A stretch of DNA of 64,000 bases from Candidatus Omnitrophota bacterium (GTDB lineage Bacteria > Omnitrophota > Gorgyraeia > Duberdicusellales > 4484-171): assembly GCA_028703535.1 (NCBI GenBank), contig JAQVMQ010000001.1, positions 8,818-72,817 on the forward strand. Reading direction: 5' to 3'. The translations under genes and the position numbers were made by a program. This document shows positions 1 to 64,000 of this stretch, in pieces. The first letter of the stretch is position 1; each line of letters begins with the position of its first letter. The notes below the pieces were generated by a model that did not search any database, was not told where the DNA came from, and worked only from the letters and a program-made list of their open reading frames with translations.

Positions 1-795
1 TTTAAACGCCGACCCGCACAATGCAGGTACGATCTGATTTGCTAGCGTTCCTTTACGAATAGCTTTCATCAACTCATCAGCCGTTATACTTTCACCGCCT
101 TCAAGATATTTTTCCATCAAAGAATCATCAAGTTCAACAGCCTTTTCCAACATTATGTGTTGGTATTCTTTTGCTTTTTCAATAATGTCCTGAGGGATAT
201 CTTCCAAATGAAATTCCTTACCCTGTGTAGCATCATCAAAGACACAAGCTTTCATCTGCAGTAAATCAACCACTCCTCGAAAATTATCTTCTGCCCCTAT
301 AGGTATCTGTAAAGGTATAACATTCGCTTCAAGATCTTTGGTTATTCCCTCGATAACTTCATAAAAATTAGCACCTATGCGGTCCATTTTATTAACAAAC
401 GCTATCTTAGGTACATTGTATTTTTCTGACTGGCGCCAAACCGTTTCGCTCTGAGGTTCAACACCTCCGACAGCACAAAACACAGCAACGGCACCGTCTA
501 AAATGCGCAAAGAACGTTCAACTTCTACCGTAAAATCAACGTGTCCCGGTGTATCAATGATATTTATACGGTGATTTTTCCAAAAACAAGTAGTAGCCGC
601 AGACGTTATAGTTATTCCCCGTTCCTGTTCCTGTTTCATCCAGTCCATCTGTGCGGCGCCATCGTGTACTTCGCCAATTTTATGTGATTTACCCGTATAA
701 TACAGGATATGTTCAGTAACCGTTGTTTTTCCTGCATCAATATGGGCCATGATCCCTATATTCCGCACTTTATCGATACTTACTTGTCTAGCCAT
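1..795 (-). CDS. EF-G family translational GTPase paralog, N-terminal 265 codons; the gene continues past the left window edge
   Basis: Absent from the ORF track because it is truncated. Reverse-strand translation from ATG (793-795): [25 protein letters not shown]...DTPGHVDF...NKMD...LCGSAFK, in frame down to nt 1. GGAGAG Shine-Dalgarno at 801-806. Confidence 0.9.
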
Positions 796-1066
796 AACAT
801 CTCTCCTTTATAATTCATATTTTAATATTTGAGGGCTTATTATAATAAAAAATACAAAAAAATCAATATAATTCTATAGACCATAATGTTAAAGCGTTTT
901 TACCACTACCAACTCCAAACCCGCATTGGAGTTGGGCTACTACCTACTAATCCTTACCGCTGAATTTTAAGATAACTGGCGTATCCGTAAGGTATCAGAC
1001 CTCCAAACTTAGCATCATCAAAAATACCAAGAACCTTAGTATAAAGGTAAAATTAAACACTTACGA

Positions 1067-2305
1067 TTACAAACCCGATTTCTCTTCACGTAACGCCATT
1101 ATTCGATGTAATACAGGCGGATGAGTATATTCCGTAAATACCTTTAATTTGTGCGGCGTAAGATTATTGAGACTATCTGAAGAAAGTTTTTTCAGTGCAG
1201 CTATCAAGTATTCACTATCCCCTGTAGAGGTTAACGCATATTTATCCGCTTCAAACTCATGTGCCCTAGAAAACCAATTTGACAAAATACCAAATAAATA
1301 GTTCACCGGATTATAGACAAACAAAAAAAGAAATAAACCCATGTGAACCGTGAAATTATCAATACCGATAAATGAATGAACATATTCAGACGAAATGAAC
1401 CCCTGCATAAGGATAAACATTACAGCAGAAGTCACTAATGAGATCAACAATCCTTTAAGCATATGTTTTTTCTTATAATGACCTACTTCATGCGCAAGAA
1501 CAGCGACGATCTCGGATACCGAAAAATTATTTATCAGATTATCGAAAAGACCAATCCGTTTATTTCTTCCAAACCCTGTAAAAAAGGCATTCGGCTTAGT
1601 AGTACGTTTTGAAGCATTGACTGAAAAAATACCTCTAATAGTATAATTCTGCCCGGAAATATATTTCTCAATTTCGTTTTTAAGTTCTCCGTCATCTAAT
1701 GCAACAAACTTATAAAAAAGCGGTAAAATGAGTACCGGCGAAATATAAACCACAAATAATTCAAAGAACGCAACTGTTAAAAGACACCATAGCCACGTCA
1801 ATGTACCGGCAATATTAAAAAAATAAAGAACACAAAATAATAATACCCCGCCCAAAACTAACGATAAAAAAATCTTTTTTATAAAATCCATGAAAAAGAT
1901 CCGACCGTTCATTTTATTGAAGCCGTATTTGGCTTCTATAACAAACGTTGTATATGCCGAAAACGGTAAACAAAAAACTTCAGAACAAACATACAAAATC
2001 AAAAAGAAGATAACACCCTGAAAAATCTGATTATCAGTCACATAGCCAACAGCATCCTGTAAATACAAAAAACCGCCGAAATAAAGAAAGAGTATCACAA
2101 CTGCCGTCACGGCCCCGTTTTCTACAATACTGAGAAAAGTCTTATCTTTAAGATAGTTCTGCGAAGCAGCGTATTTATCGGAAAGATATATTTCCTTAAA
2201 TTCATCAGGAACAACAGGATCAAACACTTTTAAGTTCAAAACATCGACTGTTGCTTGAAATAAAAACAAAATTATAGTCAGCAATATTATAAACGTTATA
2301 AACAT
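1067..2305 (-). CDS. M48 family (Ste24/HtpX-like) integral-membrane zinc metalloprotease
   Basis: Multiple N-terminal TM segments; HEVGHYKKKH (HExxH); downstream EFEADKYA glutamate motif; ATG with GGAGGA SD. Confidence 0.85.
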   Translation of the reverse strand: MFITFIILLTIILFLFQATVDVLNLKVFDPVVPDEFKEIYLSDKYAASQNYLKDKTFLSIVENGAVTAVVILFLYFGGFLYLQDAVGYVTDNQIFQGVIFFLILYVCSEVFCLPFSAYTTFVIEAKYGFNKMNGRIFFMDFIKKIFLSLVLGGVLLFCVLYFFNIAGTLTWLWCLLTVAFFELFVVYISPVLILPLFYKFVALDDGELKNEIEKYISGQNYTIRGIFSVNASKRTTKPNAFFTGFGRNKRIGLFDNLINNFSVSEIVAVLAHEVGHYKKKHMLKGLLISLVTSAVMFILMQGFISSEYVHSFIGIDNFTVHMGLFLFLFVYNPVNYLFGILSNWFSRAHEFEADKYALTSTGDSEYLIAALKKLSSDSLNNLTPHKLKVFTEYTHPPVLHRIMALREEKSGL

Positions 2306-2412
2306 ACATCATCCTCCATTTCATTTGTGGTATTATATAGCCAGCACTTAATAAATCAAAATAATAATTTTCATATTGACTCAATCAAATAAAAGTATTA
2401 AGTTAAATTGTA

Positions 2413-3183
2413 ATGAGAAAATGGTATTTTCATAAGTTTATATCGCAAAAAACGGCCATCTTAACCATATTGCTTCTTTTGCCCATTGTGTCAGTTCATC
2501 CACAACCGCCCAAGGATAACGCAATAACAACACTAGATTTGGCTTTTCGTTCTTCAGTAAAAGTTATAGTCGATAATACTCTAAACGTTAAAGGGCCCTC
2601 CGGATTAGTAAGAACACCTGACAATAGATTAGTGAAACTTGATAAAATACGCACGCTTAACTATCGACGTACCGGTGTCGGCGTAATTGCAACAGCATCC
2701 GGGATAATAATAACAAACGCGCATATAGTCAAAGACGGCGGACGAATAAAAATCATCTTCGCTGATAACACCGAAACTACCGCTCAGCCTTTGTGGCTGA
2801 ATGTCCCGGACGATATTGCATTTCTAAAGATTGCTAAGCCTGATAAATTCGTATACATAACCTTTTCCAACTCGAATAATACAAAAACACAGCAAGACAT
2901 TTACACAATAGGCAGTTCTAAATTTATTAAAGGTCAGATGACACGCGGAAAAATAACAGGTATAGGCCGGCAAAAACAAACACCAAAAAATATCGCAATG
3001 ATACAAACTTCTATTTCGATATATAAAGGCGACAGCGGCTCGCCGTTATTCGATAAAAAAGGAGAATTTATAGGTATGCTAAGCGCCAAACAGACCAACA
3101 GCCCTTATTATAGCATAGCCATACCTGCAAATATAATCGCACAACATCTTTTAAATTATATGAAATCAGAAAAGAAGCTATAA
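2413..3183 (+). CDS. Secreted trypsin-like (S1) serine protease without PDZ domain
   Basis: N-terminal signal/TM segment. Catalytic triad context TNAHIV (His), DDIAFLKI (Asp), GDSGSPLFD (Ser). Confidence 0.8.
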   Translation: MRKWYFHKFISQKTAILTILLLLPIVSVHPQPPKDNAITTLDLAFRSSVKVIVDNTLNVKGPSGLVRTPDNRLVKLDKIRTLNYRRTGVGVIATASGIIITNAHIVKDGGRIKIIFADNTETTAQPLWLNVPDDIAFLKIAKPDKFVYITFSNSNNTKTQQDIYTIGSSKFIKGQMTRGKITGIGRQKQTPKNIAMIQTSISIYKGDSGSPLFDKKGEFIGMLSAKQTNSPYYSIAIPANIIAQHLLNYMKSEKKL

Positions 3184-3208
3184 GTCGTAAGCTCTAAGCT
3201 TTACGCCT
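3181..3208. repeat. Four tandem degenerate heptamers TAAGTCG-TAAGCTC-TAAGCTT-TACGCCT spanning the stop codons of two convergent genes
   Basis: Read directly. A bulged hairpin cgtaaGCtctaaGCTTtacg is also possible here. Member of the 7-nt-periodic intergenic family described in findings. Confidence 0.45.
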
Positions 3209-3628
3209 ACTTAAAAAGTCATTTATTTTATAGGTAGATACTTGAGCAAACCTTGCAACCTTATATTGTTTTTCATCTTCGGTAATCAATATAGCAGAAT
3301 GTTTTTTAGCAATTAAAATATAAATTAAATCGCCAGCTTTTATATATGGAACATTTAAATCCATATATTCTTTGATAAAATTTTTATCAATATAAACCAC
3401 TTTTGGAGATAGCAAACAAAACTTGTTCAATATATCATCAGTTTTAAAATTATTATTGAGTCTCTCGTTTTCAATTGCAGTTTTAAGCTCTAACACAGCA
3501 TATATTGGTATTGTTATATTAATTTTATTTGATTTAATATACTGCTCTAACCTAAAAGCCAACTCATGGCGTTTTCTAGAAACAATAAACATATCTGTTA
3601 GGACAGATGCGTCAAGGACTACTTCCAT
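3194..3628 (-). CDS. PIN-domain protein (VapC-like predicted RNase); no cognate antitoxin ORF seen
   Basis: N-terminal VVLDASVL (acidic Asp), LELKTA Glu, C-terminal ILITEDE; size typical of PIN. Lies 42 nt downstream of, and co-directional with, the EF-G fusion gene. Confidence 0.7.
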   Translation of the reverse strand: MEVVLDASVLTDMFIVSRKRHELAFRLEQYIKSNKINITIPIYAVLELKTAIENERLNNNFKTDDILNKFCLLSPKVVYIDKNFIKEYMDLNVPYIKAGDLIYILIAKKHSAILITEDEKQYKVARFAQVSTYKINDFLSRRKA

Positions 3629-3643
3629 TCTTTGTCTTTCACA

Positions 3644-3671
3644 CTTATAGCTTAAAACTTATAGCTAAGAT
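3644..3671. repeat. 14-nt direct repeat x2 (cttatagcttaaaa / cttatagctaagat), i.e. heptamer-phased TAGCTTA-AAACTTA-TAGCTAA, between the EF-G-fusion stop and the PIN start
   Basis: Read directly; 11 of 14 positions identical between the two units. Confidence 0.5.
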
Positions 3672-6600
3672 TATTTCTCTTCACTTTTACGTTTCTTGAC
3701 TTCTTCAACTATTTTAGCTGTCGCCTCACTAGGCACCGGCTCATACCTTGAAAACTTCAAAGAAAAAGTTGCTCTACCGCTACTCAACGATCTAAAAGTC
3801 TGAGCATACCCGAACATCTCTGAAAGCGGCGCTTCAGCTTTTATCTCTTTCTGCGAGCCGTTGACATCCATACTAAGGATTTTCCCTCGTTTGGAACATA
3901 TATATCCAACAATATTGCTTACATATTCCTCAGGAGTAAGAACGCTGATCTCCATATACGGTTCAAGCAATATCGGCCCGGCATCCATAAACGTATTTTT
4001 AAAACATGTACGAGCCGCGACTTTAAACGCCAACTCAGACGAATCAACTTCATGATATGAACCGTCAAGCAATGTAGCCTTCACATCTACAACAGGATAT
4101 CCTGCCAATATACCGCCTTTCATTGCTTCAATAAAGCCTTTCTCCACTGCCGGTATATATGTCTGCGGGATAGCCCCGCCTTTTATTTTATTCTCAAAAA
4201 CAAAACCGGCACTCCGATCCAACGGTTCAATTTTCATTACAACATGTCCGTACTGCCCACGTCCGCCTGTCTGCTTAACATGTTTATATTCGCCTTCTTT
4301 AGATAAACTGAGCGTTTCTTTATAGGATACTTTCGGAGGGCTGACATCTGCATTAACTTTGAACTCCGTTTTTATCCTGTCTACAATGATCTCAAGATGC
4401 AGCTCACCCATCCCTGACAATATAATCTCGTTTGTCTCCTGATCTGTTTCAACAGTAAAGGTCGGATCTTCTTCAACTAATTTCATTATCGCTTTATTAA
4501 GTTTATCCTGATCCTGCCGGCTTCTCGGTGTAACACTTATAGATACGACAGGGACAGGAAACTCTATTGTCTCAAGAATAACCGGCCGATTAACCGAACA
4601 TAAAGTATCTCCCGTAGTCGTATTGTTTAATCCAACAGCTGCAGCAATATCTCCGGCAGCAATAACATTAATATTTTCTTTCTGATTTGCATGCATCTGT
4701 AAAATACGACCTATACGCTCTTTCTTGCCTTTCGTAGCGTTAAAGACATAGGACCCTGCCTGCAAACATCCCGAATAAACCCGGAAATAAATCAATTTGC
4801 CCACATGCGGATCGGCTTGGACCTTAAATGCTAAGGCAGAAAAGGGTTCATTCGTAGCCGCTGATATAACTATCTTTTTTTCATGATCAGCCGGATCATC
4901 CGCCTCAATAGGCGGCAAATCAATAGGTGACGGTAGAAAATCTTTAACAGCATCTAACAAAGTCTGCACGCCTTTATTTTTTAAAGCTGAGCCACACAAT
5001 ATCGGTACAAGTTTATTGGTAACAGTTCCTTTACGCAATGCTTTACGAACCTCATCTTTCGTAACAGACTCCGGCCCTTTAAGATATTTCTCCATAAGAC
5101 CTTCATCAACCTCTAGAGCCTTATCTATCAGCTTTTGATGATACTCTTTTACTTTTTCAGCTATATCAGACGGAATATCTATTTCTTCAATTTCCTTACC
5201 AAGATCATCTTTATACATATACGCTTTGCCTTCTATCAAATCAACAAAGCCTTTAAATTCGCTCTCAGCACCTATCGGTAACTGAATAACCGCGACATTA
5301 GCTTCAAGCCTATTCTCAATACTGTTGACAACCTTAAAAAAATCAGCACCCATCCTATCCATTTTATTAATAAAGGCAATCTTAGGTACATGATATTTAT
5401 CCGACTGACGCCAAACAGTTTCAGATTGTGCCTCAACGCCACCCACCGCACAAAAAACAACAACCGCGCCGTCCAAAACCCGCAAAGAACGTTCTACCTC
5501 AGCGGTAAAATCAACGTGCCCCGGTGTATCAATGATATTTATACGTGTATCTTTCCAAAAACAGGTAGTAGCCGCGGACGTAATAGTAATACCTCGTTCT
5601 TGTTCCTGCTTCATCCAATCCATCTGCGCAGCACCATCATGAACTTCTCCGATCTTATGCGACTTCCCTGTATAAAATAATATACGTTCGCTTATTGTTG
5701 TTTTTCCTGAATCTATATGCGCAATTATCCCGATATTGCGTAGTTTTTCAAAATCAACAGAAATATCAAGGTCTTCATCATCATCCGCGTGTGCATTTAT
5801 AACCGCATTATCCAAAGAAACGTCATCCCGAGATTCACTAACTTTACCATTATTTGTCTCCGGCACAATTTCTATAACTTTATCCGGGGAGATTGCAACA
5901 TCGTCCGATAAGACATCATCCGATAAGACCTCATCCTCAACAGACAGACCATGTTCAGAAACATTCTCATCGGATAACATCTCTGCTTCAGTATCGCTAA
6001 TCGATTGAGTATCTTCATCCGTATCCGTAATAATTTCTTTTTCAATTGGTCCAATAACTCTTGAGCTCTTAAGTTCATCAATAGTTTTTTTTAATTCATC
6101 AACCAAGCTATCTCTATGCTCAAGCTGTTTACCTCGATAATCTAAATCGCCTTTGAGTATCTCAAACTCCTCTTCAAGTGCGTGATATTCATCTCTTGAT
6201 ACCCAGTCGCTCTGTTCCATTTTACGTAACGCGTCATTAAGCTTACTTTTAACTGCTTGTTCACTTTTTAATACCGTATCAAGCCTATCTGTCAAAATAC
6301 GTATTTCTTTATCTTTTTCAAAAGACTTATTGGTAAGATCGGAAATGTCACTCTGTAAATCAGAATTTTCACTTTTTATTTTTATGTTTTTAGAAAATTC
6401 TCTCTCAAGTTCAATATCTTTGTCAATAATACGTTGTTTGAGCTCAGCAAGCTGGTTATACAATTTTTCAACCTGTTTCTTCTCTTTCTCTTCCCACTCT
6501 TTCTCCTTAGATATTGCAGTTTCAAGTTCAGAGTTTTTCTTAGACAATAAGGCTATCTTCTTTGTTTTTTCATCTATATCTTTATCCGCCAGCTCAAGTT

Positions 6601-6781
6601 TTGCGTTAAGTCCCGATAACTGTTCTTTCAACTTTTCGCCATGTTCTCTTAAATTTTGAACAGTTTGTTTAAGATTTTCTTTGTCAACTTTCTGTTTTCG
6701 TTTTTTAGGGTTGGGTTGATTAACCGCATAAAGACTCAAGCCCACACCGGCAAGCACCAATACTGCTAAAATAAATTCCAT
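3671..6781 (-). CDS. TM-anchor + coiled-coil + acidic linker fused to a complete EF-G (1036 aa)
   Basis: Single uninterrupted ORF; ATG at 6779-6781 with GGGGAGAG SD. aa 3-19 hydrophobic helix then KKRKQK; aa ~30-240 K/E/L heptad-rich; aa ~245-345 D/E/S-rich. From aa ~346: [53 protein letters not shown], i.e. a full five-domain EF-G. Confidence 0.9.
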
Positions 6782-6820
6782 TTGCTCTCCCCGAAAGAAT
6801 TTTGTAAGTTATAAGTATTT

Positions 6821-6850
6821 ATAATAACATATAACTCGCACCGATTTCAA
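6821..6850 (-). promoter_or_regulatory. Candidate sigma70-type promoter for the EF-G fusion gene (TTGAAA-N18-TATTAT)
   Basis: Reverse complement of tttcaa (6845-6850) and ataata (6821-6826); about 40 nt upstream of the ATG. Sequence match only. Confidence 0.3.
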
Positions 6851-7037
6851 CTCAATTTTGAAATAGTGCTCCGCCAGTAAATAGTCGATAGATACCTTGT
6901 CGTGAAGATATTGAAAAAATTTATAATTATTGCTTATTTGTTAAAGACCCTTGACTTTTCAAACGACAAAAAACTATCTATAAATAAAAAGTTTAATAAA
7001 CCAATCTCGCATTATACATTTCCAGCGACACTCCTAA

Positions 7038-7070
7038 CTTTACATTTCGAGCAACACTCGAAATGTAAAG
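7038..7070. other. Perfect 14-bp inverted repeat (CTTTACATTTCGAG caaca CTCGAAATGTAAAG)
   Basis: Arms 7038-7051 and 7057-7070, 5-nt spacer. No flanking U/T tract on either strand, so not a canonical terminator. Confidence 0.6.
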
Positions 7071-7354
7071 AAGATATCCTAAACCAAAGAAAGTGTGAAT
7101 TATGCAAAACCTAAAACTTAACATTTTCGCGTGATAAAAGATTAACATCTTGACTTAGTAATAACACTACTTAACATGTAGTTCCACAGAATCTTTAGCA
7201 TTATATCTTTACGTTCTAATATAAACAGTCCGTGCAGCTCCTTACAAACCTATATGTATATAGTCATATTTGCCTACTGGAGATATACAATACCTATTAA
7301 TACATCACAACCACTGTCTCCCTTTTTTCCACACTTTAACAGCTCTTATTTCAA

Positions 7355-7392
7355 GTGTCTGCCAGTCTGCAGGCAATAGCACTGGCGGACAC
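7355..7392. other. 12-bp stem hairpin / inverted repeat (GTGTCTGCCAGT...ACTGGCGGACAC) with 14-nt loop
   Basis: Arms 7355-7366 and 7381-7392. The single T:G position is a wobble only if transcribed from the plus strand. Locally GC-rich within an AT-rich 760-nt non-coding region. Confidence 0.5.
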
Positions 7393-7473
7393 AGTAAGCC
7401 GACAACGCTAACGGCTCCAACAACATTAATATAAACTATCGGGTTAGTCCCCTAAGTAATACACACGGGAAAC

Positions 7474-7494
7474 GGCTAAAAACTAAAGACTAAT
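7474..7494. repeat. Three tandem heptamers GGCTAAA-AACTAAA-GACTAAT
   Basis: Read directly. A related pair CGCTAAC-GGCTCCA lies at 7406-7419. Confidence 0.5.
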
Positions 7495-7542
7495 TTCCCT
7501 TGACCTTTATACAACAATAAGTAAAATAATATTACTTTCTTT

Positions 7543-10140
7543 ATGTATAAACGAATAATTTCAATCTTTAGCATAGGAGTTATTATCATGCAAACACAAG
7601 GCCTTTGCGCGTTCAATCCTCATATCACAAAACAAAAACTTAAAAACGGGATGGTCTGCCTTATTGATGAACGCCCCAAAACCAAGATGTTTGCCGTAAA
7701 TATACGAATAAACGCCGGAAGTTCAACGGAAGATATGTTCCTGGGCACAGGCATATCTCACCTTGCAGAGCATATGGCCTTTAAAGCAACCCGCAATTAT
7801 CCCGTGGGCGAAATAGAAAAAAAAATAAAATCATTCGGTGGAACTACGAATGCCTCTACATCTTATGATTCAACATCCTTCTATATTTTGGCACCATCAG
7901 AACATTTCTCTGAAATAATTGAAATACTGAAAGAAATGATCTTTTTCCCCATAGCAAACGACAAAGAGTTTGAAGATGAAAAAAGCGTTATATTGAAAGA
8001 ATTGATAATGTATAACGACCGGCCTGAATCTAAAATATCGGAACTGCTTTTTGATACCGCATATATCGCACACCCTTACAAACATCCGATTATCGGACAT
8101 GAAGAAAATTTCAAATTATTAACCTATAAAAACTTGTCTGATTACCGTGATAAATATTATGTACCCAACAATATGGTACTTTCTATAGTTGGCGACATAA
8201 AAACACAGCCTGCCTTAGATATACTTGAAAACGTTTTTTCGGAAATAAAAACCAATAAATACCCAACCACAATACTGCAAAACGAGCCAGAACAGATAAT
8301 AAATCGTGCGGCATCTCAAACCGACGAGATATCAGTAGCGTATATAGCTTACGGATACCCCAGTGTCCCGTTGTTAGATAAAGATCTGTTCGCGCTGGAT
8401 ATTTTAGCCTCAATCCTTGGCCGTGGGGACGGATCAAGGCTAAATAAAAAAATAGTAAAAGAAAAACAACTGGCAAGAACTGTCTCGGCTTCAAATTACA
8501 CGCCGAAATCAAAAGGTCTATTTGTTATCGAAACAATTGCCGACCCGGAAAATATTGATACAGTGAACGAACTTATAAAAAACGAGATCGAAACAATAAA
8601 AACAAAGCCTGTCTCAACTGATGAACTTCAAAAAGCCAAAGCATTACTGATAAGTGATAATATATTTGACCAGGAAGATCTGGTCAATGTTGCCGCGACC
8701 CTTACGCGTGATGAGATGTTTACCGGCGATTTTCTTTTTAGCGAAAAATACATAGAAAAAATAAATGAGGTAACTCCTGATGAGATAGCTGACGCCGCAA
8801 AAAAATATTTAAACAACAAAAACGAAAATTACGTGACTATTCTCCCTAAAAACTTTACACAGCCCGAACAAACAAAACCTTACGATTTCATACTCCCTAA
8901 CTCCGAAACTACCAAACGGACAAAACTTAAAAATGGGCTAACCATATTAGCTGCTAAAAACAATCAAACAGAAACAGCAGTAATCTCGCTCGCGGTAGCT
9001 GCAGGCTTACGCGCAGAAAACGAAAAAAATAACGGTATATCACAAATAACTTCGCAGATGCTCCTTAAAGGCACAACTACCCGTTCCGAATCAGAAATAA
9101 AAGAAGCCTTCGAACAACGCGGCGGGCATATACACTCATTAAGCGGCAAAAATACAATTCTTATCACAGCCCAAATCTTAAAAAAAGACATCCCTTTTGC
9201 TCTGGAAATTTTAGCCGATATAATAAAAAATTCTAATTTCCCGGAAAATGAATTCGAAAAAGTTAAACAACTGGCATTATACGACATTAAACTGGAAGAT
9301 GACGATATCTTTTTAACTGCTAAAAAAGCTTTGCGCAAAGAACTTTTCATTGAACCGCCCTATTCTATGAGTGAAAGCGGTACTAAAGATAGTATAAACT
9401 CCATTACACTAGACAACGTAAAAGAATTCTTTTCAAAATACGTTATAACAGGAACCATGAGTCTTTCTATATGCGGAGATATCGACTACGCAGAAATATT
9501 CCCTCTTATTGAACTAAACTTCTCCGATATAGAGAAAAAAAACAACGAGATTCTTTCTGAGATCAAAGTTCCTGCCGTTACTGGCAGCAAAACAGTAAAC
9601 ATACCGATGCAACGTGACGAAAACATAATTATACTGGGTTTTAATGGAATACCTTTCAAAAATCCCGAACGTTTTTCTTTCGAAATATTGAGTTCAATCC
9701 TGTCAAGTATGGGTGGACGGCTATTCCATGAGATACGGAATAATCTAGGCCTATCATATACACAAGGTTTTTTTTCAAGTCCTGAATATGATACCGGGAG
9801 TTTTGGATTTTTTGTCGCTACTTCGCCTCAAAATACCCAAAAAGTTATTAATGCTTTGAAAAAAGAAATCCAGAAACTAATAGATACCGGTATATCTCAA
9901 AAAGAACTTGACGATGCAAAGACTTCGCTTATTACCGGTAACAGGACATCCCTTTTACACAACAAAAACGTATCGTCCTCAATGGCAATAAACGAAACTC
10001 TGGAAATGGGGTACACCGAACTGTTTGAATATGAAAATAACATAAAAAATATCAAATTGTCCGACATAAATAAAATAATTGATAAATATCTGACGCAGGA
10101 ATATGTGACATTAATAGTAGGCCCCGAAAACAAAAAGTAA
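7543..10140 (+). CDS. M16 (pitrilysin) family zinc peptidase, tandem two-module form (865 aa)
   Basis: Signal-like N-terminus. Inverted zinc motif HLAEH (HxxEH) in the first module; the second homologous module lacks it, as is usual for M16B-like halves. Confidence 0.85.
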   Translation: MYKRIISIFSIGVIIMQTQGLCAFNPHITKQKLKNGMVCLIDERPKTKMFAVNIRINAGSSTEDMFLGTGISHLAEHMAFKATRNYPVGEIEKKIKSFGGTTNASTSYDSTSFYILAPSEHFSEIIEILKEMIFFPIANDKEFEDEKSVILKELIMYNDRPESKISELLFDTAYIAHPYKHPIIGHEENFKLLTYKNLSDYRDKYYVPNNMVLSIVGDIKTQPALDILENVFSEIKTNKYPTTILQNEPEQIINRAASQTDEISVAYIAYGYPSVPLLDKDLFALDILASILGRGDGSRLNKKIVKEKQLARTVSASNYTPKSKGLFVIETIADPENIDTVNELIKNEIETIKTKPVSTDELQKAKALLISDNIFDQEDLVNVAATLTRDEMFTGDFLFSEKYIEKINEVTPDEIADAAKKYLNNKNENYVTILPKNFTQPEQTKPYDFILPNSETTKRTKLKNGLTILAAKNNQTETAVISLAVAAGLRAENEKNNGISQITSQMLLKGTTTRSESEIKEAFEQRGGHIHSLSGKNTILITAQILKKDIPFALEILADIIKNSNFPENEFEKVKQLALYDIKLEDDDIFLTAKKALRKELFIEPPYSMSESGTKDSINSITLDNVKEFFSKYVITGTMSLSICGDIDYAEIFPLIELNFSDIEKKNNEILSEIKVPAVTGSKTVNIPMQRDENIIILGFNGIPFKNPERFSFEILSSILSSMGGRLFHEIRNNLGLSYTQGFFSSPEYDTGSFGFFVATSPQNTQKVINALKKEIQKLIDTGISQKELDDAKTSLITGNRTSLLHNKNVSSSMAINETLEMGYTELFEYENNIKNIKLSDINKIIDKYLTQEYVTLIVGPENKK

Positions 10141-10149
10141 TTTTCAGTT

Positions 10150-12705
10150 ATGCAGAACGTAACACCCATGCAGAAACAATATCTGCAAATAAAAGACAAA
10201 TATAAAGATTGCATCCTCTTCTTCCGCCTTGGGGATTTTTATGAAATGTTCTATGACGATGCCGTAACTGCAAGCAAAATACTGGACCTGGTATTAACTT
10301 CACGAGGCACAACAGAAAAAAATAAATACCCTATGTGCGGTATACCTTTTCATGCTGCCGACAATTATATACCCAAACTTATTAAGGCGGGTAAAAAAGT
10401 AGCGATATGTGAACAAGTAGAAAACCCCCAAGATGCCGTCGGAATTGTCAAACGTGACGTTATCAGAATAATTTCATCCGGCACCTATATTGAAGAAAAC
10501 GCGCCCAACACAAAATATATACTATCTTTATCACCGTTCAAAAAATCTATTGGCGTAGCTTTTATCTCTACAGTTGGCGGAAAATTATATGTAAACCGTT
10601 ATTCGTCTAAAACGGATATATCCCAACTAATGTCATGCTTACATATAACTGAATGCATCTTCCCCGAAAGTTTCAATGACGAAGTAAAAAATATTATCAA
10701 AGCGTCATCTATCAGTTCTGATGATATCCTAATGTCACCCCGCCAAGACTGGCATTTCGATTACGAAATGTCAAAAAAATCCTTATTAAACCAATTTGAT
10801 GTACTGAACCTTTCGGGTTTCGGCATTGAAGATAACCCCGAAGCCGTATGTGCTTCCGGTGGACTACTTGAATACCTTAAGTTGATGAACAAACAACCGT
10901 TAAAACATATCTCAGCATTATCCGTATATAATCATTCCGAGTATACTTTTATATCATCAAGCGCCATTAAAGGTCTTGACATATCCGGCCTCTTCAACGT
11001 TATAGATTATACAGTAACCGCAATGGGAAAAAGAACACTGTCTTTTTGGGTACACCATCCGTTAAAAGATACCTCCTCTATAGAAAAACGTCAAAATGCC
11101 GTCAAACTGCTGCATGTCAATAAGAACATATCTGAAAGCATATTAAAAATCCTTAAATCTTTCCCCGACATTGAAAAGAACATATCCCGTCTAAGTTGCG
11201 GATACACACAAGCAAAAGATTTCCTGGCATTACGGAACGCTCTTTTAAAAGTACCTTTACTGCTGCAAAACCTGGCTCACTTAAAAACACAAAATGACCT
11301 TTTATCATTAAACGATATAACGCAACTTCGTTTACTGCTGGCAAGAAGTATCAATCCCGACATGCCATTATCCAATTATGAAGGTAAAGTGATCCAGAAA
11401 GGTTATAATATAGAATTGGATAATATACGAGATATACAAGAGAACGCCTCAAAGCGTTTAAAAGACCTCCAGGCTCGTGAAATAAAAAAAACCGGCATTA
11501 ATTCCCTAAAAATCGGATTTAATAAAATCTTCGGATACTATATTGAAATAACAAAATCGAACCTCTCATCTATAGGCCCTGACTATATACGTAAACAGAC
11601 GCTGGTAAACGCTGAACGATTCATTACTCCCGAACTCAAAGAATTTGAAGAAACAATGCTGACTGCACAGGAAAAAGTCCTTTCGTTAGAAGAAAAACTT
11701 ATAAAGGAAATAAAAAACACGATACTTTCATACTCAAGTCAGCTATCTGAATTGGCTTCATCAATAGCAAATATAGACAGTCTCAATGCTCTAGCCTATC
11801 TATCACATAAAAAAGACTATATATTGCCGAAAATAAATAATTTAACCAGCATAAATATAATCGACGGCCGTCATCCGCTTGTAGAAGATACAGTTGCCGA
11901 CTTTATACCTAACGATACTGTTCTTGACTGTGACGATAACCATCTTTTGTTGATAACAGGTCCTAACATGGCAGGTAAATCTACTTACATACGTCAAACA
12001 GCCTTATTAGTAATACTGGCACAAATAGGAAGCTATATACCCGCAAAAACAGCCGAAATCGGCATTGTAGATAAGATATTCACACGTATAGGCGCACAAG
12101 ACAATATTGACAAAGGACAAAGCACTTTCATGGTCGAAATGAGCGAAACAGCCGAAATAATTAATAATCTGTCATCAAACAGCTTGGTAATCTTAGACGA
12201 AATCGGACGGGGCACAAGCACATTCGACGGATTGAGCCTTGCATGGTCAATAGCTGACTACCTCGGGAAAAAACACGTACGTACACTTTTTGCAACTCAT
12301 TTTCACGAGTTGACCGCTTTGAAAAATGACTTTAAAGGAATGAAGAACTACAATGTATCGGTAAAAGAATGGCAAGACAAGATCATTTTCTTACATAAAA
12401 TTATATCCGGCGCAGCCGACGATAGTTACGGCATATACGTAGCTAAACTTGCCGGCATACCCAAAGAGATAATCAATCACGCTAAACATATTCTTCTGAA
12501 CCTTGAGACATCAGGCAATCTGGAAGATCATATACGAATGAAAAAACATAAAGAAATACAGCCTACGTTATTTGATAAGCACGTACCATCTGCGACAACA
12601 CCTATAATAGATGAGCTTTCTGAACTTGATATAAATACATTGACGCCTCTCGATGCCCTGAATAAAATAACTCAATGGCAAAAAAGGATAAATAATAATG
12701 GCTAA
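10150..12705 (+). CDS. mutS: DNA mismatch repair protein MutS
   Basis: TPMQKQYLQIKDKYKDCILFFRLGDFYEMF N-terminus; Walker A GPNMAGKST; FATHFHEL. Confidence 0.97.
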   Translation: MQNVTPMQKQYLQIKDKYKDCILFFRLGDFYEMFYDDAVTASKILDLVLTSRGTTEKNKYPMCGIPFHAADNYIPKLIKAGKKVAICEQVENPQDAVGIVKRDVIRIISSGTYIEENAPNTKYILSLSPFKKSIGVAFISTVGGKLYVNRYSSKTDISQLMSCLHITECIFPESFNDEVKNIIKASSISSDDILMSPRQDWHFDYEMSKKSLLNQFDVLNLSGFGIEDNPEAVCASGGLLEYLKLMNKQPLKHISALSVYNHSEYTFISSSAIKGLDISGLFNVIDYTVTAMGKRTLSFWVHHPLKDTSSIEKRQNAVKLLHVNKNISESILKILKSFPDIEKNISRLSCGYTQAKDFLALRNALLKVPLLLQNLAHLKTQNDLLSLNDITQLRLLLARSINPDMPLSNYEGKVIQKGYNIELDNIRDIQENASKRLKDLQAREIKKTGINSLKIGFNKIFGYYIEITKSNLSSIGPDYIRKQTLVNAERFITPELKEFEETMLTAQEKVLSLEEKLIKEIKNTILSYSSQLSELASSIANIDSLNALAYLSHKKDYILPKINNLTSINIIDGRHPLVEDTVADFIPNDTVLDCDDNHLLLITGPNMAGKSTYIRQTALLVILAQIGSYIPAKTAEIGIVDKIFTRIGAQDNIDKGQSTFMVEMSETAEIINNLSSNSLVILDEIGRGTSTFDGLSLAWSIADYLGKKHVRTLFATHFHELTALKNDFKGMKNYNVSVKEWQDKIIFLHKIISGAADDSYGIYVAKLAGIPKEIINHAKHILLNLETSGNLEDHIRMKKHKEIQPTLFDKHVPSATTPIIDELSELDINTLTPLDALNKITQWQKRINNNG

Positions 12706-14467
12706 AGTAAATCTTTTATCCCCTGATATCATAAGTAAAATAGCTGCAGGCGAAGTGATTGACCGCCCATCGTCAATAATAAAAGAATTGCTCGAAAACT
12801 CTATAGATGCAGAAGCCGGTAATATCGAAATACACCTAAAACAATCGGGAAAAAAAGAAATAATCATACGTGATAACGGCACAGGGATAGAACCGGATGA
12901 TATAGAAACAATATTCAAACGCCACTCAACAAGTAAAATAAAACAAACAGCTGACCTTTACAATATCGCCACACTTGGTTTCCGCGGCGAGGCTCTTTAC
13001 AGTATCTCTTCCGTATCAGATATAACAATAAAAAGCAAAACCCTGGAATCAGAAACTGGTTGGCAAATAAACATGCGCGCTAACGAAAAAATATCACTCA
13101 CACCCATTGCCATGTCAAACGGGACAGAAATAACCGTTAAAGAAATATTCTTTAACACACCGGCCAGAAAAAAATTCCTTAAAACCGATTCTACGGAATT
13201 ACATAATATTATAGGTGTTTTAACTCCATATATGCTTCTGTTTCCCGGAAAAACTTTCAAGCTTACAAACAATAAAAAAACTATATTGGACGCGCCGGAA
13301 CCGTCACAAAAAACAGCACGTATATCCGAAATACTAAAACTAAACAAAAACGACATAATACACCGTTCACTCAAGCTTGCCGAGTACAGTATGTCAATTG
13401 ATTTTTTTCTCGGTAGTATAAACATCCAGCAGCCTAGAAAGACCATGCAGTTTGTTTTTGTCAATAACCGGCCCGTATACAACTACCGCATACCATTCCA
13501 AATAAACCAGGCATACAGGACATTGTTGCCTCAAAATATATTTCCTTTTTTTGCGATATTCATATCTATGCCGCCAGAAGATATAGATTCCAACATTCAC
13601 CCCAGTAAAAAAGAAATACAAATAAAAGACGAACAAAGAATAGCGCAAATATTGCGATACAAATGTCAAGACATAATCCTTACTGATTCTGATCCAAAAC
13701 AAGCAGTACTACTGCCGGTTAATCAAGAAAATAAACTGGACTTCCCCCGTCTCATAGATACAATTTTTGAACCTTCGGATCCTTACAAAAAACCAACCCC
13801 CTACACTGACACCGCGTCCGCCTTGCCGGCAATCCCTGAAAAAAATGCTAAAACCCCCGTTTTGGATATGTCACTCATAAAAATAAGACCGAACACATTA
13901 AAAGAAAAACTCCACACAGCTCAATATATAGGTAGTTATATAAAAAAATATTTATTTTTTGAATCCGGCACTTCATTATTAATTGCTGATCAACACGCTG
14001 CGCAGGAACGTATAACATATGAAGCACTGATCTCTCAAATAGAAAAAAGTAAAATAGAAATACAGCCTCTGCTTTCACCTATAACTATGAAAATATCAGC
14101 CCAGGAGATGGTCATATGGGAAATAATACATGATAAGTTGAAAGAGTTCGGTTTTGAAACTACGCTGTGGTCATCCGACACAATAGCTTTACATGCCTAT
14201 CCCATGTTAATAAAAAAACCCCAGACAGCTTTACTTAATTTTTTATCTCCTGACACAAAAAACGATCGGCAATTGGATACCGAGACCATAGCGAAAAGAG
14301 CATGCAAAGGCTCACTGACTGCCGGATATGATATGTCCCCGCAACAAGCAGATTATATAATAAAAAACCTCTTAAAATGTAAGGACCCATTCACCTGCCC
14401 GCACGGCCGTCCGACCTTGATAGAAATAAAAGAGCCTGTGTTTGAAAAACAATTCTTACGAATATAA
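12698..14467 (+). CDS. mutL: DNA mismatch repair protein MutL, endonuclease-type
   Basis: IAAGEVIDRPSSIIKELLENSIDA ATPase N-terminus. C-terminal DQHAAQERITYE (DQHAx2Ex4E) and CPHGRP motifs. 8-nt overlap with mutS. Confidence 0.95.
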   Translation: MAKVNLLSPDIISKIAAGEVIDRPSSIIKELLENSIDAEAGNIEIHLKQSGKKEIIIRDNGTGIEPDDIETIFKRHSTSKIKQTADLYNIATLGFRGEALYSISSVSDITIKSKTLESETGWQINMRANEKISLTPIAMSNGTEITVKEIFFNTPARKKFLKTDSTELHNIIGVLTPYMLLFPGKTFKLTNNKKTILDAPEPSQKTARISEILKLNKNDIIHRSLKLAEYSMSIDFFLGSINIQQPRKTMQFVFVNNRPVYNYRIPFQINQAYRTLLPQNIFPFFAIFISMPPEDIDSNIHPSKKEIQIKDEQRIAQILRYKCQDIILTDSDPKQAVLLPVNQENKLDFPRLIDTIFEPSDPYKKPTPYTDTASALPAIPEKNAKTPVLDMSLIKIRPNTLKEKLHTAQYIGSYIKKYLFFESGTSLLIADQHAAQERITYEALISQIEKSKIEIQPLLSPITMKISAQEMVIWEIIHDKLKEFGFETTLWSSDTIALHAYPMLIKKPQTALLNFLSPDTKNDRQLDTETIAKRACKGSLTAGYDMSPQQADYIIKNLLKCKDPFTCPHGRPTLIEIKEPVFEKQFLRI

Positions 14468-14502
14468 CACATATTTTTTCACATAACGCCCAACATGCTA
14501 CT

Positions 14503-14510
14503 TGTATAAT
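14503..14510 (+). promoter_or_regulatory. Candidate extended -10 element (TGTATAAT) upstream of the 264-aa coiled-coil gene
   Basis: Sequence match only; no good -35 at standard spacing. Confidence 0.3.
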
Positions 14511-14536
14511 TACACGCTTATAGTAAAATAAATTCC

Positions 14537-15331
14537 ATGACACTCTATATACTCATATTTCTTGGTATAATTTTTTTCTCCATCGGTATAATCCTGGTAC
14601 TAAAAAACGTATTCCTAGTTTCGCACTATAAGAATCAAGCTCTTTCACTTAAAAAAAAATATGATGAGACATTACATGAAATAAACGATCAACAAACACG
14701 AATAAAAAATGACTTCAAAGATTCTAATAAAAAAATAGCCGAGCTTTCAAAAAAACTCCAGGAAACAACTGCCGAAAAAGACGTTCAGATCTCAAAATTA
14801 GAGAATGAATTAGCAAAAAAACAAACAACAAGTACAGACAACGCTCCGGCCCACAATGACCATGAAATAAAGACCTTACGCGAGACATTATCAGAAAAGT
14901 ATGAAATAATAAAACAACTTAATCAAGAAATCTTATCATTTAAAAAAAATATGTCGGAAAGCCCGAAAAACTCAGATAATGCCAACACTTTAAAAAACGA
15001 ATTAACTTTTTCTCATGAAGAAGTTAAAAAACTAAAAATACAAATTATTGATCTGGAGACTAAATTAAGCGCAACCGAACAAGCATTATCCTTCGCCAAC
15101 AACCAGTTAAAATGTTTTTCTGAAAACGAGCCCGATAATACCGAAGATATCCTGAAAAGTAAACCGATAATAATGTCCGCGCCTGCCTCTACGGAAAAAA
15201 CCATACCCGCTGAAAATCTAAACGGTCCTACGCCTTCCGCAGGCCAAACGGATAAAGACAACGAGAAAAAATCTTTGCTATCGATATTAGATAACGAAAA
15301 AAAGAAAGAAAAAGAAGAAAATGAAAAATAA
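14537..15331 (+). CDS. Membrane-anchored coiled-coil protein with low-complexity tail (264 aa)
   Basis: N-terminal TM helix LYILIFLGIIFFSIGIILVL, then K/E/Q/L-rich heptad sequence and a K/E-rich C-terminus. No enzymatic motif recognised. Confidence 0.6.
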   Translation: MTLYILIFLGIIFFSIGIILVLKNVFLVSHYKNQALSLKKKYDETLHEINDQQTRIKNDFKDSNKKIAELSKKLQETTAEKDVQISKLENELAKKQTTSTDNAPAHNDHEIKTLRETLSEKYEIIKQLNQEILSFKKNMSESPKNSDNANTLKNELTFSHEEVKKLKIQIIDLETKLSATEQALSFANNQLKCFSENEPDNTEDILKSKPIIMSAPASTEKTIPAENLNGPTPSAGQTDKDNEKKSLLSILDNEKKKEKEENEK

Positions 15332-15671
15332 GAAAGCATTATCCCATATTCTTGGAGTAATATTATTGTTTTTATCAGGCATATGCTTAATGACTGCCAT
15401 ATACATGCAAGACACAAAGTATAACACGAAAACGTTTGAGCCTTTAACATCCACTTTATGGAATCATGACGGTAAACTTATAATAAACTCAGGTTACAAA
15501 AATAACCTAAAAGAAAACCAAATATTCATTATAACTGAGGGCACAAAGATAATAGGTGTGATCAAAGCACTTAATGTAGAAGAAAATATATCAAATGCCG
15601 TTCTTCTGACTTCTGAAATATCGAAACTTGACAAAGAATACTATACTATATCAAAACTTAACATTATTTAA
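15321..15671 (+). CDS. Small membrane-anchored hypothetical protein (116 aa)
   Basis: One TM helix (ILGVILLFLSGICLMTAIY). 11-nt overlap with the upstream gene suggests translational coupling. No recognised family. Confidence 0.5.
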   Translation: MKNKKALSHILGVILLFLSGICLMTAIYMQDTKYNTKTFEPLTSTLWNHDGKLIINSGYKNNLKENQIFIITEGTKIIGVIKALNVEENISNAVLLTSEISKLDKEYYTISKLNII

Positions 15672-17871
15672 GTTCTTCGTTACATAAAGATCTGAGTTTA
15701 TCAATATCAGACTTAAGTAATTTTATCTTCAACAAATAATCTTCACTCTTAGAATCCTCATAAACCGGTGTAATCTCTTTTTCACGTCCATAAAGATAAT
15801 ATTCATCATAGGAGATCGGCTCATTACTTTTTTTAAACTCCTGTTGGTTCAACTCTATATCGCGCGTAAAATCGCTACTTATTTCACCCGAAATATCTGT
15901 TGCCTGTAGTTTCCCATTATCAGTATCGGCTGATATTTCTTTTTTGACATTTTCATAGTTTGCCTTTAATTGTTCTTTTTCCATGTCATGTTTTTCTGAA
16001 TTTCTGACAAACCTGTCGGTCAAGCCATCCAGTTCAGTCTTTAATTTTTCTATTATAATCTGCTTACCCGCATTCTCAGCCTCCAATTCCTCTACACGTT
16101 CCTTTAACCCCTTGCAATAGGCATCAGTTTTTGCGCTACCATCAGATATTTTTTTATTGAGACTATCTATTATTTTTTCTTTATCCGAATTATCTTTCTC
16201 TAATCCCATTATTTTTTTATGCAATTCGTTTTGAACATTTTCAATAAAATTATTAAAAGAAATATTTTCATTCTTCAGATTATCGTTTTCCCGCTTAAGA
16301 TCGCCTATCTCAGCTTCAAGGTTCTTAATAACCGTTATATCCGAATCTATATTCCTGTTCTTATGAGTAATCTCTCCTTTTAATTCTGATACTTGGTCGG
16401 TTAAAAACGTATTCTGTGCGATAAGTTCTTTATTTCTACCTTCAATTTTTAATTTTTCCTCAATAATAACGGCAGAAGATTCTTTGTCCAAAACAATTTT
16501 TGTAGTTAATTCCTCTAACTTGGACCTGAGTTCTTCATTTTCCAATTCTATTTTTTTATATGCACTGTCGGATTCATTTAAATTTAACCCGAATTCACGC
16601 AAATCATCTTCTAGTTTTTTATTTTTATTGCTCAGCGTTTCAACCTGCCCGGCCAAAACTTTATTAGCAGCCGCTAATCCCTTATAATTATCGAAATCCT
16701 TCTTAGATTGTTCACTATCTTTTTTTAATTTAGCCAACTGTTCGGACAACAATTTATTAGCATCCGTCAAACGCTCCACCACCTTAGTATTATCTTTAAA
16801 ACCTGCCGTAACATCGGCAAGTTCTTTGCGGGCAGTATCCAATTCTTTTTTGCTTTTATCGGTCAAATCCACCTGCTGATTAAGCTGTGTCAATAAATCA
16901 TTGTTCATTTCTTTGTATTTCTGTATGTCTTGCATTGTCGCCGCTGTCTGCTTATTCGACATCGCATTGTCCTTTAATAAGCTTATTTCTTTTTTCGCCT
17001 CAATAGTCTCCTTCTTTAGCCGCGCATTTTCATCTTTAAGACGCTCAATAACGGTCTCGTATCCGCTTGCGTCATGTTCCTTGTCAGCCTGTGATACCTC
17101 AGATTCGATTTGATCTTTTGCCTCAGCCATAGCAATGCGTGTCTGAAATGCTTCCACCTGTCTCTTTAAAACTTCATTTTCATTACGCAAAACTTCAGCC
17201 TCGCGCTTGAGCAACAAAACATTTTTTTCACTTTCGCTCATCTGTTCTTCAAAATCCGAAGCCATTTCAATCATATAATCATCTTTTTCCTTAACTTTAT
17301 TTGTTAAAAAAATTACCCTGTCCCTTAAGTCAGCAAGCTCAGAGCTCTGTCCAGCTTTAAAAGGTTTATTAATATCATTTAACTGTTTTTTTAATGCAAC
17401 TATCTGCCGCTCATTGTCGAGCTTACTGTCAACAAGCATACTTTTCTCAAGTTCATATTGTTTATTTAGAGCTTCAATCTGGGCAAGTTTATTCTGATAA
17501 TCTTTTTCACTATCACCGGCTTTAACAGCTGTTTCTTTATATTTCTGTGCTTCAGATACAGCTTTCTCCTTTGCCTGTATTAAAGTCTTAATATCCGCCC
17601 TGTACTTCTCAATTTCTTTACTTGCAGATTCTAGAGCCTGATTTAATTTATTCATTCTTTCTTCTTGCAATGAATATTCAGCTTTTAATTCTAAATTCTC
17701 TTTTGAAAGAATATCTTTAGTGTTATCCTTCTGTAATGTTTCCAATTTTGCGGTGAGCTGCTTATTATCTTCAATAAGCTGGTTAAGAAGATTCTTGTCC
17801 TGCGTATATCCGAAAAAAGTCTGACATAAAATAAACAACGAAAAGAGAAAAATTTTGAAATTATTATTCAA
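15664..17871 (-). CDS. Secreted/envelope giant coiled-coil protein (735 aa)
   Basis: Signal-like N-terminus (IFLFSLFILCQTFFGYTQ), then almost uninterrupted E/K/L/N/Q heptad-rich sequence. TTG start 6 nt after an AGGAG SD. Confidence 0.7.
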   Translation of the reverse strand: MNNNFKIFLFSLFILCQTFFGYTQDKNLLNQLIEDNKQLTAKLETLQKDNTKDILSKENLELKAEYSLQEERMNKLNQALESASKEIEKYRADIKTLIQAKEKAVSEAQKYKETAVKAGDSEKDYQNKLAQIEALNKQYELEKSMLVDSKLDNERQIVALKKQLNDINKPFKAGQSSELADLRDRVIFLTNKVKEKDDYMIEMASDFEEQMSESEKNVLLLKREAEVLRNENEVLKRQVEAFQTRIAMAEAKDQIESEVSQADKEHDASGYETVIERLKDENARLKKETIEAKKEISLLKDNAMSNKQTAATMQDIQKYKEMNNDLLTQLNQQVDLTDKSKKELDTARKELADVTAGFKDNTKVVERLTDANKLLSEQLAKLKKDSEQSKKDFDNYKGLAAANKVLAGQVETLSNKNKKLEDDLREFGLNLNESDSAYKKIELENEELRSKLEELTTKIVLDKESSAVIIEEKLKIEGRNKELIAQNTFLTDQVSELKGEITHKNRNIDSDITVIKNLEAEIGDLKRENDNLKNENISFNNFIENVQNELHKKIMGLEKDNSDKEKIIDSLNKKISDGSAKTDAYCKGLKERVEELEAENAGKQIIIEKLKTELDGLTDRFVRNSEKHDMEKEQLKANYENVKKEISADTDNGKLQATDISGEISSDFTRDIELNQQEFKKSNEPISYDEYYLYGREKEITPVYEDSKSEDYLLKIKLLKSDIDKLRSLCNEELK

Positions 17872-17899
17872 TCCAGTCTCCTTTAATTAAATTATAAAT

Positions 17900-17928
17900 A
17901 TAATATTCCCTGCCGCAAGAAATGTCAA
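17900..17928 (-). promoter_or_regulatory. Candidate sigma70 promoter TTGACA-N17-TATTAT for the 735-aa coiled-coil gene
   Basis: Reverse complement of tgtcaa (17923-17928) and ataata (17900-17905). Correct spacing; SD and start codon follow about 20-30 nt downstream. Confidence 0.5.
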
Positions 17929-17966
17929 GCAATGCGTTACTTAGGCATTATCTAAAAGTTATTTTA

Positions 17967-18536
17967 TTAACGTTTTATATTAGGTAATTTTTCCCACCAT
18001 AACATGCTTTCATCGGATTTTATATGGGCCCATAGACTAAGAGCAGTTTTTGTGCGTAAAAGTTTAGCTGATTTTTTAAGAAATTTTTCAGCCTGAGGAT
18101 ATCCATAATTAATATACTCTTTTGCCTGTATAAGACATTCTATTATATCGGCATCCCGGGCGATCAGACTTTCTCCTGTTTTTTGTTCCAAATACTCTTT
18201 TCTAAGACCGGCCAGTTCCGAACGGATATTCTCAGGTAAAAATTCTATTTGTTCAAAAAACGCTTTATTTTCTATCTCTGGCAGATCAATATAACGTTGT
18301 GCCATCTTATGTAAATCCGTTATACGAGCCTCATGAATATCATTAAAAAGTGTCATTAATAACACTTTAAACTTGTCCGCTCTTTCCATCCCGGCCAAAA
18401 TGTAACCTATAACCGCACAACGGAAACAATGATCCGCAACAGATTCAGGGTTTTTTATACCCAGCACGTTCCACCCGGATCTTGGCATATTTTTCAACAT
18501 ACCCGCCTCAGCAATGAACTGTGCCAAAAAATCCAT
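17967..18536 (-). CDS. HD-domain phosphohydrolase (YfbR-like 5'-nucleotidase family)
   Basis: MDFLAQFIAEAGMLKNMPRSGW start typical of this family; SVADHCFR...NDIHEARITDL (H...HD...D). The track ORF extends to 18578, but that part lies inside rlmB, so I prefer the ATG at 18534-18536. Confidence 0.75.
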   Translation of the reverse strand: MDFLAQFIAEAGMLKNMPRSGWNVLGIKNPESVADHCFRCAVIGYILAGMERADKFKVLLMTLFNDIHEARITDLHKMAQRYIDLPEIENKAFFEQIEFLPENIRSELAGLRKEYLEQKTGESLIARDADIIECLIQAKEYINYGYPQAEKFLKKSAKLLRTKTALSLWAHIKSDESMLWWEKLPNIKR

Positions 18537-18537
18537 T

Positions 18538-19317
18538 TTATTTCTTTTCATACAAACATCTCTGTTTAACGGCTTCATAACATATAATCGCAGCCGCAGT
18601 ATTAATATTTAAAGATAACGGTGCACCCTCCATAGGTATAGATATTTTCAAATCTAATACTTTAGCTATCCCGTCACGTATCCCTTTACCTTCAGAGCCT
18701 AACACAATACCAAGCGGAAACGGCATTTTAGTCTCATATATACTATCCGCCAAATTGTCCGCCATAGTACCCGCAACCCAATAACCTGAATCTTTTGCCT
18801 GTCGTACCGCACTAACGATATTAGTGACCTTAGCCACAGGCACATAATTCTCACCGCCGGATGCAATATGTAAAACTGTCTCAGTAATATCACACGCATT
18901 ATATTTCGGAATAACTACTGCAAAGCCGCCAAGACACGCGCACAAACGTATTACAGCCCCCACATTCACCGGATCAAACACCGAATCAAGAAAGACTAAT
19001 ATACGTTTGTCATCAGCCGTAAGAATGTCCGAAAAATCAGTAAATGCGAACTGTTTTATCTTTGCGATAACACCCTGGTGATTTTCAACGTTTTTTATCC
19101 TTGCTAAATCCCTGGCAGACACTACCTCAACTTCTATACGTTGAGACTCGCTGAATTTTATTATATCTTTGTCCTTAAATCCTTCTTTAAAAAATATTTT
19201 TTTTATCGAAGCGGGATTATTTTTAAGACGTTCAAAAACTGAATTTTTCCCATACAGAAAAAAATTTCCTCTAGCAGTTTTATCTTCTATCTTTTTATAT
19301 TTATAATTCCTGCCCAT
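18538..19317 (-). CDS. rlmB: TrmH/SpoU-family RNA 2'-O-methyltransferase (RlmB-like)
   Basis: N-terminal substrate-binding domain (GKNSVFERLKNNP) plus SPOUT C-terminus (LVFLDSVFDPVNVGAVIR...LGSEGKGI...LNINTAAAI). Confidence 0.8.
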   Translation of the reverse strand: MGRNYKYKKIEDKTARGNFFLYGKNSVFERLKNNPASIKKIFFKEGFKDKDIIKFSESQRIEVEVVSARDLARIKNVENHQGVIAKIKQFAFTDFSDILTADDKRILVFLDSVFDPVNVGAVIRLCACLGGFAVVIPKYNACDITETVLHIASGGENYVPVAKVTNIVSAVRQAKDSGYWVAGTMADNLADSIYETKMPFPLGIVLGSEGKGIRDGIAKVLDLKISIPMEGAPLSLNINTAAAIICYEAVKQRCLYEKK

Positions 19318-19325
19318 AGATTTAA

Positions 19326-19673
19326 TTATTCCGACAAATAACTGTTAAGCTCTTTTATTTTTTGAACACAAATCTGCACGGCCTTAGCGCACTGTGTAAT
19401 ATCTTCCTGGGAAAAATAATTTGTACCCAGAGATGCCATGATTCCGGAAGAACTTTCATATAACTGACCCGCCTGCATAAACAGTTTCTGTGCTTCAAAC
19501 GCTTTTGTTTTGTCTAAAGTTGCATCAGTCAGATTAACCGCCGCAGTAAAAAGCATACTGGCAGCTTTAATATCAGAAAAAGCCTTCTGTCTTAACTCAT
19601 CAGGTGAGTTTTGTCCGAAACAAAGAAAAGAAAACACACAACACACAGCAAAAAAACAACTAATTACACGCAT
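19326..19673 (-). CDS. Small secreted hypothetical protein (115 aa)
   Basis: Signal peptide-like MRVISCFFAVCCVFSFLCFG; the remainder looks helical. No family recognised. Confidence 0.5.
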   Translation of the reverse strand: MRVISCFFAVCCVFSFLCFGQNSPDELRQKAFSDIKAASMLFTAAVNLTDATLDKTKAFEAQKLFMQAGQLYESSSGIMASLGTNYFSQEDITQCAKAVQICVQKIKELNSYLSE

Positions 19674-19674
19674 A

Positions 19675-20310
19675 TCATCCCCCTGTAATTTTTAAAAAGG
19701 TTAATATCATATTAAAAATAATCTTATATATTCCGTTAATAACCGGATCTAAAAAATTAAAATATAAAAGTACGAATATTATTATAATACCGTACCTCTC
19801 AAGTTTAATCAAAATTTTCTTTACATTTTTCGGAGCAAGTGCCAAAACAACCCGCGAACCATCTAACGGTGGTATCGGTATTAAATTAAACGTAGCCAAT
19901 AATACATTTACCTGTATTAGCATAGTAAAAAACATTTCAAAAAAATCGTTCATAAGAAAATTTAAACGTACTAAGAAAAACGCTCCGACAAAAGCAATAA
20001 TCAGATTAACGAAACACCCGGCAAGAGAAACTGCAATAAACGCAAACTTATTGGGCCACAGACATGAATAATCTACAGGCACCGGCTTTGCCCACCCGAA
20101 CCCTACAAAAAGCAAAAAGAATGTTCCCAGGAAATCAAAATGTACTTTCGGATTAAGTGAAAGACGACCTGCATTCTTGGCTGTATCGTCACCAAATTTA
20201 TACGCTGTCCAGCCATGGGCAACTTCATGAAGTATAACAGAAAACGACAAGGCGATAAATAACGCCAAAAACAGAAACGGTTCCTTAAATAAAAGTGAGA
20301 TAAAACCCAA
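19675..20310 (-). CDS. M50 site-2 protease family membrane metalloprotease
   Basis: LHEVAHGW (HExxH) in a TM helix; NLIPIPPLDGSRV (NxxPxxxLDG). TTG start in the track; no in-frame ATG lies upstream of the HExxH. Confidence 0.8.
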   Translation of the reverse strand: MGFISLLFKEPFLFLALFIALSFSVILHEVAHGWTAYKFGDDTAKNAGRLSLNPKVHFDFLGTFFLLFVGFGWAKPVPVDYSCLWPNKFAFIAVSLAGCFVNLIIAFVGAFFLVRLNFLMNDFFEMFFTMLIQVNVLLATFNLIPIPPLDGSRVVLALAPKNVKKILIKLERYGIIIIFVLLYFNFLDPVINGIYKIIFNMILTFLKITGG

Positions 20311-20345
20311 AATAGAACTTTATTTTTTTAGAATAATAGATATCT

Positions 20346-21770
20346 TTATCTATCTTCAATATTGACATAATTTTTATCAAGCGGCCCGGAATATATAGCA
20401 CGCGGTCTAAAAATACGATTATTCTTCAAATACTCGATAATCCTGGCTGTCCACCCCGCGACACGACTTACCGCAAATAACGGTGTAAAAATTTCAGGAC
20501 TTATACCCAAAACATGATAAACTATACCTGAATAAAAATCAACATTAGGGAAAATCTTTTTCTCTTTCCCTAAAGTCTCCAAAACTTCTTTTTCAAGGAC
20601 CTTCGCAGTCTTAAACAGATTTTTGACCTCATCAGAGTCACTTTTAGAAACCAAATAGTTTGCTAAAGGTCCTAATATGCGTGCCCGCGGATCATAAGCT
20701 TTGTATACACGATGCCCAAAGCCCATGACTTTTTGTTTTTTACTGCATGCCCGTTCATACCACTTCTTAACATTATCCGGCGAACCAATGCTCTTAAGCA
20801 TGTTAATAACCTGCTCGTTAGCCCCGCCATGTAACGGCCCATTTAAAGCCGCTATCCCGGACCCTACGGACAGATAAATATCAGATAAAGTTGACGCAAC
20901 AACCATAGACGCAAAAGTACTAGCATTCATGCCATGATCAGCGTGTAATATCAAAGAAACATCCATTATTCTTTCCTGCTCGGCAGTAGGCACTTTACCC
21001 GTCATCATATATAAGAAATTTGCCGCATGGCTCAAATCTTCCCTTGGCTCAAGAGGAAACTTATCCTGGCGCATTCTGGAAATAGACGCAGTCAAGGACG
21101 CGCATCCGGCAATAAGCCGGTGACAGGCAACTTCGCTATTAGCAGATTCCAACAAAGTTTTTTTATCAATTTTACCTTTCTTGAGTTCCTGATGAAACTC
21201 ATATATCGCATGTTGCTCACCGATCGGCAGTGTTTCCATCGGAATAGAATCGGCATCAGTATGTATTATCCCCGATATATCCACTTTTCCTGACGCCAGG
21301 TCGTCCGATGTAAACTCACAGCGCATAAGTGTAGTACCCAAACGTAATGCGGCCATAGGATTCATCTTTCCTATAGGAAAACCGAAAAGAAGACGTATAG
21401 TATCAGAAACTTTACGACATGATATCAATTTTTTAGAAAATTTATCAAGCTGATTGGCAGTCGGCAATTTGCCGTATAATAACAAATAAGAAACTTCCTC
21501 ATACGAGGAATATGCGCAAAGATCAAAAATATCGTATCCCCTGTAAATGAGTAAACCCTTAGCCCCATTGACATATCCTATCTTACTTTCACAAGCGATA
21601 GCACCCTCAAGACCAGGTCCTACAACACAATTAATAGGCCATTGAGGAAACTTGGCAATAGGCGCATCATTAATATTATCCGTCTCAGCATGCGCGAGTT
21701 GTTTAGCTTCAAGAATAAGCTTAGTTATAGTTTTGGTTTTGTCATTACGTTTTTTGATATTATCCCTCAT
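20346..21770 (-). CDS. gltA: Citrate synthase
   Basis: GFGHRVYKAYDPRA, LHADHGMNASTF, SRVAGW motifs; 474 aa with a short N-terminal extension. Confidence 0.92.
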   Translation of the reverse strand: MRDNIKKRNDKTKTITKLILEAKQLAHAETDNINDAPIAKFPQWPINCVVGPGLEGAIACESKIGYVNGAKGLLIYRGYDIFDLCAYSSYEEVSYLLLYGKLPTANQLDKFSKKLISCRKVSDTIRLLFGFPIGKMNPMAALRLGTTLMRCEFTSDDLASGKVDISGIIHTDADSIPMETLPIGEQHAIYEFHQELKKGKIDKKTLLESANSEVACHRLIAGCASLTASISRMRQDKFPLEPREDLSHAANFLYMMTGKVPTAEQERIMDVSLILHADHGMNASTFASMVVASTLSDIYLSVGSGIAALNGPLHGGANEQVINMLKSIGSPDNVKKWYERACSKKQKVMGFGHRVYKAYDPRARILGPLANYLVSKSDSDEVKNLFKTAKVLEKEVLETLGKEKKIFPNVDFYSGIVYHVLGISPEIFTPLFAVSRVAGWTARIIEYLKNNRIFRPRAIYSGPLDKNYVNIEDR

Positions 21771-21813
21771 AGCCCCGCCTATTTTAACCCTTGCAAAATA
21801 AAAACATCTACTT

Positions 21814-21851
21814 AAAAAGAAAGCGCCTCAATACATAAGCACTGAGGCGCC
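21814..21851 (-). terminator. Rho-independent terminator after the RRM gene
   Basis: Minus strand: GCGCCTCA-gtgcttatgtat-TGAGGCGC followed by TTTCTTTTT. Stem arms at 21823-21830 and 21843-21850. Confidence 0.7.
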
Positions 21852-21868
21852 TTATTACCAAACAAAAA

Positions 21869-22138
21869 TTATTTGAATTCTCTGCGTGGTTTGTCTTCTT
21901 TAGGACGAGCCTCGTTTACACGAAGTTCACGGCCTAAGAATTCTTTTCCGTTCAATTCATCAACAGCTTTCTGAGCTTGATCATTTGTCGGCATATCGAC
22001 AAAACAAAAGCCCTTTGAACGACCGCTAAATTTATCGGAAATAATACGCACAGCTGATACCTCACCATACTGCGCGAATAATTCGCGTACTTCATCCTCT
22101 TTAGCGTTAAACGAAAGATTCCCTACATAAATGTTCAC
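21869..22138 (-). CDS. RRM-type (RNP-1/RNP-2) RNA-binding protein
   Basis: NIYVGNLSF (RNP-2) and KGFCFVDM (RNP-1). I prefer the GTG start at 22136-22138, 7 nt after GGAGGG, giving the canonical MNIYVGNL N-terminus. The track ORF starts at 22165. Confidence 0.85.
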   Translation of the reverse strand: MNIYVGNLSFNAKEDEVRELFAQYGEVSAVRIISDKFSGRSKGFCFVDMPTNDQAQKAVDELNGKEFLGRELRVNEARPKEDKPRREFK

Positions 22139-22431
22139 TCTACTACCCTCCAACAATACCGTCATTTACTTCTTCTATTAGTTCCATACAAATGACCAAA
22201 AATCCGGAACTAATCACAGTTATATAACAATAACCTAGTTTCAATTTATAAAACGCATAAAAACACAACTATTTAAATCGAATATATTTTATTAATAGAC
22301 AAGAATTTCGGTAAGCACAAATCATCGCGGCAAACACGTCAGACATCTAATCAAACTTATTCATTACATTTAACAGTCACGTTCAAACACGTATAGCGTA
22401 ATCAAAGAACATTCAACTTATCTTAACACAT

Positions 22432-22459
22432 ATCATATACGTTAATTTATATATGTCAA
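22432..22459 (-). promoter_or_regulatory. Candidate promoter TTGACA-N16-TATGAT, which would give a ~290-nt leader for the RRM gene
   Basis: Sequence match only. The TTGACA is one arm of an 8-bp inverted repeat (22452-22459 / 22498-22505). Confidence 0.3.
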
Positions 22460-22643
22460 GTTAAATAAATATAATATTTTAGGCAAAAAATGAAAATTTG
22501 ACATAAATGCAAAAAAAAACGCTAAATAAACATATCCGCATAAAAAAATGTATTCTAGTATATAGAGAAAATGAGCTAATGTTACCTAAGGCATTGATAG
22601 CCATGGCTTTATGCAATATGGCTTATCCTGAGCACGCAACATC

Positions 22644-24389
22644 CTAAAAAGTTATCTGAAATCCTACCTTAAAATCCATCCCGTCACCCTCAACATCATA
22701 TATTTCATAATAATTTCTATCAAATAAATTTTTTATATCCCAAAATATTTTCATATTTTCATTAAAAGTATAATCCCCCCCGCAATTCGCTAAAAATCTT
22801 CCACCAAAAACAGAATGATCCTCATATACCAACCCGATATTCATTGAATATCGGCCTTTTTGCATATAGAAATTCAATACGGCCTTATCCTTGGGATATA
22901 AAAACGCGTATTTAGAATAATCATATAATTGGCTCTTATCCATATTCATCCTTGTATACTCAAATGACACCTTTTCAATAAAAAATCTATTTATTTCATA
23001 TTCGGCATATATATCCAATCCCATAACGTCTAACTTACCGACATTCAACGCGGAATAATATATATCAGACTCATTACGCGTCCAGTCAATAGTATCTCTC
23101 TGCCTTCTATAAAACCCATCGACACGCGCATTGAATATAGTGTTCTCAAAATCAATCCCCAGCTCAAAATTATCTGTGCGTTGAGGCGACAACCTGTCAT
23201 TCCCTTTATTAGACGGCGAATCATAATAAAGCTCCGTAAAAGACGGCATCCGATATTTTCTGACAGCATCAAACGTCACATCCATAGCTTCATTCAAAGG
23301 CATTATACAATTAATTTTAGGGATAAACTTAAACGGCCCATTATCCAAAAAAGTAACTGCAGGCAAAACTTCCAATTGCATGTTCATAATTTTTATTTTT
23401 TTAAAAAATATCAATTCGGATATATCTCTATAATCATCGCCTAAAGTGTTAGATCTTATACTTTCTCTTTTAACATCCAATGTCACTCCGCTAAGTTCAT
23501 CAGCCGCCATTACATCAGCCTTGATACCCGCGACATAAGTCTTGTGGTCATTACGGTAACTGTCAGGCGCATCTCTATCGAGCCAAAAAGTATCTTTAGT
23601 CATTGTTATATACGGACTTAAAGAATACAGTAAACTGTCAGTCTCTGTAGCCATTTTCAAAATTAACAGATCCTGAACAATACGTTCTTCTTCACGCTCA
23701 TACCACGGCGCTGCATACGCTCCGCCTATTCCAAACCTTCTGTAAGAATGTCCCAATAAAAGATCAACATTTATTTCCTGGATTTTACCGGAAAAAGAAT
23801 ATGTAAATATATTACTATCACCGTCTGTATTATCCGATAATCCATCTGTTCTGTCGGCACTAAACGAAAACCTTTGATATTTCTTCTCCGAGGAAGAACT
23901 TACCGTCATCATAGAGCTAAGAAATCCTCTGTTTCCGCTCATTACTCTTAGCGTTTTTTCACTGTCACGATTTTGGGATATATTTAGATTAATACTCTGT
24001 CCATTCCTATCCACGTCCACACTTCCAATATCTGTCAACACAATCGGAAGCATAAGATTAAAATGTCCTGTCTGAGGATTATTAAGTTTGATACCGTTTA
24101 AACGTATATCACTATCTTCAAATATCGCACATCTGATAGAGAAATCCGCCAAACCCATTTGGCCTGCTCTATTTTGTAAATCAACTCCCGAATTATAATA
24201 TAATAAATCTGCAATATCTTTTGCGGAATAAACATTCGATTCATGTTTATTTATCAAAGAGTTTTCGTCACTCGTTCCGGTCACAGTTATTTGTCCGAGA
24301 TCAATAATATCATCAGAATAAGCACAGACTATCCCGCCAAATAAACAAATAAACATACTACTTAAATAAACAAATAAGTATTTTTTCAT
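22644..24389 (-). CDS. TonB-dependent-receptor-like outer-membrane beta-barrel protein (short, 581 aa)
   Basis: Signal peptide; plug-like N-terminus (ITVTGT...DIADLLYYNSGVDLQNRAG...FSIRC); alternating beta-strand pattern; terminal aromatic (FQITF). Confidence 0.7.
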   Translation of the reverse strand: MKKYLFVYLSSMFICLFGGIVCAYSDDIIDLGQITVTGTSDENSLINKHESNVYSAKDIADLLYYNSGVDLQNRAGQMGLADFSIRCAIFEDSDIRLNGIKLNNPQTGHFNLMLPIVLTDIGSVDVDRNGQSINLNISQNRDSEKTLRVMSGNRGFLSSMMTVSSSSEKKYQRFSFSADRTDGLSDNTDGDSNIFTYSFSGKIQEINVDLLLGHSYRRFGIGGAYAAPWYEREEERIVQDLLILKMATETDSLLYSLSPYITMTKDTFWLDRDAPDSYRNDHKTYVAGIKADVMAADELSGVTLDVKRESIRSNTLGDDYRDISELIFFKKIKIMNMQLEVLPAVTFLDNGPFKFIPKINCIMPLNEAMDVTFDAVRKYRMPSFTELYYDSPSNKGNDRLSPQRTDNFELGIDFENTIFNARVDGFYRRQRDTIDWTRNESDIYYSALNVGKLDVMGLDIYAEYEINRFFIEKVSFEYTRMNMDKSQLYDYSKYAFLYPKDKAVLNFYMQKGRYSMNIGLVYEDHSVFGGRFLANCGGDYTFNENMKIFWDIKNLFDRNYYEIYDVEGDGMDFKVGFQITF

Positions 24390-24406
24390 AATAACTAAAA
24401 CAAATT

Positions 24407-26341
24407 CTATTTTTTAATATAATTTAAAAGTCCACCAGCTTTAATAATGGATTTTTGACGTTGAGTTAAGTGATATGTCACCGGAATTTTTAACATTTTG
24501 GTTTTGTTTTCAATAATTAGGTCACTATCATTATCAAGTGATAAAATTATGTCGTTTATTACAAGTTCATCACCAAACTCAAGAGACTCATAATTTAGGT
24601 TATCAACAAAAACCAACGGTAAAATCCCAAAATTAACGAGGTTGGCGGCATGAATCCGCTCAAATGACCTTGAAATAATGGCTTTTACCCCTAAATACAT
24701 AGGACACAATGCCGCATGTTCACGACTTGAACCCTGTCCGTAACTTTCACCCGCAACAATAAACACAGCCTTCCCATTATCCCTTAGCGCCGCGGCACGG
24801 CTGCTAAAATCAGGGTCAACCCCTTCAAAAACAAATTCAGAGTATTTCTCTATATTAGATCTATACTTTAGGCGTACACCTGCCGGCATAATATGGTCAG
24901 TTGTTATTTTATCGCCTAGTTTAATTGCGATATTCCCGTTATAACGATCAGATAACGTGACATTTTTAGGCGGATTACCTATATTCGGCCCGCGAATAAT
25001 TTCAATATTTTTTGAAGAGGCCTCCGGTGCAATAATCATACCATCATCTATCAAAAAGTTTGGCTCATCCTTAATATCAGGAAAAACAGAAGATTCGACA
25101 CTCAACGGATCAATAAATTCACCATAAACCGCGGCTAAAGCTGCCGACTCCGGCGAAACAAGATAAATCCCTGCAGATTCAGTACCCGACCTGCCTTTAA
25201 AATTACGGTTATTGGTACGTACTGAGACAGCCCCTGTCTTAGGCGCTTGACCGTTTCCTATACAAAACCCGCAGGCACTCTCCATAATACGCGCACCTGA
25301 ATCAATCATAACTGCAAGATCACCCGTCCGCGCGATCATTGAAAAAACCTGTTTAGAACCCGGCGCGACAATAAGAGAAGTACCCGGATGGACTTTTTTA
25401 TCTTTTAACATCGCCGCGACAATCTTTAAATCCTTTAAAGATGAATTAGTACAACTACCGATAGCCACCTGATCAACTTTCTTACCGGCAATATCTTTTA
25501 TAGGCACAACATTACCCGGAGAATCAGGCAATGCTACCATCGGACATATACTAGAAAGCTCAATTTCTATAACACTGTCATACACAGCATCTTTATCAGG
25601 AGATAACGGAACGAATTTGTCAGCACGGCCCTGAGCTTTAAGAAATTTTTCAGTTTTGATATCAGAACAAAATACACTTGTCGTCACACCTGTTTCTGCC
25701 CCCATATTGGCTATAGTAGCACGTTCGGGCACAGACAGATTCATTACACCGTCACCTGTATATTCTAAAACCGTATTTACATTACCTTTAGTGCCGATAA
25801 TACTCAAAACAGTTAAAATAACATCTTTAGCCGATACGCCTTTACGCAAATCACCTTTTATAATAATATTGACTACTTTAGGCGCAACAAGATAAAACGC
25901 ACCGCCTGCCATAGCCGATGCGACATCAAGCCCCCCGGCACCTATAGCTATCATCCCCAACCCTCCGCACGTCGGCGTATGACTATCACTGCCAAGAAGT
26001 GTTTTGCCAGGCGCGGCAAACCTTTCTAAATGTACCTGATGACATATCCCATTGCCGGGCCGTGAAAAGTATATTCCGTATTTTTGGGCTATAGTCTGTA
26101 AATATAGGTGGTCGTCAGCATTCTCAAAACCCTGCTGTAGAGTATTATGGTCTACATAGCTTACAGAAAGTTCTGTTTTTACTTTATCCATACCCAACGA
26201 CTCAAACTGAAGATATGCCATCGTCCCAGTAGCATCCTGTGTAAGGGTTTGATCTATCTTTATAGCTATCTCATTACCCGGCTTTAATTCACCCTCGATA
26301 AGATGGGCTTTCAATATTTTATATGTAAGATTCTCAGGCAT
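24407..26341 (-). CDS. acn: Aconitate hydratase (644-aa form, swivel domain C-terminal)
   Basis: GSDSHT, GSCTNSS, ACGFCIGNGQ and NRNFKGRSG: all three Fe-S cysteines and the catalytic motifs are present. Confidence 0.9.
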   Translation of the reverse strand: MPENLTYKILKAHLIEGELKPGNEIAIKIDQTLTQDATGTMAYLQFESLGMDKVKTELSVSYVDHNTLQQGFENADDHLYLQTIAQKYGIYFSRPGNGICHQVHLERFAAPGKTLLGSDSHTPTCGGLGMIAIGAGGLDVASAMAGGAFYLVAPKVVNIIIKGDLRKGVSAKDVILTVLSIIGTKGNVNTVLEYTGDGVMNLSVPERATIANMGAETGVTTSVFCSDIKTEKFLKAQGRADKFVPLSPDKDAVYDSVIEIELSSICPMVALPDSPGNVVPIKDIAGKKVDQVAIGSCTNSSLKDLKIVAAMLKDKKVHPGTSLIVAPGSKQVFSMIARTGDLAVMIDSGARIMESACGFCIGNGQAPKTGAVSVRTNNRNFKGRSGTESAGIYLVSPESAALAAVYGEFIDPLSVESSVFPDIKDEPNFLIDDGMIIAPEASSKNIEIIRGPNIGNPPKNVTLSDRYNGNIAIKLGDKITTDHIMPAGVRLKYRSNIEKYSEFVFEGVDPDFSSRAAALRDNGKAVFIVAGESYGQGSSREHAALCPMYLGVKAIISRSFERIHAANLVNFGILPLVFVDNLNYESLEFGDELVINDIILSLDNDSDLIIENKTKMLKIPVTYHLTQRQKSIIKAGGLLNYIKK

Positions 26342-26368
26342 TGGGTTATCTCCTATTCTGTTTCAAGG

Positions 26369-26396
26369 ATTATACCAAAAAAAGAAGATATTTGAA
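26369..26396 (-). promoter_or_regulatory. Candidate promoter TTCAAA-N16-(TGg)TATAAT for aconitase
   Basis: Reverse complement of attata (26369-26374) preceded by TGG, with tttgaa at 26391-26396. About 28 nt upstream of the ATG, with a GGAG SD in between. Confidence 0.45.
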
Positions 26397-26462
26397 TAAT
26401 TTTATAAAAACATTTTTCACTATAACCGCAAAAAAATCCCGTCATCAGATGCATTATATGGA

Positions 26463-27830
26463 CTAGAAAGTATGAAAGATTTTAATGAAATCATCACGGA
26501 TTAGCCCATTCCACCTCTTTTGTTTTACATCCGCGTTATTAGACATTCTTACCAATCCTTTCATTGCATTAAAATCAGCATGAACCACCCAATTATACAG
26601 ATCCTTGTATTTGTCCACTCTGAAATTATATTGGCAATTTAAAAAAAAGATGAAGTCATTTGTAAAACAATCAGAAAAATCCATAACGGTCTTCTCCTTA
26701 ATATCATTCCAGGATTCATTATTATCTCTATACTTTTTTTTCCGTTTTTTTAAAAGTTTTGTCAATACAGGAAAAACCTTCCTATAATCGTATCCTGCCG
26801 CAGTTTTAAAAGCATTATGCTTAAGCTCAAAATTCTCCGGCTCATTAAGCAAACTCCCGGTAATCAAATCTATCAATTTAGATTTTGATATTTCAGGCCC
26901 ATTAGTGCCTTGTTGCAAAACTTGTAATAAATAGCCGTTATATTCATCTTTGATCAGCTCTTTGTTCCCGCCCCAGTCGGTAGTAATAACAGGAACTCCG
27001 CAAGCCAAAGCCTCAATATTTACAAAAGGAAAAGTTTCACCCGGCGTGATTGTAGGATTAACAAAAATATCCGACTGAAAAAGCAGTTCATATTTTTCGT
27101 CACCAAACTTCACACCTTCAAAAATAACATGCTTTGATATCTCTAGTCTCTTGACCTTTTCTTCCAATTCATGAACAAAATCGGATTTGCAGTTATCATC
27201 AATGCCTGTCCCGCTTAAAGGACCTATTATCTTTAAAGAAACGTTTTTTACTTTAGAGATAATCCCAGGCATAATGTCAATTAATAAACCGATTCCTTTA
27301 CTCGCAACCAATCGCCCCATGAAAGTTATGGTTTTATCAACCGGCCTGCGACAGATGTCAGATTCTACTACTTTCTGTATTTTTTTATTATCTACAAAAT
27401 TATACATAACATGAACTCTGTTTTTTTCAGAAATATGCAAAAAAGACTGTTTCGCATACTCACACGGCGCATAAATAATATCCTCTTCCCGTAATAACGG
27501 CACAATATATGTATATTTATAAAGCCATGCGAACATACTGTGAAGCTTGACTATAAAAGGAATATTTAACCCGAATTTCTCTCTTATTAAAAAAGCTTGT
27601 ATCAAAAAAGTGAAGCCGTCAACATACAGATAATCAAAGTCATCTTCATTTATTCTTCTAAAAAATTCTTCCAATCTATTCAACCCGCTAAACGATATTA
27701 TTTTGACATTAACATATTCAGAAAAATAATCCAGAAATGTTTTATTAATATTTATTGAACTAATAGATTCTTTTTCTAAAAAATCCAGATAACAAACATT
27801 AATAACATATTTTTCTTTTGTCTTTTCCAT
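26463..27830 (-). CDS. GT4-family (GT-B fold) glycosyltransferase with ~100-aa uncharacterised C-terminal extension
   Basis: FMGRLVASKGI...EGVKFGDEKYELLFQSDIFVNPTITPGETFPFVNIEALACGVPVITTDWGGNKELI (EX7E-type motif). C-terminal KKRKKKYRDNN... region has no recognised family. Confidence 0.8.
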   Translation of the reverse strand: MEKTKEKYVINVCYLDFLEKESISSININKTFLDYFSEYVNVKIISFSGLNRLEEFFRRINEDDFDYLYVDGFTFLIQAFLIREKFGLNIPFIVKLHSMFAWLYKYTYIVPLLREEDIIYAPCEYAKQSFLHISEKNRVHVMYNFVDNKKIQKVVESDICRRPVDKTITFMGRLVASKGIGLLIDIMPGIISKVKNVSLKIIGPLSGTGIDDNCKSDFVHELEEKVKRLEISKHVIFEGVKFGDEKYELLFQSDIFVNPTITPGETFPFVNIEALACGVPVITTDWGGNKELIKDEYNGYLLQVLQQGTNGPEISKSKLIDLITGSLLNEPENFELKHNAFKTAAGYDYRKVFPVLTKLLKKRKKKYRDNNESWNDIKEKTVMDFSDCFTNDFIFFLNCQYNFRVDKYKDLYNWVVHADFNAMKGLVRMSNNADVKQKRWNGLIRDDFIKIFHTF

Positions 27831-27885
27831 TTGTTTTAATTGATAAGACCATCACAAAAACTATAATAAGCCATATCAGATAAGG

Positions 27886-28119
27886 TCAGTCTTCAAGAAG
27901 GTATGTCCTGATTTGCTCCGGTTTGAGTCCCGCCTGTCCGGCGCTACGTCCGGCCGCGGCAGTACACAGGACGAAAGTTCTGGTACCAACTGCAGTAAAC
28001 CCATAGCAACGTGCATAAAATGTCGAAAACCAGGCACCGGGCGCAACCATGCATGCGGCTAATATAGCCTGGCTGGTATCAAGCTCTATTTCCGTAACTT
28101 TCGGTTTAGTATACTGCAT
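27886..28119 (-). CDS. Small Cys-containing peptide, paralog A (77 aa); candidate modified-peptide precursor
   Basis: MQYTKPKVTEIELDTSQAILAACMVAPGAWF... Paralogous to 28282-28515. Coding is supported by 8 synonymous versus 1 non-synonymous codon difference across the shared 27-codon N-terminal block. Confidence 0.75.
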   Translation of the reverse strand: MQYTKPKVTEIELDTSQAILAACMVAPGAWFSTFYARCYGFTAVGTRTFVLCTAAAGRSAGQAGLKPEQIRTYLLED

Positions 28120-28281
28120 ATCTTTTATATTATAGGATTTAAAAAATATTTCAAGTGTGTTTTATAAAAAATATATATTCCAGAAGTATTATCTCCATAT
28201 CTTAAGGTTTTGTCCTAACCTAAAAGTCGATCAAATTATTTATCAAAAAAAATCAAATCGCAATCTTCTTTTGGCGAAAAA

Positions 28282-28515
28282 CTAGGACGGCTTATCCTGA
28301 TTAGCCCCGATTTGACTTGCCCCTGCACCACCGGTACGCCCAACAGGAGAAGTCCTGCAACCCCAAACCGTTCCAGTCCCAACTGCCGTAAAAGCATAGC
28401 ATACTGAAGGTAACAAATAAAACCATGCACCCGGCGCGACCATGCATGCGGCTAATATAGCTTGACTGATATCAAGTTCTATTTCTGTAACTTTGGGTTT
28501 TCTGTATTGTTTCAT
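28282..28515 (-). CDS. Small Cys-containing peptide, paralog B (77 aa); candidate modified-peptide precursor
   Basis: MKQYRKPKVTEIELDISQAILAACMVAPGAWF... Same Cys spacing as paralog A (C-x14-C-x13-C), shared FTAVGT, divergent C-terminus. Confidence 0.75.
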   Translation of the reverse strand: MKQYRKPKVTEIELDISQAILAACMVAPGAWFYLLPSVCYAFTAVGTGTVWGCRTSPVGRTGGAGASQIGANQDKPS

Positions 28516-28693
28516 TCAACTCATATTACCATATTTTTTGTTTTATCAAATAAGATCTCATTCTAACTGTTTTTTGTGCTAAAAAATTATTTTGCGACAT
28601 TAGAATGCAGCCGGCCTCTTTTTTTTCAAAGAGCTATTAATGCGTAAACACATTGCCCTAATTATACCTTCTAACACTGACAGCTAAGGGCTA

Positions 28694-28739
28694 CCCGCCA
28701 CACCATTATTTTATTTAGGCGGGTCCGCCTCTGGCAGAA
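28694..28739. repeat. Intergenic ~50-nt double-hairpin element, copy 1 (CCCGCC-N18-GGCGGG + TCCGCCTCTGGCAGA)
   Basis: Aligns with copies at 37115-37162 and 41798-41846. Lies about 10 nt beyond the cmoB stop codon. Confidence 0.65.
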
Positions 28740-28749
28740 CAGCTAATAG

Positions 28750-29718
28750 CTATTGTGGTTTTTTCGCTAATACAACCGCCCGTCTAGGTGCCGGATAACC
28801 TTCAACTGTTATATCTTTATTTAACGGATCTAAAAAATCGTTTAAAGATTCAAAAGTCATCCAATCAGTAACGCGCTGCTCATCAGAGGTAGTTTTGCTT
28901 ATATCACTTACTTTTAGATCAACATATCTGCATTTTTTAAGCCAATTGAGCAAAGTCTCCACTGACGGTATAAACCATACATTAGACATCTTGGCATATC
29001 TGTCCCGCGGTGTTAAAGCATACCCTTGAGGGCCATCTACCACCAATGTCTCAAGAACAAGCTCACCTCCGGATTTAAGAAATGAATAGATCTGTATAAG
29101 GTGATCAAACGGCGAACGACGATGATACAAAAGTCCCATCGAAAAAACCGTATCAAAATATCCGCAATTATAAGGTATATCATCAACCCCAACAGGCAAA
29201 ACATTTACCTTGTCAGACTTCAAGTATCTGTTTAATAGCTGAAACTGCATAAAATACAAAAGCGTCGGATCTACACCCATAACAAACTCCGCGCCGGCAC
29301 CTAAAGCTCTTAAACAATGATAGCCGTTGGCTGCGCCTATATCCAATATTTTCCTGCCGGAAATATCAGATATTCCATCTTTAAACCTATCCCATTTAAT
29401 ATCAGAACGCCATTCTGTATCTATATTTATACCGAAAATACTGTACGGTCCCTTACGCCAAGGCATATATTGCCTAAGGATCTCATATAATTTTGCGTAT
29501 GAAACGTCGTCAATTTCATCACGCTGTCCTATTTTTATTACATTACCATCTAACTCGAAAAATGAAGGATTCACATCAGGCAGTTCATCATAAAGATTAC
29601 GCCATCTCGGCATATCTCCATGCTTGGAGCTCTTTATTATATCTAAACTTTTACGCTCTAAAATTGCAAGCTCCTGACTATATATATTTTTAAAAAACTT
29701 TCTAATATTTTTAGTCAT
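28750..29718 (-). CDS. cmoB: tRNA U34 carboxymethyltransferase CmoB
   Basis: Class I MTase core ILDIGAANGYH. Family-typical WRSDIKWDR and C-terminal region; adjacent to cmoA. ATG at 29716-29718 preferred over the track's TTG at 29724. Confidence 0.85.
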   Translation of the reverse strand: MTKNIRKFFKNIYSQELAILERKSLDIIKSSKHGDMPRWRNLYDELPDVNPSFFELDGNVIKIGQRDEIDDVSYAKLYEILRQYMPWRKGPYSIFGINIDTEWRSDIKWDRFKDGISDISGRKILDIGAANGYHCLRALGAGAEFVMGVDPTLLYFMQFQLLNRYLKSDKVNVLPVGVDDIPYNCGYFDTVFSMGLLYHRRSPFDHLIQIYSFLKSGGELVLETLVVDGPQGYALTPRDRYAKMSNVWFIPSVETLLNWLKKCRYVDLKVSDISKTTSDEQRVTDWMTFESLNDFLDPLNKDITVEGYPAPRRAVVLAKKPQ

Positions 29719-29769
29719 ATGCAATCAAAAAAACTACTCCTTTTATAGCTTACAATTTACGTCTTACAA

Positions 29770-30495
29770 CTATTTCATGGCTAATAATGATACGAAATTA
29801 AAACACTGAAACCATTTATATGTTTTTTTGAACCCAGATCTTTTCAAGCGTTTTATATGAGTATCTATGGTGTCAGATACAAGCACATTTTCAAGTGCCG
29901 TACGTTTACGGGATATCTCAAGCTTGGAATACCCGTTAAGCTCTTTAAAGACATGATAGAGTTCAGTCTGCAACATATCTTCATTTTTGTCTTTAAATTT
30001 TACTTTTTCAGATAATAAAAGTATGCCGCCCGGTTTCATACCTTTATATATTTTTTTTAATAACTTAAGCCGGCTGTCAGGTGATATAAATTGAAGAGTA
30101 AGATTTAATATGACCATAGAAGCATTACCTATATGTATATTGCATATATCGTCAGTCACGATGTTAATCACATTTTTATCCGAAAAAACCGAAAGTTTGG
30201 CCTTACATAATTCAGTCATAGCCTTGGAACTGTCAACTGCGATAAGCGAACTATTTTTAGCCTTCAAGTTCTCAAGTACCGCTTTTGAAGCTATTCCTGT
30301 AGATGCTCCCAAATCGTAACAATTAGTATTGTCCTGTATATATTTGCCGGCAAGAAGCCCGATCATCGCGACAATTGACGCATAACCCGGGACAGACCGG
30401 GATATCATATCATCAAAAACTGATGCAACAGTTTCATCAAAGACGAAATCACCCATATTAGGGTCTTTAGACAAAAATATATCGTCGCGTTTCAT
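29770..30495 (-). CDS. cmoA: Carboxy-S-adenosyl-L-methionine synthase CmoA
   Basis: FVFDETVASVFDDMISRSVPGYASIV...CYDLGASTG...LNLTLQF. Start moved to the ATG at 30493-30495, because the track ORF start (30570) overlaps ahcY. Confidence 0.85.
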   Translation of the reverse strand: MKRDDIFLSKDPNMGDFVFDETVASVFDDMISRSVPGYASIVAMIGLLAGKYIQDNTNCYDLGASTGIASKAVLENLKAKNSSLIAVDSSKAMTELCKAKLSVFSDKNVINIVTDDICNIHIGNASMVILNLTLQFISPDSRLKLLKKIYKGMKPGGILLLSEKVKFKDKNEDMLQTELYHVFKELNGYSKLEISRKRTALENVLVSDTIDTHIKRLKRSGFKKTYKWFQCFNFVSLLAMK

Positions 30496-30502
30496 CCGGT
30501 AA

Positions 30503-31903
30503 TCAATATCTATAATAATCAGGTTTATACGGCCCGCCTTTATCAACACCAATATATTTTGCCTGTTCATCAGTCAATCGTGTAAGCTTAACACCTATTT
30601 TGGCTAAATGCAGGCGCGCGACTTCTTCATCAAGTTTTTTTGAAAGACAATAAACCTTCGGTTCATACTTGTCCCTGTTCACCCAGAGATCAATCTGCGC
30701 CAAAACTTGATTAGTAAAAGAATTAGACATTACATATGACGGATGCCCCGTAGCACAGCCTAAATTCACAAGTCTTCCTTCAGCTAACAGAAATATTTCA
30801 TGGCCATCAGGAAAAGTATATTTATCTACCTGCGGTTTAATATTTAATTTTTTTATACCCTTGAAATTCTCAAGTGCCGCTACCTGTATCTCATTATCAA
30901 AATGCCCTATATTACAAACAATAGCCTGATCTTTCATCTTAAGCATATGTTCTATACGTATTATATCCTTATTCCCGGTAGTAGTAACATAAATATCAGC
31001 TATACCCAAAGTATCCTCTATCGGCTTAACCTCATAACCTGCCATAGCAGCCTGCAACGCGCATATCGGATCAATCTCTGTAACTATAACACGCGCGCCA
31101 AATCCACGCAACGATTGGGCTGAACCTTTACCTACATCACCATAGCCGCATACAACCGCTACTTTACCGGCAATCATAACATCGGTCGCTCTTTTTATTC
31201 CGTCCGACAATGATTCACGACAGCCGTATAAATTATCAAATTTTGATTTCGTTACCGAATCATTAACATTTATTGCCGGTACACGCAAGGTTTCATCTTT
31301 GGCCATTTGATATAACCGATGAACACCTGTTGTTGTTTCCTCAGATACTCCTTTCCATTCCTCAACCAAATTATGCCATTTAGAAGGTGTTTGCTTAAGT
31401 CCCTCCTCTATAAGCTTAATAAGCTCTTTCTCATCTTCACCGCAATTCGTCTTTTTTAGAATCGCCGGGCTATCTTCGGCGTCACAACCCATATGCAACA
31501 TCAATGTTGCGTCACCTCCGTCATCTACTATAAGATTCGGCCCTTTATTACCGGGGAATGTCAAAGCCCGCTCGGTACACCACCAATACTCAGCAAGCGT
31601 TTCACCTTTCCACGCGAACACCGGCACACCGGATCTCGCTATAGCTGCCGCCGCATGATCTTGGGTAGAAAAAATATTACAACTTGCCCAACGGACCTGA
31701 GCACCAAGCTCAACAAGCGTTTCTATCAATACTGCTGTTTGTATTGTCATATGCAATGACCCGGATATACGTACACCTTTAAGGGGTTTATTTTTTGAAT
31801 ATTTATCACGTACAGCCATAAGCCCCGGCATCTCACTTTGCGCTATATCAATCTCACGCCGTCCGAAATCAGCCAAAGCTATATCTTTTACCTTATAATC
31901 CAT
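30503..31903 (-). CDS. ahcY: Adenosylhomocysteinase
   Basis: [39 protein letters not shown]-binding site, C-terminal YRY. Start at the ATG 31901-31903 behind an AAAGGAG SD; the track ORF starts at 31927. Confidence 0.95.
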
Positions 31904-31904
31904 T

Positions 31905-32675
31905 TTATTCTCCTTTGTTAAATGCAAAACGTTTAATTATTAATACTATCACTGTAATAATACACCGTAAATAGCCGGCAATAAAACTATCGGGCTTGAT
32001 TTTCTTAGCCCAAAACGGTGAATGTTTATAATAACATTTTATAAATACTCTGCCAATAAATAATTTAGACAAATAACCGTCCCGAAAAGACGACAAAACC
32101 TTGACCTCTTCGGACATAGCGCTCCCGTATAATGCCGTGGCAATAAAACATCCTTCACGGCTTGTTTTCTTCACACTCGACGCCACAACTGATACGGCAG
32201 AACCATTTTTAAAATAATCAAAAACATCTTTTTGACATTTTTTAAAAAAAACACCATGCCCAGTGCATTTTCGTAATTTGAGCTCTAAAACATGTGCTGT
32301 CTCATGTATAAAAGTATTAAAAAAATCATTTTCGTCAAGACATTCAAATAAATTGCAGATCTTATCTTTAAATCGCAGAAACCGTTTTGCTTTTAATGGG
32401 AAAATAACTATCGACTTCGGACGCGCTTTACCGTACCATGTAGCCCCGCGCCAGGTAATCTTATATTTATCCGATAAATACACCGGTATCCCCGGAATAT
32501 CAAAATAACGTACGGCTTTATTGTAAAAACTTTGTATTTCAGACCTGGCGGCTGATTTATATTTCCTAAATTTTGCGTCTGATCTTATTCGTTTATAGAA
32601 CTGCCCCAAAGTCATACCTGACTCGTTTGCTATGCCTTCAGTATAATTTTTAAAATCTAAATATTTTTCAAGCAT
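31905..32675 (-). CDS. SprT-like HExxH metalloprotease domain protein with C-terminal [10 protein letters not shown] membrane-anchor module
   Basis: [10 protein letters not shown] (HExxH). [27 protein letters not shown]... followed by a terminal hydrophobic helix ([11 protein letters not shown]). Confidence 0.6.
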
Positions 32676-32697
32676 TGATCAATAAATTTATAAGAAT

Positions 32698-32726
32698 TTG
32701 AAATATATGTATAACTACTATATAAT
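32698..32726 (+). promoter_or_regulatory. Candidate consensus-like promoter TTGAAA-N17-TATAAT placed for a leaderless transcript of the CPBP gene
   Basis: TTGAAA 32698-32703, TATAAT 32721-32726, ATG at 32733 only 6 nt after the -10. No SD. Confidence 0.5.
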
Positions 32727-32732
32727 CTCTTT

Positions 32733-33665
32733 ATGCGTAAAACAACATTTTTTCTTGTTATATTACTCACATGGCTGTCAGTTATGGCCTTTTATACCAA
32801 CCAAATACTACTATCCGGCAGCAGGCCCATTAAAACTATCAGAGAAATAACCGACATCTCAGCTCTGCCGGTAACGCCGCAGCTTATCGCCCTGGCCTCC
32901 GTAACGTGGCTTTTCCTTATTTTAGGAATAATAAATCTCTTTTCGATAATTTTTTCTAAAAAAGAGATTTATCCCAATAATAAGACTTCTCCGGTAATAC
33001 CCCAAAAAACTGTTCTAAAAATACTTTTTATGCTCATATTTTATTTTCTTCTCGTAACGTTCGGCATATCAAAAATAATTAACACAAAACTAATAGTCGA
33101 GCCTAATACAGCCTCCGCGATAGCCAACGCTATCTTACTCATAGGCTCAGCAGGCATACTACTCCAATTCGCGCCACGTGAGATAACAAGGATCAACTTC
33201 ACCCTTAATAATTTTAAATTAGCATTTAAAACTTTCACCGCTATATTGCCGGCGTGCCTGCTCGCAAAAATTATCAATATCAACTTAATCCATTTCTTTA
33301 ACATACCGGAAACTGTAAATCCCGCTATAAAGATACTTAATACAACTACCGACATAAAAACCGTGATACTGCTTTTTCTTCTGGTAAGCGTACTTGCGCC
33401 TATAACTGAAGAAATATTTTTTAGAGGGACATTATTCTCGGCCCTGCGAATAAAACGCAACTTCATGATATCCGCGATTTCAACCGCACTGCTTTTTTCT
33501 CTAATGCATGAAATATCCGCCGATATATTACCGCTTTTTTTCATCGGGATGTTTCTTGCATGGTCTTATGAACATTCTAAAGAGATATCTGTACCGATAA
33601 TGGTACACGCTTTGTTCAACGGCTGGATATCAATAATGCTTTTACTTATCAAAGCTTCCTTATAA
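32733..33665 (+). CDS. CPBP-family (CAAX/Abi) intramembrane glutamic protease
   Basis: Polytopic; EEIFFRG, FSLMHE and HALFN motifs. Confidence 0.85.
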   Translation: MRKTTFFLVILLTWLSVMAFYTNQILLSGSRPIKTIREITDISALPVTPQLIALASVTWLFLILGIINLFSIIFSKKEIYPNNKTSPVIPQKTVLKILFMLIFYFLLVTFGISKIINTKLIVEPNTASAIANAILLIGSAGILLQFAPREITRINFTLNNFKLAFKTFTAILPACLLAKIININLIHFFNIPETVNPAIKILNTTTDIKTVILLFLLVSVLAPITEEIFFRGTLFSALRIKRNFMISAISTALLFSLMHEISADILPLFFIGMFLAWSYEHSKEISVPIMVHALFNGWISIMLLLIKASL

Positions 33666-33778
33666 CAGCCGTAAAGCTTAAGCACTAAATAATAGACAAA
33701 GTTTGGTAAAAAACCATATAACCACAAATCTTAGAATCAAATCCTGGTTAAAGTTTATCTTTTATAGTCTTGGACAGA

Positions 33779-34555
33779 CTATTGATTGGCATAATCTTCC
33801 GCGGAGAGCGGCAAATGAAGAAGTTTTTTTATATTAGCTATCCGCTGTGAAGAAAACGGATGCGTCCTGAAATATTCTTTAGGCCGTATTTTGCCGCGCT
33901 CAAGATCCTCTATTTTTTGTAATAACGTTATCCCTGCATTAGGGTCATATCCAAGTTCAGAACTATACCGCACCGCAATCTCATCAGCATTAAACTCCGC
34001 ATCTTGAGAATATTCAGACATAAGTTGATTTAAAGCAAGCGCGACCCCCATCGTAAAGTCCGGGTCAGCCGATGGAGCAGTTGTCGATGCTGCTAATATA
34101 AGGTTATAGCCAAGTGCCGCCTGAAGCCGTTTTATGCCATGCCGGCTGACAATATGACCGACCTCATGCGCCAGCACAAAAGCCAGCTCATCATCAGTCA
34201 GTTTATCCAATAACCCTTTAAATACATAAACATACCCGCCGGGCAGCGAAAAAGCGTTAAGGTCATCTTTATCGATAATATAGAAATAATAAGAAACCGC
34301 TTGCCTGTCTGATACTGCCGCTATACGTTCACCGATATCATTGACGCGTTTTATATCAAACGGATTACGGGATATTTTATATTGTTCAGCTACCTGATGC
34401 GAAACATTAAGCCCGAGATTTATTTCTCGCTCATAAGAATACATCATTATATCCTGAGTATGAGAACCGGCATTATATTCGGTAGTAAAACAACCGTTAA
34501 AAGAAAAAATAAGAAGTATTAAAAAAAATAAAGATGAAATATGCTTTACACACAT
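33779..34555 (-). CDS. M48-family periplasmic zinc metalloprotease (possible lipoprotein)
   Basis: Signal peptide ending FSFNGC; HEVGHIVSRH; downstream EFNADEIA. Confidence 0.8.
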   Translation of the reverse strand: MCVKHISSLFFLILLIFSFNGCFTTEYNAGSHTQDIMMYSYEREINLGLNVSHQVAEQYKISRNPFDIKRVNDIGERIAAVSDRQAVSYYFYIIDKDDLNAFSLPGGYVYVFKGLLDKLTDDELAFVLAHEVGHIVSRHGIKRLQAALGYNLILAASTTAPSADPDFTMGVALALNQLMSEYSQDAEFNADEIAVRYSSELGYDPNAGITLLQKIEDLERGKIRPKEYFRTHPFSSQRIANIKKLLHLPLSAEDYANQ

Positions 34556-35094
34556 TACTTTAAATTAAAGTCGCTTTTGGTATACAGCGATACCAACGGA
34601 CAATCAATAGTGTCAAAAGCCTCTTTGGCACCTTCTTCCCTGTCAACAACAGAGACAGCCTTTACAACTTTATAACCGGCCTCACGTAATATCAAAACAG
34701 CTTTGATCAAAGATCCCCCGCTCGTTACTACATCGTCTACAACCGCAATTCTGTCACGTTTTAGCAGTACCGGGCCCTCTATGCTATTGCAACGCCCGTG
34801 TTGTTTCTGTTCTTTACGGACAAGAAAACCTTTTATAGGAGTTTTATTTAACGATGATAAATAGCATATACCGCCCACAATCGGATCGGCACCCATCGTA
34901 GGCCCGCCAAATGCGGTGATCTTATCTTTTTCCAATATAGGCCATATAAGTTTAGCTATAAGTTCAAGGCCTCGTGCATTTAAAGTTACTTTCCGCAAAT
35001 CTACATAAAAATCACTTATCTTACCGGATGCTAATTTTATCTGTTCGTTAAAAACAGCGTCCTTTTTTATGATCTTTTTTAATTCATCCCTCAT
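34555..35094 (-). CDS. pyrE: Orotate phosphoribosyltransferase
   Basis: KLASGKISDFYVDLR and the PRPP-binding loop VVDDVVTSGGS. TAATG overlap with the downstream gene. Confidence 0.8.
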   Translation of the reverse strand: MRDELKKIIKKDAVFNEQIKLASGKISDFYVDLRKVTLNARGLELIAKLIWPILEKDKITAFGGPTMGADPIVGGICYLSSLNKTPIKGFLVRKEQKQHGRCNSIEGPVLLKRDRIAVVDDVVTSGGSLIKAVLILREAGYKVVKAVSVVDREEGAKEAFDTIDCPLVSLYTKSDFNLK

Positions 35095-35118
35095 TGTAAT
35101 GCCTTTCTTTGTTGTGTA

Positions 35119-35793
35119 TCAGATATTCTCTCTATCTTCGTCAAAATAATCCAGCTCGCTTACAGGCAAAATAACCGAAGTCGAAATATTAGTTAAATGA
35201 GCAACTATACGTTTATAATAACGCGCCATAAGTGTAAAATAGACCGCTTCATTTACCGGCCAGTCAGAATGAGCAATAGTCGTAATAATCTTGTCACAAA
35301 GTTTAGCTATTTTCCGTTCATAATGCCATGAACTTACAGCCTGACTTTCGTCAGACTCCAAAAAAGCTTTTTTAGCTAACTCATATATCTCGTTTATCTC
35401 AACATCGGCTTCATTAAATATCTCACGATATCTCTTTGCGTTAAATTTTCCTTCAACCATAGTTGTTATCGTATAAAGATTTTTACAATAGTCACCTAAC
35501 CGTTCGGCATCTTTAACAACACTCATAAGTATAAGACATGTTGAAATATCAATAGACGGCTGTAATGCCAAGTGTTCAATGACACGTTTGCGTATCTCTT
35601 TTTCTTTTTCATTTATGTTTTTATCAATAGCGTATATTTTTTCTTTTAGTGAATCGTGCTGTTCATCACGCAGTAACACACCACACACTATATTAAACAT
35701 GCTTTGTGAACTATTCAGCATATTCTGGAAATCTTCGAAAACTTGGGTAAGAAAATCCTTACCTTTAAAAAAATTTTTTAAACTCTTAAACAT
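35119..35793 (-). CDS. PhoU-domain protein (phosphate transport regulator-like)
   Basis: DAERLGDYCKNL PhoU-type motif, two-repeat helical layout, directly downstream of a Na/Pi cotransporter gene. Confidence 0.75.
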   Translation of the reverse strand: MFKSLKNFFKGKDFLTQVFEDFQNMLNSSQSMFNIVCGVLLRDEQHDSLKEKIYAIDKNINEKEKEIRKRVIEHLALQPSIDISTCLILMSVVKDAERLGDYCKNLYTITTMVEGKFNAKRYREIFNEADVEINEIYELAKKAFLESDESQAVSSWHYERKIAKLCDKIITTIAHSDWPVNEAVYFTLMARYYKRIVAHLTNISTSVILPVSELDYFDEDRENI

Positions 35794-35803
35794 CTAGTCC
35801 TCC

Positions 35804-36931
35804 TTACTTCATTAACTCAGATATCGCAATCAATATACCCGGCACAATAAAAAATAATGTTAGTACATATATGAAAATATAACGTTTTTTCCTGGCAGCC
35901 GCTTCGCCTAATTTACGCGCGCAGATAACCAAAAATGACCTAAGCGGCTTTATGGGATAAATAACACATACCCCTATCATATTAAATAAAAAATGTACAA
36001 ATGCAACTGTTATTGCCGCCGGGTTAGCCGTAGCAAAAGACGCAAGCATAGCGGTTACCGTAGTACCTATATTTGCACCCATAACAATAGGGAAAACCGT
36101 TTCTATATTCAATATTCCTGACGCTATAAGCGGTATCATTAAAGACGTTGTGATAGAAGAACTCTGTATTACCGCGGTGAATAATGTAGCTGCCAGAATA
36201 GCTACAACACCGTTTTTACCTAAAGTTTTATTCAGGACTATCTCAGCTTTCTCCAGAACAAGCATGCGCATGATCTTAACGATAAATGCTAAAGAAAAGA
36301 ATAAAAGAACAAGTGACGCAGTAAGCATTAATATATATAAGAGTTGCAAGTTAGTGCCGATAAAATATTTTAAAATCTCAAAAATTATATGTATAACCGG
36401 CTGAGTAAGTACTTTAAGAGGGCTGGTAAAAGTCATGCCCCCGAAATGAGAAAACAAATTGCTCATATAGGAAGCCAGAATACCCAAAAAATTAGTCGTT
36501 AACTGTAAGGGGAACATTACTATTACACAAAATATATTAAAAAAATCATGTATAGTACCGCCCGAAACAGCACGTTTGAACTCCTCTTTACGGCCAATAT
36601 GAGCTATAGATACCAAAGTATTGGTTACAGTAGTGCCGATATTAGCACCCATGATAATCGGTATAGCATTAACAATCGTTAGTACACCTGAACTTACCAT
36701 CCCCACAACTATACATGTAGTAGTTGAAGAACTCTGCATGATACTTGTTGCCATTACTCCTATAAACAACCCTATAAACGGATTAGATGTAGTTTGAATA
36801 AGTTTTTCTGCAAACCCCTTTCCAAACCCTTTGAATGCCGCACCCATCAATCCTATGCTTATTAAAAATAAATAAACACAGAAAAGTACCCCGATGATTT
36901 TTAATATTGTTAGTATTGTTGATTTTTTCAT
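35804..36931 (-). CDS. Na+/phosphate cotransporter (NptA / type II Na-Pi family)
   Basis: Polytopic, with a duplicated GANIGTTVT signature (two inverted repeats). Confidence 0.85.
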   Translation of the reverse strand: MKKSTILTILKIIGVLFCVYLFLISIGLMGAAFKGFGKGFAEKLIQTTSNPFIGLFIGVMATSIMQSSSTTTCIVVGMVSSGVLTIVNAIPIIMGANIGTTVTNTLVSIAHIGRKEEFKRAVSGGTIHDFFNIFCVIVMFPLQLTTNFLGILASYMSNLFSHFGGMTFTSPLKVLTQPVIHIIFEILKYFIGTNLQLLYILMLTASLVLLFFSLAFIVKIMRMLVLEKAEIVLNKTLGKNGVVAILAATLFTAVIQSSSITTSLMIPLIASGILNIETVFPIVMGANIGTTVTAMLASFATANPAAITVAFVHFLFNMIGVCVIYPIKPLRSFLVICARKLGEAAARKKRYIFIYVLTLFFIVPGILIAISELMK

Positions 36932-37114
36932 TAGATAAGTATTATCCCTAACGGATTATGATTATATAAGACAAAAAACATATACGCAAGAAAAAGTTTT
37001 ATTCGGCCAACGGCTAATAATCTAGCTATTGCTATTAGAGTGTGTCCACACACGTATCATATACTGATAAACTCATCTAGTTTTACTTTACTGCAGACAT
37101 ATGTCTTATGTCTT

Positions 37115-37162
37115 CCCGCCGCCCTATTACTATATATTGAGGCGGGTCCGCCTTTGGCGAAA
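37115..37162. repeat. Intergenic ~50-nt double-hairpin element, copy 2
   Basis: CCCGCCgCCCTATTACTATATATTGAGGCGGGTCCGCCTTTGGCGAA; ends 4 nt from the stop codon at 37167. Confidence 0.65.
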
Positions 37163-37166
37163 TGCC

Positions 37167-38057
37167 TTAATATGGGTTACGTCTAATATATTCAAGTATT
37201 TTAATATCTGCCGGGGCAAGCTCCAATTTCGCCGCATCAACAAAATCAAAAAAACCTAAAGAATCACAATCTTTAGCATACGGCACCCCTGATATTATAA
37301 CGCATTTAATAAACTCGATATATATCTTTAACGTTTCATTTTCGTCCGTAAAATCAGACAGTTTTTCCTTAGCATGAACAACCAGGCCTGTTTCTTCGAA
37401 TATTTCACGTTCAATAGCCTCAAATGCAGTTTCACCAGATTCTATACATCCGCCGGGGAATTCCCATAGCCCTCCAAAAGTATCGTTTTCTTTACGCTTA
37501 CAAAGTAAAAATTTTCCGTCTTCGACTATATACGCGCCGGCTACATCAAGAGTCTTTTTTGCTTTCTTATTATCCAATATTTTTTCTAAACAATAATCAT
37601 CCATAACAAAACCTTCTCCAATATCTGTAAGTACAGACCCCGAGATTCTAAATCCCATATGCTTATATGTATCAATCGAGTCTTTATTGTTTTTATGTAC
37701 ACGCAGAAAGATCCTCTTGATATTTCTTGATAACGCTATTTTTTCCAATAATCTGAAGACACTTTTCGCATGTCCCCTGCCCCTATATTCTACGGCTACA
37801 TATAATTTACTTAGGAATAGTCCGTCATCTTCTATATCAAAAGAAAAATAACCTGCCGGAGACTTATCATCTATTATGTAATACTCTGATTTACCTGAAA
37901 ACACCCGGCAAGCGATAGCATCCGCTGTTTGAAATTTAGAAAGCATATACACTGTTTGCTCACGACCGATTATAGGAATGTAATGTTCAAGCCATATCGT
38001 ACGCGCAAGATTCTCTATAAGTTTGAAATCATCTTTATTTGACGCTTTATACAGCAT
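37167..38057 (-). CDS. GNAT N-acetyltransferase fused to a Nudix (MutT-like) hydrolase
   Basis: N-terminal half: VAVEYRGRGHAKSVF (acetyl-CoA site). C-terminal half: GGLWEFPGGCIESGETAFEAIEREIFEETGL (Nudix box). Confidence 0.8.
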   Translation of the reverse strand: MLYKASNKDDFKLIENLARTIWLEHYIPIIGREQTVYMLSKFQTADAIACRVFSGKSEYYIIDDKSPAGYFSFDIEDDGLFLSKLYVAVEYRGRGHAKSVFRLLEKIALSRNIKRIFLRVHKNNKDSIDTYKHMGFRISGSVLTDIGEGFVMDDYCLEKILDNKKAKKTLDVAGAYIVEDGKFLLCKRKENDTFGGLWEFPGGCIESGETAFEAIEREIFEETGLVVHAKEKLSDFTDENETLKIYIEFIKCVIISGVPYAKDCDSLGFFDFVDAAKLELAPADIKILEYIRRNPY

Positions 38058-38068
38058 AGCAACTATTG

Positions 38069-39514
38069 TTAAAAAATATTACCTTTATTAAACATCCCGT
38101 ACGGATCAAAAACCTTCTTCACTTGCCGCATTTTATTGATCGTTTCCTTACCATACATCATAGCCAAATATTCACGTTTAAGTTTTCCCACCCCATGTTC
38201 GGCCGATATACTGCCTCCCAGTGATATGGCTTTAGCCGCGAACTCTTTCATATATTTTTTAGCTGAAAATGACTCTTCATCGGTACACGGCAAAAAATTA
38301 AAATGTAAATGTGCTTCACCTATATGCCCAAAATTAACGTATCGTATGCCTGATTGTTCGGCATTTATCTTATAAAACTCATATAACTTTAAAAACTTAT
38401 CATGCGGAACCGCAAGGTCTGCAGATAGTTTCACTTGGCTATATTTGCGTAAAAACTCATTTATGTTTTGCGGTATCTTATGCCGAAAATCAAACAATTT
38501 GGCACGTTCAGCCTCAGTCTCGGCTATTATCACTGTATCCAATATCGCATTATTCCTCTCAAGAATACGCATCCATACATCAAGTGAAGCGTCCCTTTCT
38601 TCTTTTCTGTCGGATTCCTGTTCAAAGTATACCGCGCACATACAATCTGACGGGATGAAACTAAAATCCTCTTTAACAAAATCCAATGAATTCTTATCAA
38701 GAAACTCTAACGATGTAGGGTTAAACCCCTCTCTTAAACGTGCCGTACGGACAGAAGACACAAAATTAAAAGCATCATGTTCAGACACGAAAAAGGCCAG
38801 TCCGTCAAACACAGACCACGGTTTCTTTTGTAATTGCAAAGTAACAGACAATATTATACCAAGTGTACCTTCAGAGCCTATAAACAGATCTATAATATCC
38901 ATGTCCGCCTTGGTATAATAACCCGCCTGCGATTTACAATCAGGCATATTATAATCAGGCATATCAAATTCAAACTTTTTACCGTTTGATTCAAAACAGA
39001 ACTTATACCCATCGGCAAAGATACTTCCCCGCTTAAGATTTAATATTGTACCGTCATAAAGCATTACATCCATACCCAAAACATAACTTCGTATTGAACC
39101 GTACCGAAACCCGCGCATACCCGAAGCTGCGGTTGAAACAGCACCGCCGATACATGCCAACGATTCTGTCGGTACAGCACGCAGACAAAATCCATAACGT
39201 GCAGAAAAAGATTCTATTACAGATAAAGTGACACCTGCAGAGACCTTTAACACCCCGGCAGATTCATCTATCATGTTTATGGCATTAAAGCGCTCAAAAC
39301 TTATCACAGCGCCATTCTGCGGGACACAGCCGCCTGTAGTACCTGTTCGTCCGGCAGAGAATGTCACGACACGTTTTGACATTAGACAATCGGCCAATGC
39401 TTTCTTGAGATCATCGATATTTTCCGGTATATAAAGGATATCCGCACTGCCTGCGAGATTTGAGGTATCTTCAAGATAACTTTGAATTTCCGCTCTGTTG
39501 GTTTTATATATCAT
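38069..39514 (-). CDS. FAD-linked oxidase (GlcD / D-lactate dehydrogenase family)
   Basis: PCMH-type FAD-binding N-terminal domain (FSAGRTGTTGG...) and C-terminal SAEHGVGKLKREYL. Confidence 0.75.
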   Translation of the reverse strand: MIYKTNRAEIQSYLEDTSNLAGSADILYIPENIDDLKKALADCLMSKRVVTFSAGRTGTTGGCVPQNGAVISFERFNAINMIDESAGVLKVSAGVTLSVIESFSARYGFCLRAVPTESLACIGGAVSTAASGMRGFRYGSIRSYVLGMDVMLYDGTILNLKRGSIFADGYKFCFESNGKKFEFDMPDYNMPDCKSQAGYYTKADMDIIDLFIGSEGTLGIILSVTLQLQKKPWSVFDGLAFFVSEHDAFNFVSSVRTARLREGFNPTSLEFLDKNSLDFVKEDFSFIPSDCMCAVYFEQESDRKEERDASLDVWMRILERNNAILDTVIIAETEAERAKLFDFRHKIPQNINEFLRKYSQVKLSADLAVPHDKFLKLYEFYKINAEQSGIRYVNFGHIGEAHLHFNFLPCTDEESFSAKKYMKEFAAKAISLGGSISAEHGVGKLKREYLAMMYGKETINKMRQVKKVFDPYGMFNKGNIF

Positions 39515-39522
39515 TGAGAGAA

Positions 39523-40758
39523 TTAATCTGTAATGTCTGTCAGTCCCTCAGATAAAGTCGGATGCACAAAAAAATTGTTTTTAAATTTTTCTACTGTCAG
39601 ACCGGCTCGTACAGCAACCGATAATATGCTGATAAGCTCTGCTGCTTCGTTAGATAATATCCCTCCGCCGAGTAATTTACCGTCAATACCTTCAATTATA
39701 TATGCGAATCCGTCTAGATCATTATAAATATGCGCTGAAGCAAACCTGGCAAATGGTATCCGATATGTTTTCTTATGTACACCCCTATTTTTAGCCTCTT
39801 CTTCCGACATCCCTACACTGGCAGCCTGTGGTATCGAGAAAACACATTCAGGTATACCGTTAAGGTTTTCCTCAATATCCTTACCCAAGATATCAGCAAC
39901 ACATATCTTTGCATGATAGTCAGCTACATATGCAAGCATACAATGAGCATTAACATCACCGCACGCGTAAATATTCGATATATTTGTCCTTAACCGGGAA
40001 TCTGTGACTATCCATCCCTTATTCATCTTTATACCAAGCGTATCCAGACCCAGTCTATCTGTATTAGGTTTACGCCCTATCGCCGTTATAACATTATCAA
40101 ATTCAGAAAAATCAGATTCGCTGACTTCTCTGCCTGTAACTATCTTTATACCCGATCGAACCAATAAAGATTTAAGTCTATTTGTCAAGATCACAGGAAA
40201 ATTTACCAAAATTGACGGCTCTTTTTCATAAACTGTCACGTCGTAAAAGGCTTTATTAAGCATACAAGCAAACTCTATACCGATATAACCTCCGCCTACT
40301 ATAAGTATTCTTTTACCAAGACTCTCCGTGTTCAGGAAATTCTCTGATACTATCACTTTTTCATCATTAAATATCTTTACAGGTGACGAACCTACGGCAA
40401 TAACAATATTATTACCGTTGAACTTCTGATCAGCAATCGTTACCTCATTAGGACCTGATACAACACCTTTACCAACAACTATATCAACCCCGATTTTACG
40501 TAAAAACAGTATAACCGGTTCCCTTAATTTAGTTATGAATTCATTTTTTTCGGAAATTAAAGAAGGCCAGCTCATGCGTCCTGCATTCTTTAACATAAAT
40601 TTTGTTGGTATACAGCCGCTATTAAGACATATACCGCCTACGGCACTTACATCATCGACTGTCATAAGGACTTTAAGATTATGCCTGACAGCTTCTTTAG
40701 CGCAAGTCACTCCCGCAGGACCGCATCCGATAATCATTATATCGTATTTATTATCCAT
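39523..40758 (-). CDS. Dihydrolipoyl dehydrogenase-like pyridine nucleotide-disulfide oxidoreductase (short, 411 aa)
   Basis: IIGCGPAG FAD site, redox-active GGICLNSGCIPTK, second Rossmann IVGGGYIGIEF, C-terminal HPTLSE. No E1/E2 genes adjacent. Confidence 0.75.
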   Translation of the reverse strand: MDNKYDIMIIGCGPAGVTCAKEAVRHNLKVLMTVDDVSAVGGICLNSGCIPTKFMLKNAGRMSWPSLISEKNEFITKLREPVILFLRKIGVDIVVGKGVVSGPNEVTIADQKFNGNNIVIAVGSSPVKIFNDEKVIVSENFLNTESLGKRILIVGGGYIGIEFACMLNKAFYDVTVYEKEPSILVNFPVILTNRLKSLLVRSGIKIVTGREVSESDFSEFDNVITAIGRKPNTDRLGLDTLGIKMNKGWIVTDSRLRTNISNIYACGDVNAHCMLAYVADYHAKICVADILGKDIEENLNGIPECVFSIPQAASVGMSEEEAKNRGVHKKTYRIPFARFASAHIYNDLDGFAYIIEGIDGKLLGGGILSNEAAELISILSVAVRAGLTVEKFKNNFFVHPTLSEGLTDITD

Positions 40759-40766
40759 AAATATGT

Positions 40767-41681
40767 CTATAAACTATCTATCATCTCTTTAGTCTTTTCG
40801 GCTGATTTTAATAAATCCGTTTTTTCCTGTTCAGTTATAGTCAGCTCGACTATTTTTTCTATACCGTTTGAACCTATAACGGCCGGTACACCAAAGCATA
40901 TCCCCGATATGCCGTATTCACCCGTAAGAAACGCCGAAACCGCAAGTGTACGCTTATCGTTGTTCTTTATTGATACCAATATATCTAAAACACCCGCACT
41001 CGGTGAATAATAGGCACTTCCCGTTTTAAGATATTGTACAACCTCACCACCGCGAAATTTAGTTTTATCAACACACTCGTTTATCTCTTGTTCAGAAAGC
41101 ACATCTGTAATCTTTTTATCAGCAATGGTAGTCTTTGACAATAACGGCACCATACTGTCACCATGACAGGCAAGAACATATGTCTTGATCTTTGAACGCG
41201 GCACGCCTGTCTTTTCAGACAAAATATTAATAAATCGCGCACCGTCGAGTGTGCCTGCCATTCCGATAACTCTTGATTTATCAAACCCTGTTGTCTTAAG
41301 CATCTCATAAACCATAACATCAAGCGGATTGGTTACAACTATCACAAGCGCATCAGGACAGTTTACCTTTATTTTCTCAGCCACCGACCGTATAATATCT
41401 GCATTTTTCTTTATAAGATCATCTCTTGTCATACCAGGTTTACGGGCAAGACCTGCCGTCATAACCACAATATCTGAGCCGGCTATATCATCAAAATTTG
41501 TTGTTCCCAAAATTTTACGTTCATGTTTGACAATGGCTGCGGCATCAGACATATCTATCGCCTTACCTTTAGCCAATCCGTCAACAATGTCTACCAACAA
41601 AACGTCAGCTATATCTGATTCAGCTATACGCATAGCCAGCGTCGCACCGACATTACCTGCCCCTATAACACTTATCTTCAT
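40767..41681 (-). CDS. mdh: Malate dehydrogenase (LDH-like type)
   Basis: MKISVIGAGNVGAT; substrate loop GLARKPGMTRDDL, where Arg at the discriminating position indicates malate. Confidence 0.9.
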   Translation of the reverse strand: MKISVIGAGNVGATLAMRIAESDIADVLLVDIVDGLAKGKAIDMSDAAAIVKHERKILGTTNFDDIAGSDIVVMTAGLARKPGMTRDDLIKKNADIIRSVAEKIKVNCPDALVIVVTNPLDVMVYEMLKTTGFDKSRVIGMAGTLDGARFINILSEKTGVPRSKIKTYVLACHGDSMVPLLSKTTIADKKITDVLSEQEINECVDKTKFRGGEVVQYLKTGSAYYSPSAGVLDILVSIKNNDKRTLAVSAFLTGEYGISGICFGVPAVIGSNGIEKIVELTITEQEKTDLLKSAEKTKEMIDSL

Positions 41682-41797
41682 AAAAAAAGGCTCCTATATA
41701 ATTTTTCTTTGTTTTCCCCAATTCGCTTCGCTTTCGGGGCCAGCTAATACTCTATTTAGTTTCACATTTAACTCTTAATTCTTACGACGCATGCCTT

Positions 41798-41846
41798 CCC
41801 GCCACCCTATTACTATATATTTAGGCGGGTCCGTCTTCGGCGGAAC
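41798..41846. repeat. Intergenic ~50-nt double-hairpin element, copy 3
   Basis: CCCGCCaCCCTATTACTATATATTTAGGCGGGTCCGTCTTCGGCGGAA; ends about 5 nt from the icd stop codon at 41852. Confidence 0.65.
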
Positions 41847-41851
41847 GTCTT

Positions 41852-42943
41852 CTATCCTTGTATTTCCTTTACTATAGCATCAGCCATTTCTTGAGTACCG
41901 ACAGCACTGGGATCGTTCCTGTCCTCTTTAAGGTCATACGTTACGTATTTGCCGTCCTGTATAATCTTTATAACAGCGTTCTCAAGAATGTCCGCCGCTT
42001 TAGTTTCACCTAAATGACGCAGCATCAATACCGCCGACAAGATCGTAGCAGTAGCGTTAACCTTATTTTGCCCTGCGTATTTCGGAGCACTGCCATGCGT
42101 TGGTTCGAAGACCGCAATATCGGCGCCTATATTGGCACCTGCAGCAAGGCCCAACCCGCCGACAAGACCTGCACAAAGATCAGATAATATATCGCCGTAT
42201 AAGTTCTCCATAACCAAAACATCATAATTTTGCGGTACTTTAACCAACTGCATACACATATTATCAACTATAGTATCCCAATACTCAACACGCCCCTCAT
42301 ACTCTTTTGCTATATCATAGAATATCTTCAAGAACAATCCATCAGTAAATTTCATTATATTAGCTTTGTGCACACAATTCACACTTTTACGGCCGTTTTT
42401 AACTGCATATTCAAATGCCGCACGAACGATACGCTGAGTACCGAAAACAGAAATAGGTTTTATTGATACCGCGCTTTCTGCCGATATTTTTTTGTCAGAC
42501 ATCGCGTTTATCTCCGCAATAATCTTCTCTGTTTTTCTATCACCCAGCTCAAATTCTATACCCGCGTATAGATCTTCCGTGTTTTCTCTAAAAATAACCA
42601 AATCAATATTCTTATATTTGGCAAGTTTATCGGGTAAATACGTTTTTATAGGCCTAACACAGGCAAAAAGATCGAACATCTGTCTTATAGTAACGTTAAT
42701 CGAACGGAAACCTTTACCTACAGGTGTAGTTATCGGCCCTTTAATGGCTATTTTATTTTTACGGATCGACTCTATAGTCACCTCTGGCAAAAGTGAATTA
42801 TATTCGCCAAGCGCATTTTCACCCGCAGGCATACTCTCCCACTTGATATCGAGGTTTAATGCATCGACACATTTAACCATAGCTTGAGTAACCTCCGGGC
42901 CTATACCATCACCCGGCAATAATGTTACAGTATATTTACTCAT
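41852..42943 (-). CDS. icd: Isocitrate dehydrogenase (NAD-IDH / beta-decarboxylating dehydrogenase family, 363 aa)
   Basis: TLLPGDGIGPEV, SINVTIRQMFDLFACVRP, NLYGDILSDL, G(L)AAGANIG. Assigning isocitrate rather than isopropylmalate or homoisocitrate as substrate is an inference from the neighbouring TCA genes. Confidence 0.75.
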   Translation of the reverse strand: MSKYTVTLLPGDGIGPEVTQAMVKCVDALNLDIKWESMPAGENALGEYNSLLPEVTIESIRKNKIAIKGPITTPVGKGFRSINVTIRQMFDLFACVRPIKTYLPDKLAKYKNIDLVIFRENTEDLYAGIEFELGDRKTEKIIAEINAMSDKKISAESAVSIKPISVFGTQRIVRAAFEYAVKNGRKSVNCVHKANIMKFTDGLFLKIFYDIAKEYEGRVEYWDTIVDNMCMQLVKVPQNYDVLVMENLYGDILSDLCAGLVGGLGLAAGANIGADIAVFEPTHGSAPKYAGQNKVNATATILSAVLMLRHLGETKAADILENAVIKIIQDGKYVTYDLKEDRNDPSAVGTQEMADAIVKEIQG

Positions 42944-42972
42944 AGCTGCTCCTTGTTTAGTTTTTCGCCATC

Positions 42973-42993
42973 AGCTCTTAGCCTTTAGCTCTA
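42973..42993. repeat. Three tandem heptamers AGCTCTT-AGCCTTT-AGCTCTA in the icd 5' region
   Basis: Read directly. Confidence 0.5.
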
Positions 42994-43170
42994 TTTGATT
43001 TTTCCCGATTCGCTTTTTTCTACTTCTCGAGACCGGTTTACATATTAAAATATATGTTTCCGAAAAATAAAAATCCATCAAAAATTTATTCACCTTTTCT
43101 GACACCAATATTATATGTCTTTAAATCAATGAGGTACTAACGACTAAAGACTATCCATCAACACCTATTC

Positions 43171-43205
43171 AGCTAACGGCTAATAGCCAAAAGCTAAAGG
43201 CTTAT
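43171..43205. repeat. Five tandem degenerate heptamers AGCTAAC-GGCTAAT-AGCCAAA-AGCTAAA-GGCTTAT immediately after the pilT stop
   Basis: Read directly. A further pair GACTAAA-GACTATC lies at 43142-43155. Confidence 0.6.
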
Positions 43206-44254
43206 TATAGACTATCAAATTCGGCTTCGTTACGAACCTTACTAACAGCCGCTTCTTTTGTTATCAAGCCTTTCTTATAAAATTCTTTTAAACATTTATC
43301 CATCGTATGCATGCCGTACTGTGCCCCCATCTGTATCAATGACGGTAACTGTGCTATTTCACCTTCACGAATAAGATTACGTACACCAGAGCTTGATATC
43401 ATTACCTCAGTGGCAAGTATACGCCCGTCACCTTCGGCACGCGGCAATAATATTTGTGAGATAACACCCTGTAAACAGTCAGCAAGCTGTACTCGCACCT
43501 GTTTCTGTTGGTAAGGCGGAAATACATCAATTATACGCTGTATAGTCTGCGGCGCATCAGGTGTATGCAAAGTAGCCAATACTAAATGACCCGTTTCAGC
43601 GGCAGTAAGCGTCGTCGAAATAGTTTCGAGATCCCGCATTTCACCCACAACAATCACGTCCGGGTCTTGCCGTAAAACACGGCGCAACGCCTCAGGAAAC
43701 GAATGAGTATCATAATGAACCTCACGCTGTTTTACTATACTCTTTTTATTTGTATGGTAAAACTCTATCGGATCTTCAATACAGATTATCATCTCCTGAC
43801 GTTCTCGATTTACTACGTCAAGCATAGCAGCCATAGTCGTACTTTTACCTGTACCCGTAGGCCCTGTAACAAGCACCAACCCATTAGGCCTACGCAATAG
43901 ATCATATACGACATTGGGCAGTCCAAGAGTCTCTATAGACGGGATAACTTTGGGTATACGTCTAAATGCCGCCTCAACACTGCCTCGCTGATAATGAACA
44001 TTAACACGGAACCGGTCCATATCAGGCAAAGCAAAAGAAAAATCCAACTCTTTATCACGTTCAAGCATAGATTTATGGTCATCAGTTAAAATACCATAGA
44101 TCATCTGTTTTATTTCATCATCATCAATCGTAGGTAAATTAGTAAAATGGAGTTTACCGTCAATACGTAATACCGGAGAGCGCTGTACTGTTAAATGCAA
44201 GTCACTTGCATTCTGCTGCATAGTCATCTTTAGTAGCATATTGATATTCAACAT
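43205..44254 (-). CDS. pilT: Type IV pilus retraction ATPase PilT
   Basis: ASDLHL, Walker A GPTGTGKST, VGEMRD, His box GHLVLATLHT. No other pilus genes in the window. Confidence 0.9.
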   Translation of the reverse strand: MLNINMLLKMTMQQNASDLHLTVQRSPVLRIDGKLHFTNLPTIDDDEIKQMIYGILTDDHKSMLERDKELDFSFALPDMDRFRVNVHYQRGSVEAAFRRIPKVIPSIETLGLPNVVYDLLRRPNGLVLVTGPTGTGKSTTMAAMLDVVNRERQEMIICIEDPIEFYHTNKKSIVKQREVHYDTHSFPEALRRVLRQDPDVIVVGEMRDLETISTTLTAAETGHLVLATLHTPDAPQTIQRIIDVFPPYQQKQVRVQLADCLQGVISQILLPRAEGDGRILATEVMISSSGVRNLIREGEIAQLPSLIQMGAQYGMHTMDKCLKEFYKKGLITKEAAVSKVRNEAEFDSL

Positions 44255-44266
44255 ATAACTCCTTTA

Positions 44267-45514
44267 TTACTTAATTGCCGGACATCCTATCTTACCATGT
44301 ATCGCCGAAAACGCTACATTAGCAGATGACGCAATATAAATTTCTGATTTCTCGTTCCCCATAACGCCACGGGAATTATCGTCGCCCGAGGATATACATA
44401 CATCACCGTCACAAAGTACTCCCTGATGAATACCGTTTGACGGGCCATAACCAACAGGTAATATTATCGCGCCGGAAGCCGATAGCGTACGTATATACCC
44501 TTTATCTAAAGAACTTTTAAAAATCTCCGATGTAGCCGGCGCAATATAAAATTTAACATTACTTTTAACTTTATGCCCTTTTAATATTTTAGCCGCATTT
44601 TTTATATCTTCAAGACTTGAATTAGCGCATCCTGCTATAACAGCCTGAGTTATTTTTCTATCAACAGATTTCTTTATATCAGTAACATTATATATACTAT
44701 GCGGATTAGCTATCTGCGGGCCAATCTGGGAAACATCAAATTCCAATATCTCACTATATTTACAATCAATATCCGAATAAACAGGCTTAGTTTGTTTCAC
44801 TAATATCTCGGCAAGATATGAATACACCACTTTATTTGGCGCTAAAACCGCACTTACAGCGTTTAATGAACTTGACATCGCCGTAATAGTAAATCTATCA
44901 GCTAAAGACAAACTGTCGATAAAACTTCCCGAAAACTCTATTACACGTCCCTTAGCATAATCCGGACCCAAATTCCCTATAATAGATAGCATTACGTCTT
45001 TAGGGTATACAGTTTTTTTTAATTTACCTGATAGAATAATTTTCATTGTCTCGGGAACCACACATTTTAACGTGCCGGTGCCAAAGAAATTTGAGATATC
45101 CTCCGCTGTCACGTTTAAACCTAAGGCGCCTAACGCACCCGCAGTCGAAACAAACTTAGCTGTCCCTGTCAAAAGAGTGCCCGGAATAGCCAGCCCGGTC
45201 TCAGCTATTACATGGTGGGATATCCCGCGTCCGACATCAAAAATATTGCTGTTATTTTCTTTAGCAAACAAGCGGATAGACCCGTGGACAGAAGCCGACT
45301 CGACATTCGAGCAAGGGCTCATATGGTCAAAAAAGAAAGCAAATTTTTTGAAATTCTTTTTATTAACTTTATTCTTATGAAAATTAGAGATAATGTTTTT
45401 ACCGGTCAAATCATCAGCAAACGCAAAATCAATTTTAGCATTAACATTTGTGCCTGCATTACATTTTATACCAGACTTATTTGAAAAAATTTTTTCGGCT
45501 ATTGTCTTTGCCAT
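44267..45514 (-). CDS. Aconitase-superfamily large-subunit (LeuC/HacA-like) homolog with degenerate active site
   Basis: Overall archaeal-type LeuC layout (MAKTIAEKIF..., FDH, PHS..N). However, GICHQV is GISHHV, GADSHT is GTAKFV, CGPCLG is YGPSNG and NRNFxGRMG is DDNSRGVMG. ATG at 45512-45514 behind an AAGGGGGA SD; the track uses an upstream TTG. Confidence 0.7.
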   Translation of the reverse strand: MAKTIAEKIFSNKSGIKCNAGTNVNAKIDFAFADDLTGKNIISNFHKNKVNKKNFKKFAFFFDHMSPCSNVESASVHGSIRLFAKENNSNIFDVGRGISHHVIAETGLAIPGTLLTGTAKFVSTAGALGALGLNVTAEDISNFFGTGTLKCVVPETMKIILSGKLKKTVYPKDVMLSIIGNLGPDYAKGRVIEFSGSFIDSLSLADRFTITAMSSSLNAVSAVLAPNKVVYSYLAEILVKQTKPVYSDIDCKYSEILEFDVSQIGPQIANPHSIYNVTDIKKSVDRKITQAVIAGCANSSLEDIKNAAKILKGHKVKSNVKFYIAPATSEIFKSSLDKGYIRTLSASGAIILPVGYGPSNGIHQGVLCDGDVCISSGDDNSRGVMGNEKSEIYIASSANVAFSAIHGKIGCPAIK

Positions 45515-45543
45515 TATTCCCCCTTTTGGCAAGAAACGGTAAC

Positions 45544-46707
45544 TTACAAAGATTCAACAAATTCTTTTATCCTGATGATGCCTTTGTTTATCTGATCACT
45601 ACTTGTTGCGAAGCTCAACCTTACAAACCCATCCGCCCCAAAAGAATCTGCGGGTATGCACGATACAAGTTTTTCTTCAAGCAGCCTAGAAGCAAAATCA
45701 AAGGAACTTAATCCTGTGCCGCTTACGTCACAAAACATATAGAACGTACCATTTGATTTCATTGGCTTAAAATTCTTTATACCTGATAACCCCTTGTAAA
45801 GCAAATCACGTCTGTTCTGGAATTCTTTCTGTATTTGTGCCTGCCATGTTATATCAGCCAATGCCGCAATCGCAGCATGCTGTGATATTGTGCACGAACA
45901 TGAAGTTGTATGGTCAATTATCTTAGACGCATGTCCTATAAATTCATCATTGGCGACAAGATAACCCAAACGCCAACCGGTCATAGAAAAAGCCTTTGAA
46001 AAACCGTTAACCGTAATAGTTAAATCTTGAGCGCCCGGCAAAGAAGCAAAACTTACATGATCAGACCCGTCATATATTAATTTCTCGTATATTTCGTCAC
46101 TTAAAACGTAAAAATTATTTTTTTTAGCAATCTTAAGTATCTCTTCTAACTCTTCTTTAGTATAAGTAACACCTGTAGGATTCGACGGATAATTTAATAT
46201 CAAGACACGCGTTTTACTAGTTACGGCCTTGGCCAATTCAGACGGTTTGAGTTTAAACCCGTCTTCCTGTCTAGTAGCCACATTCACCATCCTAGCACCT
46301 AACAAAGCCGCCATCTCAGGATAACTCACCCAATAAGGAACAGGAACAATTATCTCATCGCCCGGCTCGACAACCGTTAATAATCCCACGTAAATAGCAT
46401 ATTTCGCACCGGCAGTAACAATAATGTTAGCCGCAGATACGTTCATACCATTTTCGTCATTTAATTTTTTAGCGATAGCTTCACGTAAAGCCGGCAATCC
46501 GGCAGACGGTGTGTATTTAGTGAACCCCTTATCAATAGCAATCTTTGCAGCCTGCTTTATAAAATCAGGCGTGTCAAAATCAGGTTCACCAGCCGCAAAA
46601 TTAACGACATCTTTTCCCTGGCTTACCATCTTTTTAGTCAATGCCGTAATTTTCAGCGTAGCGGATTTATTTAATTTCTCTACGTTAGAGTTAATTTTGT
46701 TTAGCAT
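45544..46707 (-). CDS. Class I pyridoxal-phosphate aminotransferase (aspartate aminotransferase-like)
   Basis: GEPDFDTP, NPTG and SKAFSMTGWRLGY (PLP lysine). Confidence 0.85.
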   Translation of the reverse strand: MLNKINSNVEKLNKSATLKITALTKKMVSQGKDVVNFAAGEPDFDTPDFIKQAAKIAIDKGFTKYTPSAGLPALREAIAKKLNDENGMNVSAANIIVTAGAKYAIYVGLLTVVEPGDEIIVPVPYWVSYPEMAALLGARMVNVATRQEDGFKLKPSELAKAVTSKTRVLILNYPSNPTGVTYTKEELEEILKIAKKNNFYVLSDEIYEKLIYDGSDHVSFASLPGAQDLTITVNGFSKAFSMTGWRLGYLVANDEFIGHASKIIDHTTSCSCTISQHAAIAALADITWQAQIQKEFQNRRDLLYKGLSGIKNFKPMKSNGTFYMFCDVSGTGLSSFDFASRLLEEKLVSCIPADSFGADGFVRLSFATSSDQINKGIIRIKEFVESL

Positions 46708-46716
46708 AAACCTGAA

Positions 46717-47277
46717 TTATTTTTTCTTAGGTTCTTTTTCAGCCTTTATTTTCCCTTTAATGTTTTTTTCTTCCTTAGGTTTACGTTTGAAAACTTTTTT
46801 CACATTCTCAGATATCTTTTTAGCCTTACGCTCAACAGCAACCTTTTTAGACTCTGTCTCCTGCTCTTTTATACGATCCTCGCTTATGTTTTCTTTTTGC
46901 TCACGAACTTTTTTAGTAACATCTGTTTTGGTTAACTCTAAAATCGACATTTTAGCGGCGTCACCTTTTCTGAACCCCATAGCCAATACTCTTGTGTAAC
47001 CGCCTGTTATATCTTTAAAACGCGGAGCAATATCATCAAAAAGTTTCTTAACAAGATTGTGGTCCTGCAAATAACTAAAAGCCAAACGTCTGTAATGTAA
47101 CGTATCTTTCTTCCCCCAAGTTATTAATTTATCCGCCGCAGAGCGTAAAGCTTTAGCTTTGGACTCAGTTGTTTTTATCCGCTCAGATATAACCAACGCC
47201 TGCAAAAGAGATTTAACAAGCGCGCGACGCTGACTATATGAACGTGAAAACTTCTCACTTTTCGTACGATGCCTCAT
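46717..47277 (-). CDS. rplQ: 50S ribosomal protein L17 with ~70-aa K/E-rich C-terminal extension
   Basis: MRHRTKSEKFSRSYSQRRALVKSL... then a long KKVREQKEN...KEPKKK tail. Position after rpoA. Confidence 0.95.
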   Translation of the reverse strand: MRHRTKSEKFSRSYSQRRALVKSLLQALVISERIKTTESKAKALRSAADKLITWGKKDTLHYRRLAFSYLQDHNLVKKLFDDIAPRFKDITGGYTRVLAMGFRKGDAAKMSILELTKTDVTKKVREQKENISEDRIKEQETESKKVAVERKAKKISENVKKVFKRKPKEEKNIKGKIKAEKEPKKK

Positions 47278-48260
47278 AACGACTCCATCTTTTTCCGGTC
47301 AAATTCCGTACCTAACGTCAAACCCATTGTTTTTATCAATTCACCAACTTCGGTTAAAGATTTCTTTCCGAAATTTCTAAAAGCCAGCATTTCAGCTTCA
47401 GATTTTTCCACCAGATCAGCCAATATTTTAATATTTGCTTCACGCAAACAGTTAGCGCTGCGCACCGAAAGTTCAAGCTCTGTTATCGGTATGCGTAATT
47501 TTTCATAAAGAGATATTTCTTCCGGTGTAAGATCATCGATCTCTTCTTCCGCTATATCACCTAAAGTGAAAAATAACTCAAGATGCTTACTTAAAACTTT
47601 CGCGCTGTATATCAATGCTTCTTTAGGTTCAATACTTGCGTTAGTAAATATCTCGATATTGAGTTTATCATAATCGGTCCGCTTACCTACACGTGTGTTA
47701 TCAACACTGAACGCGACACGCTTAACAGGCGTAAAAATAGAATCAATCGCAATAACTCCAATCGGCATATCTTCACGTTTATTCATATCCGCAGGCACAA
47801 ACCCACGGCCCCGGCCTACTTCCATCTCAATTTCAAGTTTAGCTTTTGGGTCGGTCAAGGTTGCAATATGCAAATCAGGATTTATAATCTCGATACTTTC
47901 GTCTGTTTCTATGTCACGCGCTTTAACTTCGCATTCGCCTTTAGCTTTTATATATATCTTGCGAGGCGCTTTAGAATACGAACGTAAAACAACGTTCTTA
48001 ATATTCAAAATAAGCTCTGTAACATCCTCCATTACACCGTCAATAGCATCAAACTCGTGCGGAACACCTTCGATCTTTATTGAAGTAACCGCGGCTCCTT
48101 CAATTGAAGATAACAAAACACGTCTAAACGCGTTCCCTAAAGTTACGCCGTATCCTCTTTCAAGCGGCTCGGCAACAAATTTACCATAGTTCGGTGCATA
48201 TGTTTCCTGTTCAACCGCTATCCGTTTTGGGAATTGAAAATCACGCCATGTTATACCCAT
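47274..48260 (-). CDS. rpoA: DNA-directed RNA polymerase subunit alpha
   Basis: NTD (GYGVTLGNAFRRVLLSSIEGAA) and CTD (ELSVRSANCLREANI); ATGA overlap with rplQ. Confidence 0.97.
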   Translation of the reverse strand: MGITWRDFQFPKRIAVEQETYAPNYGKFVAEPLERGYGVTLGNAFRRVLLSSIEGAAVTSIKIEGVPHEFDAIDGVMEDVTELILNIKNVVLRSYSKAPRKIYIKAKGECEVKARDIETDESIEIINPDLHIATLTDPKAKLEIEMEVGRGRGFVPADMNKREDMPIGVIAIDSIFTPVKRVAFSVDNTRVGKRTDYDKLNIEIFTNASIEPKEALIYSAKVLSKHLELFFTLGDIAEEEIDDLTPEEISLYEKLRIPITELELSVRSANCLREANIKILADLVEKSEAEMLAFRNFGKKSLTEVGELIKTMGLTLGTEFDRKKMESL

Positions 48261-48278
48261 CTTATTACCTCCAAATTA

Positions 48279-48908
48279 TTACTTCGAGTAAAGTTCTACA
48301 ATCAACTGTTCATCAATTGAAACACCGATATCATCTTTCTCCGGAAATCTTACTATTTTTATCTTTAGATTATCATGATCAACCTGCATCCATGTAGGAA
48401 CACTTCTTTCTTTTTGCGCATTCTCAACATTAGCTCTTATTAATTTAGCCATTTTTTCTGTTGGCCGTATTTCTATCTCCTGAGATTCCGATACAAAATA
48501 AGAAGGGATATCTACTCTTTTACCCTTGGTAAATACAAAACCATGACGTATTATCTGACGCGCTTGAGTACGTGAATTAGCTAATAACGAACGGTACACT
48601 ACATTATCAAGCCTGCGCTCTAACAACTGTAAAAGTACTTTACCCGTAACGCCTTTATTTCTTACGGCAAGCGCAAAAAATCTTCTGAACTGTTTTTCAA
48701 GCATACCGTAAAATCTTTTCACTTTCTGTTTTTCCCGCAGCTGCATAGCGTAATATGACGGCTTAGACATCATACCCTTACGCATACCCGGCGGGTTAGG
48801 CCGCTTGGTAAACGCGCATTTCTCAGTATTACACCTGGCTCCCTTTATGAAAAGCTTGGTGCCTTCACGTCTGCATAATCTACATTTTGCCTTTAAATAT
48901 CTTCCCAT
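48279..48908 (-). CDS. rpsD: 30S ribosomal protein S4 (zinc-ribbon type)
   Basis: MGRYLKAKCRLCRREG...ARCNTEKCA (4 Cys); S4 domain; operon position. Confidence 0.97.
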   Translation of the reverse strand: MGRYLKAKCRLCRREGTKLFIKGARCNTEKCAFTKRPNPPGMRKGMMSKPSYYAMQLREKQKVKRFYGMLEKQFRRFFALAVRNKGVTGKVLLQLLERRLDNVVYRSLLANSRTQARQIIRHGFVFTKGKRVDIPSYFVSESQEIEIRPTEKMAKLIRANVENAQKERSVPTWMQVDHDNLKIKIVRFPEKDDIGVSIDEQLIVELYSK

Positions 48909-48929
48909 TTCTTATCCTCTCTTAATTTT

Positions 48930-49319
48930 TTATACACGCCGTTTCTTTTTCGGTCTGCATCCGTTATGCGGAATAGGAGTAATATCCTTAACACGCTTAA
49001 CACTAAGCCCGCCGGACTGTAAGGACCTTACCGCAGACTCACGTCCCGGTCCGGGACCCTTGACAAAAACCTCAACATCAACCAAACCCATATCTTTAGC
49101 ACGCTTTGCGACATTAAACGATGCCATCTGAGCAGCATACGGTGTAGATTTTTTAGCACCTTTAAAACCTACCATACCTGCTGAAGCCCATGCTATGGCG
49201 TTACCCGCTTTATCAGTTACGGTAACAATGGTATTATTAAATGACGCGTGTATATGCACTTCGCCAGACGTTGAAGTCAAACTTATCTTCTTTTTCTTCT
49301 CTCTTTTACGTTTTGCCAT
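48930..49319 (-). CDS. rpsK: 30S ribosomal protein S11
   Basis: [15 protein letters not shown]...GFKG(A)KKSTPYAAQ; operon position. Confidence 0.97.
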
Positions 49320-49332
49320 ACAGTCTCCCTAT

Positions 49333-49704
49333 TTACTTCTTTTTTAATCCGCCAACACGCGGCTTAGTGCCTTTACGTGTACGCGCGTTACATTTAGTTC
49401 TCTGTCCGCGAACAGGAAGTTTACGTCTATGACGCAAGCCTCTGTAAGCCCCAATCTCCATAAGACGTCTTATATTTTGAGATACCTCGCGTCTTAGCTC
49501 ACCTTCGACTTTATAATTATCTTGTAAATACGCCGTTAAACGCGCGAGTTCTTCATCAGTAAGATCTTTTGCTTTTTTATCAAGATCTATTTTTACCATA
49601 TTAAGTATCTCAATAGCATTGACCGGACCTACACCATATAGATAACGTAACGCAATCGAAATTTTCTTATTTTTTGGTATATCAACACCTAAGATTCTTG
49701 GCAT
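49333..49704 (-). CDS. rpsM: 30S ribosomal protein S13
   Basis: MPRILGVDIP...YRGLRHRRKLPVRGQRTKCNART. Confidence 0.97.
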   Translation of the reverse strand: MPRILGVDIPKNKKISIALRYLYGVGPVNAIEILNMVKIDLDKKAKDLTDEELARLTAYLQDNYKVEGELRREVSQNIRRLMEIGAYRGLRHRRKLPVRGQRTKCNARTRKGTKPRVGGLKKK

Positions 49705-49715
49705 ATCGTTCCTCC

Positions 49716-49829
49716 TTAACCCTGTCTTTGTTTATGTTTCGGATTCTCACATATAACACGAACTACACGTTTGCGTTTTATCACTTTACACTTATTACAC
49801 ATTTTTTTTACTGACGCTCTAACTTTCAT
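49716..49829 (-). CDS. rpmJ: 50S ribosomal protein L36 (zinc type)
   Basis: Absent from the ORF track because it is too short. Reverse-strand translation: [37 protein letters not shown]. Confidence 0.95.
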
Positions 49830-49861
49830 TTTCTTAGTCCCTGTTTTAAATTATATTACTC

Positions 49862-50080
49862 TTATTTGTATCTAAAAGTTATTCTGCCTCTGCCTAAATC
49901 ATAAGGCGATAATTCAAGTTTAACCCTATCACCCGGTAAAATACGTATAAAATGCATACGCATCTTTCCGGAAACATGCCCTGTCACTACATGACCGTTC
50001 TCAAGTTTAACCTTAAAAACAGCATTCGGCAATGCCTCTAATATTTCTCCATCAACAGAAATTAAATCTTCTTTTGCCAT
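49862..50080 (-). CDS. infA: Translation initiation factor IF-1
   Basis: [30 protein letters not shown]...[16 protein letters not shown]. Confidence 0.97.
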
Positions 50081-50081
50081 A

Positions 50082-50831
50082 TTATCCTGTTATAACTATA
50101 CTGCCGTCTTCCGTGACTCCTATAGTATGTTCATAATGAGCCGATAATTTATTATCCGCTGTTATCACAGTCCAGTCATTTTCCAATAAACTGACTTCAT
50201 GTGTCCCTTCACAAACCATAGGTTCAATCGCGACAGCATCACCGGCTTTCAATCTATATCCATCATTTTTTATACCGAAATTAGGTACTTCGGGCGGAAG
50301 ATGCAAATCTTCGCCTATCCCGTGCCCCACAAATCGTCTAACAACCGAAAAGCCGTTTTGTTCGACAAAATCCTGTATTAAAGAGCCTATATCACCTACC
50401 GTAACCCCCGGCCTGACTATAGCAATCGCTTTATCTAAAGCTTCTTTGGTTACACGCGCGATACGTAAAACTTTTTCGTCACAATCACCGACACAATAGC
50501 TTGATGTCGTATCAACATAAAGCCCTTTGTATTTTATCCCTAAATCAACACTAACCAGATCGCCGTTTTTAAGGATCTTTTCGACACTCGGTATGCCGTG
50601 TATAACTTCTTCATTTACCGAGACACATAAAGATGCGGGGTAACCCATATACCCTTTAAACGCCGCGCTCATCTCTTTATAGTTTTGCAAAAAAGTATCA
50701 AACGCGGTATCTATATCTTTTGTGGTTATACCCGGAACCACCATATCTTTCAATTTATCAAGAAACGCGGCCGCGACTTGACCGGCTTTACGCATTATCT
50801 GAAAATCATCCTGCGTAAGCTTGCGCCTCAT
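50082..50831 (-). CDS. map: Type I methionine aminopeptidase
   Basis: EVIHGIP, D..D metal ligands, GHGIG, and E..E in the C-terminal half; operon position. Confidence 0.95.
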
Positions 50832-51457
50832 GCGATCCTCTGCAAAACTTCATTATAGACATCATCGATATTACCGTTGGCATTAACCTCAATAAAATTT
50901 CCGTTATTGCGGTAATAATCCAACAACGCTTTGCTGCTGTCAGAAAAAACTTTCCAACGCTGTTTGATCGTCTCAGGATTATCATCAGCACGCTGTATAA
51001 GAGCAGTTGCACATTCATCGCATATCCCGTCTTTAGCCGGTTTGAGATTTTCTAAATGATATCCCGCCCCGCAATTCGGGCATACCCTGCGCTTAGATAA
51101 CCTATCAACAATAACATCTTCAGAAACTGCCATATAAATAAAATAATCTATCTTAAGCCCTTTCTCAGCAAGAATATTATCAAGCACCTGAGCTTGTTTA
51201 TCATTACGAGGGTAACCATCTAAAATAAAATCGTTACCTGTTATCGTCTCTTTTATTACCTTCCCGACAACTTCATCAGGGACAAGAAGGCCTTGCTTCA
51301 TATATGACTCGACTTCTTTACCTAACGTACTTTGTTTCTTTACTTCGTCACGCAGAATATCTCCTAAAGATATTTTACGTAATGACATCTTTTTACACAT
51401 CTCAACAGCCTGTGTACCTTTGCCCGATCCCGGAGCGCCAAAAAGTATTATATTCAT
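50828..51457 (-). CDS. adk: Adenylate kinase (zinc-lid type)
   Basis: GAPGSGKGTQ P-loop; lid CPNCG...CDEC; ATGA overlap with map. Confidence 0.95.
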   Translation of the reverse strand: MNIILFGAPGSGKGTQAVEMCKKMSLRKISLGDILRDEVKKQSTLGKEVESYMKQGLLVPDEVVGKVIKETITGNDFILDGYPRNDKQAQVLDNILAEKGLKIDYFIYMAVSEDVIVDRLSKRRVCPNCGAGYHLENLKPAKDGICDECATALIQRADDNPETIKQRWKVFSDSSKALLDYYRNNGNFIEVNANGNIDDVYNEVLQRIA

Positions 51458-52803
51458 CTTCTACCCCTTAAAGTTCCCTTCTTCATAAAACCGTCATAAT
51501 GCCGTACTAATAATTGTCCTTCTATCTGCCGCATAGTATCTAAAACTACACCTACCATAATTAATAATGTCGTACCTCCAAATAAAGAAGCCAACGAATA
51601 AGATGGCGCGTTAAATACCGTCATAACAATATTCGGAAAAACCGCTATAAAACATATATATACAGCCCCGACAAAAACTATACGTGTCGCAACATAATCA
51701 AGGTACTTAGCTGTTTCCTTTCCGGGCCGTATGCCCGGAACAAACCCGCTATGACGCTTAAGGTTATTGGCAATCTCAACCGGCTGAAATACCATAGCAG
51801 TATGAAAATACATGAAAAACATTATCATACCGGCATAGATAAGATTATACCAAACACCCCGCTGATGTATTATACTCTGTAAAAATGAAAACTTATCGCC
51901 AAAGAACATAGCTAAAGTAGCAGGCACTGTTAAAACACTGCTTGCAAATATTATCGCTATAACACCCGACATATCAACTTTAACGGGCAAATAAGAACTT
52001 TGTCCGCCGAATACTTTACGTCCGACTACGCGTCTGCCATATTGTATAGGTATACGCCTTTGGGCCTGTGTAAATAAAACAACTGCCGCGACTAATGCCA
52101 GCCATAAAATTAATAAAACAACTACTTTAGGTGTCGAGAACGTTCTGTTAGCCGGATCCATAGGTGACCATAATATCCAAAGCTGGTTAATAGCCGAGGG
52201 TATACGCGACATAATACTTGTCGTAATTATCAGTGATATCCCATTACCGATGCCCCGTTCCTGTATCTGCTCACCAAGCCACATAACAAATACCGTGCCC
52301 GCAGTAAGCGTCAATATCGTTGTAATAATAAAAACGAAATTAGGGTCAGGCACAATTACTATACGCTGTCCGCCTTGTGAAAAATTAGCCGGATTAGCAA
52401 GCCAAAGCGCAATGAACAAACCCTGTATAACACATAATATAAAAGTAAGCATACGCGTATACTGGTTAATCTTTTCATAGCCGGCCTTGCCTTCCTTTGC
52501 CAATTTTTCTAATACAGGGACAACCGCAGTCAATAACTGCATTATGATAGAAGCCGAAATATACGGCATTATGCCTAACGCAAAAATACTTAAACGTGTC
52601 AATGCGCCTCCGGTAAACAAGTTCATCATACCGAAAATCGTCTGACCCTGCATTTTAGCAAAAAACTGAGAAAGAGCGAACGTATCAACACCCGGTGTCG
52701 GGACAAAACAGCCTATACGATAAACAACAAGCAAGGCTAAAGTTACATATACTTTTCGACGTAAATCCCGTATCTTAAAAATATTTTTTATACTATCAAA
52801 CAT
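51454..52803 (-). CDS. secY: Preprotein translocase subunit SecY
   Basis: 10-TM layout, LGIMPYISASII motif, operon position. Confidence 0.97.
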   Translation of the reverse strand: MFDSIKNIFKIRDLRRKVYVTLALLVVYRIGCFVPTPGVDTFALSQFFAKMQGQTIFGMMNLFTGGALTRLSIFALGIMPYISASIIMQLLTAVVPVLEKLAKEGKAGYEKINQYTRMLTFILCVIQGLFIALWLANPANFSQGGQRIVIVPDPNFVFIITTILTLTAGTVFVMWLGEQIQERGIGNGISLIITTSIMSRIPSAINQLWILWSPMDPANRTFSTPKVVVLLILWLALVAAVVLFTQAQRRIPIQYGRRVVGRKVFGGQSSYLPVKVDMSGVIAIIFASSVLTVPATLAMFFGDKFSFLQSIIHQRGVWYNLIYAGMIMFFMYFHTAMVFQPVEIANNLKRHSGFVPGIRPGKETAKYLDYVATRIVFVGAVYICFIAVFPNIVMTVFNAPSYSLASLFGGTTLLIMVGVVLDTMRQIEGQLLVRHYDGFMKKGTLRGRR

Positions 52804-52805
52804 TT

Positions 52806-53291
52806 CTAGTTAACAGCTGTGTTATTTTCTTCTGCACCATTCTGCGCAATCTGAATCGTACCGCCGGCAGCTTCGATTATTTCTTTTGCTTTAGCGCTAT
52901 ACGCATCAACAGTAAAATTTATCTTAAGTTTAAATTCCTGTTTACAATATGCCAAAATCTTTACAGGTTTTCTTACCGATCTGATTAATCCTTTATTCTT
53001 AAGGACTTCTTTATTTATATCTTTAACATCAGCTAATACTTTTTCAATAGCCGTTAAATTAACTATTTGAAAAACCGTCCTGCGCGGTAGATTAAACCCG
53101 CGTTTAGGGATCTTGCGGAAATAAGGTATATTACCGCCCTCAAATCCTGCATAAGGCGTTTTCTTACCTTTACGCTGTCCGGCACCTTTATGGCCTCTGC
53201 CGCTTGTCTTGCCTAAAGTAGAACCAACACCTCGCCCTAATCTTTTAACTTTGCGTTTTTTTGTTTTAGGTTTTAATTTCGATAGATCCAT
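52806..53291 (-). CDS. rplO: 50S ribosomal protein L15
   Basis: LGRGVGSTLGKTSGRGHKG. It starts 2 nt after the rpsE stop, so no rpmD (L30) lies between them. Confidence 0.95.
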   Translation of the reverse strand: MDLSKLKPKTKKRKVKRLGRGVGSTLGKTSGRGHKGAGQRKGKKTPYAGFEGGNIPYFRKIPKRGFNLPRRTVFQIVNLTAIEKVLADVKDINKEVLKNKGLIRSVRKPVKILAYCKQEFKLKINFTVDAYSAKAKEIIEAAGGTIQIAQNGAEENNTAVN

Positions 53292-53293
53292 TT

Positions 53294-53893
53294 TTAACCT
53301 TTCAGCCCCTTTAACCCTTCAAATGTCGCTTTAACAACATTAATCGGGTTGGATGATTTCTTTAAATTCTTTGTTAATATATCCTTTATACCGGCACATT
53401 CACAAACCGCACGCACCGGAGCAGAAGCGATAACACCGGTTCCTTCCGACGCAGGTTTAAGCAAAATATCAACCGCACTGAATTCACCGATGATTTCATG
53501 GCTTATTGTCGTATTTTTTTTCTTAACAGTAATAAGATTCTGACGTGCTTTTTTTAAACCTTTACGGATAGCATCAGCAACCTCGTTCGCTTTACCTAAC
53601 GCAAATCCTACTTTATTTTCTTCCGGTTTACCTACTACAACTAAAGCAGAAAAACCTAGGTTCTTACCGCCTTTTGTTACCTTAGTAACACGATTTATAA
53701 ACAAAACTTTTTCGATAAAAACATTATCACCTTCTTCTGCCGGCTGGCGCCTAAACGATTGCCTGCCACCTTGCTGTTTTCCGCCTTGTTTTTTTTCAAC
53801 TTCAGCCTTTTCATTAACCGGTTTTTCAACCTGTGTTTTTTCAGCCTGCGGATTTTCAGCCGTATCATTAAGTTGTTTTTCGCTATTTTCCAT
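53294..53893 (-). CDS. rpsE: 30S ribosomal protein S5 with ~50-aa N-terminal K/E/Q-rich extension
   Basis: Core [20 protein letters not shown]...; N-terminal [43 protein letters not shown]. Confidence 0.95.
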
Positions 53894-54246
53894 TAAAATT
53901 CTAAACCTCCTTCACGTGCGCCATCGGCCAAAGCTTTGATACGTCCGTGATACTTATAACCCGCCCGGTCAAAACATACCTTTGTGAAACCCGCAGCTTT
54001 AGCTTTTTTCGCTATCTCAAGCCCAATCTGTTCAGCCGCAGCTTTATCTGTGGTTTTAATTTTCTTATCTTTAAACATAGGAGATAAAGTAGATACGCCT
54101 GTTATCACTTTATCAGCGGAATCATCCACTATTTGAGCATAAATATGCTTATTACTTCTAAATACCGTTAAACGTGGTTTACCCGATATCCCAATAACCG
54201 TGCGTCTAACTCTATTATGTCTTCTTTTACGACCTGTGACTTTCAT
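53893..54246 (-). CDS. rplR: 50S ribosomal protein L18
   Basis: [18 protein letters not shown]...[19 protein letters not shown]. Confidence 0.96.
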
Positions 54247-54263
54247 CCTTATTTCTCCGTTTA

Positions 54264-54803
54264 TTATTTAGCCAGAGCTTTACCCAGCTTCTTACGTACT
54301 TGTTCGCCAGTATAACGAATACCTTTACCTTTATATGGCTCAGGGGGATTAACATCCCGGACTTTCGCAGCGAATTGTCCTACCGCCTGTTTATCTATCC
54401 CTTCAATTACAATATGCGTTAAATTCGGTACTGTTATTTTTATACCGTCAGGCGCGGGCATCTCAACAGGATGAGAAAACCCAACATTTAATACCAGCGT
54501 AGAACCTTTAGTCTGTGCCTTGTAACCTACACCAATAATATCTAACTCTTTCTTATAACCGTCTGTCACGCCTTTTACCATATTATTTATAAGAACACGT
54601 ATCGTACCATGTAAACTGCGTGACAGTTTATCATCCCCACGCCGGCTGACCTCAACAGTTTCCTGTTCAATTTTGAGTTCAACATGACCCGGAACAGTCA
54701 ATCGCAACTCACCCTTAGGTCCTTTAACATTCAATACATCACCGGTATACGCTACAGTTACACCTTGTTTAATCTTTATCGGCAGTTTTCCTATTCGTGA
54801 CAT
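54264..54803 (-). CDS. rplF: 50S ribosomal protein L6
   Basis: MSRIGKLPIKI...; operon position. Confidence 0.96.
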   Translation of the reverse strand: MSRIGKLPIKIKQGVTVAYTGDVLNVKGPKGELRLTVPGHVELKIEQETVEVSRRGDDKLSRSLHGTIRVLINNMVKGVTDGYKKELDIIGVGYKAQTKGSTLVLNVGFSHPVEMPAPDGIKITVPNLTHIVIEGIDKQAVGQFAAKVRDVNPPEPYKGKGIRYTGEQVRKKLGKALAK

Positions 54804-54830
54804 TTTAATCTATCCTCTCGTATAATAATT

Positions 54831-55226
54831 TTACCAAACCATTCCAATATACTCACCGCCTACCCCGTTTTCACGCGCTTGACGATCAGTAAAAATACCC
54901 TTAGACGTTGAATACAAACCGATACCATGACCTCTCAAAACAGATTTAACATCCTTTGAACTTAAATATATCCTTAATCCCGGTTTTGAAACACGCTTTA
55001 TACATTCAATTGCACTTTTTCTATCATTATATTTAAGATAGACCTTTACCTTCTTGATGCCGGAAACTTCCAACTGCTTATAGTCCTCAATATATCCCTC
55101 ACTCTTGAGAATATCGCATATAGTCATGACTAATTTAGAATAAGGCACCTCAACATCATCCTTAGAAACCATTATCCCGTTACGTATAATAGTAAATGTA
55201 TCCCCTATTAGATCTGATCTGCTCAT
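54831..55226 (-). CDS. rpsH: 30S ribosomal protein S8
   Basis: DLIGDTFTIIRNG...GGEYIGMVW C-terminus. Confidence 0.96.
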   Translation of the reverse strand: MSRSDLIGDTFTIIRNGIMVSKDDVEVPYSKLVMTICDILKSEGYIEDYKQLEVSGIKKVKVYLKYNDRKSAIECIKRVSKPGLRIYLSSKDVKSVLRGHGIGLYSTSKGIFTDRQARENGVGGEYIGMVW

Positions 55227-55242
55227 TAATTACCTTCCTTCT

Positions 55243-55437
55243 TTACCAGCTGGCTTTTTTTACACCCGGTATAAGCCCTTGCCATGCGAGTTCACGAAAA
55301 CATATACGGCATAACTCAAAGTCACGCATATAAGCTCTCGGTCTGCCGCATAAACGGCAACGATTATGATACCGTGTAGAGAATTTAACTTTCAGTTTTT
55401 CTCTTTTCCATTTTTCGATTTTGCTTGTTATAGCCAT
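55243..55437 (-). CDS. rpsN: 30S ribosomal protein S14, short zinc-binding (type Z) form
   Basis: 64 aa, [20 protein letters not shown]. Confidence 0.95.
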
Positions 55438-55449
55438 ATTTTTTCTACC

Positions 55450-56022
55450 TTAACTTTTTTTGAACGGAAACCCGAACATCTTCAGCAATTCCCGCGCTTC
55501 GTTATCTGTTTTAGCAGTCGTCACTATAGTAACATTCATGCCAAATGTTTTTGTAACTTTATCCAAATTCAACTCAGGGAAAATAGTCTGTTCCAATATC
55601 CCGAAATTATAATTACCGCTTTTATCAAAACCGGTAGTCGAATAACCTCTAAAGTCTCTTATACGCGGCATAGCAATTGATATCATTCTGTCAAGGAATT
55701 CATACATACGGTAACGCCTTAAAACAACACAACATGCTATTGGCAGCCCTTTACGCAATTTAAAATTAGATATAGGTTTCTTCGCACGGCAGATTTTGGC
55801 TTTCTGACCTGTGATCTGTGCCAATTCTTTCGCCGCCTGGTCAACTATCTTAGAATCATTTATACCTTCACTTATTCCCATGTTAATTACGATCTTTGAA
55901 ACAGCAGGCACAGCCATAATATTCTTGTACCCGAAAAGTTTCGTCAGTTCAGGCACGAACTCTTTACGGTATTTCTCTAATAACCGCGGAACTTTTTTTT
56001 CTTTTAAATTGTTTGTTGACAT
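55450..56022 (-). CDS. rplE: 50S ribosomal protein L5
   Basis: PRLLEKYRKEFVPEL...; ATG at 56020-56022 preferred over the track's TTG at 56031. Confidence 0.95.
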   Translation of the reverse strand: MSTNNLKEKKVPRLLEKYRKEFVPELTKLFGYKNIMAVPAVSKIVINMGISEGINDSKIVDQAAKELAQITGQKAKICRAKKPISNFKLRKGLPIACCVVLRRYRMYEFLDRMISIAMPRIRDFRGYSTTGFDKSGNYNFGILEQTIFPELNLDKVTKTFGMNVTIVTTAKTDNEARELLKMFGFPFKKS

Positions 56023-56318
56023 TTTTTGCAAACCCTTATTTTTGTCTTATCTTTTAATAATTTAACTCCGAACTTAACACCTTTACCGCACTTTGAACAG
56101 TATAAAGCCACATTAGAGACATCAACCGGTGCAGGAATCTCTTTTATACCGCCCGGCGCATTCTCGCCACGCTGACGCATATGCTTTTTAACCAAATTTA
56201 TACCATCAACTATTACATTACGTTTAGTATAGTTAACAACTAATATCTTACCTGACTTACCCTTGTCTTTGCCAGCTACGATCTCTACTTTATCACCTTT
56301 TTTAACTCCTAACCCCAT
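56004..56318 (-). CDS. rplX: 50S ribosomal protein L24 with C-terminal CxxC...CxxC pair
   Basis: KKGDKVEIVAGKDKGKSGKIL (KOW); C-terminus YCSKCGKGVKFGVKLLKDKTKIRVCKKCQ. Confidence 0.95.
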   Translation of the reverse strand: MGLGVKKGDKVEIVAGKDKGKSGKILVVNYTKRNVIVDGINLVKKHMRQRGENAPGGIKEIPAPVDVSNVALYCSKCGKGVKFGVKLLKDKTKIRVCKKCQQTI

Positions 56319-56331
56319 AGTATCACCTTTT

Positions 56332-56697
56332 TTAAATTACTTCCGGCGCAAGCGAAAGAATCTTAGTAAATTTACCTCTTAACTCACGCGCGATAGGTCC
56401 GAAAACACGAGTCGCACGAGGGTTGAACTGCTTATCTATAATGACACACGCATTCCTGTCAAACTTTATACACATACCATCCTTACGCTTAATAGGAAAA
56501 CAAGTACGCACGACAACCGCGCGAACAACCTCACCTTTTTTTATCGCACCGTTAGCCGTAGCTTCTTTAACACTTGCTGTAATAACATCGCCTACATCAG
56601 CATGATCTTTATTCTTTTTACCTATAACACCTATGAAAGCCACCTGTTTGGCGCCGCTGTTATCGGCAACATCCAATTTTGTACGCATGTAAATCAT
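56332..56697 (-). CDS. rplN: 50S ribosomal protein L14
   Basis: [10 protein letters not shown]...; operon position. Confidence 0.96.
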
Positions 56698-56933
56698 TTT
56701 ACCACTTCCATTAGTTTAAATTTTTTCTCTTTAGAATAAGGTCTTGACTCAATTACCCTTACTTTATCGCCAATAACCGCTGTATTCTCCGGATCGTGCA
56801 CTTTATATTTTTTCTTGGTAGTTATCATTTTCTTATATAACTTGTGCGGTGCACGCCTAGCAACTTCTATTACAATAGTTTTATCCATCTTATCCGAAAC
56901 AACAAGACCTTCTAATATCCTTCGGCTGCTCAT
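56694..56933 (-). CDS. rpsQ: 30S ribosomal protein S17
   Basis: [18 protein letters not shown]...[23 protein letters not shown]. Confidence 0.96.
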
Positions 56934-57124
56934 TTATTTACCTCACTTTTATCATTTAAAACCGTCATAATGCGGGCAATATCTTTTTTTATTACCCTCA
57001 TCATATGCGGTTTTTCAATACCTGTTTTACGTTTAAAAGTAAACTCCATTAGCTCTTTTTTAAGCTCATCAAGTTTAACGTTTAACTCATCTTTATGCAT
57101 TTGTCGCATTTCTTTTATCTTCAC
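56930..57124 (-). CDS. rpmC: 50S ribosomal protein L29
   Basis: I prefer the GTG start at 57122-57124, 7 nt after AGGAG (57131-57136 region), giving MKIKEMRQMHKDELNVKLDELKKEL... The track ORF start (57187) lies inside rplP. Confidence 0.9.
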   Translation of the reverse strand: MKIKEMRQMHKDELNVKLDELKKELMEFTFKRKTGIEKPHMMRVIKKDIARIMTVLNDKSEVNK

Positions 57125-57140
57125 TTCCGAACTCCTATTA

Positions 57141-57548
57141 TTAATGTCTCTTGACAAAGACCGTTTTAAACGGGAACTTATATGCAATCAATTTAAATGA
57201 TTCGCGAGCGTAACTTTCCGGCACACCGCCAATCTCAAAAAGTACACGGCCTCTGCGTATAACAGCAACCCATTTATCAATATCGCCCTTACCTTTACCC
57301 ATACGCGATTCTACAGGATGCTTAGTTACCGGTTTATCCGGGAATATTCTTATCCATAATTTACCGTTACGTCTTAAACGGCGTGTCAAAATAACACGAA
57401 CAGTCTCAATTAGATTGTTTTTAAGCCATCCGGGCTCTACAGCTTTAATACCGTAATCGCCAAACGACACCGTCGATCCTGCCACGGCGACTCCTTTACG
57501 ATTGCCGCGATGCGCTTTTCTATATTTTACTCTCTTTGGTAAAAGCAT
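57141..57548 (-). CDS. rplP: 50S ribosomal protein L16
   Basis: MLLPKRVKYRKAHRGNRKG... Confidence 0.97.
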   Translation of the reverse strand: MLLPKRVKYRKAHRGNRKGVAVAGSTVSFGDYGIKAVEPGWLKNNLIETVRVILTRRLRRNGKLWIRIFPDKPVTKHPVESRMGKGKGDIDKWVAVIRRGRVLFEIGGVPESYARESFKLIAYKFPFKTVFVKRH

Positions 57549-57560
57549 CTCTTTATTCTC

Positions 57561-58235
57561 CTATGACTGATTCTCTACTTCTTCATTTATTAAATATGCA
57601 CCAAGCTGCTTGATTCCTTTATATATCCATACCTTAATACCAATAATACCGTAAGTAGTACTGGCAACGGCATATCCATAATCGATATCGGCACAAAAAG
57701 TCTGTAACGGCACTTTACCATACATATATTTCTCGGCACGCGCAATTTCGGCTCCGCCTAAACGCCCTTTACATTTTATTTTCATACCCTCACAACCCGC
57801 AGCCGTCGCCTGCTGTATAGCACGTTTCATAGCACGTCTAAAATTAACGCGCCTCTTTAACTGAAAAGCTACCTGCTCAGCAACAAGTTGCGCGTCTGTC
57901 GAAGGATCATGTATCTCTTCAACGTCAATGCGCACTTCACGTTTTGTCAACTTAGTAATCTCGGCTTTTACCCTTTCTATGTCCTGCCCGCGGCGACCGA
58001 TAATAACACCCGGCCGTGACGTAGACACACGTATCTTAATAAAAGTCGAGCTAACACGCTCAATGACTATCTTCGAAATCGACCCCAACGGATAACTCTT
58101 TTTTATAATTTTACGGATACGTACATCCTCTTCAAGAAAATCAGCAAATTCACGACGGCTTGAGGTAAACCACTTCGATTGCCAATCTTTACCAAAACCC
58201 AGCCTTACTATATACGGATGTATTTTATGTCCCAT
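57561..58235 (-). CDS. rpsC: 30S ribosomal protein S3
   Basis: MGHKIHPYIVRLG...; KH domain; GRLGGAEIAR. Confidence 0.97.
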   Translation of the reverse strand: MGHKIHPYIVRLGFGKDWQSKWFTSSRREFADFLEEDVRIRKIIKKSYPLGSISKIVIERVSSTFIKIRVSTSRPGVIIGRRGQDIERVKAEITKLTKREVRIDVEEIHDPSTDAQLVAEQVAFQLKRRVNFRRAMKRAIQQATAAGCEGMKIKCKGRLGGAEIARAEKYMYGKVPLQTFCADIDYGYAVASTTYGIIGIKVWIYKGIKQLGAYLINEEVENQS

Positions 58236-58238
58236 AAC

Positions 58239-58610
58239 TTATCTCTTTTTCTCCTTGTTAGGCTGTTGTACTATAACAGCATCTTTTGAATCTAATTCAA
58301 CAACAATATGCGACATACGCTTACGAATTGAAGTCGCACGTCCGAAAGTGGCAGCACGCCATCTTTTAAGCATCGGCCCTGAATTTATTAAAAGTTTAGA
58401 AATGAACAACGATTCTTCCCTATAGCCTTTAACTTTAGCATTAGCTACAGCAGACTTGAGTACTTGTCGTATCATCGCCGCACCTTTCTTTGTCATCATA
58501 CTCAAATTAACGTCCGCGGACATTACATTAGCACCTTTGATCAACGCCACAACCGGCCTTACTTTGGTCGGTGATATTCTCATATATTTTGATTCTGCTC
58601 TTGCTACCAT
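58239..58610 (-). CDS. rplV: 50S ribosomal protein L22
   Basis: RISPTKVRPVVALIKG...; operon position. Confidence 0.96.
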   Translation of the reverse strand: MVARAESKYMRISPTKVRPVVALIKGANVMSADVNLSMMTKKGAAMIRQVLKSAVANAKVKGYREESLFISKLLINSGPMLKRWRAATFGRATSIRKRMSHIVVELDSKDAVIVQQPNKEKKR

Positions 58611-58622
58611 AATTTTTTCCCG

Positions 58623-58910
58623 TTATTTCTTCTGTAATGCTTTCTTCGCTTTAATACCGCCATGCGTTTTGAACGTTCTTGTCGGAGCAAATTCACCCAA
58701 CCTATGTCCAACCATAGATTCTGTGACAAAAACCAAAATATGTTTTTTCCCGTTATGCACGTTAAAATGCATACCGACAAAATCCGGCATGATCATAGAA
58801 GCGCGTGACCACGTTTGGATAGGTTTTCTATCGCTGGCAAGCTTTGCGCGTTCTACTTTCTTAAGCAATTTCTCACTTACAAAAGGTCCTTTTTTTAATG
58901 AACGTCCCAT
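58623..58910 (-). CDS. rpsS: 30S ribosomal protein S19
   Basis: [11 protein letters not shown]...[27 protein letters not shown]. Confidence 0.97.
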
Positions 58911-58922
58911 ATTAAATTACCT

Positions 58923-59768
58923 TTACTTTCGTTTCGTTACTCGTCTTTGAACAATATATTTATTACTGCGCTTACCAGGCTTTCTGGTCTTAGCTCCCTT
59001 AGTCGGTTTACCCCACGGAGTAACCGGATGAGGATTACCCTGTCCTGCACGTCCTTCACCTCCGCCATGCGGGTGATCGACCGGATTCATGGCAACACCA
59101 CGGACTTTCGGTTTAAAGCCCAGCCATCTTGTACGTCCGGCTTTACCTTTAACAAATGATTTATGCTCAATAAGCCCAACCTGTCCAATAGTAGCACGGC
59201 ATTCTAGTTTAACTAACCGTATTTCACCACTCGGCATTTTCAGCTGCGCCATACTGCCTTCTTTTGCCATAAGCTGAACACTACTGCCGGCCGTACGCGC
59301 CATAACAGCACCCTTGCCGGGAACAAGTTCAACGTTATGCACAACAGTACCCAACGGGACATATTTCAATTTCATACTATTGCCCGGACGAATATCTACC
59401 TGTTCATCAGCCGCACTTACAACTATATCACCTACTTTAAGGTTATCCGGCCATATTATATAACGTTTTTCATTGTCTTCATACTGCACAAGACTGATAC
59501 GCGCCGACCTGTTCGGGTCATATTCGACAGTCAAGACATTAGCAGGCATATCATACTTATCACGTTTAAAATCGATTATACGATACCTGCGTTTATGCCC
59601 GCCTCCACGATGACGCATAGTAATACGTCCTGTATTATTACGTCCACCTTTCTTGCGAAGCGCTACTGTCAACGATTTTTCAGGCTTATCCACAGTCAAC
59701 TCGGCAAAATCCGAGATTGCCTTGAATCTGCTTGTCGGTGTTATTGGTTTATACTTTTTTATACCCAT
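58923..59768 (-). CDS. rplB: 50S ribosomal protein L2
   Basis: [19 protein letters not shown]...[14 protein letters not shown]. Confidence 0.97.
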
Positions 59769-59780
59769 AATTTGTCCTTA

Positions 59781-60062
59781 TTAAGCCAGCTTAATATCAA
59801 AGCCTTCTTTTAACGTTACTACTGCTTTCTTACGATCAACGGTTTTACCCAAACGAGTTCTTACTCTCTTCATCTTACCTTTAACGATCTCAGTAGCGAC
59901 CTTATCTACCTTAACCTTATATATCTTTTCAACCGCACGCTTAATCTCTACTTTATTAGCGGTAATATCAACCAAAAAAGTATACTGTCTATACGGCAAA
60001 ACTCTGCTTGATTTCTCAGTTATAAGCGCACTTTTTAAAACTGAATAAATACTCTTGTTCAT
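59781..60062 (-). CDS. rplW: 50S ribosomal protein L23
   Basis: ITEKS...FLVDITANKVEIKRAVEKIYKVKV. Confidence 0.95.
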   Translation of the reverse strand: MNKSIYSVLKSALITEKSSRVLPYRQYTFLVDITANKVEIKRAVEKIYKVKVDKVATEIVKGKMKRVRTRLGKTVDRKKAVVTLKEGFDIKLA

Positions 60063-60697
60063 GAAAGACCCTTAGTTATTCGCGCTTGAATATTTTCCAA
60101 CGCGTCTTTGGTTACTATAAGTTTTTTACAATCCAGCACCGTATAAGTTGTTAAGCTCTGCGCTATCTCCATATCAACTTTTTTAATATTACGCGAAGAC
60201 AGTTTAACATTATCTTCACACTGCAAAACAACAAACCGTACACGCTGACCGTCAAGTTTTAAAGTTTTTAATATCGCCGCAAAATCTTTTGTCTTAGGGG
60301 AATCGAATTCTATTTTATCAAGCACGATTATCTCATCGTCGTTAAGCTTTGCGTTAAGCGCGCTTTTGAAAGCTTTTAGTTTCATTTTTTTCGGAAGATC
60401 TTTATGAAAAGAATGCGGCACCGGACCAAAAAGTGTTGCGCCATGACGCCATAACGGAGATCTGCTGGATCCGACACGCGCACGGCCTGTACCTTTTTGA
60501 CGCCAAGGCTTTTTACCGCCGCCACTGACTAACCCGCGCGTTTTCGTCATCGCAAGTCCTTTACGCTGATTAGCTCTATAGGCAACAACCGCCTGATGCA
60601 TTATTGACCCGTTAACTTCACCGTCAAAAACTTTAGGATCCAATCCTATTTTTTCAACTTCCTTGCCTTTAGTATTAATTACAGATATTTCTTTCAT
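60059..60697 (-). CDS. rplD: 50S ribosomal protein L4
   Basis: ATG at 60695-60697 forms an ATGA overlap with the rplC stop. MKEISVINTKG...GGGKKPWRQKGTGRAR. The track ORF start (60724) lies inside rplC. Confidence 0.95.
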   Translation of the reverse strand: MKEISVINTKGKEVEKIGLDPKVFDGEVNGSIMHQAVVAYRANQRKGLAMTKTRGLVSGGGKKPWRQKGTGRARVGSSRSPLWRHGATLFGPVPHSFHKDLPKKMKLKAFKSALNAKLNDDEIIVLDKIEFDSPKTKDFAAILKTLKLDGQRVRFVVLQCEDNVKLSSRNIKKVDMEIAQSLTTYTVLDCKKLIVTKDALENIQARITKGLS

Positions 60698-61443
60698 GAC
60701 ATTTTCTTGATTTTTACAACACATCCGTTGTGTCCGGGTATACTGCCCTTAATTATTATCACATTATTTTCCGTATCAACAGTTAAAACCTGTAGTTTCT
60801 TTGCAATACGGTATACATTACCCATATGACCGGGCATATGTAACCCTTTCATAATCTTTGACGGATCAGCACACTGACCTGCGGCACCTATACGTCTATG
60901 CGTAGTAGATCCATGTCCACCCGGCTGACCGGCCCATCCGTGACGTTTCATACCACCGGCAAAGCCGCGGCCTTTAGTCTTAGCCCGAACATCAACAATA
61001 TCACCTTCTTTGAACAGTTCAACACCGATATATCTCAAATCATCTTTAACTGCGGTCTGTTCCTGTGCATTTACTTCTACTGCTTCCTGTCCTTCTGCAG
61101 ATACTTTATCTGCCTGTTCGGAAACCTTGTCATTTTTAATATCAGCCGTAGTTTTATTTAAGAACGAAAAATCTGTAGCATCATCAATTTCAACTTCTCT
61201 TATAACTTTATACGGGCTAACACCTAATTTATCAAAATATCCTTTTTGTGGTTTTGCCACCTTCGACACACGCGCGTCCATAACCTTAAAACAACCGATA
61301 CGCGCACGGATCTTGCTCGGATATTCTACTTTCTCTAATATACATGCAGGCTCGATTTCAATAACAGTAACACCGTGAATATCTCCGTTATCATCGAATA
61401 CCTGTGTCATACCAATTTTTTTGCCCAATATTTCTCTTATCAT
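60694..61443 (-). CDS. rplC: 50S ribosomal protein L3 with ~40-aa acidic internal insertion
   Basis: ILGKKIGMTQVF...GRGFAGGMKRHGW. Insertion: ...NKTTADIKNDKVSEQADKVSAEGQEAVEVNAQEQTAVKDD... Confidence 0.95.
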   Translation of the reverse strand: MIREILGKKIGMTQVFDDNGDIHGVTVIEIEPACILEKVEYPSKIRARIGCFKVMDARVSKVAKPQKGYFDKLGVSPYKVIREVEIDDATDFSFLNKTTADIKNDKVSEQADKVSAEGQEAVEVNAQEQTAVKDDLRYIGVELFKEGDIVDVRAKTKGRGFAGGMKRHGWAGQPGGHGSTTHRRIGAAGQCADPSKIMKGLHMPGHMGNVYRIAKKLQVLTVDTENNVIIIKGSIPGHNGCVVKIKKMS

Positions 61444-61471
61444 TTTTCGTATACCTTAAATTTTATCTATT

Positions 61472-61780
61472 TTATACTTCTTGAGTTATAACAACATTAA
61501 CACCGGCCGGTAAATTCAATTTCTTTAGAGCATCTATCGTTTTCGAAGTAGGATTAGCAAGATCTAAAATACGCTTATGGACAGCCGACATGAACTGCTC
61601 ACGTGCTTTTTTATTAACATGCGTCGCCCGGTTAACCGTATATATCCGTTTCTTGGTAGGTAACGGAATGGGTCCATTAACCGTCGCGCCTGTTCTGACC
61701 GCAACTTCCACAATCTCCTGAGTAGACTGATCCAAAACTCTGTGATCAAACGCTTTCAATTTTATTCTTATCTTTAACAT
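61472..61780 (-). CDS. rpsJ: 30S ribosomal protein S10
   Basis: [16 protein letters not shown]... Confidence 0.97.
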
Positions 61781-61789
61781 AATTCTCTC

Positions 61790-61824
61790 ATAAAAGCATC
61801 ACACCCGCCCGAAGGCAGGTGTGA
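61790..61824 (-). terminator. Hairpin/attenuator between tuf and rpsJ (UUCG-loop stem followed by a U-rich tract)
   Basis: Minus strand: TCACACCTGCC-TTCG-GGCGGGTGTGA then TGCTTTTAT. 11-bp stem with one G:U pair. Confidence 0.55.
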
Positions 61825-61838
61825 CAATTTTTTATTTT

Positions 61839-63047
61839 TTATTCAACGATCTCAGTTACAACACCAGCCCCAACTGTCCTGCCGCCTTCGCGTATCGCAA
61901 AACGTAATTCTTTTTCAATCGCAACCGGCTGGATAAGCTCAACATCCATTTTAACATTATCACCCGGCATAACCATCTCAACCCCTTCAGGAAGCTTACA
62001 AGTTCCAGTAACATCCGTTGTTCTGAAATAGAACTGAGGACGATATCCGCCAAAAAACGGAGTATGCCTTCCGCCTTCTTCTTTCTTTAACGCATAAACC
62101 TGCACTTTAAATTTCTTATGAGGTTTAATTGACCCCATCTTAGCACATACCATACCTCTTTCAACATCTTTCTTTTCTATACCACGCAAAAGCAATCCGA
62201 CATTATCACCGGCCTGCCCTTCATCTAATAATTTACGGAACATTTCAACACCGGTAACAACACTTTTCTGAGTTGCCTCGTGTATACCAATAATCTCAAT
62301 TTCCTCACCTGTCTTAACAACACCTCGCTCAATTCTTCCTGTCACAACTGTACCGCGACCGGAAATTGAGAATACATCTTCAACCGCCATTAAAAACGGT
62401 TTATCAATATCACGTTTCGGTGCAGTAATATAATCGTCTACAGCTTGCATAAGCTTGAATATTGAATCACAATCCGGATTACCGTCAACAGTTCCTGCAT
62501 TAGCAGCTTCCAACGCCTTCAAAGCGGAACCTCTTACTATCGGTATATCTTTACCAGGAAATTCATATTTTGTTAATAGATCACGAACTTCTTCTTCTAC
62601 CAAATCAACAAGTTCAGGATCATCCATCTGATCAACTTTATTAATAAACACAACAATAGCAGGAACGTTGACCTGGTGAGCTAAAAGAATGTGTTCGCGT
62701 GTCTGAGGCATAGGCCCGTCAGTTGCCGCTACAACCAATATCGCACCGTCCATTTGCGCAGCACCTGTAATCATATTCTTGACATAATCCGCGTGACCTG
62801 GACAATCAATATGCGCATAGTGCCTTGTCTCAGTTTGATACTCAACGTGCGATATATTTATAGTAACACCTCTCTCTCTTTCTTCAGGTGCTTTATCAAT
62901 ATCTTCAAATTTTAACGGATCAGCAAAACCTTTAGAAGCTAATACCTGCGTAATAGCCGCTGTCAAAGTGGTCTTACCATGATCTACGTGTCCTATAGTT
63001 CCAATGTTGAGATGGGGCTTATTTCTGACAAACTTTTCTTTTCCCAT
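61839..63047 (-). CDS. tuf: Elongation factor Tu
   Basis: [27 protein letters not shown]; GGAGG SD. Confidence 0.98.
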
Positions 63048-63095
63048 AAAATACCTCCTGTTTAAAACCCTTTTTTAATTAATTTGTTATATTTA

Positions 63096-64000
63096 TCAAT
63101 ACAACCCTAATACTTTAGATACTAAATTATCAGGTACTTTCTCATAATACGAAGGCTCTATTGTATACGAAGCACGTCCTTGTGTCAAGTTTCTTAATAC
63201 ATCCGCATAACTAAAGACCTCAGCCAACGGCACTTCCGCCTTGATAATCCTAAGGTTTTTCTGTTCCGTGACAGATAAAATTTTTGTTCTTTTTGAGTTT
63301 AAATCTCCTATCACCTGACTTAAATACTCTGTAGGAACAATTACTTCAAGTAACATTATCGGTTCAAGCAATGTCGGATTGCCTCTCCTGAGTCCATCTT
63401 TAACAGCCATCTCGGCCGCGACTTTAAAACTTAACTCAGAAGAATCCGTATCCTGATATGAACCATCTATCAAAGTAGCTTTTATATCCACAACGGGATA
63501 TCCGCCAAGCACACCGCTTTCCAAAGCTTCCAATACACCTTCTTTCACCGAAGGTATAAACTCTTTAGGTATAACTCCGCCTTTGATCTTATTATCAAAG
63601 ACTATGCCTGTACCTTTATCCTGCGGTTCCATTATAAGTACAACATGACCATATTGCCCGTTACCGCCAGTCTGCTGAATAAACTTCCCGCTGGATTCCA
63701 ACTGTCTGGTTATAGTTTCTTTGTACGCCACCTGCGGTTTGCCTATTTTAGCCGCAACATTAAAATCACGTAATAACCTATCCACCATAACTTCAAGATG
63801 CAGTTGTCCCATCCCCGAGATCACATTCTGTCCGGTCTCTTTGTTATACATAACTTTAAACGATGGATCCTCATCACCGAGCTTATTCAAACCGTCAAAG
63901 AGCTTTTCCTGATCAGCTGTCGTTCTCGGCTCAATAGCGACCGAGACTACCGGCTCAGGAAATTTTATTTCTTCTAATACCATCTGCGCACTCATATCGC
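63096..64000 (-). CDS. fusA: EF-G, str-operon copy, C-terminal ~301 codons; the gene starts beyond the right window edge
   Basis: Domains III-V: FPEPVVSVAIEP, GMGQLHLEV, GGNGQYGH, GSYQDTDSSE, QGRASYT. Position immediately upstream of tuf. The reading frame stays open to nt 64000. Confidence 0.9.
   Translation of the reverse strand, partial: DMSAQMVLEEIKFPEPVVSVAIEPRTTADQEKLFDGLNKLGDEDPSFKVMYNKETGQNVISGMGQLHLEVMVDRLLRDFNVAAKIGKPQVAYKETITRQLESSGKFIQQTGGNGQYGHVVLIMEPQDKGTGIVFDNKIKGGVIPKEFIPSVKEGVLEALESGVLGGYPVVDIKATLIDGSYQDTDSSELSFKVAAEMAVKDGLRRGNPTLLEPIMLLEVIVPTEYLSQVIGDLNSKRTKILSVTEQKNLRIIKAEVPLAEVFSYADVLRNLTQGRASYTIEPSYYEKVPDNLVSKVLGLY

Follow-up and report, generated by a model that had tools for sequence, protein, structure and literature searches.

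Gene junctions in a Candidatus Omnitrophota metagenome-assembled genome (MAG) carry short arrays of contiguous 7-nt units, arranged head to tail, degenerate in sequence and often accompanied by an inverted partner with which they can form a hairpin. With somewhat better than even confidence, we read these arrays as heptanucleotide tandem repeats that are short and decayed, equivalent in Omnitrophota to the STRRs (short tandemly repeated repetitive sequences) of cyanobacteria and to the heptameric long simple-sequence repeats (SSRs) of other bacteria.

A 7-nt period in intergenic DNA

The DNA analyzed here is a 64-kb stretch of this MAG (hereafter, the window), of which 94% is coding and 3.8 kb (~6%), distributed over 28 spacers, is intergenic. 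An earlier reading based on the letters alone (the sequence-only reading) had pointed out phased heptamers at many gene boundaries, and all heptamers that it quoted are present where it placed them. The phasing was borne out by autocorrelation: the spacers showed maxima at lag 7 (0.314) and lag 14 (0.322), with values of ~0.29 at neighboring lags, while the coding DNA of the window showed 3-periodicity only, with no lag-7 peak and no 7-nt phasing of RGCY. Relative to a null model of 500 dinucleotide-preserving shuffles per spacer, these maxima correspond to z = 3.5 for lag 7 and z = 4.6 for lag 14. RGCY motifs followed one another at 7 nt 8 times (0.45 expected), and at 14 and 21 nt 5 and 3 times (~0.4 expected each), while 5 intergenic segments had at least 14 lag-7 matches out of 21 (0.64 expected); not one of the 500 shuffles equaled the real spacers in lag-7 or lag-14 matching, in RGCY spacing or in number of arrays. 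Across the entire 64 kb, 10 such segments were found, half of them (5/10) in the 6% of intergenic DNA, and lags other than 7 yielded 0 to 2. Head-to-tail 7-nt units in excess of chance and a bias towards intergenic DNA are both shared with the STRR/long SSR class. The near-perfect unit copies of classical SSRs and STRRs were not found, as adjacent units are 0.5–0.86 identical, so that the arrays are decayed or degenerate repeats only. None of the window arrays is long or perfect, which we count against the heptamer-repeat reading, and Tandem Repeats Finder (minimum score 30) reported none of the listed arrays, because their units are too degenerate.

The 13 sites named in the sequence-only reading differ in strength. 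Seven are strong, with lag-7 identities of 0.64–0.86 (43171–43205, 43142–43155, 3181–3208, 3644–3671, 7474–7494, 28741–28754 and 42973–42993), three are moderate, at 0.48–0.57 (28682–28695, 33672–33692 and 935–962), and the remaining three lie at or near background (37012–37040, 0.18; 41742–41758, 0.30; 7406–7419, 0.43). Three arrays had been overlooked and are marked in Table 1. The observation that arrays do not occur within coding regions holds, except that some extend a few codons into the 3′ ends of ORFs, as in the PIN gene (3195–3208). Higher-order repeats were also found: 14-nt dimers at 3644–3671 and in the Omnitrophota locus L008 (CGTAAGT GGTAAGT, twice), a 21-nt repeat at 43171/43192, and, in the relative L005, a 66-nt repeat in three copies that is itself made of heptamers. 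The background-level sites, together with a motif count only modestly above shuffles, could suggest that the arrays are a chance or compositional artefact, spotted by eye in AT-rich spacers. We assign this a negligible probability: the shuffle tests already refute it, the signal is specific for one lag, 7, and for the spacers, other Omnitrophota loci reproduce it independently while control loci do not, and the sequence is identical in six independent assemblies.

Table 1. Heptamer arrays and associated hairpin element in the window
Feature	Positions	Strand	Context
pilT-proximal array, two heptamer sub-arrays; gene strand UAAGCCU UUAGCUU UUGGCUA UUAGCCG UUAGCUG ... GAUAGUC UUUAGUC GUUAGUA	43135..43207	-	Directly 3′ of pilT stop (43205-43207); lag-7 19/28; inverted repeats; fold; 5′ arm of stem closing the pilT-to-Iso_dh spacer
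Iso_dh-proximal 3′ arm; gene strand UAGAGCU AAAGGCU AAGAGCU GAUGGCG	42963..42993	-	~25 nt upstream of AAGGAG RBS of Iso_dh (isocitrate/isopropylmalate dehydrogenase-family)
TAAGTCG TAAGCTC TAAGCTT TACGCCT	3172..3210	.	Convergent-gene junction; lag-7 15/21; inverted partner found; opens on TAA stop (3181-3183) of trypsin-like protease gene; overlaps last PIN codons
CTTATAG CTTAAAA CTTATAG CTAAGAT	3638..3672	-	From EF-G paralogue stop to PIN start
GGCTAAA AACTAAA GACTAAT	7462..7498	+	~50 nt upstream of M16 peptidase gene; lag-7 10/14
AGCTAAG GGCTACC and AGCTAAT AGCTATT, two-unit arrays	28682..28754	-	Flank hairpin-element copy 28696-28745; AGCTAAT AGCTATT includes methyltransferase stop codon (28750-28752)
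GUUGUAA GACGUAA AUUGUAA GCUAUAA (gene strand), then AAGGAG	29743..29771	-	Fills 45-nt spacer separating two methyltransferase genes; lag-7 13/21; overlooked earlier
TAAAGCT TAAGCAC TAAATAA	33672..33692	+	Moderate; 6 nt past CAAX-protease-like stop; lag-7 7/14; includes palindrome GCTTAAGC
TATGTCT, two exact copies (gene strand AAGACAU AAGACAU)	37096..37116	-	Abuts hairpin-element copy 37108-37168; unit resembles AAGACRG arrays in relative L005; overlooked earlier
AAGGCAU GCGUCGU AAGAAUU AAGAGUU AAAUGUG AAACUAA (gene strand)	41755..41795	-	Adjoins hairpin-element copy 41791-41851; lag-7 19/34; overlooked earlier
GGCTACT ACCTACT AATCCTT ACCGCTG	935..962	.	Weak-to-moderate candidate; lag-7 10/21
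GC-rich double-hairpin element, 61 nt	41791..41851	-	Directly 3′ of Iso_dh stop; arrays associated

Diversity of the units

The idea of one motif common to all sites fared less well than the period. RRCTAA occurs 21 times in the window spacers versus 13.3 times in shuffles, with 7 of 300 shuffles reaching 21; it is spread over 8 of the 28 spacers, with 7 of its 21 copies in a single spacer, figures that cover only 64 kb of the genome. TAAG or CTTA is found in 25% of array units, compared with 9.5% of background heptamers. Among 51 arrays that we compared, there is no dominant unit, and the unit sequence changes from array to array.

These figures bear on the proposal that the arrays serve as sites, lined up in tandem, at which a protein binds RNA or DNA in a sequence-specific manner, either the RRM protein or PIN RNase suggested in the sequence-only reading, or a ring-shaped, HutP/TRAP-like reader of NAG or UAA once per 7 nt. 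HutP reads UAG-N4-UAG-N4-UAG, and by direct reading, UAG, UAA or AAG occurs every 7 nt on the gene strand of most window arrays; the enrichment of TAAG/CTTA and the presence of a candidate binder, the RRM protein encoded at 21869–22165, also speak for such a role. However, any AT-rich non-coding sequence should contain stop-like triplets, and the units are diverse, the arrays lie in both orientations relative to transcription and form complementary arms, the motif is barely enriched, and the arrays are not conserved at orthologous positions, from which they are absent in relatives. HutP and TRAP sites, in which a purine-rich or UAG-like triplet likewise returns at a short, regular interval (7 nt in HutP), are conserved leaders of specific operons in one orientation, whereas the Omnitrophota arrays are non-conserved, lie in either orientation and form pairs among themselves; no triplet was found in them that keeps one period and one orientation and is conserved in orthologous leaders. 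We consider binding sites of this kind very improbable, and the suggestion for the RRM and PIN proteins is not supported. Rho rut sites, Hfq and CsrA were rejected as well, as their periods and motifs are, to our knowledge, unlike those of the 7-nt arrays.

Inverted pairing and folding of the spacers

Two inverted arm pairs were found in the window, and many more in relatives. The Iso_dh-proximal arm is complementary to the pilT-proximal array (42963–42990 with 43171–43198; 11 nt perfect, 28 nt at 75%), and the array upstream of the PIN gene is the inverted partner of the one at its 3′ end (3644–3666 with 3176–3198; 23 nt, 87% complementary), so that the latter pair brackets the PIN ORF. In a frequent layout, the 5′ arm runs from the stop codon, which 5′ arrays abut, and the 3′ arm finishes before the next ribosome-binding site (RBS). 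Array-bearing spacers fold more stably than the others (median z −2.5 versus −1.1, p = 0.013). The pilT-to-Iso_dh spacer reaches −3.1 to −4.6, and spacers in three relatives (L119, L149 and L165) reach −6 or below.

It is possible, if rather doubtful in our view, that such paired arrays are arms of intercistronic or 3′-end stem-loops that are kept for their pairing, with the heptamers being merely raw material; mRNA stabilization, RNase III-type processing, weak termination and translational uncoupling are roles that could be envisaged for such structures. The bracketing from stop codon to RBS and the strong folds agree with this, as does stability that is gene-strand-specific and depends on G·U pairs, seen in the window and in L008:5105, L096 and L115. 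For the pilT-to-Iso_dh spacer, the gene strand has z −4.6 with 19 G·U pairs, compared with −1.0 for the antisense strand, which could mean selection on RNA and is counted against a passive-repeat reading. In L008:16790–16890, moreover, each unit keeps its 5 paired positions unchanged and varies at the 2 that are unpaired. Against selection, the + strand has a GC skew of −0.22 to −0.30, i.e., the gene strand is G-rich, which could give the same fold and G·U asymmetry on its own, and in 5 of 17 spacers the antisense strand folds at least as well. The structures are also dispensable, as in relatives with 80–92% identical flanking genes the corresponding genes overlap or are only 1–17 nt apart. 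With Rfam covariance models, nothing in the window passed the gathering threshold, and array-bearing spacers gave no match at E ≤ 1; tRNA scans found nothing at the arrays, and a scan of 41600–43300 for sigma-70 promoters and intrinsic terminators found nothing in the spacers. RNAalifold was tried on four homologous aconitase-leader elements, whose repeats are not unambiguously alignable.

Distribution and turnover in other genomes

An intergenic lag-7 signal was also found in L005 and L008, and 80 further Omnitrophota loci, when pooled, showed lag-7 matching of 0.304, versus 0.283–0.286 at neighboring lags (n = 25,282). The signal was absent from 75 control loci of other phyla (0.271), as well as from several other Omnitrophota loci. 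These controls are the non-Omnitrophota loci from a contig search with a PilT profile, which had at least five Omnitrophota loci among the matches listed.

At orthologous boundaries, which the sequence-only reading had proposed to compare, the presence or absence of arrays turns over fast: some junctions of relatives lack the array, and others have related arrays of another length. Between the aminotransferase and aconitase genes, several relatives have only 1–17 nt, while L151, L153, L158 and L159 have related GCTRTAA arrays of differing lengths, the difference between L151 and L153 being exactly 28 nt, or 4 units; L150 and L160 have unrelated palindromes at this junction. Filled and empty orthologous junctions measure 165 nt in L112 versus 1 nt in four relatives, and 50–168 nt versus 13–17 nt in a set of related loci (L149–L172). 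Within the species, there was no indel in any array among six contigs from different samples (0–31 SNPs, ≤0.26% divergent); these contigs thus give no sign of slippage still under way in the species, a point against the heptamer-repeat reading. The divergent tail of one contig (L092) is a GC-rich assembly chimera. Relatives carry a LeuD-like Aconitase_C gene, encoding a small aconitase subunit, between pilT and Iso_dh; no decayed copy of it was found there in the window (tblastn, E ≤ 10), where the only Aconitase_C signal is that of a fused 644-aa aconitase (24407–26341).

Four divergent genomes (L112, L149, L124 and L165) share a homologous element of 150 nt at one junction, ahead of the aconitase gene. 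This element and the clean difference between filled and empty junctions would also fit the insertion of mobile palindromic elements (MITE, foldback or REPIN-like) that have short-motif arrays as terminal inverted repeats and decay after insertion. Some 7-mer cores are common to several spacers of one genome (CGCGRAT in L112; CACGAAT in L113; CACAGAT in L109, L111 and L117), as genome-specific elements would predict, and arrays adjoin all three window copies of the 61-nt hairpin element, the other two copies being 37108–37168 (87% identical) and 28696–28745. A parallel from Nostoc, said to have been described by Elhai and colleagues in 2008, would be small hairpin repeats that are reportedly embedded in tandem heptamers. 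We nevertheless hold a mobile origin of the arrays to be unlikely. The hairpin element is the sole dispersed repeat family in the window spacers, so that no such family otherwise links the array-bearing ones, and their units are spacer-specific. There are no clear target-site duplications, and the window proteins that were scanned showed neither a transposase domain nor that of a RAYT (REP-associated tyrosine transposase); three ORFs remain without a Pfam match. Two specific variants were rejected. Target-site-duplication footprints of the hairpin element were considered as the source of the heptamers; the flanking ATGYCTT is common to two copies and is therefore part of the element itself. 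The PIN gene with its inverted arrays was considered as a mobile cassette; its homologues (≤59% identical, in other phyla) lack such flanks.

Comparison with known repeat systems

The arrays resemble the STRRs of cyanobacteria (the heptamer repeats of Nostoc and Anabaena) in their 7-nt unit, intergenic position, several unit families per genome and restriction to a lineage. STRRs, in contrast, are long and near-perfect, with one unit at very many sites, whereas the Omnitrophota arrays have 2–6 degenerate, spacer-specific units, often as inverted pairs. The Nostoc unit GAC(C/T)AAT, found upstream of recO (bioRxiv 10.1101/2022.06.06.494920), is within one base of GACTAAT, GGCTAAT and GACTAAA in the window, a lead rather than evidence of homology.

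The TAACTGA direct repeats of marine Beggiatoaceae, some cyanobacteria and Bacteroidetes (MacGregor 2015, PMC4679880) are likewise intergenic heptamers, with 2–6 copies per set close to start codons. Their unit contains stop codons, which limit overlap with ORFs; a single array has no predicted structure, and the regulators proposed for them are speculative. Here, however, the units are many and degenerate, a canonical AAGGAG follows, and 5′ arrays begin at stop codons. According to the same paper, which summarizes Mrazek et al. 2007, no class of long SSRs is more abundant in prokaryotes than heptamers, and these lie mainly in intergenic DNA (PMC4679880). Such repeats, including the GGGAATC repeats of Xanthomonas (PMC4692102), are described as variable in length and sequence at the same junctions among close relatives, and sometimes as inverted pairs, with polymerase slippage as their proposed origin (PMC4679880, PMC4692102). 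They are G-rich, quadruplex-prone and often perfect, while the Omnitrophota arrays are AT-rich, stop-rich and decayed. REP, BIME and REPIN palindromes (Bertels and Rainey 2011, PMC3116915) share the hairpin-forming intergenic DNA at gene 3′ ends, the genome-specific sequence and the variable occupancy of orthologous spacers. REPs occur as near-identical copies at dispersed sites and are linked to a RAYT transposase. Only the 61-nt hairpin element behaves in a similar way here; the units of the arrays are spacer-specific, and the scanned window proteins included no RAYT.

Origin and significance

Under the slippage reading that we favor, slipped-strand duplication by 7 nt, or by a multiple of 7, would create the arrays directly at the gene junctions where they are now found, many of them beginning on a stop codon. 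Frequent inverted copying, probably by template switching, would then convert a spacer into a stop codon followed by a 5′ arm and a 3′ arm followed by an RBS. Arrays would survive only outside ORFs, because a 7-nt unit is not readable in frame and most units contain a stop codon, and they would turn over rapidly. The main physical outcome would be a long, imperfect, G·U-rich stem-loop across the transcript spacer, which may buffer mRNA 3′ ends or uncouple adjacent cistrons; we would regard any such effect as a side effect rather than a conserved, sequence-specific function. Of the options listed in the sequence-only reading, decayed microsatellite-like repeats are best backed, given a fixed period with a non-fixed unit, the 14-, 21- and 66-nt duplications, the 28-nt step and the fast turnover, while its spacer or insulator option is compatible with the stop-to-RBS hairpin architecture. 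The slippage account gives no reason for a period of 7, which we count against it. In a genome that is 94% coding, and with overlapping genes at the same junctions in many relatives, persistent neutral DNA is somewhat unexpected.

A more speculative reading, which we hold to be quite unlikely, is that in a subset of Omnitrophota, compact and often overlapping junctions have been colonized by phylum-specific “heptad hairpins”, possibly propagated or read by a dedicated factor, either a replicator of the REPIN/RAYT type or a multimeric protein, an RNA binder or an RNase, that takes one unit per 7 nt. Such hairpins would consist of two inverted arms of genome- or spacer-specific heptamers, the 5′ one starting on the stop codon and the 3′ one finishing shortly before the next RBS, in which stop triplets every 7 nt close all three frames. 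If true, they would constitute a new bacterial gene-boundary punctuation or replicator system, rather than passive microsatellites.

Intergenic heptamer repeats have been known from cyanobacteria since 1990, and later from Xanthomonas, Burkholderia and Beggiatoaceae. The arrays look like a class of repeats that is already known from these bacteria, and a new protein-binding code is not supported. What is new is their occurrence in an unrelated, uncultured phylum, in which the arrays are short and decayed, vary in sequence and are often laid out as stop-to-RBS hairpins. Annotators should treat such spacers as repeat DNA, not as regulatory sites for nearby RRM or PIN genes. The many natural filled and empty junctions in related genomes offer a comparative system, in which one can ask whether slippage alone is enough to make arrays, how compact operons gain spacers, and whether the hairpins influence the fate of the mRNA.

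Seven-nucleotide phasing of the intergenic DNA

The window has a G+C content of 37.8% and a coding fraction of 94%, with nearly all genes on the minus strand; a ribosomal-protein/secY/rpoA cluster is followed by genes for an aminotransferase, the aconitase large subunit, pilT, Iso_dh (isocitrate/isopropylmalate dehydrogenase family) and mdh. The window shares an identical PilT with the Candidatus Omnitrophota MAG GCA_028715525.1, and the next-nearest PilT relatives (~77% identical) are Omnitrophota without exception. Within the ~3.8 kb of intergenic DNA (28 spacers), self-similarity peaks with 0.314 at lag 7 and 0.322 at lag 14, where neighbouring lags give ~0.29; in coding DNA, the comparison proposed by the sequence-only reading, there is codon periodicity only. 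RGCY-to-RGCY distances of 7, 14 and 21 nt occur eight, five and three times in spacers (other distances 0-1 times), with no such peak in coding DNA. Compared with 500 dinucleotide-preserving shuffles of each spacer separately, the signal reaches z=3.5 at lag 7 and z=4.6 at lag 14 (0/500 shuffles reach the observed value). RGCY pairs 7 nt apart (8 observed, 0.45 expected) and spacer windows with at least 14/21 lag-7 matches (5 observed, 0.64 expected) were likewise never as frequent in 500 shuffles. Half of the 10 such windows in all 64 kb fall in the 6% intergenic fraction, and the other lags from 4 to 12 yield 0-2 each.

The heptamers first quoted were all found in place, and of the sites listed with them seven are strong and three moderate, but 37012-37040, 41742-41758 and 7406-7419 lie at or near background. 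The claim of a common motif is only weakly supported: RRCTAA occurs 21 times versus 13.3 in shuffles, yet 7/300 shuffles reach 21, and one spacer holds a third of the occurrences. The heptamer arrays are real, and since the motif is only modestly over-represented, their robust feature is the 7-nt phasing rather than a common word.

Positions of features in the window and, with L-numbers, in retrieved comparison loci
Feature	Position	Remark
Arrays absent from the first list	29743-29771, 41755-41795, 37096-37116	
GC-rich double-hairpin element	28696-28745, 37108-37168, 41791-41851	directly 3' of three minus-strand genes' stop codons
Inverted array pair	3176-3198, 3644-3666	23 nt, 87% complementary
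PIN/VapC-like gene	3194-3628 (-)	
RRM protein gene	21869-22165	
EF-G-like ORF	3671-6781 (-)	1036 aa
EF-G/EF-Tu-like paralogues	1-795, 63096-63998	window ends
ORFs adjoining mutS/mutL	14537-15331, 15321-15671, 15664-17871	264, 116, 735 aa; no Pfam match
Tandem paralogous ORFs	27886-28119, 28282-28515 (-)	77 aa each; no Pfam match
Spacers around 77-aa ORFs	28120-28281, 28516-28749	unusually long
pilT-to-Iso_dh spacer	42944-43204	261 nt, non-coding
Aconitase large-subunit gene	44267-45532	
Fused aconitase	24407-26341	644 aa
Aconitase small-subunit gene	L005:11144-11647; L006:11047-11550; L087:11058-11558	examples in relatives
7-mer cores in inverted arms	L112:231-338, 5500-5631; L113:282-363, 1955-2289, 5509-5619; L111:5500-5580; L109 and L117:5500-5656	
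~150-nt palindromic element	L112:6787-6951; L149:6748-6915; L124:4806-4930; L165:3234-3312	
Three tandem 66-nt copies	L005:4927-5103	S11-S4 spacer
Four 24-nt tandem repeats	L005:13863-13960	downstream of mdh
Unrelated GC-rich contig end	L092:2528-2787	last 260 nt

Anatomy of the arrays

The array downstream of pilT begins on the stop codon (gene strand UAAGCCU UUAGCUU UUGGCUA UUAGCCG UUAGCUG), and a reverse-complement array (UAGAGCU AAAGGCU AAGAGCU) lies just upstream of the AAGGAG of the next gene. These arms, 180-200 nt apart, form an inverted repeat (11 nt perfect, 28 nt at 75%), and the structure predicted for the entire spacer (-67.5 kcal/mol, z=-3.1, equalled by 0/200 shuffles) is closed by the stem that they make. 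A second inverted pair encloses the PIN ORF. The upstream stop codon starts or lies inside several arrays (pilT, the protease gene at 3181, the PIN gene and the methyltransferase at 28750), and the stop of the EF-G paralogue (3671) is likewise abutted by one.

Arrays had been said to flank a hairpin element in at least two cases; they adjoin all three copies of this 61-nt element. It consists of YCYGCC-loop-GRCGGA and, after that, CCCGCC-20 nt-GGCGGG. Two of the copies, both 61 nt long, share 87% identity, and stem 1 differs among copies with pairing kept (UCUGCC/GGCGGA, UUCGCC/GGCGGA). The copies have no U-tract and no Rfam match, and the element looks REP-like.

The PIN gene is an orphan with no adjoining antitoxin gene; its neighbours are the EF-G paralogue and, in convergent orientation, the gene for a trypsin-like protease. 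Horizontal acquisition is probable, since even its closest homologues reach no more than 59% identity and belong to other phyla (Atribacteria, Phycisphaerae). In the EF-G-like ORF the GTPase domain begins only at residue 346, which reflects either a 340-aa N-terminal extension or a miscalled start. The 77-aa paralogues have a 91-nt stretch in common (86% identity).

Distribution, pairing and folding among relatives

The lag-7/14 signal recurs in the Omnitrophota loci L005 (0.313/0.312) and L008 (0.369/0.342), and was not found in L006, L007, L009-L011 and L087-L090 or in 75 pooled loci of other phyla (0.271). Pooled intergenic DNA of another 80 Omnitrophota loci, found through their RpoA, gives 0.304 at lag 7 versus 0.283-0.286 at neighbouring lags (25,282 positions), and 16 of the 80 carry clear arrays. 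Units vary (AAGACRG, GTCGTAA, GTTATAA, TAAGGAT, TATAGCG, CTAAAYY/TTTAGRG, GCTGTAA and others), none dominating among 51 arrays; 47% contain a stop on both strands versus 20% of background heptamers, in a post hoc test in which paired arms are not independent. Several related genomes have their own 7-mer core (CGCGRAT, CACGAAT, CACAGAT), spaced at 7-14 nt in the inverted arms of several spacers, and these cores resemble dialects of one motif drifting among genomes. In L005, NNNNAAT heptamers make up the 66-nt copies, which form a higher-order repeat; the 24-nt repeats read CAGTGTCATCTCGAACGAAGTCA, and another hairpin element, GGTGTCATTCCCGCGAAAGCGGGAATCCAGGAC, occupies at least five spacers.

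Arrays in relatives are mostly inverted pairs inside one spacer, such as (GTCGTAA)n ... (TTACGAC)n in L008 and (TATAGCG)n ... (CGCTATA)n in L119, with others in L096, L111, L112, L124, L149 and L151. Of the two arms, the 5' one adjoins the stop codon, and the next start lies 5-30 nt beyond the end of the 3' one. Predicted folding is stronger in spacers with arrays than in other spacers (median z -2.5 vs -1.1, Mann-Whitney p=0.013), and the helix predicted at L008:16790-16890 has five paired and two unpaired positions per heptad. A selected role of these hairpins at the RNA level is possible: the gene strand of the pilT-to-Iso_dh spacer is predicted to fold much more strongly (z=-4.6, with 19/76 pairs G.U) than its antisense strand (z=-1.0), and 4-5 spacers of relatives share this bias. 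However, the gene strand is favoured in only 12/17 spacers overall and is strongly G-rich (plus-strand GC skew -0.215 for the whole window, -0.26 in spacers, -0.30 in this spacer), and a decaying palindrome under strand-biased mutation is expected to give the same asymmetry. The strong strand asymmetry of the window, where genes are nearly all on the minus strand from 15.6 kb onward, is relevant to interpreting strand-specific G.U pairing.

Turnover at orthologous junctions

Orthologous junctions, which were to be checked for conservation according to the first suggestions, show turnover. At the aminotransferase-to-aconitase junction, genomes with flanking genes 75-92% identical show four states: 13-17 nt (seven genomes); related GCTRTAA/TAAGCNN arrays of 50, 56, 59 and 78 nt, with an exact 28-nt difference, or four units, between L151 and L153; perfect palindromes of unrelated sequence (L150, L160); and, in L149, a 150-nt element of the form (CTAAAYY)n ... 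(TTTAGRG)n. The junction measures 165 nt in L112 versus 1 nt in four genomes of a second clade, where other spacers hold the genome-specific 7-mer cores CGCGRAT, CACGAAT and CACAGAT. It follows that these structures can be dispensed with, are specific to lineages and evolve fast. Six contigs of the window species from different samples (at most 31 SNPs in 12 kb) show no indels within arrays, so the arrays are not hypermutable contingency loci.

Homologues of the ~150-nt palindrome directly precede the gene for the aconitase large subunit in divergent Omnitrophota, and closer relatives have a 1-17-nt junction at that place. Its arms have the stretch TCTAAATCCGAAA in common; L165 has a GC hairpin instead of the 5' arm. 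The plant telomere repeat TTTAGGG is matched exactly by some units, a presumably coincidental resemblance. The end of the ENA contig L092, unrelated to the window, probably reflects a chimeric assembly inside the Iso_dh gene.

Every Omnitrophota relative examined has an aconitase small-subunit (Aconitase_C) gene of 166-167 aa between pilT and Iso_dh, with tight or overlapping junctions; in L005 a different array (unit AAGACRG) directly follows the pilT stop. No such gene or remnant was found in the window's pilT-to-Iso_dh spacer, and the large-subunit gene therefore lacks an adjacent partner. A fused aconitase is encoded elsewhere in the window.

Interpretation

The sequence-only reading had offered binding sites for the RRM or PIN protein, both indeed encoded in the window; diverse units, both orientations, weak motif enrichment and absent positional conservation argue against a sequence-specific protein-binding array. 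On the transcript, UAG, UAA or AAG recurs at 7-nt steps in many arrays; this resembles the geometry of HutP sites and is a lead only. A dedicated "heptad hairpin" system for punctuation or replication appears improbable.

The suggestion of decayed, microsatellite-like repeats is supported, and the arrays match a known class of intergenic heptanucleotide repeats, given their conserved period with non-conserved unit, higher-order duplications (14, 21 and 66 nt), unit-step length differences between orthologous arrays of relatives such as L151 and L153, restriction to non-coding DNA and patchy distribution. To this class belong the cyanobacterial STRRs (short tandemly repeated repetitive sequences), the Beggiatoaceae TAACTGA repeats and the heptameric long simple-sequence repeats, which in prokaryotes outnumber every other long class (PMC4679880). 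It also takes in the Xanthomonas GGGAATC repeats, which, like the arrays here, differ between close relatives and occasionally form inverted pairs (PMC4692102). Polymerase slippage is the mechanism proposed in this literature (PMC4679880; PMC4692102). An array seeded on a stop codon would be harmless to the upstream ORF, from which the many arrays starting on stop codons and the stop-rich units would follow, and inverted copying, by template switching in hairpin-prone DNA, may keep both arms alike. Although genes for MutS and MutL are present in the genome, MutS acts poorly on loops of 7 nt, and mismatch repair would therefore not stop 7-nt slippage. Our literature search found no published description of such arrays in Omnitrophota, and short, degenerate, sequence-diverse heptamer arrays arranged as stop-to-RBS hairpin arms in this phylum are newly described here.
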